Assembly: GCF_032444005.1 (NCBI RefSeq)
Contig: NC_091283.1
Span: 185,690,001-185,754,000, forward strand
DNA from: Ranitomeya imitator
Lineage: Eukaryota
DNA: 64,000 nucleotides
Direction of reading: 5' to 3'
The first letter of the stretch is position 1; every line of letters starts with the position of its first letter. A program made the translations under genes and the position numbers. A model generated the notes under the pieces. That model did no database searches. It was not told where the DNA came from and saw only the letters and a list, made by a program, of their open reading frames with translations. Shown in pieces: positions 1-64,000 of this stretch.

Positions 1-199
1 CATAACGGATGAGGGCTTCGGCACAGGCCCTGCGGTCACCCAGGACGCTGTACATCAGGGGAGTCCTCCCAAGTTGGTCCTCCTGGTCAGTCAGATCGGG
101 GCTGCAGCCGATAAGGCGCAGGAGAGTCGCCTTGTCCCCGGTGACAGCGGCTGCATGGACAGGAGAGGCCAGAGAAGAGCCCTGGGGCGGCCCACTCAT
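1..199 (-). CDS. invs: Inversin-like ankyrin-repeat protein, N-terminal 66 aa (5' partial, runs off the left edge)
   Basis: The minus strand from ATG at 199 reads MSGPPQGSSLASPVHAAAVTGDKATLLRLIGCSPDLTDQEDQLGRTPLMYSVLGDRRACAEALIRY. This matches the inversin N-terminus as I recall it (human GSSLASQVHAAAVNGDKGALQRLI...EDQFGRTPLMYCVLADR). There is no stop before the window edge. Orthologue versus paralogue status is unresolved. Confidence 0.9.
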   Translation of the reverse strand, partial: MSGPPQGSSLASPVHAAAVTGDKATLLRLIGCSPDLTDQEDQLGRTPLMYSVLGDRRACAEALIRY

Positions 200-423
200 C
201 CTGGGAACAGCCGAATTCCCCAGAACGGCTACAATCCTACAGTCTCTATGGCAACAGCAGCGGTTACTTCTACAGTGCGGCAGGAGATAGCCGCATCTCT
301 ATGACAACAGACGTTCTATCCGCGGCGGCTGTCGTCTATGGTGGAGCTGCGCGCATGCGCTCTAAGCAGACGTATGACTTGTGGCGTCTGAGCCCCGGAA
401 GTCGCATTCTGCACGCAGCTGTC
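200..423. promoter_or_regulatory. Compact bidirectional promoter between inversin-like and SEPHS genes
   Basis: Only 224 nt separate two divergent ATGs. The interval is CpG-rich and carries X-box/RFX-like GTCTCTATGGCAAC (242-255) and ATCTCTATGACAAC (295-308), NRF1-type GCGCATGCGC (351-360) and ETS CCGGAAGT (395-402). Confidence 0.75.
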
Positions 424-679
424 ATGGCGGCCGGTTCTCTGCCTGCTTCAATGGCGCCTTACTTTCCGGGGTACCGGCCGTTTGACCCCGAGTCTCTGGG
501 TTTGGGGGCCGCCTTCCGCCTCACATCGTTCTCCGATTTGAAGGGCTGAGGCTGTAAAGTCCCGCGGGAGACTCTGCTCAGGCTCCTGGCGGGACTGGAG
601 GACGGAGAACCCGGCGAGGGTGGTCGCCTGGACCCGGGGGGCCCCTGTGCGGTGCAGGAAGGAGGAGTCCCACGGCTGG
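424..679 (+). CDS. sephs2: SEPHS exon 1 with Sec UGA at 547-549
   Basis: gtcATGg Kozak context; [10 protein letters not shown]...[27 protein letters not shown]...VPRL; donor GTGAGC at 680. Confidence 0.92.
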
Positions 680-3600
680 GTGAGCAGACTCCCAGGGCCA
701 CTCCAGCTCTACTGGTCGCACGATGCCCTGAGCAGATCGGTGTCTATAGGAAGCACACAGCCCTTTGGCACGGCTCAGAGACTGCTGTGCCTGGAGATCT
801 GAGCTTGTATCTTCGTCTCCCCCTTAAAGAACATGGAAGGGTCCCAGTGCTGTTTTCTGCCCATAAACCACTCGGCAGCACGTCTCCTGTTTACAATGGG
901 GCGATGTGCTGCCGACAGCCCAAATAAGCGATCAGATGAACTAGCGCTTGGCTCGTACGATGGGCGCACGATTTTTGGACCGAGCATTGTTGTATCTGCT
1001 TAGTGGCCCTTAGTAATCTGATGATTGCACAATATTGGATGCTGGTTGGGTTTTACATCATTTTGAGGAACCGGCTACAAATAGGTTTATGCAACTTATT
1101 GGCGAATACCATAAAAGCGCGTCTCATGTCTATTTCCACTGTGGAGAAACCACGCGCTGTAGCAGTATTGTAGATGAGATTCCTCCACGCCGGGCAGAAT
1201 AATGTAGCAAAAAAAAGGGAAGAAGCCAGCACTGCTTATGGTCAGAACGCAATAACTGAAGTGCAATTGCACATAAATTCTAACTGTATTTCAAATATGA
1301 GACATTTAGCAAACAATTGATCAATTCTTTGAGCTACCCCGCCACTTCACGGCAATCTCATAATGGGGCAGTCCTGAAATGTCCGCACTGGACCTGATCG
1401 GCCTTTACCTGCGCTTGCCTTTCCTGGCACCAAGGGAGTGATTCTGAAAATGCTCCAGGTACAGTTCGCATTTAATGTGGTCCTTTTTTTTTTTTTTTTT
1501 TTTTTTATACATTCAGGAAGCCATAATGGCACAACGTAAATAAAATACGAAGATTAGGACTGCCCCATTATGAGATTGCCGTGAAGTGGCGGGGTAGCTC
1601 AAAGAATTGATCAATTGTTTGCTAAATGTCTCATATTTGAAATACAGTTAGAATTTATGTGCAATTGCACTTCAGTTATTGCGTTCTGACCATAAGCAGT
1701 GCTGGCTTCTTCCCTTTTTTTTTGCTTTGCATTGGTATGTGGCTGACCACCACTGTTGCCGTGCACGCTGGGTTATGTGCGCCATTCTTTCTGTGTTCAC
1801 TGTGATTGATAGGCTGCTGTGCACACACACAGCAGCCCTGCCCCGCCTCAGGCTCAAGTTAATTGTGCACCTGTGTCTCAGCCTGTCTCACCCTTCATCT
1901 TTGGTGCGGGTTTGGCAGTGTGGAAGCCAGATCTGAAATGTCCGCACTGGACCTGATCGGCCTTTACCTGCGCTTGCCTTTCCTGGCACCAAGGGAGTGA
2001 TTCTGAAAATGCTCCAGGTACATTTCGCATTTAATGTGGTCCTTTTTTTTTTTTTTTTATACATTCAGGAAGCCATAATGGCACAACGTAAATAAAATAC
2101 GAAGATTAGGACTGCCCCATTATGAGAGTGCCGTGAAGTGGCGGGGTAGCTCAAAGAATTGATCAATTGTTTGCTAAATGTCTCATATTTGAAATACAGT
2201 TAGAATTTATGTGCAATTGCACTTCAGTTATTGCGTTCTGACCATAAGCAGTGCTGGCTTCTTCCCTTTTTTTTTGCTTTGCGTCAGAATAATGTAGCAC
2301 AATGATCCGCGCTGCGGCTCTGCACCATGTCCAGTTACTACTGCAAAGGGTGAAAGGCTCAGCTAATCTGCACTTTGCGCAATCTTTATATGTTGGTAAA
2401 ATACTGTTGTGCTTTACTTTCAGGTATTGGCATGGACTCCTGTGTGATCCCTTTAAGGCAGAGGGGTCTTTCTCTTGTTCAGACCACTGACTTCTTTTAT
2501 CCATCGGTGGAGGACCCTTACATGCAGGTGAGGAAAGGGTTAACCAGCAGTGTTGCCTTGTCATCCTGACTCCTAGGGATTTGTGTGCTGCCCCTGGAGG
2601 GATGGGATCTGCTGAGTCACTGTGATCCTGCCTGGTCTGAGCAGGGAAGGAATGCGGCCATTACAGGGGCCGGTGGTCCGCCCACCGCTGTGATTACACA
2701 TCTTACACTTACCACTTCAGTCTCCTTTTAGATGAGGGGCATGCTCTTCAAAACTGTTTGCACAAAACCTACATTAGGCTACGTTCACATTGGCGTTCCG
2801 CCAATGTGCGTCGCTGTTGCGCCGGCGACGCAGCGGCGACGCGCCCCTATGTTTAACATAGGGGACGCGTGCGTCGTTTTGGTGGCGTTTTTCGCCACGT
2901 GCGTCGTTTCCGACGCTAGCGTCGGACACAAGAAAACGCTACATGTAGCATTTTCTGTGCGTCCGATTTTCGTCGGAAAACGACGCACGCGTCGCAAAAC
3001 GCGCGTGCTTTTGCGCGTTTTGGCGTGCGTCGCCGACGCACGGCGGCGCAACGCTAATGTGAACGTAGCCTTAGTGCATGATCTTGCAGCCCCCGACCCA
3101 CAGAAAAAGTTTAATGCTGTATTTGGTGAACATACAAATCTAATATGTCCCGCTTCTCATGCTCTTTAATGAACTTTTTTTTTTTAATTTGGCAGTTTCT
3201 CCTCATCTGCGTTCTTCCAGCACTATAGGTGCAGGAACTTCCTTACACTCACAATGCATCCACTGTCCAATAGCCTGCCTTCCCCCAGTTAATGCCCACA
3301 TCTGTTACACCTGTATGCAGTTTGACAGCCAGCAGTGTGTTCTACCACATATGAGAATTACCTGAAGTTTTGATTGTTACAGGGAATACTTGAGCTCCCG
3401 GACCACCAATAATTCACTGCTAGTGACACCCATCATTATAACGAGCTGACACAAGGGGTCCTGATGCCACTCTTCTTGATGTCATGTGGGTTAACCCCTT
3501 CCCGACCCATGACGCCACGTAGGCGTCATGAAAGTCGGTGCCATTCCGACCCATGACGCCTATGCGGCGTCATGGAAAGATCGCGTCCCTGCAGATCGGG

Positions 3601-6600
3601 TGAAAGGGTTAACTCCCATTTCACCCGATCTGCAGGGACAGGGGGAGTGGTAGTTTAGCCCAGGGGGGGTGGCTTCACCCCCTCGTGGCTACGATCGCTC
3701 TGATTGGCTGTTGAAAGTGAAACTGCCAATCAGAGCGATTTGTAATATTTCACCCATTATAACGGGTGAAATATTACAATCCAGCCATGGCCGATGCTGA
3801 AATATCATCGGCCATGGCTGGAAATACTAGTGTGCCCCCACCCCACCCCTCCGATCGCCCCCCCACCCCCCCGATCTGGCCGGTACACTGCTCCGGCTCC
3901 CCTCCGTCCAGTGCTCCGCTCCCCCCCGTGCTCGTGCCCGCTCCCCCCGTGCTCCAATCACCCCCCCGTGCTCCAATCACCCCCCCTGCACTCCGATCCA
4001 CCCCCCCCGTGCTCCGTTCCACCCCCCCGTGCTCCATTCCAGTCCCCCCGTGCTCCGTTCCACGCCCCCCGCGCTCCGTTCCACCCCTCCCGCGCTCCGA
4101 TTCCTCCCCCCGTGCTCCGATCCCCCCCCCCGTGGTCCCCCCCCACCCTATCATACTTACCGATCCAGCCGTGGTCCCGTCCGTCTTCTCCCGGGCGCCG
4201 CCATCTTCCAAAATGGCGGGCGCATGCGCAGTGCGCCCGCCGAATCTGCCGGCCGGCAGATTCGTTCCAAAGTGCATTTTGATCACTGAGATATAATCTA
4301 TCTCAGTGATCAAAATAAAAAAAATAATAAATTACCCCCCCCCCCCCTTTGTCACCCCCATANNNNNNNNNNNNNNNNNNNNNNNNNNNNNNNNNNNNNN
4401 NNNNNNNNNNNNNNNNNNNNNNNNNNNNNNNNNNNNNNNNNNNNNNNNNNNNNNNNNNNNNNNNNNNNNNNNNNNNNNNNNNNNNNNNNNNNNNNNNNNN
4501 NNNNNNNNNNNNNNNNNNNNNNNNNNNNNNNNNNNNNNNNNNNNNNNNNNNNNNNNNNNNNNNNNNNNNNNNNNNNNNNNNNNNNNNNNGTATTCTGGTC
4601 CTCTGCGGATTTTTCCGCTGCGGATTTGATAAATCCGCAGTGCTAAACCGCTGCGGATTTATGGCGGATTTACCGCGTTTTTTTCTGCGCATTTCACTGC
4701 GGTTTTACAATTGCGATTTTCTATTGGAGCAGTTGTAAAACCGCTGCGGAATCCGCACAAAGAAGTGACATGCTGCGGAATGTAAACCGCTGCGTTTCCG
4801 TGCAGTTTTTCCGCAGCATGGGCACAGCGATTTTTGTTTCCCATAGGTTTACATTGAACTGTACACTCATGGGAAACTGCTGCGGATCCGCAGCGTTTTC
4901 CGCAGCGTGTGCACATACCTTTAGAATTAGGCTATGTGCACACGGTGCTGATTTGGCTGCGGATTGGCCGCTGCGGATTCGCAGCAGTGTTCCATCAGGT
5001 TTACAGTACCATGTAAACATATGAAAAACCAAATCCGCTGTGCCCATGGTGCGGAAAATACCACGCGGGAACGCTGCGTTGTATTTTCCGCAGCATGTCA
5101 ATTCTTTGTGCGGATTCCGCAGCGTTTTACACCTGTTCCTCAATAGGAATCCGCAGGTGAAATCCGCACAAAAAACACTGGAAATCCGCGGAAAATCCGC
5201 AGGTAAAACACAGTGCCTTTTACCCGCAGATTTTTCAAAAATGGTGCGGAAATATCTCACACGAATCCGCAACGTGGGCACATAGCCTTAGGGTTAGGGT
5301 TGGAATTAGGGTTGTGGTTAGGGTTAGGGGTGTGTTGGGGTTAGTGTTGTGGTTAGGGGTGTGTTGGGGTTAGGGTTGTGATTAGGATTATGGCTACAGT
5401 TGGGATTAGGGTTAGGGGTGTGTTGGGGTTAGTGTTGGAGGTAGAATTGAGGGGTTACCACTGTTTAGGCACATCAGGGGTCTCCAAACGCAACATGGCG
5501 CCACCATTGATTCCAGCCAATCTCGTATTCAAAAAGTCAAATGGTGCTCCCTCACTTCCGAGCCCTGACGTGTGCCCAAACAGTGGTTTACCCCCACATA
5601 TGGGGTACCAGCATACTCAGGACAAACTGCGCAACAATTACTGGGGTCCAATTTCTCCTGTTACCCTTGTGAATCTAAAAAAATGCTTGCTAAAACATAA
5701 TTTTTGAGGAAAGAAAAATGATTTTTTATTTTCACGGCTCTGCGTTGTAAACGTCTGTGAAGCACTTGGGGGTTCAAAGTGCTCACCACATATCTAGATA
5801 AGTTCCTTGGGGGGTCTAGTTTCTAAAATGGGGTCACTTGTGGGGGGTTTCTACTGTTTAGGCACACCAGGGGCTCTGCAAACGCAACGTGACACCCGCA
5901 GACCATTCCATCAAAGTCTGCATTTCAAAAGTCACTACTTCCCTTCTGAGCCCCGAAGTGTGCCCAAACAGTGGTTTACCCCCACATATGGGGTATCAGC
6001 GTACTCAGGAGAAACTGGACAACAACTTTTGGGGTCCAATTTCTCCTGTAACCCTTGGGAAAATAAAAAATTCTGGGCTAAATAATTATTTTTGAGGAAA
6101 GAAAACGTATTTATTATTTTCACGGCTCTGCATTATAAACTTCTATGAAGCACTTGGGGGTTCAAAGTGCTCACCACACATCTAGATAAGTTCCTTTCAG
6201 GGTCTAGTTTCCAAAATGGGGTCACTTGTGGGGGGTTTCTACTGTTTAGGCACATCAGGGGCTCTGCAAACGCAACGTGACGCCCGCAGAGCATTCCATC
6301 AAAGTCTGCATTTCAAAACGTCACTACTTCAATTCCAAGCCCCGGCATGTGCCCAAACAGTAGTTTACCCCCACATATGGGGTATCACCGTACTCAGGAG
6401 AAACTGGACAACAAATATTGGGGTCAAATTTCTCCTGTTACCCTTGGGAAAATTAAAAAATTCTGGGCTAAATAATTATTTTTGAGGAAAGAAAACGTAT
6501 TTATTATTTTCACGGCTCTGCATTATAAACTTCTATGAAGCACTTGGGGGTTCAAAGTGCTCACCACACATCTAGATAAGTTCCTTTGGGGGTCTAGTTT

Positions 6601-9600
6601 CCAAAATGGGGTCACTTGTGGGGGGTTTCTACTGTTAAGCCACATCAGGGGCTCTGCAAACGCAACGTGACGCCCACAGAGCATTCCATCAAAGTCTGCA
6701 TTTCAAAACGTCACTACTTCACTTCCGAGCCCCGGCATGTGCCCAAACAGTGATTTACCCCCACATATGGGGTATCAGCGTACTCAGGAGAAACTGGACA
6801 ACAACTTTTGGGGTCAATTTCTCCTGTTACCCTTGGGAAAATAAAAAATTGCAGGCTAAAAGATCATTTTTGAGAAAATAATTTTTTTTTTTATTTTCAT
6901 GGCTCTGCGTTATAAACTTCTGTGAAGCACTTGGGGGTTCAAAGTCCTCACCACACATCTAGATTAGTTCCTTTGGGGGTCTAGTTTCTAAAATGGGGTC
7001 ATTTCTGGGGGATCTCCAATGTTTAGGCACACAGGGGCTCTCCAAACGTGACATGGTGTCCGCTAATGATTGGAGCTAATTTTCCATTTAAAAAGCCAAA
7101 TGGCGTGCCATCCCTTCCGAGCCCTGCCGTGCGCCCAAACAGTGGTTTACCCCCACATATGGGGTATCAGCGTACTCAGGACAAACTGGACAACAATATT
7201 TGGGGTCCAATTTCTCCTATTATCCTTGGCAAAATAGGAAATTCCAGGCTAAAAAATCATTTTTGAGGAAAGAAAAATTATTTTTTATTTTCATGGCTCT
7301 GCGTTATAAACTTCTGTGAAGCACCTGGGGGTTTAAAGTGCTCAATATGCATCTAGATAAGTTCCTTGGGGGGTCTAGTTTCCAAAATGGGGTCACTTGT
7401 GGGGGAGCTCCAATGTTTAGGCACACAGGGGCTCTCCAAACGCGACATGGTGTCCGCTAACAATTGGAGCTAATTTTCCATTCAAAAAGTCAAATGGCAC
7501 GCCTTCTCTTCCGAGCCCTGCCGAGTGCCCAAACAGTGGTTTACCCCCACATATGAGGTATCGGCGTACTCGGGAGAAATTGCCCAACAAATTTTATGAT
7601 CCATTTTATCCTACTGCCCATGTGAAAATGAGAAAATTGAGGCGAAAAGAATTTTTTTGTGAAAAAAAATTACTTTTTCATTTTTACAGATCAATTTGTG
7701 AAGCACCTGAGGGTTTAAAGTGCTCACTAGGCATCTAAATTAGTTCCTTGGGGGGTCTAGTTTCCAAAATGGGGTCACTTGTGGGGGAGCGCCAATGTTT
7801 AGGCACACAGGAGCTATCCAAACGCGACATGGTGTCCGCTAACGATGGAAATAATTTTTCATTCAAAAAGTCAAATGGCGCTCCTTCCCTTCCGAGCCTT
7901 ACCATGTGCCCAAACAGTGGTTTACCCCCACATATGAGGTATTGGTGTACTCAGGAGAAATTGCCCAACACATTTTAGGATCCATTTTATCCTGTTGCCC
8001 ATGTGAAAATGAAAAAATTGAGGCTAAAAGAATTTTTTTGTGAAAAAAAAGTACTTTTTCATTTTTACGGATCAATTTGTGAAGCACCTGGGGGTTCAAA
8101 GTGCTCACTATGCATCTAGATAAGTTCCTTGGGGCGTCTAGTTTCCAAAATGGGGTCACTTGTGGGGGAGCTCCAATTTTTAGGCACACGGGGGCTCTCC
8201 AAACGTGACATGGTGTCCGCTAAAGAGTGGAGCCAATTTTTGATTCAAAAAGTCAAATGGCGCTCCTTCCCTTCCAAGCCCTGCCGTGCGCCAAAACAGT
8301 GGTTTACCCCCACATATGAGGTATCAGCGTACTCAGGACAAATTGGACAACAACGTTCGTGGTTCAGTTTCTCCTTTTACCATTGGGAAAATAAAAAAAT
8401 TGTTGCTAAAAGATAATTTTTGTGACTAAAAAGTTAAATGTTCATTTTTTCCTTCCATGTTGCTTCTGCTGCTGTGAAGCACCTGAAGGGTTAATAAACT
8501 TCTTGAATGTGGTTTTGAGTACCTTGAGGGGTGCAGTTTTTAGAATGGTGTCACTTTTGGGTATTTTCAGCCATATAGACCCCTCAAACTGACTTCAAAT
8601 GTGAGGTGGTCCCTAAAAAAAATGGTTTTGTAAATTTCGTTGTAAAAATGACAAATCGCTGGTCGAATTTTAACCCTTATAACTTCCTAACAAAAAAAAA
8701 TTTTGTTTCCAAAATTGTGCTGATGTAAAGTAAACATGTGGGAAATGTTATTTATTAACTATTTTGTGTCACATATCTCTCTGGTTTAACAGAATAAAAA
8801 TTCAAAATGTGAAAATTGCGAAATTTTCAAAATTTTCGCCAAATTTCCGTGTTTATCACAAATAAATGCAGAATTTATTGACCTAAATTTACCACTAACA
8901 TGAAGCCCAATATGTCACGAAAAAACAATCTCAGAACCGCTAGGATCCGTTGAAGCGTTCCTGAGTTATTACCTCATAAAGGGACACTGGTCAGAATTGC
9001 AAAAAACGGCAAGGTCTTTAAGGTCAAAATAGGCTGGGTCTTGAAGGGGTTAATATAAACATTTTTATTTTTTTTTGTCCCCAGGGTCGCATTGCCTGTG
9101 CCAACGTGCTGAGTGACCTCTATGCCATGGGGATTACGGAGTGTGACAACATGCTGATGCTGCTGAGTGTCAGCCAGAAGATGACGGAGGAGGTAAGGCC
9201 GGCAAATGGTTTCTTGACCCTTGTGACACCTTAATGTTTGCATGCTTTGACTCAATGTAGCAGACTTCCTGAGAGCTGACAGAGATGTCCACCATGATGA
9301 CATGTAAAGTCCCCCAGATAATTTCCCCATCAGGTTTCATGTGGGCCTCGCGCTCGGGTGGCTCGCTTGCCGCGGGCCCTCGTGCTCAGGTGGCTCGCTT
9401 GCCGCGGGCCTCGCGCTCAGGTGGCTCGCTTGCCGCAGGCCTCGCGCTCAGGTGGCTCGCTTGCCATGAGCCTCGCGCTCAGGTGGCTCGCTTGCCGCGG
9501 GCCTCGCGCTCAGGTGGCTCGCTTGCCGCGGGCCTCGCGCTCAGGTGGCTCGCTTGCCGCGGGCCTCGCGCTCAGGTGGCTCGCTTGCCGTGAGCCTCGC

Positions 9601-12600
9601 GCTCAGGTGGCTCGCTTGCCGCGGGCCTCGCGCTCAGGTGGCTCGCAACAGTGACTTGGGTATGATTTGATTTACCTTTTTTTTTCTTTTTTGTTAAGTC
9701 GCCCAAATATTTTGGTCACATGACTTTTTGGAAGCAGTCGTGTTTCTCTAATCTTACATGGGGATTATACCGGTTACATCTTGATGGCTGATGCGACTGA
9801 TCCAGGCTTCAGGGTGCGATTGGAGCCCGCGGCTCATTTTCTGTGATGGCTCTTTCTTAGTCAGACACAATAGACTCCTTGTTATGTGTTCCAGGAACGG
9901 GAGAAGGTGACACCGCTGATGATGAAAGGTTTTAAGGATGCAGCTGAGGAGGGGGGCACCTCCGTCACCGGGGGCCAGACCGTGGTTAATCCGTGGATCA
10001 TCATTGGAGGAGTGGCAACAGTTGTGTGTCAGTCCAACGAATTCATCATGTAAGTTTCCTTCTGGATTGGGCTCTAGTTGGTTCCAGGGTCTGATCTTAG
10101 AGGGATTGTCCAGACATAAAAAAAAAACCTCTAAACTTCTTTGTAATGTAATTATGGCTGGACTGCTTCCTTACATTGGGCAACTTTTTATAGATGCAGT
10201 GGGGGAAATAAGTATTTGATCCCTTGCCGATTTTGTAAGTTTGCCCACCGACAAAGACATGAACAGTCTATAATTTTAAGGGTAGGTTAATTTTAACATT
10301 TAGAGAAAGAATATCAAAAATAAAATCCAGAAAATCACATTGTATAAATTCTATAAATGTATTTGCATTTTGCAGTGAGAATTAAGTATTTGATCACTCT
10401 GGCACACAAGACTTAATACTTGGTGGTAAAACCCTTGTTGGCAAGCACAGCAGTCAGATGCTTTTTGTGGTTGATGATGAGGTTTGCGCACATGTCGGGA
10501 GGAATTTTGGTCCACTCTTCTTTGCAGATCAAATGTAAATCACTTAGATTTTGAGGCTGTTTGGCAACTCGGAGCTTCAACTCCCTCCATAAGTTTTCTA
10601 TGGGATTAAAGTCTGGAGACCAACAAGGGGTTTTGCCTCAGAGTATTAAGTCTTGTTTGCCAGAGGGATCAAATACTTATTTCTCATTGCAAAATGCAAA
10701 TACATTTATAGAATTTATACAATATGATTTTCTGGATTTTATTTTTGATATTCTATCTCTCAATGTTAAAATTAACCCACCCTTAAAATTATAGACTGTT
10801 CATGTCTTTGTCAGTGGGCGAACTTACAAAATCAGCAAGGGATCAAATAGTTATTTCCTTCACTGTAAAACCTGTCATTTCTTCCCAAGGCCGCACAACG
10901 CTGTTCCTGGTGACGTCCTGGTGCTTACGAAGCCCCTCGGGACGCAGGTAGCTGTGAACGCACATCAGTGGTTGGACAACGTAAGTGATCGTTCTGGGTC
11001 ATCGTCATCTGGACGCTTTTGTGATTTGACCCCGGTAATAACTATCCTAAATCTCCTCCATCAGGCTGAACGCTGGAACAAGATCCGTCTGGTGGTGAGC
11101 AGAGAGGAGGTTGAGCTGGGATACCAGGAGGCCATGTTTAATATGGCGACTCTGAATCGTACAGGTAACGTATAGCTGGTGGTCATCATGTCGGGAGCGA
11201 CCTCTCGTACTCTAGCTGTAACATACCGGATCGCTTTTATGTAATGGTGATTTTGGTTTTAACACTTTAAGTGCCAACCTCCCCAGCCCCCCAAAAAATA
11301 AAAACCCAAACATATACCCACCTCCCATAGCACTGTCTCTCTTGGTGGTCATGTTACATTGTCACCTGAGCGCTGCTGCTTATTAGCAGACTGATGGTCT
11401 GCAGCCTTTACTCTTCCGTCTGATGGAACCAAGAAGACTGCATCCTATAATCGGCAGCTGATTGGCTGCAGCGCTCACATGACAATGTCACTTGACCGCT
11501 GGAAGACAGCGCCAACAACGCTGGAACGGTGTTGGACTTTGCGTTATTTATTTATTTTAATTGGGGCCACACTAGCATTTAAATAGGGTGTCCGGGTCTT
11601 GGGGTACAAGTCTGTAGTCACTGCAGATTTGTGAATTCTCACAGTGCGCAGTGTGCGCATAGTCAGGATCTGGTTGGAATACAGGAGAATCTTCACTGTT
11701 TGCCAAGTGCTGCTACACCTTTAGTAGTGGTTGTTCCTGGTACTACACCTCAGGGCCTCTTCCTTCACAACGGGTGCTAAGAGTTGGCCCCCCACCAATT
11801 TAATATTGAAGGAGTACATCTGTTGGAATTTATGCTATGTGCCAGATTAGAATACCACTCTGAGGTCTACGTTTTTTTTTTTTTCCCCCTAGCTGCGGCC
11901 TTGATGCACTTATTTAACGCCCACGCTGCTACCGATATTACTGGTTTCGGGATCTTGGGGCATGCTCAAAACCTGGCGCAGCAGCAACTCTGCGAAGTGA
12001 ACTTTGTCATCCACAATTTGCCCATCATTGCCAAGATGGTGGCCATCACGAAGGCCTGCGGAACCCGATTCAGTTTACTTCAAGGAACGTCCCCGGAGAC
12101 TTCGGGTGAGTACGGACTGATGGGGTAACTAGTGGGCGGCAGCGGCATTATATGTTCGGAAACGATTGCCGAATCCGAATTTGCCATGTTGGTACCCTAT
12201 TTGTGCCAAATTTATGTTTGACGATCATTTCCGAACATATTTGCTCATTTCATTGATTCCAATGGCGTTCGGCAAATATTGTAAAAACGATATTCGCCGG
12301 GCGATTGTAAACTGAATATTGAAAAATACGCTCACCTCTAATTACTACTTGATTGTGACTGGTTGTGCCGCTGCTTTCTAACCTGAATATCTTCTTGTAA
12401 AGGTGGTCTACTCATCTGCCTTCCGAGGGAGCAAGCGGCACGCTTCTGTGCCGAGATAAAGTCCCCCAAGTACGGCGAGGGCCACCAGGCGTGGATCATT
12501 GGTATAGTGGAGAAAGGAAACCGGTCTGCCCGCATTATTGAGAAACCTCGCATTATCGAAGTGACCCCACGTGGTGCTGGGACCAGTGACAACAGCACCG

Positions 12601-12626
12601 CATCCAGTCTAGAAGGACCATGCTAA
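424..12626 (+). CDS. sephs2: Selenide, water dikinase (selenophosphate synthetase 2-type, Sec-containing, intron-containing SPS2a form, called sephs3 in some fish/frog annotations); whole gene, 8 exons, about 416 aa, Sec42
   Basis: Exons 424-679, 2424-2527, 9085-9192, 9895-10049, 10890-10980, 11065-11164, 11893-12105 and 12403-12626 are all GT/AG with consistent phases. Motifs: [43 protein letters not shown]. Residues [16 protein letters not shown] and EREKVTPLM are SEPHS2-like rather than SEPHS1-like. Confidence 0.95.
1207..2282. repeat. Complex inverted-plus-direct duplication in SEPHS intron 1
   Basis: 1207-1375 is the reverse complement of 1556-1725, and 1376-1730 is repeated directly at 1935-2282. 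Confidence 0.9.
2424..2527 (+). CDS. sephs2: SEPHS exon 2
   Basis: (G)[34 protein letters not shown]; 104 nt; tttcag/GTGAGG. Confidence 0.97.
2777..3070. mobile_element. PIF/Harbinger-type MITE
   Basis: TIR GGCTACGTTCACATT/AATGTGAACGTAGCC, TTA target duplication on both sides, internally palindromic. Confidence 0.85.
4363..4589. other. Assembly gap
   Basis: Run of 227 N. Confidence 1.
4930..5287. mobile_element. PIF/Harbinger-type MITE nested in the piggyBac-type element (a second copy ends at about 4920, with its start in the gap)
   Basis: TTA|GGCTATGTGCACACG ... CGTGGGCACATAGCC|TTA. Confidence 0.8.
5288..5450 (+). repeat. Degenerate TTAGGG (telomere-like) tract inside the transposon
   Basis: TTAGGGTTAGGGTTGGAATTAGGGTTGTGGTTAGGGTTAGGGG... 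Confidence 0.75.
5451..8460. repeat. Tandem array of 8 units of about 390 bp inside the transposon
   Basis: Anchor AAACAGTGGTTTACCCCCACATAT recurs near 5578, 5967, 6355, 6745, 7138, 7531, 7912 and 8296. Confidence 0.9.
9085..9192 (+). CDS. sephs2: SEPHS exon 3
   Basis: [36 protein letters not shown]; 108 nt; ccccag/GTAAGG. Confidence 0.97.
9340..9647. repeat. 31 bp minisatellite, about 10 copies (SEPHS intron 3)
   Basis: Unit GCCTCGCGCTCAGGTGGCTCGCTTGCCGCGG. Confidence 0.95.
9895..10049 (+). CDS. sephs2: SEPHS exon 4
   Basis: [51 protein letters not shown](M); 155 nt. Confidence 0.97.
10197..10865 (-). mobile_element. Internally deleted Tc1/mariner element
   Basis: Long TIRs CAGTGGGGGAAATAAGTATTTGATCCCTTGC / GCAAGGGATCAAATAGTTATTTCCTTCACTG|TA. 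A minus-strand remnant reads [19 protein letters not shown] (Tc1 transposase C-terminus). Confidence 0.85.
10890..10980 (+). CDS. sephs2: SEPHS exon 5
   Basis: [30 protein letters not shown]; 91 nt; donor GTAAGT. Confidence 0.96.
11065..11164 (+). CDS. sephs2: SEPHS exon 6
   Basis: [33 protein letters not shown]; 100 nt. Confidence 0.96.
11893..12105 (+). CDS. sephs2: SEPHS exon 7
   Basis: [32 protein letters not shown]...[10 protein letters not shown]; 213 nt. Confidence 0.97.
12403..12626 (+). CDS. sephs2: SEPHS exon 8 (last coding exon)
   Basis: [58 protein letters not shown]...EGPC-TAA. Confidence 0.97.
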
Positions 12627-12859
12627 ACTGGAAAGTATCACTGGGCCTCAGGGTTATTGATTGGACTGAAACTTAATTATCTCTGGACTATGGGGTAAAA
12701 CTAAGGAAATGGAATATATTGGAATGTGATTTGTTGATTTTCATCATGGACACTGAATAAAGCCCTTCCGTACTCGTCTCCTCCGCTCTGGGTCCAGGCC
12801 TGAGCAGCTGGGTCTGAGAGTTATGGAGGAGAGCGGGCTCCCGTTGCCTTCCACACCCG

Positions 12860-12932
12860 CCTCTGTTAATGACGCCACATCCTGTAAAACCCGCTCCTGT
12901 CGGGCTGGCGGTGGTTGATGTGAGCTCAGAGG
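12860..12932 (+). promoter_or_regulatory. SECIS element (type II-like) in SEPHS 3' UTR
   Basis: Helix I CCTCTG/CAGAGG, core ATGA (12869-12872) with TGA.T (12916-12919), helix II GCCAC/GTGGT, apical AAAA (12886-12889) and extra mini-stem CCCG/CGGG. Folded by eye only. Confidence 0.85.
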
Positions 12933-12987
12933 AGGTTTGGACGGTCAGCGATGCCCGGGATTGGGCCCTTTAAGATAATTTTTTTTC

Positions 12988-12993
12988 AATAAA
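12988..12993 (+). terminator. Distal poly(A) signal of SEPHS
   Basis: AATAAA 56 nt after the SECIS, followed by T-rich downstream sequence. Confidence 0.65.
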
Positions 12994-14108
12994 CGAAATG
13001 TAAAACAAATCAAAAAGGCATTTTTGGTGCTTTTTTACACCACATTTTATGTACAGAGGAACACAATGATGTGTCGGGAAGAAACAGTAAGTACGTTCTC
13101 CATTCTGGGTCGGCGGGATGAGCCACCGAGAACCGATCACTGCACAGCGATGCGCAGACTCTGGTAGTCATTCTACAGCGGATCTGTCACCAGATATCAC
13201 TAGAGACTAACCCTTTAAGGACACGGATGTTTTTTTGCTTTCTTCCGTCACCCATAACTTTATGTCTGGCAATAGCAGATAATATACTGGGGTGGGAACA
13301 ATCCAAGGTGGTGAAAAAGGTTTTTGGGGTTCAGTTTTTAAAGTAGCACTTTACAGATCACTGCTACCAATGTTCTGTTTCTCCTCCCCAACCCCCTTGA
13401 CTTTATTTTTTTTTCTAAATGCAATCTGTTTAATTTTTCCAGTTTGAGGTATCGCTTAAAGCGCCCTTCATTTTCATGCTAACATCTTGTTCTTCCCCTT
13501 TATGACATTTACAGTATGAGCTGATTGAATGGGGTAATACCATTTTGTTTTCTACTTTCTAAATATCAAAAATTAAATTTGAAATGTTAAGATTTTACAT
13601 AAAAAAATAATATAAATAAAACTTCCTGTCAGTCCCTTACAGAGACTTGATCCTCCCCGCCATCTGTCAGATTCAGTGGCATTTACAGGTATAGCACGTA
13701 AGAGGCCGGTGCCGACTGCTTGGCGCCCCCTGTGTATGGAGCGGGCGCAGCTCCCAAATATGACTGATGTTGGAGAGGGGGTGAAGATAAGCATTTTAAT
13801 ATTAGCTGGGGAAACTTTGAGAAATCATTATACGACCATACTAATGCGTCTACAAAGTACACCAGCCTCATCAGGTCTAAAATCAATCAAATGTATGCAG
13901 ATAGTATGGTGATATCTGGCGACAGATCTGCTTTAAGCAAAAAAAAAAAAAAAGTTTAATTTGTCTTACATTCATAAAGTGGAGGATTACCCGTCCCTCC
14001 CCCAAACATTTGCATCATCCTTCAACTTCCAATAGTAAAATTGCATCAGTGTACAGTCAGGTAAGAGTCCATTCACAATCTATAGGAACAATCCATAGTG
14101 TTGGGCGG

Positions 14109-14251
14109 CTACTGTATACAATCCATCACGTGTATCTGCAGAGTATCTATGTCTGGCGCTTTGTACTGACACTTCGGGCAGCAGAACTCTTGTCGTTCCA
14201 AAGGGGGGATGGAAGGTGGTGATGGAGTAGCGTAGGGCGACGGGTACAGAC
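14109..14251 (-). CDS. ikbkg: IKBKG last exon (CCHC zinc finger)
   Basis: (G)[49 protein letters not shown]; 143 nt; acceptor ttcctag. Confidence 0.96.
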
Positions 14252-17200
14252 CTAGGAAGGAAATGGGGAGGTGATGGTAAGAATCACGTAAGAGCAAGCA
14301 ATTAATTTGTCTCCCCACCTACATTACTATGGGTGTAAGTACCGGCCTCACAACAGTGTCTAATTACCCAACTGATGCCATAAAATGGCAAAAATGAAGC
14401 CACGCCATGTACCAAATATACTGCAATACAAAAAATGTATCGCTAGTGTAAGTTCCCTTAGGGGACTCGGAAAAAAAAAAATATATAGTTTCACCATGTC
14501 TGCAATAATCCTATCTAAAACTATTTATCCTGTACAATAAAGCAAAAAAAAAACCCCTCAGCTTTACGTTTTTTTGGTGAAAGCACCTCCTGCAATTAAA
14601 ACATAGTATGGGCCTTTATATAAATCAATAGCTCAGCACCCAGACAAAAAAAAAGCCCTTACACTTGTCTACTACTAGAAAAATGGAAGAAGAAAAAAAA
14701 GTTACAGGTCTCAAAAAAAAGCAGCATGAACCAAATTTTTTTTTTCTCTACAAATTTCATAAATTTGATTTATCTACCCCTCTAATCAGTCTATATGGAC
14801 ATGTAGGCCATAGGAAGCTGAATAAAATATCTGTGATCCAATGTCTTACTCCAGAGAAATCCTCTTTTCTTTCTCGCCTCATTGGGGGACACAGGTAACC
14901 ATGGGTGTATGCTGCTGCCACTATGCAAATAAAGAAGTAACTCTTCCCCGGCAGTGTACACCCTCCGACAGGCACCTCAGTTTTTGCTTAGTGCCTGTAG
15001 GAGGCGGACCTGGATCTAACACCAGATCCGCATTTTGTTTACAGGGATTTGCTGTGTGTTATTAATCATTTCCCCCTTTCTTTTTCAGATACTTTTCTTC
15101 AGGGTAACAGGGTGCAGTTTTTTTCTCACCCTGTTTTCCCCACGTTGAGCGACCGAGAGAGCATTGTGGTATCACCCACATCGCACCCTCTCGGACCCGC
15201 TGGGCAGGACTTTGTCCCCTGTCACCCTTCGGGTGTTCAGGGTGACCTTTCCTCTGTGGCCAGTCCTGCCCATTTCCCCTCCTCATCCCTCTCCTCAGAG
15301 TGGGCTGAGAGAAAGACGGCGGTCACTTCCAGTGACCCTCTCCCCCTGTTTAGGGGTGTACGCCGTCTTCTGCGCCGGATTTCGTGGCGCGGGAAGGAGG
15401 ACTTCATCCCAGGACCCTCTACTCTGACAAGGGCTCCTGATGTGTTCCTCAACCTCAGGTAGGGAATCTTCAATCAACATTTAGTGGGCAGCTCAGGATG
15501 ACCAGTAACCCCCCCCACCCCCCCAGCGATCTCTTAGGAGGGCCTCTGCTTTCTATGGAGTCACCTTTATTCTCGCGTCGCTTCGGTCGCCACACGGCAG
15601 GCATCCTTTATTTTCCCCCCCTTCTATTTCAAACCCCTTCGGGTGCGCGCCATTTTTTTCTTACTACAGGCAGCCTTTTGGCGCCCGGCTCACCACGCCC
15701 CCTTGCGGCATTGTCCCGCCCTGCATCCCCGCGGCCAGGAGTCTCTCGGGGGCGTTCTTCTTCTCTCCCCTTCGGCGCTTGTACACGCCCACCTCATCGC
15801 GTTGTTCCCGCGCTCCACAGGCCGACTTCATCTTCCTGCCAGCGTCTCCTCACATCGCGTGGGACACGAGGATCCCTGGGGGACACAGACTTCTGCGGCT
15901 GCCACTGTGTTTTCGGTAGGCTCGGCGCTACTGCTCTCTCGGGCTCTACTCCTCCCTGCAGTACTTCTCCGCACCTGGACAAGGTAATATCTCTACCTAT
16001 GTCCGACCCCGCTCCAGGCTATTCCACTACAGTCATCCACTACGCCTGCACTCACTGTAAGAAAAAGTGGGCCTCAGGTCAGCCTTCTCCTTTCTGCCTG
16101 TCCTGCGTTCCTCCCACCATGTCAGCCCCTCAGGAGGCTCCCAGATCTCGGGATGAGTGGGCTGTTGCAATGTCTCAATCAGTGTCAGACCTGACTAAAA
16201 TGTCTCAGTCCCTGGTCCAGGCACTTGAACGTATCCCGCTTCTCTCTAATGCCACCAGTGCCACTAACGCCTCACACGGCGATTCGCTCGCACCTGTCCA
16301 AGACCCTCACAGAGGCAGACTTGAGAAAAGAGACAAAGAAAAAAAAGACCCTATCTAGATCCACTTCCAGTTCACCGGACCACACCGGGATACCCCTATC
16401 TGCCCATTCCCCCTCCTCGCAGGCGGACGTCGGGTTCAACAACACTACTTCTACACACTGGGAAAACCCTGGTAAGCGTTTCCCTGGCAGGAAACGGCTG
16501 GACATTTTATACCCTTTTCACTCCGATCTTGTCAGCAAATGGTCCGAGTCTCCTAAGGTCGACCCGCCTGTGTCCAGGCTATCTGCTCAGACGGTTCTGT
16601 CTATTCCGGACGCGGCTTCTCTTAAAGGGACTCTGTCACCCCCTCCAGCCGTTAGAAACTAAAAGAGCCACCTTGTGCAGCAGTAATGCTGCATTCTGAC
16701 AAGGTGGCTCTTTTAGTTTTTGGTGCAGTCAAAGCAGAAATAAAGCGTTTTATAATTTCGCAAAAATACCTGTCTTTAGACAGGGAGGCAGGTCTTAACC
16801 CCCCTGCTGCACACGCCACACTTCCGTCACTCAAATCTTCTTCGGCGCCGGGCACCGCCCCCTCCGCACTGTTTTCCAATCAAATTCTGCGCCTGCGCTG
16901 TTTAGTTCTGGCAGGCGCAGTGAGCGCTGCCCGTCTGACCTCAGATGCAGTCTTGCAGATTGCGCCTGTGTGGCCACCCACCTTGTGAATCCCAGCCCCG
17001 CACAGTGAATAATGCATAACACACTGCGGGGCTGGGATTCACAAGCTGGGTGGCCGCACAGGCGCAGTCTGCAAGACTGCATCTGAGGTCAGACGGGCAG
17101 TGCTCACTGCGCCAGCCCCTGGCAGAACTAAACCGCGCAGGCGCCGGATTTGATTGGAAAATAGCGCGGAGGGGGCGGCGCCGAAGAAGCTTTGAGTGAA

Positions 17201-20200
17201 GGCAGTGTGGCGTGTGCAGCAGGGGGGTTAAGACCTGCCTCCCTGTCTAAAGACAGGTATTTTTACGAAATTATAAAACGCTTTATTTCTGCTTTGACTG
17301 CACCAATAACTAAAAGAGCCACCTTGTCAGAATGCAGCATTACTGCTGCACAACGTGGCTCTTTTAGTTTCTAACGGCTGGAGGAGGTGACAGTCACTTT
17401 AAGGACCCCACGGACAGACAAATTGAGGCATAAGCCAAATCGGTGTTTGAGGCTTCTGGAGCCTCCTTCTGTCCTAGTTTCGCTTCTACATGGGTAGCGA
17501 AAGCTGTGTCAGCCTGGGCCAAAACCCTGCGCAGAGGCATTTTGGCCTCTGCTCCTGTTGAGGAACCGGATTTAGCAGATCAGATTTCTCTCGCGGGTAA
17601 ATATCTCATGAATGCCTCCCTTGATGCGGTGGCCTGCTCGGCTAGGGCTAACAGTAACATTGTGGCCATTCGCTGGGTTCTTTGGCTAAAAGCGTGGAAC
17701 GCAGATCCTGCTTCTAAAAAAAAAAAAAAAATCCCTCACTGGTCTGCCCTTCCAGGGTTCTAGACTCTTAGGCACGCAGTTGGATCAAATGATCTCGGAC
17801 GCTATGGGTGGTAAGAGTACCTCCTTACCCCAGTCCAAGCCTAAACGTTCCTTCAACAGGAGGGGCCCCCAGTCCTTTCGTCCCTTTTGGTCCTTTGCCT
17901 CCGCAGGAAACCCCAACCAGGACCGGTCGGTCTTCCTCACAAGCAGACCGGAGGAAGCCTTCTTTCAGGCCTCCCCCGCGCTGGAGAGCTAAGAGCCACC
18001 CCTCAAAACCATCTGGACCTCGTGGCCACAGGTTTTCTAATAAATGATGGGTCGCCCCCACCTAGAAATCCCTCCAAGGTGGGAGGCCGGCTTCATCTGT
18101 TCTTAGCCATCTCCGGATTCGGCACTTCAGGATGGGATCTCTACGCTTGGTGGTCGCGTCAATGGAACAGGGAGAGTTTGTGTTCCGTGGCCATCGGGGA
18201 TGCGTACCTACACGTTCCTATTTGCGTACAGCATCAGAGATTCCTCCGGTTCGCGATCCAAGAACTTCATTACCAGTTCACGGCTCTCCCTTTCGGACTG
18301 GCGTCTGCTCCTAGGGTCTTTACGAAGGTCATGTCAGCTGTCAAAGCCATTCTGCGTTCAAAGGGGATTCTGGTAATCTCATACATCGACGACCTCTTGA
18401 TCAAGGGTTCATCCCGTCGGGATTGCAGCCAGAGCCTCCAGCTTACTCTGGACACGCTTCTTTGCCTCGGCTGGATAATCAACTACCAGAAGTCTTCCTT
18501 GATTCCAACCCAGCGTCTGGAGTTCCTGGGCATGGAATTCGACACATCTCAGGCTCAGGTCTTCCTCCCCAAGGAGAAGTTCCTTTCTCTTCGTCGTGTC
18601 AGAGCACCAAAGGGCCCGAACCCTCTGTCCCTCCACCTGGCCATGAGGGTTCTGGGGAAAATGGTCGCTTCTATGGAAGCGGTCCCCTATGCCCAGTTCC
18701 ACTCTCGTGCCCTCCAGCTGGCCCTTCTGGCTGCCTGGGACAGGAACCCACTTTCCCTGGACCGCCCGCTTTGCCTCTCTCCCAGGGTGAAAGTCTTTCT
18801 CTTGGTGGACGCTGTCCACCTCCTTTCTGCGCGGGAGGTCATTTCTCCCTCCCTGCTGGCAGGTTATCACCACCAATGCCAGCCTCCAAGGTTGGGGAGC
18901 GTTTTTTCTCCACCTCACGGCCCAGGGCCGCTGGACTTCTCAGGAGGCGTCCCTCCCTATCAACCTCTTGGAAATCAGAGCCATCTTCCTAGCCCTCATC
19001 CGCTGGGAGTCTCTCCTCTCAGGAAAACCTGTCCGCATTCAGTCGGACAACGCCACAGCGTGGCTTACATAAACCAGGGAGGGACTTGCAGCAGACAAGT
19101 CATGATGGAAGTGGCAAAAATTCTGCGTTGGGCGGAGGGTCACGTTCCCTCTCTATCAGCCGTCCACATCCCAGGGGTGGACAATTGGAAAGCTGACTTT
19201 CTAAGTCGCCAGGGGAACATGGCGGGCGAGTGGTCCCTTCAATCTTCAGCCAGATTTACCAGCGGTGGGGCGTCCCAGATGTCGACTTCATGGCCTCCCG
19301 GGCAAACCACAAGGTTCCCCAGTACATTTCCAGATCTCGGGATCTGATGGCCGTTGGATGCGACGCTCTCGTGATCTCGTGGGCCCAGTTCCAGATGCCT
19401 TATCTGTTCCTACCCCTCCCCTTGATCCCAAGGGTCATAAAAAAGATCAAGTCGGAAGGGGTCCCCGTGCTCTTCGTACCACCAGATTGGCCTCGCAGGG
19501 CCTGGTATGCGGAACTGGTGAACATGCTATCGGACGTTCTGTGGAGACTTCAGGATCTTCTTTCGCAGGGGCCCCTCTTCCACCCGAATTCTCGGTCACT
19601 GAATTTAATGGTATGGCCGTTGAGGCCACGGTCCTGAAGGACGTGGGTTTTTCTCAGTGTCATCCAGACTATGATAAGAGCGAGAAAACCGGCTTCCTCG
19701 CGTATCTACCACAGATGTTGGAAGGCCTTTTTCCGGTGGTGTCAGGACAACAGTCTGTTTCCTATGACCTTTTCCCTTTCATCCCTTCTCAGTTTCCTTC
19801 AAGCAGGTCTCGATTCGGGACTTTCCCTTAGCACCTTGAAGGGTCAGATTTCCGCTCTGTCCATCCTTTTTCAAAGAGACCTGGCCTCCCTTCCTCAGGT
19901 AAGGACCTTTATCCAGGGGGTCGCTCATATAGCTCCCCCTTATCATTCTCCTATCGAGCCTTGGGATCTCAACCTCGTGTTAGACGCCCTCCAGCGTGCG
20001 CCTTTTGAACCAATTCAGGACATTTCCTTCTCACTTCTATCTTGGAACATAGCCTTCTTGGTCGCCATCACCTCCATTAGAAGAGTATCGAAGTTGACGG
20101 CATTATCCTGTCATTCTCCCTTTCTAGTCCTGCACCAGGACAAGGTGGTTCTTCGACCGGTTCCTTCTTTTCTACCAAAGGTAGTTTCGGCTTTTCACAT

Positions 20201-23200
20201 CAATGAGGACATTGTCCTCCCTTCCTTGTGCCCTTCCCCTGTTCATCCCTTGGATAAATCTCTTCACAAGTTGGATGTGGTCAGGGCTATCCGGATTTAT
20301 TTCTCCAGAACTACTTCTTTTCGTCAGGCCGATGCTCTGTCTCGGAAGGGCGTCGAAAGGGGCTCCCTGCCTCTAAGTCCACAATTGCTCATTGGATCCA
20401 TTCGGCGGTTCTGGAGGCATACCGTGTCCAAAACAAACGGCCTCCTTCGGGGGTGAAAGCTCACTATACCCGGGCTGTGTGAGCTTCCTGGGCACTTCGT
20501 CACCAAGCTTCGGCCTCGCAGGTTTGCAAGGCCGCAATGTGGTCATCCATTCACACCTTTGTAGAATTCTACATGGTGCATACTCAGTCTTCTGCGGACG
20601 CGAGCCTGGGTAGGAGGATACTGCAGGTGGCGGTTTCTGACCGGCCGACCTAACTCCTCTTTTTCTGCAGAATATCCCGCCCTAGGGACTGCTTTTGGAC
20701 GTCCCATGGTTACCTGTGTCCCCCAATGAAGCGAGAAAGAAAGAGGGATTTTTGGTTCCTACCGTAAAATCTTTCTTGGAGCCTTCATTGGGGGACACAG
20801 CACCCTCCCTTGAAGTTGTACCGTGTTGGCCAACGTGCCGTTGTTGTGGGTTGGTATATAGGTTGAGTTTTATATTACTGTTCCTACTACTGCTTTTGCA
20901 CCAACTGAGTTGCCTGGTGCCTGTCGGAGGGTGTATACTGCCGGGGAGGAGTTACTATTTCTTTATTTGCATAGTGTCAGCCTCCTAGTGGCAGCAGCAT
21001 ACACCCATGGTTACCTGTGTCCCCCAATGAAGGCTCCAAGAAAGAGATTTTACGGTAAGAACCAAAAATCCCTCTTTTTCTCAATATGTAAATGAGCTGT
21101 TAAGATCTATGGCCTAGACACAGCTCATTTACATAAAGAATGTGGATTTCTTTGGAATAAGATGTCGGATTGCAGATATAAAGGTCTCATTTTGTTCAGC
21201 TTCCTATGACCTACATGCCCATATAGACTGCTTAGGACAGTAGCGCCAGCTGCTAGATCCACTGAAAACCCTACCCAAGGTTGGAATCACAGTAATCAGC
21301 AGAATCGGGCTGTCAGGTCATTTTTACCACTCAGTAAAAGTGGAAAGAACAAGATCCTAAAAAAAGATGGAGTTTTATTTTTCTCTCTTGCTTCATTGCG
21401 GGACACAAGAAACCATGGGTGTATGCTGCTGCCACTATGCACAAAAAAAGTTTGTAACTCCCCCGCAGTGTACACCCCACGGACTGGCACTAGGTTAATC
21501 AGTTTCAGCTTAGCGTCAGTAGGAGGTGGATGCGGGGCTGCTCTCGGCCCTGTTTTCTATCTTTTTAGGTTGTCGTTTTACTAATAATTTCTATTTTTCA
21601 GATTCAGCTTGTGATCTAGGCGACTGAGTGGTTGTCACTCCCCTTCCCCCCACTGATTGAGTCACTACTGTACCCTCTTATGTCTTAACAAGCAGGACTC
21701 TATCCCCCCCTAACACATCAAGAGTGTTTGGGGTATCCTCCCTGAAGATAGGCAGACTGGTCCTTGCCACTACACCTGGCCAGCTCGCCCTCCGAGCAAG
21801 TCGTGCAGGGTAGGAAGACGGAACAATCACCTGCCAGTCAAGTCCTTTGATGTCCATCTTCCATCACTGGTTTGCAAAGAAGGATTCAGGATCTTCATGA
21901 CAGGGGGCGTCTATGTACACACCAAAGCCAGCCACCCGTAACAGGATCCAACAGATTCTCCTCGGCATGATGAGTTGCTCCTACCTGGGAGGACTCTTGG
22001 GGTGGGTGGCAGACTCCTTTTAATTTCAAGACGAATAGATATCTGTAGTAAATGACACCTGGGTCCGAGATGTCTTCTACACTCTAGATTTTTCAAGTCC
22101 CAACCACCAAAGAATGCTTCATTCGTCCCCGGGTTTTTCAAGGCTCTGTTCACTCTCCAAGATCGGCGTCATCGTCTCCGTTCCAACACGAGAGAGCTTT
22201 TCAGGTTTCTATTCAGACCTGTTCATGGTTCCAAAGAAGGATGGCTCAGTTCGTCCCATCTTGGATCTCAAATTATTAAACAGGTATGTGCGACTTCGTC
22301 ACTTCAGGATGGAGTCCCTTCAATCGGTAATGGCCTCCAGGGAGCCAGAGGAATTCCTCTGCTCGGTGGACTCTCAGGATGCCAACTTGCACATTCCCTC
22401 CGCACCAGAGGTTCCTTCTTTTCACAATTCTGGAATCCCATTTCCAGCCATTCTGCGCAGCAGGGGCATTCTTGTCACCCCTATCTAGACTATATTCTCA
22501 GCAGGCAGCATCTCCTCGGCATGCCAGGAGAGTCTACATATTACTGTGGACACCCTTTCTCATCTGGGCTATCAAAACTGCAACGTTGTCTGATACCGGA
22601 TCAACGTATTGTTTTTCTGGGAATGCTTTTAGACACAGCCCAAGCAAAAAAATGTTCCTACCCAAGGAAAAGTTTTTAACGCTCATGTGCAGGATTCATT
22701 CTTTGAGGCAGTTCACCTTGTTCCCTCGGCTTCTGCATGAGCGTACTAAGCAAGATGATTGCCTCACTGGAAGCAGTCCCGTTTGCTCCATTTCACATGC
22801 GTCCTCTTCAACCTGTCTCATCTTGCTAGAAGGAAGAGTTGATCTGTTCCCTGGAACGTATTGTCTCAATTCCCTCATGGATAAAGAAGTTCCTGGGAAG
22901 GTGAGAATGTTCCTCGTTAATTCATCTCAATAGCCCTTTCCTACCTGTTTCGTAGGAAGATGGAGACAATGGATGCCAACTTACTCTGCTGGGCACCCGT
23001 ATTTCAGGATTTAACAGGCCAAGGTCGATGGGCCGCTCATGAATGGTCTCTTCCAATCAATGTTCTGGCACTAGGAGCAATATTTCTTGCTCTGCTCCAT
23101 TGGCAGGAACTTCTCTACAGTTATGCGATTTGAGTCCAGTCAAAAAATGCCATGGCGGTGGCATATGTCAATCACCAAGGGGGAACTGGAAGCCGGACAG

Positions 23201-26200
23201 TAATGTCGGAGGTCGCTCTGATCCAGTCCTGAGCTGAATGTTCCAGCAATCTCTGCGGTACACATCCCAGAAGTGGAAAATTGGGCTGCAGACTGTCAGC
23301 TGAGAATGTCTCGCTGCTGGCGAACAGTCACTGATCCCATCAGTCTTTCACAGGATCTGCCTCAGATGGCGGACTTGACCTGACAGTGTCCAAACTCAAC
23401 CACAAGGTTCCTCAGTCCGTATCCAGATCTCGGGGCCAGTTAGCGATCAGATCTGTTGTGCTAGCAATTTCCTTGGCACAGTTCTCTCTCTCATATGTTT
23501 TCACCTCTACCGCTAATCCCCAGGGCAGTCAAAAAGATAAAAGCTGAAGGAGTACCCATCATACTAGTCTGTCCCGAAGACCCTGGTACACAGAATTATT
23601 TTTTTTGCATCCACTCACTGGAAACTCTCAAATCTTCCAGACTTTCTCACAGGGGCCCCGCTTCCACCAGAATTCTTACTCCGATTTAACGGGATGGCTG
23701 TTGACGCCACTATTCTAAAGTCGGCTGGCATCTCTGATCAGGTGGTCCAGACCATGATTAAAGCAAGGAAGCCGTAATCCTCTCACATCTACCACCGTAT
23801 AAGATTTATTTTGCTGTTGTGAAGCTAATCTGATCATTCCAGTGGTTTTACATTTTGTCCTTTTTAGGGTATGTGCGCACGATGCGGAAAATGCTGCGGA
23901 TCCGCAGTTTCCCATGAGTTTACATTACAATGTAAACCTATGGGAAACAAAAACGCCGTGCACATGCTGCGGAAAAAAACGTGGGAACTCAGCGGTTTAC
24001 ATTCCGCAGCGGTTTTACAACTGCTCCTATAGAAAACCGCAGTTGTAAAACCGCAGTGAAATCCACAGAAAAAAACGCAGTAAATCCGCAGCAAAAACGC
24101 AGCGTTTTTGCCCTACAGACTTATCAAATCCGCTGCGGAAAAAGCTGCAGTGGACCATTCTACGTGTGCACATAGCCTTACAGTTGGGTCTGGAGTCCAG
24201 ACTGTCCCTTAATTCTCAAGGAAAATTATCTGCCCTTTCCATCCTTTTCCAAAGGAATCTTGCAGTTTGCCCAACAGCTCAAAACAATCAATGAGTTGCT
24301 CACTCCATTCCTCCCTATGAGCCTGCAGCAGACCCTGGTATCTTAATACAATGCTAGACATCCTACAAGAGTCTCCTTTTGAACCACTGCATGAGAGCTC
24401 TTCCACATTCCTTTCTTAGAAGGCTGCCTTCCTGGTCACTATTATTTCTATTACGTTAGTATCAGCTTGCAGTGCTCTGTCATTCTCCTTACGTTGTTTT
24501 ACGTCTGGTTCCATACTTTCTTCCCAAGGTGGTTTCCACATTTCAGCTTAATGAGGCCATCGTGCCTCCTTTTTTGTCCGTCCCCCTCTCAACCTTGAGC
24601 TTGGTCACTAGACAAACTGGACCTGGTAAGAGCACTCCATTTTTACCTGTCCAGGACCGAGACTTTCAGGCGTACAGATTCTCTCTGTTCATCATTGCAG
24701 AAAGTCCACGGTAGGGTCTCCCGGCTTCCACGTCTACCATTGCTCACAAGGTCCGTTCTGCCATTCTGATTCTGGAAGCCTACCGACCAAGAGGCAGTGT
24801 GCGCCCACTGAGGATCACTGCACACACTGCCCACTCGGTGAGGACCTTCTTGGCTATCCGTCACCAGGCGTCAGCCTTGCAGCTCTGCAAAGCTGCTTCA
24901 TGGTCTTCCATTCATACATTTGCCAAGTTCTTCAGGGTTCACATCCATGCTTCATCGGATACGAACCTTGGCAGAAAGGTCCTGCAAGCTGCAGTGGCCT
25001 GAGCTCTGACTTGAGGGTATTATTCCTTTCCCACCCTTGGGACTGCTGTTGGACATCCCATGGTTTCCTGTGTCCCCCAATGAGGAGAGAAATTAACATT
25101 TGGGTTACTCACTGTAAAATCTTTTTCTCTTAAGTATTCATGGGGGACACAACACTCGCCCTTGTTTATTCTTGTATTGGGTTTGGTTGGTTTTGGTTAC
25201 ATTCGTTGTGTTTGTTCTTCTTGCTTCTCCTGCTGCTTTCTCCCTAACTGATCAGCTTTGTGCCGGTCGGTGGGGTGTATACTGCTGAGGAGGACCTAAC
25301 TTTTTTGTGCATAGTGGCAGCAGCATACACCCTATAGCTTCCTGTGTCCCCCAATGAAAGCTCAGAGAATAAGATTTTACGGTGAGTACCTAGATCTTCA
25401 TTTTTCCCCTCCCAACCATAAGTTGTAATAAAATAAACCCACAAATAATTTCACAAAAAGGAAAAAAAAAAACAAGCCCTCACACAACTATATTTATAGA
25501 TCAATAAGTTTTATGACTCTAGGCAGAAGGGGAGGAAAGAATGAAACTTGGTCCAGAGTAAAAGGGGTGAAAGGCAGACATGCTGCATACAGGCTAATAC
25601 TCACCGCCCATGCTTTGCCGTAAGGTATCAATATGTCTGTTCCTCATCTCTTCGATCCTAGTCCTATAAAGAACAGACAGTGTTACCAGACTGTGACCAC
25701 CGCAGCAGGGAAAACAATAACCGGGGACCTGGCCCCCTCAGATTCATTCCTCCACCTTTCTCGCAGTAGTTCATCCAGCTGTTCCTGCAGCTCCTGCTTC
25801 TCTGCATGAAGTCTCGCTCGAGCTTCACGTTCCGTGTGAAAGTCCAACCGAAATATTTCTGCCTGTGTTGGAAAGGATAAAAAAAAAGAAAAAAAAAAAA
25901 AAAGTTGGTATCCAGGGCCTGACCCCTGACTAAGTGTCGCCCCTCTGCGATGGCTGACCTGGGCCTTCAGCACAGAGATGGTCTCCTTCAGACTTTTTTT
26001 CTCGTCGGTCTCGACCTTCAGCTTGTCAATAAGTTCCTGTTTGGCTACGAGCGCCTCTTCCGCCTCCTGCAGCTGCTGCGTCAGTTCTTGAAGTTGTCCT
26101 TGCAACGTCTAAAATGCAACAGACATTACAAAAGTCCAGACGTTCCAAGCAAAGGAGGCTACGGCGCGATGGGTCGGCATGTACTCACTTTTATCATTTT

Positions 26201-29200
26201 CTCATGAGGGATGCTTTTCTTGATGTGGTCGTCGTATTCTTGAAATAATTTGTGATACGCGGACTGGAGCTGGGCCAACTTCCTCCTAGAGAGGAGAAAT
26301 TGTGATGTTTTATGTCCCCCTCCATGAGTATGATACACAACATTCAGTTTGACAAGCTGTTCACTTTCGCTGCAGCTCCTCCGCTGGAGAAGTATGGTAT
26401 TACACAGTGCTTCTGAACATGGCTGATTCATTTTTTATTTTAGTCTGTTCCTGCCGCAGCATTTTGGCAAAAACTTCAGCCTAGGGTGATATGGTCTCGG
26501 CTCATGTGTCAGCGGCATAGATCACAGGTGAATGGGATCATACTGCAGCCCTTAGGGTACTGCAACGAGCCAATCCCCAAAAACAATAAGACCCTAAATA
26601 ACCATAAAATTAAGTGTGCACAAATCTATGAAGTGATAAGTCATTTGTGATACCGTGTTCAGCACCATTGTGTAGGTTTTTATTAATGGGGTGAAATATT
26701 AGCTGCTTTTTGTGCACAAATAGTGCCACACCTAGCTACAGGCTGTGGCTGGTAATGCAGCTCGGTTTGATTAAAGTAAATGTGACAGCGCTGCAATAGC
26801 GATACACATGGCACTTTTTTTTTTCTGTGTGCAACCAGAGTGATGAATGTGCGATCGGACCCCTCACCATGGTGCGGTGCAGTATATAGTGATTTTTTTT
26901 TTCCCCTCTTGTGCATTTAAAAGAATGACAACTTTATCAACGTGGGTCAAAAATGGGAAGAATTTGCAAAACTTGTAAAAACTCCTCAGCAGAAGAGGGT
27001 AATGCAGGCGGAGCAGCAGGACAGCCAGGAGCCTTCACACTCGGAAGAAAAGGAACGGAATCCCCTGGAACAACAGGACGGCCACATGTAGAAAGGGTCT
27101 CGTTAAAGGGATGATCCGGAATCTGTAAAACATGGCCGCTTTCTTCTGGTAAGGCAGCCCAGTTCCATTGAAGTGAATGGGGCTGATCTGCCCTACCGCA
27201 CACAACCAGATACTGTTATTGGATGACAGTGGCCATGTTTTTCTAATTCCGGTCTTTCCCTTTAATTCAGTGGTACTTAAAAAAAAAAAAAAAAAAAAAA
27301 ATTTTAAACAGGCTCTATCATAAATATACCTGCACATAAGACTTAAGCATACAATTATAGTTGATGTAAACCTGCATTTTTTTTGTGCAATAAGTTTCTA
27401 ATCTGTCCCATTTATATTTTGGCTGATTGTTTATCGCGCTCCCTAGCTCTAACCTTTAAATCAGACGTGGGTAGAAAATCTGGTAATGCCAACAAAGCCT
27501 GCAGTACCAGACACAACCTGTAGACTAATGTGGTGCTGTTCCTAGAATGCAGCCACTGTGTTTTCGAATTTCATACCACCCTTTTAGAGCCTAAAGGTAC
27601 CGTCACACTAGACGATATCGCTAGCGATCCGTGACGTTGCAGCGTCCTCGCTAGCGATATCGTCCAGTGTGACAGGCAGCAGCGATCAGGCCCCTGCTGT
27701 GCTGTCGCTGGTCGGAGAAGAAAGTCCAGAACTTTATTTCGTCGCTGGACTCCCCGTAGACATCGCTGAATCGGCGTGTGTGACACCGATTCAGCGATGT
27801 CTTCACTGGTAACCAGGGTAAACATCGGGTAACTAAGCGCAGGGCCGCGCTTAGTAACCCGATGTTTACCCTGGTTACCATCGTTAAAGTAAAAAAAACA
27901 ACCGCTACATACTTACCTACCGCTGTCTGTCCCCGGCGCTCTGCTTCTCTGGTCTGGCTGTGAGCACAGCGGCCGGAAAGCAGAGCGGTGACGTCACCGC
28001 TCTGCTTTCCGGCTGCCCGGCGCTCACAGCCAGAGCAGAGAAGCAAAGCGCCGGGGACAGACAGCGGTAGGTAAGTATGTAGCGTTTGTTTTTTTACTTT
28101 TAGGATGGTAACCAGGGTAAACATCGGGTTACTAAGCGCGGCCCTGCGCTTAGTAACCCGATGTTTACCCTGGTTACCGGGGACATCGGGATCGTTGGTC
28201 GCTGGAGAGCGGTCTGTGTGACAGCTCTCCAGCGACCAAACAGCGACGCTGCAGCGATCCGGATCGTTGTCGGTATCGCTGCAGCGTCGCTTAGTGTGAC
28301 GGTACCATAAGACCTTGTAAATACTAAAGCTGGTACATGGGTGGTTTACGACTTGCTGCATGTGATTATACAAGCAGATTTCAGCTAACGAGCCCGATAA
28401 TGAAGGCAGTGAGTCCGATTGGCTCTCGTTGTAAGGCCCTTTTACGCACGGCGAGATGCAAACTGTGAGCCAAAGATTGGGTCCAAGTGTTCTTGTGATT
28501 GTTCATGCCACGTCCAAGGTGCAGCAGTGTGCTGGTAAAAGGGAATCTGTCAGCAGGATTGGGCTGAGTCATCTGCAGACAGTGTCAGGTCGGCGCCGTT
28601 ATACTGATTACAATGATACCTGGTGATGAAATCCGTCTTGTGGTTGTTGATTAATCTTTATTTTCAGTTTTGAGTTAATGATATGCTTGTGCCCCGGGGC
28701 GGCCTGTGGGGGGGTCTACATGTGGTGCTCGGATTAGGAATTCATAATGCAGATTGCTAACTGTAGATTACTGTACACAATCTTGCTGACAGGTTCCCTT
28801 TAAATTGCAAATGGCCATACAGTTTTACAAAAAACTCTTTGGAATTTAAGTTCCCAGGGTGCAAAAACAAAGAGGATTTTTCTTCGTTTACGTAAAATCT
28901 GCCGGAATTTTAGGCTATGTTCACACGTTCCTGATTTCCCTCCTTTTTTTTCAGGACTAAAAACCGCAGCTCTTGGCAGAAAACGCAGGTCCTTTTTTTG
29001 GTGCGTTTTTTGATGCAGTTTTCTATGCAGAGTCTGTGTGTTTTCTAGGAGGTTTTTTAGGGTTAAAATGGCTGAAAATACCCTAACCCTACCCCTATTC
29101 TAACCTTAATTTTTTTATTGTCCCTACCTATGGGGGTGACAAAGGGGGGGGTCATTTACTATTTTTTTTATTTTGATCACTGAGATATAACCTATCTCAG

Positions 29201-32200
29201 TGATCAAAATGCACTTTGGAACGAATCTGCCGGCCGGCAGATTCGGCGGGCGCACTGCGGATGCGCCCGCCATTTTGCAAGATGGCGGCGCCCAGGGAGA
29301 AGACGGCCGGACGGACACCGGGAGGTCGGGTAAGTATAAGGGGGGGAGATGAGGGCACGGGGGGTGGGGGTGGGATTGGGGCACGGGGGGGCAGCCACAC
29401 TGCAGCGGTTCTGCACCACAAACCGCAGAAAACCCGCAGATATTTTTTTCATCTACGGGTTTTACTGCGGGTTGGACCTCACAATGGAGGTCTATGGGTG
29501 CAGAACCGCTGCAGTTCCGCAAAAAGAAATGACATGGTACTTCTTTTTTACTGCGGCTATTCAGCGCGGCTTTTTTCGCGATTTTCCGCAATGTGGGCAC
29601 AGCAGTTCCTGTTTTCCATAGGGTACATTGTAATGTACCCTGCATGGAAAACAGCTGCGGACCCGCAGCGGGAAAATCGCGGCGATTCCGCATGAAAAAA
29701 AGGATGGTGTGAACATGGCCTTACAGTGTGTGAGATGTATGTACTGTGGGTTAAAAAAGTAGTAATAATAATCGACAAGCGTCTGGTCGAGATCTGCAGC
29801 CTGTCAACTTATGCAATGCCAAGGGTAATACCCTTGTTAACTGTCGGAACAGCTGTGAGACATGCAGGCGAGGGGACTCAAACACAGTTTTCGAGCACGC
29901 CGAAGTCACTCGGTTAGCCCCTTATCCCAGCAAGTTCACTCATCAGTATGGGTAAGTATGGAGGCGTCTACAAAAGATCTGTGGTTATTTCTTCAAGATA
30001 TGTGGAACCACCGAGTTGTTGCAAAATCCGTGTGCGAGTTTACCAAGAGGAACTGATGAAGACGAATTCTGATTTACATTTCTCTTTCGTTCGTTCACTT
30101 TGCATTTTATTAATTGATAACACTATTAACTCTCCTAATCTGAACACTTCTTACTGTGCAGCATTCTTTCCCACACCTGAGGAGATGTTCTGCGCAGGCG
30201 AGTCACTGTGACCTCCGGTGTGCGCGCCGATAATATGCTCTCCCCACTCCCTCCCTCCCTGCACAGTCATCACTAGGAACCATGTGAACATGGCGATGAC
30301 TATGCAGGGAGGAAGTGGGGAGAGCACCTTATCGTTGCACACGCCGCAGGTCACTGACACGGAGGTCACCGGCACAGAAGATCCCTGAATGCAGTGCCCA
30401 TAGAAGGGAGGAAGAGGTATGTATTGTGGAGGGGGTGCAGGGCGCAGGCGCGACATTCCTGCACCAGAACGGACGCTGATGGGAGGTGGGCGATATTATA
30501 ATGAAGAGGGAAGCAGGGATTTCTACCAGGCACCACACGCCCGGAAGAAAAAATTAGCATAAGGAAAGAATATAAGATTTCTCAAGAAGACCATTAACAT
30601 GAGGCATACAGGTAGGACGAGTGTAACATTTCGATCACCTGTATGCCCATATTAATAGGTCATATACGTCTGGGGGGGGGGGGCCAGATTCCCTTTACAA
30701 CTTTTGCACGGTCCCGGATTCCTTATCCTGCACCCCCTGGAATTACTGGATGACTTACATCTCTTCTCTGGCGTTGGTTCTCTCTATCTTCAGCGCGGCT
30801 TCCAGGTTCTGCATCTGCAATCGGTTCTGATCCAGCTGGAGGACCTGCTGCTTCATCTGAGCCTCCCATTCCCGTTGCTGCGCTTGTGCGCTTTGTAGGC
30901 TACAAAACCAGAGACGGAGGTTACAATGCGAGTGTGCACACACTGCTACATCCTGTAAAAGGGGATGTCTCATTAAAAGAACACCTTCCCTAAAGGGGGC
31001 CTTCCCAGACAACATCGGATTGGTTCCGGCACATCTTTTGGAAGCAATGAGGTGCCATCCAGGGGTCCACACATTTCCCCTGCAGGTTATATGTAGCATT
31101 GCATATCGGACAGTCAGATGAGTAGCTGACCATTAGAGATGACAGATTAAATTTGCAGAGCCCTGATCCAGCGGTCACGTCAGTGCTAAAAAACAGAAGA
31201 GGCGCAGCGGACTCTGAGCAGGTATGGGGAAGCCCCGTCTGGCGGCCATGGACTGATTCTCTTATCTCTACTGACCACGTAACGCACGGACTGACTGGGT
31301 TCATCCTCTTTACGAGACAACCCCTTTAAGGACCACCGTCTTCCACTCGTCTCCATTAGTTCCTTACCTTTCCTCCACCTTTTTTTTCTGCTGTGTAGAA
31401 ACCTCCAGACTCCTTTGGCTCTCGTGTAGCTCCCCGAGAAGGGACGTTACCTGGGCTTTTACTGACATCTTCTCCTCCGTCAGTAACTAGAAGGTAAAAG
31501 AGAATTTTAGCAACGCCCTGCATCCGCTGACAATACAGAATACAGGCTGTGAGTGACCGATCTGTGTACCGAGCCTCCATCTCTGCCTACGGGAAGATGC
31601 CAGCTATCTGTATGGTACCAAGCCAGGCTTGATGTCATGTAGGACAGCGTTCCACCTTCCCGAGAAACAGCGCCACCCCTGTCTAAAGGTGTAGTCATGC
31701 ATTGCACCCACAGGCCGAGCTGCCAGCGGACAGGAGTGGCGCTGTATGGTTTTATTCTAATATCATACGGCCCCTTTAAGACACACAGATTAGAGATGAT
31801 CACAAAGATTGGTGCTGCTGCCACCGCGGTGCCAATATTTCTGCAATGATCACAATTCGGCCACGTCTTTGTACCTGCAGTTTTCTCTGCGCGTCCTCCC
31901 CTTGCTCGCTCAGGTGGAGCGTCAGATGCGACACCTCCTCTCTCAGCTCTTTCATCTGCTCTTGCAGCTGAGAATTCCTGCAGAAAAGTGAGAAGTGACA
32001 AGACATATAAACTAGGGGGGAAACCTGGAGAGACCCCCTGGCATTCCAGCCCCTCGCCCAGCGGCAATCCCCATCACCCTCCCGCAGGATCGGAGCCAAA
32101 ACCATAAAACTACCCAAGAATTAGAAAACAAAGGAGTCGCTTTCTTGCACAAGGGTTGTGTGAAGTATTGCACTCCGGGATGCAATACCATAACAGACCT

Positions 32201-35200
32201 CTTGACAGGGGTGGCAGTGTTTCTGCAAGAAAGCAGCTCCTTTCGTCTTGCACAATACACATTAAGGGCGCTCACAGTGTCTCGGCCTCCAGCAGCTTCT
32301 CCTTGAGATCCTGCTCAGCTCTTGCTTTTCTATAAGTAACAGATATAGAGAGAGGGGTGAACAAGAGGAGGCAATGCTGAAGGGGGTAAATCCCCCCAAA
32401 GCCGGTCACCTACCTGTCCCCAACCCCCTGCAGGAAATCGACTTCTGTTGGAACGCTCCGGACTTCAGTTTCCTCCTGCAACAGTAAGGCACAAATCATT
32501 AGATGACAGTAGGGATGAAGATGGCAGCTGGCGGGCGCGAGTACGTCTCCCTCACCCGCAGTCTGACCCCATGTGTAGCTGCCGAGTTCATCATCCGATG
32601 CCTCTCCTTTTCCAGGGTCAGGTTTGCTTCCATCAACCTTTGCAATTCCTTTAGGATATCATTCAGCAGAAAGACATCCATCAACAAGGGGGAAGGAAGA
32701 AGACGGCACCATACACAAAAAAAACAAAAAACACTGAGCGGCAGCAACATCTGCTCCCAAGACAGAATCATGGATGACGGGATTTGGGAAAAAGTGGCTG
32801 AAACCTAAGAAACAGCGCCCCACCCGACTATAGGCCATGTCATGCATTGCATTCGCTTAAAGGGGCCTACCAATGTCTTACAGCTGAGCAGTTAACTCAG
32901 CTCCACTCACTGATTGGCTGCGGCCAGCTCCTATTACCTGGGTGCTGACAGACGTGCGGTCTCACCTGCTCGGCTCGGGGTGGCCCCGCGTGATTTCGTG
33001 CTGGCCCTCTCAGCGCTTCGCACATACTTTGGGTCAGAGTTTCACAGGAGGACATAGAGGTCCCAGGGCTGTTAGCCTAATGACACACAGCACAGCAGTC
33101 AGGCCGGGGCCGAGCCGAGGAGAGAGCGGAGGATAGCGGCAGCGCCCCCAACAGGTCATCTAAGCATTCACTACTCCCTTAGGTGCTTTTATTACTATAC
33201 CCAGCGGAGCAGCACAGGACATACGGACCACCCACACCGGATAACAATTTAAATATTTTTCTTCATGATTGGCTGCAGCGGTCAATTACTATAGACGTGA
33301 CATTACTGCTGCTGCGCTAAAATTTGACAACGATGTTGAGGGAAGAAGCGCCCCCATACATGTTAGATTTAGATAGGGGTATTAATGTATATGGGGGTCC
33401 TATAAGCTCCATCCACACTAGCACTGTGGGTTTCCATAACTTATAGGCTGAGACTTGTCACAGCTTCTCGTATAGTGGAGGCCTACAGTGTGAACAGAGC
33501 CTTAAACAGCGAACCCCAGGCACAATGCGGAGCGACACAACATGGAGAAAATGCTATGGTGTGACTACGGTGCAGAGACCATGGAGGGTGGGAACGAGCA
33601 GCTCAGGACCCAGTGTGTTGGCCGGGGCACGGATATTACTGTACAGGAAGCCCACAGCCCGGGGAGAGTCCCCGCTACGTATTACATGGCAGCCTATCCA
33701 AGGGTGTAAGGAGCATGAAGGTGCAGGAAGAAGCGGGCAGTCACCTCGGAGGGTCCCTCGGCCATGGCCTCGTCTTCTCTGGTCGCTGTCGCCTCGGATA
33801 GGTGTTTTCTTGCCTCCTCCAGGTGACTTTGCAGGGAGTCGCGCTCGGCCGATAACCTCAGCACCAGGCTCTTGGCTTCACTGAACTTGAAAGCGATGAA
33901 CTCGCGCTCTTTCCTCTGCGTCTCCTGAAACTCCAGCATCTCGCCGTGCCTCTTCCTGAGCATGGTGTTACTCTGCTCCAGAGCCACTGGGGGGGGGAGA
34001 GAAGAAATGGAATGCGTCTCAGACCCTGCACTGGGCGGTACACGGGGAGCATAACGGTCCTAACACCTGCGCAGCAGATCAGCCTTACTGCCATCCCCCC
34101 AAAAGGTCTAACACTTTCTGATGCACAAACAAGTCTAGAATGTCCAGGAACTGTCCAGGTTTTCATACTCTTTAACTTGGCTGTTTGCCTTCATCAGCAT
34201 TCTGCCAGCACTATAGGTGCTGGAATTTTCTTTTGTTCCCAGGAAACACTGCTTCTACCATTGTTCTACTACTTGTCTGCCTAGAACTAACATTTCAGTT
34301 CTCTGTTAGCGCCTGTATACAGTTTGACAGAAACGAGTTCAGAAAAGACACAGACACACACCCCGACTTCCCAATAGAGCGACAGAGACACGCTCCCACT
34401 TCCCGGTAGAGCGACAGAGACACGCTCCCACTCCTGGTAGAGCGACAGAGACACGCCCCCACTTCCCGGTAGAGTGACAGAGACACGCTCCCACTCCTGG
34501 TAGAGCGACAGAGACACGCCCCCACTCCTGGTAGAGCGACAGAGACACGCCCCCACTCCTGGTAGAGCGACAGAGACATGCCCCCACTCCTGGTAGAGCG
34601 ACAGAGACACGCTCCCACTCCTGGTAGAGCGACAGAGACACGCCCCCACTCCTGGTAGAGCGACAGAGACACGCCCCCACTCCTGGTAGAGCGACAGAGA
34701 CACGCCCCCACTTCCCGGTAGAGCGACAGAGACACGCTCCCACTCCTGGTAGAGCGACAGAGACACGCCCCCACTTCCCGGTAGAGCGACAGAGACACGC
34801 TCCCACTCCTGGTAGAGCGACAGAGACACGCCCCCACTCCTGGTAGAGCGACAGAGACACGCCCCCACTCCTGGTAGAGCGACAGAGACACGCCCCCACT
34901 TCCCGGTAGAGCGACAGAGACACGCTCCCACTCCTGGTAGAGCGACAGAGACATGCCCCCACTTCCCGGTAGAGTGACAGAGACACGCTCCCACTCCTGG
35001 TAGAGCGACAGAGACACGCCCCCACTCCTGGTAGAGCGACAGAGACACGCCCCCACTCCTGGTAGAGCGACAGAGACATGCCCCCACTTCCCGGTAGAGC
35101 GACAGAGACACGCTCCCACTCCTGGTAGAGCGACAGAGACACGCCCCCACTCCTGGTAGAGCGACAGAGACACGCCCCCACTTCCCGGTAGAGCGACAGA

Positions 35201-38200
35201 GACACGCCCCCACTTCCCGGTAGAGCGACAGAGACACGCCCCCACTCCTGGTAGAGCGACAGACATGCCCCCACTTCCCGGTAGAGCGACAGAGACACGC
35301 TCCCACTCCTGGTAGAGCGACAGAGACACGCCCCCACTCCTGGTAGAGCGACAGAGACACGCCCCCACTTCCCGGTAGAGTGACAGAGACACGCTCCCAC
35401 TCCTGGTAGAGCGACAGAGACACGCCCCCACTCCTGGTAGAGCGACAGAGACACGCTCCCACTCCTGGTAGAGCGACAGAGACACGCCCCCACTCCTGGT
35501 AGAGCGACAGAGACACGCTCCCACTTCCCAGTAGAGCGACAGACAAGCCCCCACTACTGGTAGAGTGACAGACAAGCCCCCCACTTCCCGATCGAGCGAA
35601 AGAGACATGCCCCACTTCCCAGTAGAGCGACAGACAAGCCCCCCACTTCCCGGTAGAGCGACAGAGACACGCCCCCACTACTGGTAGAGTGACAGACAAG
35701 CCCCCCACTTCCCGATCGAGCGAAAGAGACACGCCCTACTTCCCAGTAGAGCAACAGACAAGCCCCCCACTTCCCGATAGAGCGACAGAGACACGCCCCC
35801 ACTACTGGTAGAGTGACAGACAAGCCCCCCACTTCCCGATAGAGCGAAAGAGACACGCCCTACTTCCCAGTAGAGCAACAGACAAGCCCCCCACTTCCCG
35901 GTAGAGTGACAGAGACACGCTCCCACTCTCTGGTAGAGCAACAAACACCCCCCACTCCTGGTAGAGCGACAGACAAGCCCCCCTCTTCCTGGCAGAGTGA
36001 CAGAGACACGCTCCAACTCCTGGTAGAGTGATAGACACCTGCCCCCACTTTCGGTAGAGCGACAGAGATACGCCGCCACTAAAGGCACAGGGACCCTCTA
36101 AGCACCGGTTAGAAATAAGGGGACAGTACACTAAGAAGCTGAGGCAGTGTTCACATTTGCTTCCCTTCAGAACAGAAGCTGTAATGCTGTGCTAGATCAG
36201 TCACACAACGGACCCCACTGACTTGTAGAGGGGTCAATCAGGTTATGCTGAGGAATATGCCAGTCTGACTGGACAAAGTCTGTGAAAGAGGCATTGATGC
36301 AGATGTGAACAGAGCGGCACATTAAAGGGTTAATATCATTTACAAAAAAAAAAGTCATATACAGTACAGACCAAAAGTTTGGACACACCTTCTCATTTAA
36401 AGATTTTTCTGTATTTTCATGGCTATGAAAATTGTACATTCACACTGAAGGCACCAAAACTATGAATTAACACATGTGGAATTATACACTTAACAAAAAA
36501 GTGTGAAACAACTGAAAATATGTCTTATATTCTAGGTTCTTCAAAGTAGCCACCTTTTGCTTTGATGACTGCTTTGCACACTCTTGGCATTCTCTTGATG
36601 AGCTTCAAGCGGTAGTCACCGGGAATGGTTTTCACTTCACAGGTGTGCCCTGTCAGGTTTAATAAGTGGGATTTATTGCCTTATAAATGGGGTTGGGACC
36701 ATCAGTTGTGTTGTGCTGAAGTCTGGTGGATACACAGCTGATAGTCCTACTGAATAGACTGTTAGAATTTGTATTATGGCAAGAAAACAGCAGCTAAGTA
36801 AAGAAAAAAGAGTAGCCATCATTACTTTAAGAAATGAAGGTCATTCAGTCTGAAAAAATTGCGAAAACTTTGAAAGTGTCCCCAAGTGCAGTGGCAAAAA
36901 CCATCAAGCGCTACAAAGAAACTGGCTCACATGAGGACCGCGCCAGGAAAGGAAGACCAAGAGTCACCTCTGCTTCTGAGGATAAGTTTACCGGAGTCAC
37001 CAGCCTCAGAAATCGCAGGTTATCAGCAGCTCAGATTAGAGACCAGGTCAATGCCACACAGAGTTCTAGCAGCAGACACATCTCTGCAACAACTGTTAAG
37101 AGGAGACTTTGTACAGCAGGCCTTCATGGTAAAATAGCTGCTAGGAAACCACTGCTAAGGACAGGCAACAAGCAGAAGAGACTTGTTTGGGCTACAGAAC
37201 ACAAGGAATGGACATTAGACCAGTGGAAATCTGTGCTTTGGTCTGATGAGTCCAAATTTAAGATCTTTGGTTCCAACCACCGTGTCTTTGTGTGACGCAG
37301 AAAAGGTAAACGGATGGACTCTACATGCCTGGTTCCCACCGTGAAGCATGGAGGAGGAGGTGTGATGGTGTGGGGGTGCTTTGCTGGTGACACTATTGGG
37401 GATTTATTCAAAATTGAAAACATACTGAACCAGCATGGCTACCACAGCATCTTGCAGCGGCATGCTACTCCATCCGATTTGCGTTTAGTTGGACCATCAT
37501 TTATTTTTCAACAGGACATTGACCTCAAACACACCTCCAGGCTGTGTAAGGGCTATTTGACCAAGAAGGAGAGTGATGGGGTGCTACGCCAGATGACCTG
37601 GCCTCCACAGTCACCAGACCTGAACCCAATGAAGATGGTTTGGGGTGAGCTGGACCGCAGAGTGAAGGCAAAAGGGTCAACAAGGGCTAAACATCTCTGG
37701 GAACTCCTTCAAGGTTGTTGGAAGACCATTCCTGGTGACTACCTCTTGAAGCTCATCAAGAGAATGCCAAGAGTGTGCAAAGCAGTCATCAAAGCAAAAG
37801 GTGGCTACATTGAAGAACCTGGAATATAAGACATAATTTCAGTTGTTTTACACTTTTTTGTTAAGTATATAATTCCACGTGTGTTAATTCATAGTTTGGA
37901 TGCCTTCAGTGTGAATTTACAATTTTCATAGTCATGAAAATACAGAAAAATCTTTAAATGAGAAGGTGTGTCCAAACTTTTGGTCTGTACTGTATAATAA
38001 GGGCTCCACCAAGCTACTGAACTATGGAGGGTTCAGGTCCGGACATCCCCACTGACTGCTCAAAATATGTGCAAAGTGAATGACCCCTGCAGGAGTGATC
38101 AGCAGGGTGTAGGGGCTCCACAGTAAGTCTATAGGTCTCACAGACAGTGGTATGCGGACTTTTCAGCCCATACTCACTCCTGCATGGCGAGTTAAGTAGT

Positions 38201-38622
38201 CGGTAGGGTATTTCAAGACTCGGACCCCCATTCGGCAGCTACCAGAGCTGGTAATATTTTGATCTGTGGGGGGTGTGGGTGCCGGACCACTACTGAGCTG
38301 ATAGTGATGGCTGTATCATAGTAATGGAAAATCCCTTTAAGCAGGCGGCATGTGCATGATATCAGTATGGGAATGTACACGGCGTGCTGTAATGTGACAC
38401 ACGGTGTGATGCCGTTTTGCTATTGGCTACGTTCTCACCTTGCAGATCCTGGTTCTCAGCCCTCAGGCGCTGGAAGGCCTCGTGATTACATATTTCAGGG
38501 GGGACGATCTCAGCCCTCCCCAAGGACATGTCTCCCGACCCTCCAGTGCACGGCGGGGTGAAGCTGCTGCCGGAGCCTTCGTTGGGCTGCACCATCCTGG
38601 CGGTCTGCCCCGGGGCGCTCAT
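14109..38622 (-). CDS. ikbkg: NF-kappa-B essential modulator (NEMO); whole gene, 13 coding exons, about 517-526 aa
   Basis: Exons 38622-38439, 33986-33745, 32648-32556, 32475-32414, 32329-32276, 31977-31875, 31486-31368, 30899-30759, 26285-26189, 26108-25959, 25862-25729 (or 25756), 25663-25605 and 14251-14109 have continuous phases. Motifs: [59 protein letters not shown], zinc finger [22 protein letters not shown]. Head-to-head with G6PD as in human. Confidence 0.95.
15949..17763 (+). pseudogene. DIRS gag-like region, frameshifted and split by a MITE
   Basis: MSDPAPG...YACTHC..FCLSC, then [10 protein letters not shown]...DAASLK | MITE | [18 protein letters not shown]...[12 protein letters not shown]. 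Confidence 0.7.
16626..17398. mobile_element. TTAA-targeting (T2/Kolobok-type) fold-back MITE inserted in DIRS gag
   Basis: TTAA|AGGGACTCTGTCAC ... GTGACAGTCACT|TTAA; the two arms of about 370 bp are near-perfect reverse complements. Confidence 0.88.
17887..19637 (+). pseudogene. DIRS reverse transcriptase/RNase H (frameshifted)
   Basis: [33 protein letters not shown] (18382-18393), [36 protein letters not shown]. Confidence 0.9.
19671..20640 (+). pseudogene. DIRS tyrosine recombinase (frameshift and stop near the C-terminus)
   Basis: [63 protein letters not shown], then out of frame KAHYTRA (H-x-x-R box) and TFVEFY. Confidence 0.88.
21377..25405 (+). mobile_element. Second, older DIRS1-type retrotransposon (heavily degraded)
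   Basis: Related termini (GGGACACAAGAAACCATGGGTGTATGCTGCTGCCACT ... CCTGTGTCCCCCAATGAAAG...GATTTTACGGTGAGTAC) and ICR at about 25050-25150. RT remnant [24 protein letters not shown] (22210-22320); YR remnant AHSVR...[16 protein letters not shown] (24830-24950). Confidence 0.88.
23867..24177. mobile_element. PIF/Harbinger-type MITE inside DIRS copy 2
   Basis: TTA|GGGTATGTGCGCACG ... CGTGTGCACATAGCC|TTA. Confidence 0.82.
25605..25663 (-). CDS. ikbkg: IKBKG coding exon 12
   Basis: [19 protein letters not shown] (compare human RIEDMRKRH); 59 nt; tttatag/GTGAGT. Confidence 0.9.
25729..25862 (-). CDS. ikbkg: IKBKG coding exon 11 (UBAN/LZ); 3' boundary 25729 or 25756
   Basis: [35 protein letters not shown]...; two phase-2 donors are possible. 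Confidence 0.85.
25959..26108 (-). CDS. ikbkg: IKBKG coding exon 10 (CC2)
   Basis: [50 protein letters not shown]; 150 nt. Confidence 0.95.
26189..26285 (-). CDS. ikbkg: IKBKG coding exon 9
   Basis: [32 protein letters not shown]; 97 nt. Confidence 0.95.
27595..28307. mobile_element. Fold-back MITE with TAA target duplication (PIF/Harbinger-type)
   Basis: TAA|AGGTACCGTCACACT ... AGTGTGACGGTACCA|TAA; almost fully palindromic. Confidence 0.85.
28540..28799. mobile_element. TTAA-type (T2/Kolobok) MITE
   Basis: AGGGAATCTGTCAGCA ... TGCTGACAGGTTCCCT|TTAA. Confidence 0.75.
28913..29720. mobile_element. Composite: Harbinger-type MITE ends enclosing an inverted fragment of the piggyBac-type family
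   Basis: TTA|GGCTATGTTCACACG ... GGTGTGAACATGGCC|TTA; 29130-29400 is the reverse complement of about 4100-4362. Confidence 0.7.
30759..30899 (-). CDS. ikbkg: IKBKG coding exon 8
   Basis: [46 protein letters not shown]; 141 nt; donor GTAAGT. Confidence 0.92.
31368..31486 (-). CDS. ikbkg: IKBKG coding exon 7
   Basis: [39 protein letters not shown]; 119 nt. Confidence 0.93.
31875..31977 (-). CDS. ikbkg: IKBKG coding exon 6 (extra, non-human)
   Basis: [34 protein letters not shown]; 103 nt; phases fit neighbours. Confidence 0.85.
32276..32329 (-). CDS. ikbkg: IKBKG coding exon 5 (extra)
   Basis: [17 protein letters not shown]; 54 nt; ttatag/GTGAGC. Confidence 0.8.
32414..32475 (-). CDS. ikbkg: IKBKG coding exon 4 (extra)
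   Basis: [20 protein letters not shown]; 62 nt; ttgcag/GTAGGT. Confidence 0.78.
32556..32648 (-). CDS. ikbkg: IKBKG coding exon 3 (extra)
   Basis: [31 protein letters not shown]; 93 nt; ctaaag/GTGAGG. Confidence 0.75.
33745..33986 (-). CDS. ikbkg: IKBKG coding exon 2 (IKK-binding coiled coil)
   Basis: [44 protein letters not shown]... (compare human [38 protein letters not shown]); 242 nt. Confidence 0.92.
34350..36080. repeat. 31/32 bp minisatellite, about 55 copies (IKBKG intron)
   Basis: Unit GGTAGAGCGACAGAGACACGCCCCCACTCCT with a CACTTCCC variant; degenerate right end. Confidence 0.97.
36362..37992 (+). mobile_element. Full-length Tc1 transposon, transposase inactivated
   Basis: TA|CAGTACAGACCAAAAGTTTGGACACACC ... 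GGTGTGTCCAAACTTTTGGTCTGTACTG|TA with long TIRs; 1631 bp. Confidence 0.95.
36776..37829 (+). pseudogene. Tc1 DD34E transposase pseudogene
   Basis: [16 protein letters not shown]..., [30 protein letters not shown] at 36851 plus a +1 frameshift, TGA at 37293, and the catalytic E is replaced by K. Confidence 0.92.
38439..38622 (-). CDS. ikbkg: IKBKG first coding exon (exon probably begins at 38648)
   Basis: [18 protein letters not shown]...[15 protein letters not shown]; strong acceptor ctgac...ccccgcag at 38649; donor GTGAGA. The start could be the second Met (MVQP). Confidence 0.88.
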
Positions 38623-40214
38623 TCACTGCGCACAATCCGGTCACCAGCCTGCGGGGGGAACGAGAGGATAAAGTCAGGAGGCGAAACACCACCCTCCTCT
38701 GCTTCTGCAGCCGGACGGATCGCTCGGGAGTCAGCGCAGATCACGGGGGATTTATTGGGCATCTTGCGGATTTTAAGAAGAAGAAGACGACGATTGTGAG
38801 GAAATGGCTGAACATGCATTCTACAGGGTAGAGGTAAGAAGGTTTCCATTCACTGACAGCAAACAGACGCAGACACAGTTTGGTAGAAAGTCGCAGAAAT
38901 TTATCATAAAATGATCATTCCAAATCGTACATTATTGCTGCTGTGGTGCCACGTTATTGCCGTTTTCTAGATAACAGAGAGCAGGCGCTGAACAAACAAA
39001 TCAGAGGGTCATAAACAATTACACTAGTGAAATGGAGGGCAGGGAACACAACAGAGGTGAAGGGAGCGTCAGGGGCAATAAACCGCTCATCTGTAATATA
39101 TAGCTATCGATCCAGTGAGCGTTAACCCTCCGCACACCAACGCACATGTACGCTCAGTGTGACCGAGCATGCACGTGTTCTCAGTAATGCTGGGGGTAAG
39201 GAGCTGGCAGACTCCTCTGATGGCGGATTATCTTGACGTTGCTGCAGTGATCGGAGTCTGGCAGCAAGTGTGTAAGTCCCCTGCAGCGCCACCACAAGGA
39301 GAATAAGAGAATTACATAGTAGTGTAGACGTGACTGCTCCTCCAGAGAGAGTCGCCCTTTAGTCAGACTTACCTAAATCCCTATGTTAGAAGCTAGGTGT
39401 GAGTAACAGAAGCCCCAGAGGTGGAGCCCCCTACTGGCAGAGCCCAGGGATGTAGTTCACAGCTATGGTATGAGGATAGAGGAATAATGAGAGTTGTGGT
39501 TTTCTAGCAGAATAGCGACTCTCTAAGGAGCATCTCTTCTCCAAAATATAATCTGAAGTAAGTCCAAGTTGTTCTGATTTAAACAATCACTGGCATATAC
39601 CCTAATGGGGGACACTGTTATAGTGGGACGCCCATTTAGGACCCTCCTATATATAGGGGTGTAAAGAGTGGGCCCCCAAGACAAGGAAGTAACCAGTGTA
39701 TGCTGCTGGAACAGCACAGCTCTGTACACGGTGTAGTGGCTGTACTCAGGGACAACTGCTGATCAGCTGCAGTACCCAAGAATGGCCACTGTAGGGGGTA
39801 CTGCGCCTTTACTTGCAGAGGGTCTGTGGCAAATCACCTGCAGTTTAGCAGCGCAGTTTTCAGACGACTGGCATCCAAGTGAGCGGCAAGCATCATGTGC
39901 CAACGCTGGCAAGGCATTTACCCGACGCTGGAAGTAGTTTAATAGTCAGATGTCAGTGGGGATCTGACCCTTCCGCTCTACCAGGAAGCAGCAGGCAGAG
40001 AGTCACAACAAGCAGTATATATAAGAATATACAAACACACCCAGCAGGACTTGGACTTTGCTTCTTTCCCCATACTTTACACTGCAGCTCAGCTTGTGCT
40101 TAATGGCTGCTGTCAATGATTACCAGGCTTCTGAATGGGAAGCCAAGTACTGAATGATTGTACTGCGCATATGTACAAGGTGGAGCTCCATCTCTTCAGG
40201 GGGAAAAGGCATAA

Positions 40215-40561
40215 AGGGAACCTGTCACATAGTTCAGGCAGCGGGTCACTGAGCAGATAAAGTTTTATGGGAAATGATGTGGCGTAACTGGCGTCTTATT
40301 CCCCTGGTCATGTGGGGATATTGAGTCCAGTGGGCCGTCCTAATCAGTGACTGACAGCCTGCCTTGTATAAGTGTGCATACCAAGATAGCTGTCAGTCAC
40401 TGATTAGGACGGACCACTGGATTCAAACCCCCACATGACCAGGGGAATAAGACGCCAGTTACGCCACATCATCTCCCATAAAACTTTATCTGCTCATCTC
40501 CCCCTGCTCTATAACATGATGCCTGCAGACTGGACTGCATGGACAATGTGGCAGGTTCCCT
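40215..40561. mobile_element. TTAA-type (T2/Kolobok) MITE
   Basis: AGGGAACCTGTCACAT ... ATGTGGCAGGTTCCCT|TTAA; palindromic core. Confidence 0.75.
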
Positions 40562-40604
40562 TTAATAACAACTGTTGAAACTTATGCCCATCCGACACAG
40601 GCCA

Positions 40605-41351
40605 CCGGACGATGCCCACCTGATGCTGCCCCGATAATGGGCAATGCCCATCCGACATGGTCACCAGTGATGGGCGATGCCCACCTGACACAACCGCAGT
40701 GACGGGCGATGCCCACCTGACCCGGCCCCTGTGATGGGCGACACCACCGGACAAGGCACTGGTGACGGGCGATGCCCACCTGACACAGCGCTGGTGACGG
40801 GCTATGCCCATCTGCAGAAAACAAAGAACACCGAGCACACTACTGGTGACACAGCACTGGTGACGGGCGATGCCCATCTGACACAGCGCCGGTGACGGGC
40901 GATGCCCACCTGACCCGGCGATGGGTGATATCACCTGATGCGGAACTGGTGACGGGCGATGCCCATCTGACATGACCCCGGTGACGGGCGATGCCCACCT
41001 GACACAGCACCGGTGACGGGCGATGCCCACCTGACAGCACCAGTGACGGGCGATGCCCCCCAGACACGACCACAGTGAGGGGCAATGCCCACCTGACACA
41101 GCACCGGTGACGGGCGATGCCCACCTGACACAGCACCAGTGATGGGCGATGCCCACCTGACACAGCACCGGTGACGGGCGATGCCCACCTGACAGCACCG
41201 GTGACGGGCGATGCCCACCTGACACAGCACCGATGACGGGCGATGCCCACCTGACACGACCACGGTGAGGGGCGATGCCCACCTGACACAGCACCGGTGA
41301 CGGGCAATGCCCACCTGACAGCACCGGTGACGGGCAATGCCCACCTGACAG
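40605..41351. repeat. 32 bp minisatellite, left half
   Basis: Unit GTGACGGGCGATGCCCACCTGACACAGCACCG; more degenerate leftwards. Confidence 0.93.
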
Positions 41352-41663
41352 CAGGGCTGCCACTAGAAATTTTGGGGCCCCATAATGGCAAAATTTTCGG
41401 GGCCCCCTTGAGACTCCGCCCAGGCTCCACCCCAGCCCCGCCTCCAGGCTCCACCCCTCGAACTGTCCACAGTCCCACCGTTCTCTCTTGGAAAATCTCC
41501 ACTTCTCACCTATCACACATTGACAGTTCCCATCACCAGATCACATACATATATTTGGCCAAAAGATTTTTTAAGCCACCACCATAACACGGTAGACACT
41601 TTTGGCCGGGCCCTACTCTGCTGTAACCTATTAAATATTTGTTAAAATATGCAATACAATTTA

Positions 41664-43178
41664 CCGTATATACTCGAGTATAAGCCGACCCGAGTATAAG
41701 CCGACCCCCCTAATTTTGCCACAAAAAACTGGGAAAACTTATTGACTCGAGTATAAGCCTAGGGTGGAAATGCAGCATTTACCGGTGAATTTCAAAAATA
41801 AAAATAGATCATTATTTCCCCATAGCTGTGCCATATAGTGCTCTGCACCGTTCATTGTGCCCCATAGATGTGCCATATACGGTGCTCTGCACCGTTCACT
41901 GTGCCCCATAGCTGTGCCATATACGGTGCTCTGCACCGTTCACTGTGCCCCATAGCTGTGCCATATACGGTGCTCTGCACCGTTCACTGTGCCCCATAGC
42001 TGTGCTGTGCCATATACGGTGCTCTGCACCGTTCACTGTGCCCCATAGCTGTGCCATATACGGTGCTCTGCACCGTTCACTGTGCCCCATAGCTGTGCTG
42101 TGCCATATACGGTGCTCTGCACCGTTCACTGTGCCCCATAGCTGTGCCATATACGGTGCTCTGCACCGTTCACTGTGCCCCATAGCTGTGCTGTGCCATA
42201 TACAGTGCTCTGCACCGTTCACTGTGCCCCATACATAGCTGTGCTGTGCCATATACGGTGCTCTGCACCGTTCACTGTGCCCCATAGCTGTGCTGTGCCA
42301 TATACGGTGCTCTGCACCGTTCACTGTGCCCCATAGCTGTGCTGTGCCTTATACGGTGCTCTGCACCGTTCACTGTGCCCCATAGCTGTGCTGTGCCATA
42401 TACGGTGCTCTGCACCGTTCACTGTGCCCCATAGCTGTGCTGTGCCATATACGGTGCTCTGCACCGTTCATTGTGCCCCCTAGCTGTGCCTTATACGGTG
42501 CTCTGCACCGTTCACTGTGCCCCATAGATGTTCCACATAAATTTGTGCCGCCGCTGCCGCAATAAAGAAAAAAAAACACATACTCACCTCCCTTGATTGC
42601 AGCTCCCGGCGTCTCGTTCCGGCGCCTCCATCTTCCCGGCGTCTCTGCTCTGACTGATCAGGCAGAGGGCGCCGCGCACACTGTATGCGTCATCGCGCCC
42701 TCTGCCTGAACAGTCAGAGAGCGCAGACGCCGGGAAGATGGAGGCGCCGGCCGGGAAGATGGATCGGCGCCCGGCGGCTGGAACGAGGACAGGTGAATAT
42801 GCTATACTCACCTAGTCCTGGCGATCCTCGCGCTGTCCCCTCCTGTCTTCGGTGCCGCAGCTTCTTTCTCTATCAGCGGTCACCGGCACCGCTGATTAGA
42901 GGAATGAATAGGCGGCTCCGCCCCTATGGGAGGTGGAGCCGCTTATTCATTTCTGTAATGAGCGGTCCCACCTGACCGCTGAAGAGAGGAAGAAGCTGCA
43001 GCGCCGAAGCCCGTGGGACGGCAGGGACAGCGCGAGGATCGCTGGGACTAGGTAAGTATGCCTCAGCGCCCTCACCCGCCGACCCCACCGCTACCGTGAC
43101 TCGAGTATAAGCCGAGGGGGGCACTTTCAGCCCAAAAATTTGGGCTGAAAATCTCGGCTTATACTCGAGTATATACGG
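41664..43178. mobile_element. Non-autonomous Tc2/pogo-like element nested in the hAT element
   Basis: TA|CCGTATATACTCGAGTATAAGCCGA ... TCGGCTTATACTCGAGTATATACGG|TA. Confidence 0.85.
41818..42527. repeat. 42/47 bp minisatellite inside the Tc2-like element
   Basis: Unit CCATATACGGTGCTCTGCACCGTTCACTGTGCCCCATAGCTGTG(CTGTG). Confidence 0.93.
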
Positions 43179-44543
43179 TAGGTATATTTTTTTTTATTTT
43201 TCAATTTTTAAAATGACCTATAATCCTACATACAAGGAACAAATACCACAACACTATGACCAGATGACATATTACCACCACAGTGATCGAATAATATAAA
43301 ATACAAGGAACAAATACCACAACACCATGACCAGACCACATATTACCACCAATGACTGAATACTACAATACTGATCAGTAATAAAAAGAAAACCCACAAT
43401 ACTATCACCATCAGTGCCATTATACACAGGAGATCTGTACTTAGTATGCAGTGAGGAGATCTGTAATTAGTATGCAGTGTCTGTGTAGAGGTAATACAGT
43501 GATCACCGGTGACAATATACACAGGAGCTCTGTATATAATGTATAGGTAATACAGTGATCACTGGTGACATTGTACACAGGACCTCTGTATATAGTATAC
43601 AGTGTATAGTGTCAGTGTATAGGTAACACTGACTCACCAGTGACGTCTCTAGGTGAAGTCCTTCATCTTTCATCCAGCACAGACCGCCATCACTTCATCC
43701 AGCCAGGACTCGTCTCTGCAGGAAATAACACAGTTATCTCGAGTTCCGCTTGTAGAACACATTACTTAATTTTCCCAGCCTCTACATTACACCACATGAA
43801 GAAGGCGACATAGTATCACTCTACACAGTAACAGGACCGCCCCCCATTTAAAACAGTATACTCAAAAAATAAAATAAATACATCACTGCAATAATAATAT
43901 CCCTTAATTAGCCCCTATGGTAATATTCCCCATCCTGGCCCCCGTGTGTCTCATTCCAGGCTCCAGCCATATGTTCTCCCATCCTGCCCTCATGAGTATC
44001 CATTCTGCCCCATCTGTCTCCATCGTATCCATCCTGCCCCATTCTGTGTCCAATTCTGCCCCATCTCTGTCCAGCACTCTGCCCCATCTCTGTCCAGCAC
44101 TCTGCCCCATCTCTGTCCAGCACTCTGCCCAGCACTCTGCCCCATCTCTGTCCAGTTTTTTGCCCCTGTGTCCAGCGTTCTTCCCTGGGCCCCCCGGATC
44201 GCCGCTCTCAAGAAAAAAAAAAAGAAGTTCTTCTTACCTGGCCGTGCTCCTGCGGCGGGCGAAGTCTCCACGCAGCTGCAGCGTGCACTCGCCGGCGACT
44301 GACAATGATGTCAGACGCCGGCGACATGCACGCACGCTGCGGCTGACGTCAGCTGGCGGCTGTTAACTATTGACGTGCGGGCCCGCGCCCGCACGTCAAT
44401 AGCTTTAAACAGCTGCAGCGTTGGCGCTAAGGGCCCGGTTAGCCTGCGGCTGCCGGTAGGGGCCCGGTGAGCAGATGAGACGGGGCCCTGCCCACCAGGC
44501 CCCATACGCCAATCACGGCCGTCATGCCCTGATGGCGGCCCTG

Positions 44544-45180
44544 CCTGACAGCACCGGTGACGGGCGATGCCCACCTGACACAGCACCGGTGACGGGCGAT
44601 GCCCACCTGACACAGCACCGGTGACGGGTGATGCCCACCTGACACAGCACCGGTGACGGGCGATGCCCACCTGACACAGCACCGGTGACGGGCGATGCCC
44701 ACCTGACACAGCACCGGTGACGGGCGATGCCCACCTGACACAGCACCGGTGACGGGCGATGCCCACCTGACACAGCACCGGTGACGGGCGATGCCCATCT
44801 GACACAGCACCGGTGACGGGCGATGCCCACCTGACACGACCACGGTGACGGGCGATGCCCACCTGACACAGCACCGGTGACGGGCGATGCCCACCTGACA
44901 CAGCACCGGTGACGGGCGATGCCCACCTGACACAGCACCGGTGACGGGCGATGCCCACCTGACATAGCACCGGTGACGGGCGATGCCCACCTGACACAGC
45001 ACCGGTGACGGGCGATGCCCACCTGACACAGCATCGGTGACGGGCGATGCCCACCTGACACGACCACGGTGATGGGCGATGCCCACCTGACACAGCACCG
45101 GTGACGGGCGATGCCCACCTGACACGACCACGGTGATGGGCGATGCCCACCTGACACAGCACCGGTGACGGGCGATTCCC
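44544..45180. repeat. 32 bp minisatellite, right half (about 20 copies)
   Basis: Same unit as 40605-41351, highly homogeneous. Confidence 0.95.
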
Positions 45181-45299
45181 ACACCCTATCACCATACCAG
45201 TGACAACGTCCAGTATAGCAGTCCTGCCAGTCACAGACCCTGGTGCACAGCAGCTGGTGCCCTCCGTATTACACCCCATGTCTCTGGCGGCCAGTGACA

Positions 45300-45750
45300 C
45301 AGCCTTACTCACCTAACAGTGTCCCCCAGGAGCAGGGCCAGCACTCTGACTCTCACCTGCAGATGTTTTTTTCTCACTTATTTCCGTGTTACTTCCCAGC
45401 CACATGACGTCATCATGAAGGGACTTTTCGCATGACAGAAACCAGAGAAGCGGAAGTGGGGCAGGTTCCACATTCTTACCGGACGGAAGTGGGGCACGCT
45501 CACCTCTCCGTCATGATACGATGTACTCTCCTGACACCCGGCATGCCCTCATCTGATTGGTCAATGTTTCCTTGCGCGTCTTTTCATTGGTCCGTGCAGT
45601 GGGCACGAGAACAGTTCCACCCTTCGTCACGCCGCTGGACACGCCCCTCTGGAAATAATTTAGCTTCTAATTGGATAAAAATTCCTAGCTGGTGGGCGGA
45701 GCTTAGCAAGTGGGCAGAAATGGGGAGCAGACCCAGTGTGGGTGAGTGAG
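45300..45750. promoter_or_regulatory. Bidirectional IKBKG/G6PD promoter with putative non-coding first exons
   Basis: Minus-strand donors GTGAGT (45312) and GTGAGA (45356); plus-strand donor GTGAGT (45742). CRE TGACGTCA 45405-45412, kB-like GGGACTTTTC 45420-45429, ETS CGGAAGTG 45451 and 45484, ATTGG boxes 45556/45586/45670, GC box 45694. Confidence 0.72.
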
Positions 45751-46505
45751 AGCGAGGGTGGAGCGCACTCTCCTCCTGGCTGTTGTAGGGGCAGAACCGG
45801 CCGTGACTCTCCTTGTGTATCGTGTATGTTGCCATTGTGGGGATTAGTACTACAAGTCCCAGAATGCATTCACAAAGCAGCCAATGCTGAGATTTGTAGT
45901 TCTGAAAGAGAACTCTTTAGCTGGTACTACAAGTCCCGAAGTTTCCTGATAGGATATGCTGACACTTGTAGTTCTACTAAAGTGGAGGAAAAAATGAAAA
46001 AAATGTTTACATTGCGCTTCCATACAACAAGTCTCGGAATACCGATACTGAGGCTGCTGGGACTTGTAGTTCTACAGTCATTGAATGGACAGCATTGTCC
46101 TAGCATGCCACTCCAATCAGAAGCTGCTGGCCATGCTGAGACTTGTAGTCCTACCACACGTCTGTAACAAGCATGTTTTTAGGATCTAATGCTATGGGAA
46201 TAAATACGTTTAAAAAAACTCCCTCCATGTGCAAGGGTCCAGGAAGCTGAGATCGGGGGGCTGTGTGAGAGGGTCCGCCCTTATGCATGGCAACTACTGA
46301 GCCAAAATGAGATCTGTACTCTGATTGGCTGCTACTCCATTTTGGGTGCATGAATTATTTATATAATATTTATATGTGACGCCCCCTATTGTAAGTCAGC
46401 GACCTGCGGAGATGCAGGAGTGATCAGGTGAGGAGGAGGCGGGCTGTGGGGAGACATGCGGGGGAATGGGGAAGTGGGTGTGGAAAGCATCGGGGAGGAA
46501 TATAC

Positions 46506-46815
46506 AGCCGGAGCCAGCCCCATCATACACCCGAGCCAGCCCCATCATACACCCGAGCCAGCCCCATCATACACAGACAGCACCGGAGCCAGCCCCATCA
46601 TACAGACAGAGCCGGAGCCAGCCCCATCATACAGACAGAGCCGGAGCCAGCCCCATCATACACAGACAGAGCCGGAGCCAGCCCCATCATACACAGACAG
46701 AGCCGGAGCCAGCCCCATCATACACAGACAGAGCCGGAGCCAGCCCCATCATACACAGACAGAGCCGGAGCCAGCCCCATCATACACAGACAGAGCCGGA
46801 GCCAGCCCCATCACA
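46506..46815. repeat. 31 bp minisatellite (G6PD intron 1)
   Basis: Unit GCCGGAGCCAGCCCCATCATACACAGACAGA. Confidence 0.93.
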
Positions 46816-46997
46816 CAGACGGCATCCAGTCACCGGGACCCCAGCGCCAGTGAGTAGTGGGGCTGCAATCAGAGACCGAAAGTGGGCACTTTGTGCTTCA
46901 CTCTGCTGTATGTGCAATGATCACTCCTAGGAATGGTCTGGGGGGCGGGGGGTGGTGACACACATTTTATTCCATCCCCATTGGTAGATACATTAAG

Positions 46998-47682
46998 TTG
47001 TCTCTGGCGCGGAGCCTCTGTCTCTGGCGCGGAGCCTCTGTCTCTGGCGCGGAGCCTCTGTCTCTGGCGCGGAGCCTCTGTCTCTGGCGCGGAGCCGCTG
47101 TCTCTGACGCTGATCCGCTGTCTCTGGCGCGGAGCCGCTGTCTCTGACGCTGATCCGCTGTCTCTGACGCTGATCCGCTGTCTCTGGCGCTGATCCGCTG
47201 TCTCTGGCGCTGATCCGCTGTCTCTGGCGCTGATCCGCTGTCTCTGGCGCGGAGCCTCTGTCTCTGGCGCGGAGCCTCTGTCTCTGGCGCGGAGCCTCTG
47301 TCTCTGGCGCGGAGCCTCTGTCTCTGGCGCGGAGCCTCTGTCTCTGGCGCGGAGCCTCTGTCTCTGGCGCGGAGCCTCTGTCTCTGGCGCGGAGCCGCTG
47401 TCTCTGGCGCGGAGCCGCTGTCTCTGGCGCGGAGCCGCTGTCTCTGGCGCGGAGCCTCTGTCTCTGGCGCGGAGCCGCTGTCTCTGGCGCGGAGCCTCTG
47501 TCTCTGGCGCGGAGCCTCTGTCTCTGGCGCGGAGCCTCTGTCTCTGGCGCGGAGCCTCTGTCTCTGGCGCGGAGCCGCTGTCTCTGGCGCGGAGCCGCTG
47601 TCTCTGGCGCGGAGCCTCTGTCTCTGGCGCGGAGCCGCTGTCTCTGGCGCGGAGCCGCTGTCTCTGGTGCGGAGCCGCTGTC
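46998..47682. repeat. 20 bp minisatellite, about 34 copies (G6PD intron 1)
   Basis: Unit TGTCTCTGGCGCGGAGCC(T/G)C with a GCTGATCCGC variant block at about 47100-47240. Confidence 0.95.
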
Positions 47683-48375
47683 ACGGATCACGTCAGGTGA
47701 TGCCCCATAGAGGATGGCCAGCGGCAGGCTTTCCCATGTATAGTGACAGGCAATATCTCTCTCCTTCTTTAGTCAGGATCTGGGCTGGATGTCAGTGAAT
47801 GGACGCCTTCTCCACATACTGGAGCTCTTGCTCGCAGCTGAGGGTTTGCTCCATTTGCAGGCAGTTCAGAGCCCAGATTCTTGCTTATTTACCGTGTGCC
47901 ATTCATACAGGTGTCATCTAACGTGGTCTCGGGGGTCTTCCTCCCGGGCTCAGGTGCCCCCTCTGGCTATGCGCAGGCAGGAGGATACATAAGTGTAATG
48001 TACCTGTGCAGTGACCACAGCAGCTGTGAAGGGGTTACCTGCAATAGGAGGTGCAGGGTATGTGCTGTATCATGCTGACGCCGGGCTGCTGCCTTTTGTC
48101 TCCTGCACCTTGCCTGTAGACCTTGGCAGCGCTCGCCCTGCAGATCCACACCCATACAACCTGCCAGGGCACGTCAGCTGTGCCAGCAACAGACAGTGTG
48201 CGGAGCGCGGCACCAGGTGAATACTGCGCATCGCCCAGGGGCAGCTCAAGGCCAATGTGTAGTCTAAAAATGACACCAGAGAGCAGTAGCGGGGGCTTCT
48301 TGTGTGCAGGGCATCCTCCCATTCTAGGCTGATATTAACCCTTTGTCTCCCCCCTCCTTCTCCACAGAGCACAAG

Positions 48376-62529
<14,154 letters not shown>

Positions 62530-62894
62530 TAAAGGGAATCCATCGCCAGCAGGGTCAGACTGGCCCACCGGAATATCTGAGTATTCTCTGGTGGGCCCAG
62601 GCACTGGCACATGCTGGCATGTCAGTGATCCATCATGACGGAACAGTGCTCTGTTTCTTAGAAATAGTGAGCTAGACAATCGTGTCAGCAGTGACGGTGG
62701 GAGGAGTGATGATCAGTACGTCAAATCTCCTCCCAGAAAAAAAGACGGAAGAGCAGGGCGCGTGTCACCGCTGACACGATCGTCTTCTGCAGACTGGAGC
62801 TCACTAGTTGTTAAGAACAGAGCGCTGTTCCGTTATGATGGATTTTTTTCCCCTGCGTTGAATACTCTGTGAGAGCGGTGCTGCTGCTGATTGG

Positions 62895-63820
62895 CTATAT
62901 CGCCCCTGACTGTGCCCCCTCTCCCTGTATCACCCCTGACTGCGCCCTCTATCCCTGTATTGCCCCTGACTGCGCCACCTCTCCCTGTATCGCCCCTGAC
63001 TGCGCCCCCCTCTCCTTGTATAGCCCCTGACTTTGTCCCCTCTCCTTGTATCGCCCCTGACTGCGCCCCCTCTCCTTGTATAGCCCCTGACTTTGTCCCC
63101 TCTCCCTGTATCGTTCCTAACTGCACCCCCTCTCCCTGTATCGCCCCTGACTTTGTCCCCTCTCCCTGTATCGACCCTGACTGCAGCTCCTCTCCCTGTA
63201 TAGCCACTGACTGCACCCCCTCTCCCTGTATCGCCCCTGACTGCGCCCTCTATCCCTGTATCGCCCCTGACTTTGTCCCCTCTCCCTGTATCGCCCCTGA
63301 CTGCGCCCCCTCTCCCTGTATCGCCCCTGACTTTGTCCCCTCTTCTTGTATCGACCCTGACTGCAGCTCCTCTCCCTGTATAGCCACTGACTGCACCCCC
63401 TCTCCCTGTATCGCCCCTGACTGCGCCCTCTATCCCTGTATCGCCCCTGATTGCGCCCCCTCTCCCTGTATCGCCCCGGACTGCGCCCCCCTCTCCCTGT
63501 ATAGCCCCTGACTTTGTCCCCTCTCCCTGTATCGCCCCTGACTGCGCCCCCTCTCCCTATATAGCCCCTGACTTTGTCCCCTCTCCCTGTATCGCCCCTG
63601 ACTGCGCCCCCTCTCCCTGTATCGCCCCTGACTGCGCCCCCTCTCCCTGTATCGCGCCTGACTGCACCCCCTATCCCTGTATAGCCCCTGACTTTGCCCC
63701 CTCTCCCTGTATCACCCCTGACTTTGCCCCCTCTCCCTGTATCTGCCCCTGACTTTGCCCCCTCTCCATGTATCTGCCCCTGACTGCACCCCCTATCCCT
63801 GTTTTGCCCCTGACTTTGCG
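62895..63820. repeat. 30 bp minisatellite, about 30 copies (G6PD intron)
   Basis: Unit CCCTGACTGCGCCCCCTCTCCCTGTATCGC with CTTTGT and TATAG variants. Confidence 0.96.
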
Positions 63821-64000
63821 ATGTCCCATAAGGCCCCCATAAACGCTAGATTAAAGTCGGCTGAAATATCGACAGGTTCAGCCAACACTCTGTGTACGGG
63901 TGAGATGGCGATCACACATGTTTGATATCAGACTTCTGATCGCTTTGTTCTCCCGGAGATAAGCCGCCAGCAGAGGTGTCACAGAGAACGCAGGAGCGCT

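What the first reader, a model, noticed from the sequence alone, without database searches (positions are those of the whole stretch)
1..423. Hidden inversin-like gene head-to-head with a selenoenzyme gene across 224 bp
Seen: an open minus-strand frame from ATG 199 to the edge encodes an inversin N-terminus. The ORF track missed it because it lacks a stop. Its ATG is only 224 nt from the SEPHS ATG. Established: human INVS (9q31) is not next to SEPHS2, IKBKG or G6PD. Inference: this is a relocated or duplicated inversin sharing a very compact promoter with selenophosphate synthetase, which would couple a ciliary/left-right gene to selenium metabolism.
Basis: partly seen in the sequence, partly recalled or inferred. 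Interest (0 to 1): 0.75.

Follow-up and report, generated by a model that had tools for sequence, protein, structure and literature searches.

The report
Frog inversin retrogene beside sephs2
The "hidden" reading frame is the start of the ordinary frog inversin gene, which in frogs and salamanders is an intronless, reverse-transcribed copy; in frogs it sits back-to-back with the selenophosphate synthetase gene, so it is already annotated and not peculiar to this genome, though its origin seems undescribed.

Summary
Minus-strand ATG 199 opens a 66-codon ankyrin frame that runs off the window edge. It lies 224 nt from the sephs2 start, which is at 424, not 423.

- **Identity.** This is true inversin. 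A public 385-aa protein has the same first 66 residues, and more than 25 frog species carry a ~1000-aa "inversin", including the experimentally studied Xenopus laevis inversin-A.
- **Structure.** The coding sequence is one uninterrupted ORF in every frog locus read (Ascaphus, Rhinophrynus, Bufo, X. laevis, a close relative of this genome) and in two salamanders. Bird and caecilian INVS span 78–522 kb, and at least 13 intron positions could be placed in the bird. INVS lies between ERP44 and TEX10 in the bird and next to ERP44 in the caecilian.
- **Position.** In the frog loci read the order is ubl4a | invs | sephs2 where sephs2 was called. A conserved 224–291-nt CpG spacer separates invs from sephs2.
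- **Best reading.** This is a processed retrogene that relocated and apparently replaced its parent, probably running off the sephs2 bidirectional promoter.

The arrangement is frog-wide and not a duplicate special to this genome. A link to selenium metabolism is unsupported. No paper describing the retrogene origin was found. Interest is modest.

The parts
1..199 (-). First 66 codons of the frog inversin (invs) coding sequence. It starts at ATG 199-197 and continues beyond the window edge.
   Evidence: Identical to residues 1-66 of P0002. dN/dS 0.09-0.14 against other frogs.
101..106 (-). Codons 32-33, where the first coding intron of canonical INVS would lie. Here the sequence is contiguous.
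   Evidence: The bird's first coding exon ends at about aa 38, which maps to about residue 32 of P0002 and the window protein. The window ORF reads straight across that point.
200..423 (.). 224-nt spacer between the two start codons; presumed bidirectional CpG promoter.
   Evidence: GC 0.57 and CpG o/e 0.99. Blocks are conserved with Ascaphus (291-nt spacer) and X. laevis (281 nt).
242..255 (.). 14-mer that fits the X-box (RFX) consensus with no mismatch on the + strand. On the invs-sense strand it reads GTTGCCATAGAGAC, one of a series of CATAGA repeats.
   Evidence: The identical 14-mer occurs in the Ascaphus spacer.
295..308 (.). Second X-box-like repeat (one mismatch).
   Evidence: aligned with the Ascaphus and X. 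laevis repeats.
351..360 (.). GCGCATGCGC palindrome (NRF1-type site).
   Evidence: Three exact sites in 64 kb against 0.04 expected. Exact in Ascaphus; a near copy (GGGCGCATGCG) lies at the corresponding place in X. laevis.
424..679 (+). sephs2 (multi-exon SPS2a type) exon 1, with Sec codon TGA at 547-549. The GTGAGC donor at 680 is inferred.
   Evidence: Homologous exon 1 with the same ...KG-TGA-GCKVP in Ascaphus and X. laevis. Later exons hit AIRS and AIRS_C.

Best explanation
The frame is the 5' end of the normal frog inversin gene (invs, the NPHP2 orthologue). In frogs, and also in salamanders, the whole ~1000-1180-codon coding sequence is a single exon. That is the signature of a processed mRNA copy (a retrogene). 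In frogs it was inserted away from the ancestral ERP44-INVS-TEX10 locus, into the Xq28-like block ubl4a | invs | sephs2 - ikbkg - g6pd. The insertion predates the base of living frogs and may date to the common ancestor of frogs and salamanders. It appears to have replaced the multi-exon parent, making it an 'orphan retrogene'. It lies head-to-head with sephs2 across a conserved 224-291-nt CpG-rich spacer. It is therefore most likely transcribed from the sephs2 bidirectional promoter, which carries an NRF1-type palindrome and a conserved series of X-box-like CATAGA repeats. Shown here: identity, intronless structure, position, conservation, purifying selection. Inferred: retroposition as the mechanism, loss of the parent, and shared promoter use.
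For: - **Identity.** P0002 is 100% identical over residues 1-66 and inversin-like over 385 aa. Its cluster mate is named inversin. More than 25 frog species each show one ~1000-aa inversin at 66-77% identity to P0151 over 94-100% of its length, including X. laevis Inversin-A.
- **No introns.** The CDS span equals 3 x residues + 3 in Rhinophrynus (3039/1012), Ascaphus (2940/979, confirmed by translation), Bufo (3003/1000), a close relative of this genome (2955/984), X. laevis (3024/1007), axolotl (3480/1159) and Pleurodeles (3543/1180).
- **Canonical genes differ.** Bird INVS spans 77.7 kb between ERP44 and TEX10, and tblastn recovered 14 separate coding pieces, giving at least 13 introns. Caecilian INVS spans 522 kb next to ERP44. 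The first canonical intron position falls inside the window ORF.
- **Synteny.** sephs2 (AIRS domains) lies head-to-head and ubl4a (ubiquitin + Tugs) lies on the other side; sephs2 exon 1 was found by translation in X. laevis.
- **Spacer.** Motifs are conserved across three frog lineages.
- **Selection.** dN/dS is 0.08-0.14 within frogs.
- **Function.** Invs knock-down in Xenopus gives kidney phenotypes (PMC6505484).
- **Tree.** Frogs and salamanders each sit on a long stem (0.68 and 0.64) among short canonical branches. A frog + salamander clade is not rejected (p-AU 0.46).
- **Known kind.** Orphan retrogenes, and retrocopies driven by head-to-head bidirectional promoters, are described (PMC5470649).
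Against:
- Loss of the parent rests only on the absence of a canonical-type frog or salamander protein from two top-120 lists. No genome was scanned.
- No conserved poly(A) remnant or target-site duplication was seen. An A27 tract follows the stop in Ascaphus only.
- Salamander invs has no called neighbour within 10 kb, so a shared insertion site with frogs is not shown.
- The tree places neither group firmly.
- In the one assembly holding the identical N-terminus, the annotated ORF stops at codon 385 after an apparent 1-nt frameshift.
- The same CCATAGAGAC motif also sits at the Ascaphus ubl4a/lage3 promoter, so it may be a general promoter element and not cilia-specific.
- A non-coding 5' exon with its own promoter elsewhere cannot be excluded.
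Confidence: 0.85

Rival explanations
1. One reading: a second, relocated or duplicated inversin peculiar to this genome. Its shared promoter would functionally couple a ciliary and left-right gene to selenium metabolism.
For: Head-to-head arrangement across 224 nt. The locus differs from ERP44-INVS-TEX10.
Against: The same arrangement holds in Ascaphus, Rhinophrynus, Bufo and X. laevis. Each frog shows a single inversin in the protein searches. Sharing a CpG/NRF1-type housekeeping promoter does not imply a shared pathway. No test of co-regulation was possible.
Confidence: 0.04
2. In this particular genome the copy is a decaying pseudogene, with the frame breaking about 1.1 kb beyond the window edge.
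For: P0002, the only record with the identical 66 residues, ends at 385 aa. Its last residues read as a frame-shifted version of the sequence that relatives continue with.
Against: Three records at least 99% identical over the first 372 residues are full length at 966-986 aa. dN/dS over the window's 66 codons is about 0.1. A single-base indel is a common long-read assembly error. The gene has knock-down phenotypes in Xenopus.
Confidence: 0.1
3. Two independent retropositions occurred, one in stem frogs (landing next to sephs2) and one in stem salamanders (landing elsewhere). There was no single event in their common ancestor.
For: Separate long stems of 0.68 and 0.64 with no shared stem. No gene is called within 10 kb of invs in axolotl or Pleurodeles, although a head-to-head partner should stay close. 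Salamander proteins keep the canonical C-terminus that frogs lack.
Against: Parsimony favours one event. A frog + salamander clade is not rejected (p-AU 0.46, delta lnL 1.0). Frogs and salamanders share more odd residues at otherwise fixed columns than any other pair: 4 against at most 2, and 8 against at most 2 with axolotl alone. Salamander genomes are huge and sephs2 is often mis-annotated.
Confidence: 0.3
4. An old paralogue from the vertebrate genome duplications, kept only in frogs and salamanders, that lost its introns in place.
For: The trees place frogs outside the tetrapods in an unresolved position. The Xq28-like block has known paralogy with other chromosome regions (own knowledge).
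Against: Losing every mapped intron in place is far less likely than one retroposition. No such paralogue appears in any other vertebrate in the lists. The odd tree position goes with very long stems and open forks. Derived residues are shared with salamanders.
Confidence: 0.03

Closest known systems
Inversin (INVS/NPHP2); Xenopus laevis Inversin-A (INVSA_XENLA)
   Same: The N-terminal ankyrin array is the same. Frog orthologues carry the IQ motif and are named inversin in public records. The window's 66 residues match frog inversins almost residue for residue.
   Different: The coding sequence is a single exon, and the gene lies next to sephs2 and ubl4a instead of between ERP44 and TEX10. Frog proteins end soon after the second IQ region and lack the canonical C-terminal tail.
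'Orphan' retrogenes that replaced their parents (Ciomborowska et al. 2013; reviewed in PMC5470649)
   Same: Intronless copy at a new locus, under purifying selection, with no parental copy seen in the same lineage.
   Different: This case is in amphibians and is old (at least crown-frog age). Parent loss is inferred from protein lists, not from a genome scan. No poly(A) or target-site relic remains.
Retrocopies transcribed from bidirectional promoters of head-to-head neighbours (Carelli et al. 2016, as cited in PMC5470649)
   Same: Head-to-head insertion within a few hundred bases of a CpG-island gene start.
   Different: Shared transcription is not demonstrated here. The spacer also carries a conserved array of X-box-like repeats.
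SPS2b, the placental SEPHS2 retrogene that replaced multi-exon SPS2a (PMC3316567)
   Same: The same kind of event, replacement of a gene by its retrocopy. It involves the neighbouring gene of this very pair, in another lineage.
   Different: In this window sephs2 is the ancestral multi-exon form, and invs is the gene that has been retro-replaced.

Membership tests
Inversin (INVS/NPHP2) orthologue | N-terminal ankyrin-repeat array | tested here: met
   Pfam Ank / Ank_2 / Ank_4 on the 66 residues. Full arrays in P0002 and the frog orthologues.
Inversin (INVS/NPHP2) orthologue | Closest relatives are inversins, not other ankyrin proteins | tested here: met
   N-terminus-to-N-terminus matches in a phmmer search of 1.84 billion proteins are inversins. 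A full-length search returns only inversins.
Inversin (INVS/NPHP2) orthologue | IQ calmodulin-binding motifs after the ankyrin array | not testable with these tools
   This part lies beyond the window edge. PF00612 is present in most frog orthologues.
Inversin (INVS/NPHP2) orthologue | Conserved position between ERP44 and TEX10 | tested here: not met
   The window has sephs2 as neighbour, and frog loci have sephs2 and ubl4a. The bird has ERP44 and TEX10 and the caecilian has ERP44.
Processed (orphan) retrogene | Lacks all introns of the parental gene | tested here: met
   CDS span = 3 x residues + 3 in five frog and two salamander loci. At least 13 introns in the bird. The window ORF crosses the first canonical intron position.
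Processed (orphan) retrogene | Lies at a locus different from the parent's | tested here: met
Processed (orphan) retrogene | Poly(A) remnant and target-site duplications | tested here: inconclusive
   An A27 tract lies 335 nt after the stop in Ascaphus only; none in X. laevis. Such marks are expected to be erased at this age.
Processed (orphan) retrogene | Parental gene absent from the same genomes | tested here: inconclusive
   No canonical-type frog or salamander protein among the top 120 hits of two searches that list caecilian, lungfish and shark inversins. No whole-genome scan was possible.
Bidirectional (head-to-head) promoter pair | Divergent genes with starts less than 1 kb apart in a CpG island | tested here: met
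   ATG-to-ATG spacer of 224 nt, GC 0.57, CpG o/e 0.99. The spacer is 281-291 nt in X. laevis and Ascaphus.
Bidirectional (head-to-head) promoter pair | Divergent transcription start sites within the shared region | not testable with these tools

The most novel reading that the evidence does not exclude
Frog and salamander inversin is an ancient orphan retrogene, at least as old as living frogs and possibly dating to the frog-salamander ancestor. It replaced the ERP44-linked parent. In frogs it has since run off the sephs2 CpG promoter, which acquired a conserved array of X-box-like repeats. This would be a natural promoter swap of a nephronophthisis and left-right gene in the main amphibian model organisms, and it appears to be undescribed.
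Probability: 0.5. Interest if true: 0.5.

Novelty: new member of a known kind. Interest (0 to 1): 0.4.

Why it matters
Xenopus is a standard model for inversin/NPHP2 function in kidney, cilia and left-right patterning. If its invs is a retrogene with a borrowed promoter, then its regulation and its shortened C-terminus need not mirror the mammalian gene. That matters when Xenopus results are transferred to human disease. It would also be a clean, old amphibian example of a gene replaced by its own retrocopy. The neighbouring gene, sephs2, underwent the same fate in placental mammals. The gene and its position are already in public annotations, so the discovery value lies only in the evolutionary reading.

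Tried and rejected
- The PDB sequence search and the ESM Atlas search on the 66 residues gave only generic ankyrin matches.
- Earlier findings of this scan held nothing on inversin.
- The X. tropicalis record was withheld and one caecilian protein was not on record.
- DNA was not retrievable for most amphibian loci because the files were too large. Only Ascaphus, X. laevis and the bird could be read.
- Five literature searches (inversin + SEPHS2, + retrogene, + intronless; invs + intronless + Xenopus; amphibian retrogene replacement) found no description.
- A survey of retrocopies in non-mammalian chordates does not mention invs.
- The Xenopus RFX2 target paper and the three supplements held as text do not mention invs or sephs2. 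RFX binding therefore remains an inference from motif fit.
- I considered a cilia-specific X-box reading and weakened it, because the same motif lies at the Ascaphus ubl4a/lage3 promoter.
- The full-length careful tree did not finish. A careful tree of the first 620 residues was used instead.

Full report
**Observation.**

On the minus strand an ATG at 199-197 opens a frame of 66 codons with no stop before the window edge. The nearest in-frame stop upstream is 33 codons away, with no earlier ATG between. The ORF tool does not list frames that run off an end, which explains why this frame was 'hidden'.

The spacer 200-423 is 224 nt. The in-frame TGA (selenocysteine) is at 547-549.

**Identity.**

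Pfam sees ankyrin repeats in the 66 residues. PDB and ESM Atlas searches were only generically ankyrin.

A phmmer search of 1.84 billion representative proteins found P0002 (385 aa). It is identical to the window over residues 1-66 and inversin-like throughout. Other N-terminus-to-N-terminus hits are inversins of echidna, axolotl and a gecko. P0002's 90% cluster contains 'inversin [Rhinophrynus dorsalis]', 1012 aa (P0151).

Searching with that protein returned one inversin of about 1000 aa from each of more than 25 frog species, at 66-77% identity over 94-100% of the query's length. These include X. tropicalis and X. laevis Inversin-A. Canonical inversins of other vertebrates followed. Three masked records are at least 99% identical to P0002 over its first 372 residues and are full length at 966-986 aa. 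So this is the ordinary frog invs gene, not a hidden novelty.

The coding span equals exactly 3 x residues + 3 in every frog locus on record:

| Species | CDS span (nt) | Residues | Call |
|---|---|---|---|
| Rhinophrynus | 3039 | 1012 | 27 |
| Ascaphus | 2940 | 979 | 31; translated without a stop |
| Bufo | 3003 | 1000 | 36 |
| Close relative of this genome | 2955 | 984 | 34 |
| X. laevis | 3024 | 1007 | 62, 64 |
| P0002 | 1158 | 385 | 25 |

The same holds for two salamanders, axolotl (3480/1159) and Pleurodeles (3543/1180).

By contrast, INVS of the bird Malurus spans 77.7 kb. tblastn recovered 14 separate coding pieces, giving at least 13 introns, and parts of the protein were not recovered, so the true count is higher. 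The gene lies between ERP44 and TEX10. INVS of a caecilian spans 522 kb next to ERP44. The first canonical coding intron maps to about codon 32/33 of the window protein, so the window's own 66-codon frame already reads across a lost intron position.

**Position.**

In frogs the gene lies between ubl4a (ubiquitin + Tugs) and sephs2 (AIRS domains), head-to-head with sephs2. In Ascaphus, lage3 and ikbkg lie further out; in the close relative, ikbkg and ubl4a were called but sephs2 was not. In X. laevis the sephs2 exon 1 was found by translation.

This is the Xq28-like block. PMC3316567 reports that the ancestral multi-exon SPS2a is X-linked in opossum and that placental SEPHS2 is a retrogene.

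Ascaphus belongs to the earliest-branching lineage of living frogs (own knowledge). The arrangement is therefore at least as old as living frogs.

**Evolution.**

A careful tree of the first 620 residues gave these results:

- Frogs form one clade on a stem of 0.68 changes per site.
- Salamanders form one clade on a stem of 0.64.
- All canonical lineages have short branches.
- The position of both long-stemmed groups is unresolved.

A frog + salamander clade costs only 1.0 log-likelihood unit (p-AU 0.46). On the full-length quick tree the figure was p 0.12.

At columns otherwise fixed across vertebrates, frogs have 22 private changes and salamanders 26. The lungfish has 9 and the five other canonical groups 1-2 each. 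Frogs and salamanders share 4 odd states, more than any other pair (8 with axolotl alone). This is the burst of change usual after retroposition.

Whether there was one event in the frog-salamander ancestor or two parallel events is open. Salamander invs has no called gene within 10 kb. Salamanders also keep the canonical C-terminus that frogs have lost.

Within frogs the gene is under strong purifying selection. dN/dS is 0.08 between Ascaphus and X. laevis, and 0.09-0.14 for the window's 66 codons. Xenopus Invs knock-down gives pronephros defects and oedema (PMC6505484).

No canonical-type frog or salamander inversin appears in two top-120 lists that do include caecilians, lungfish and sharks. 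This suggests the parent is gone, but it is not a genome scan.

**Promoter.**

- The spacer is CpG-rich (o/e 0.99).
- Its length is conserved: 224 nt here, 281 in X. laevis, 291 in Ascaphus, and about 271-286 from the gene calls in Rhinophrynus and Bufo.
- Alignment of three frog lineages shows conserved blocks.
- One block is a GCGCATGCGC palindrome of NRF1 type at 351-360. There are three exact sites in 64 kb against 0.04 expected.
- The others are a series of CATAGA-core repeats. The best fit the X-box consensus: 242-255 with no mismatch and 295-308 with one. Three such sites lie in the Ascaphus spacer, including the identical 14-mer.
- The same motif also lies at the Ascaphus ubl4a/lage3 promoter. 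I therefore treat it as a conserved promoter element of unknown factor. RFX is only a lead, and the Xenopus RFX2 paper mentions neither gene.

Retrocopies driven by the bidirectional promoter of a head-to-head neighbour, and retrogenes that replace their parents, are both described kinds (PMC5470649). I found no paper applying either to inversin.

**Caveats.**

- In the one assembly that carries the identical N-terminus, the annotated ORF ends at codon 385. Its last residues read as a one-base frame shift of the sequence that relatives continue with. This lies about 1.1 kb outside the window. It may be an assembly error or a real lesion.
- A non-coding 5' exon cannot be excluded.

**Verdict.**

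The feature is the known, annotated frog inversin gene in its normal frog-wide position. What is of some interest is that this gene is an intronless retro-derived replacement sharing the sephs2 promoter region, which seems not to have been written up. A functional tie between cilia and selenium metabolism has no support.

Noticed in passing
outside the window, about 1.1 kb beyond base 1 (protein P0002): The public record with the identical N-terminus ends at 385 aa. Its last 9 residues look like a one-base frame shift of the sequence that the full-length relatives (at least 99% identical) continue with. This could be an assembly error or a real lesion.
   Followed up: partly
L001:13274-13300 (Ascaphus, 335 nt after the invs stop): A pure A27 tract follows the invs stop in Ascaphus. 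X. laevis has none. It is probably too clean to be a relic of the original poly(A) tail.
   Followed up: partly
L001:17287-17300 (Ascaphus ubl4a/lage3 start region): The same GTCACCATAGAGAC-type motif as in the invs/sephs2 spacer sits between two other divergent genes. This hints at a general frog promoter element.
   Followed up: no
frog inversin proteins (alignment): Frog inversins end shortly after the second IQ region and lack the last ~65-100 residues of canonical inversin. Salamander proteins keep them.
   Followed up: partly
loci (Rhinophrynus, X. laevis annotations): Gene models of 572 and 672 aa with G6PD domains reach to within 190-480 nt of the invs start. These are probably models that wrongly run through the sephs2 region, where the Sec codon confuses callers.
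   Followed up: no
window 15500-20500 and 36834-37829: A reverse-transcriptase-bearing element (RVT_1) lies at 17887-19347. A Tc1-like transposase in two pieces (HTH_Tnp_Tc3_2, DDE_3) lies inside the ikbkg region.
   Followed up: partly
window 5200-8700; 34300-36100; 40500-41500; 44300-45300; 46400-47700; 51700-53050: Several long tandem-repeat arrays show up as repetitive ORFs in all frames. The first expands a sephs2 intron. An N stretch lies at about 4350-4600.
   Followed up: no
window 4220-4229 and 60907-60916: Two further exact GCGCATGCGC sites. One is in the very GC-rich stretch 3800-4300 and one is in a repeat just upstream of a g6pd exon.
   Followed up: no
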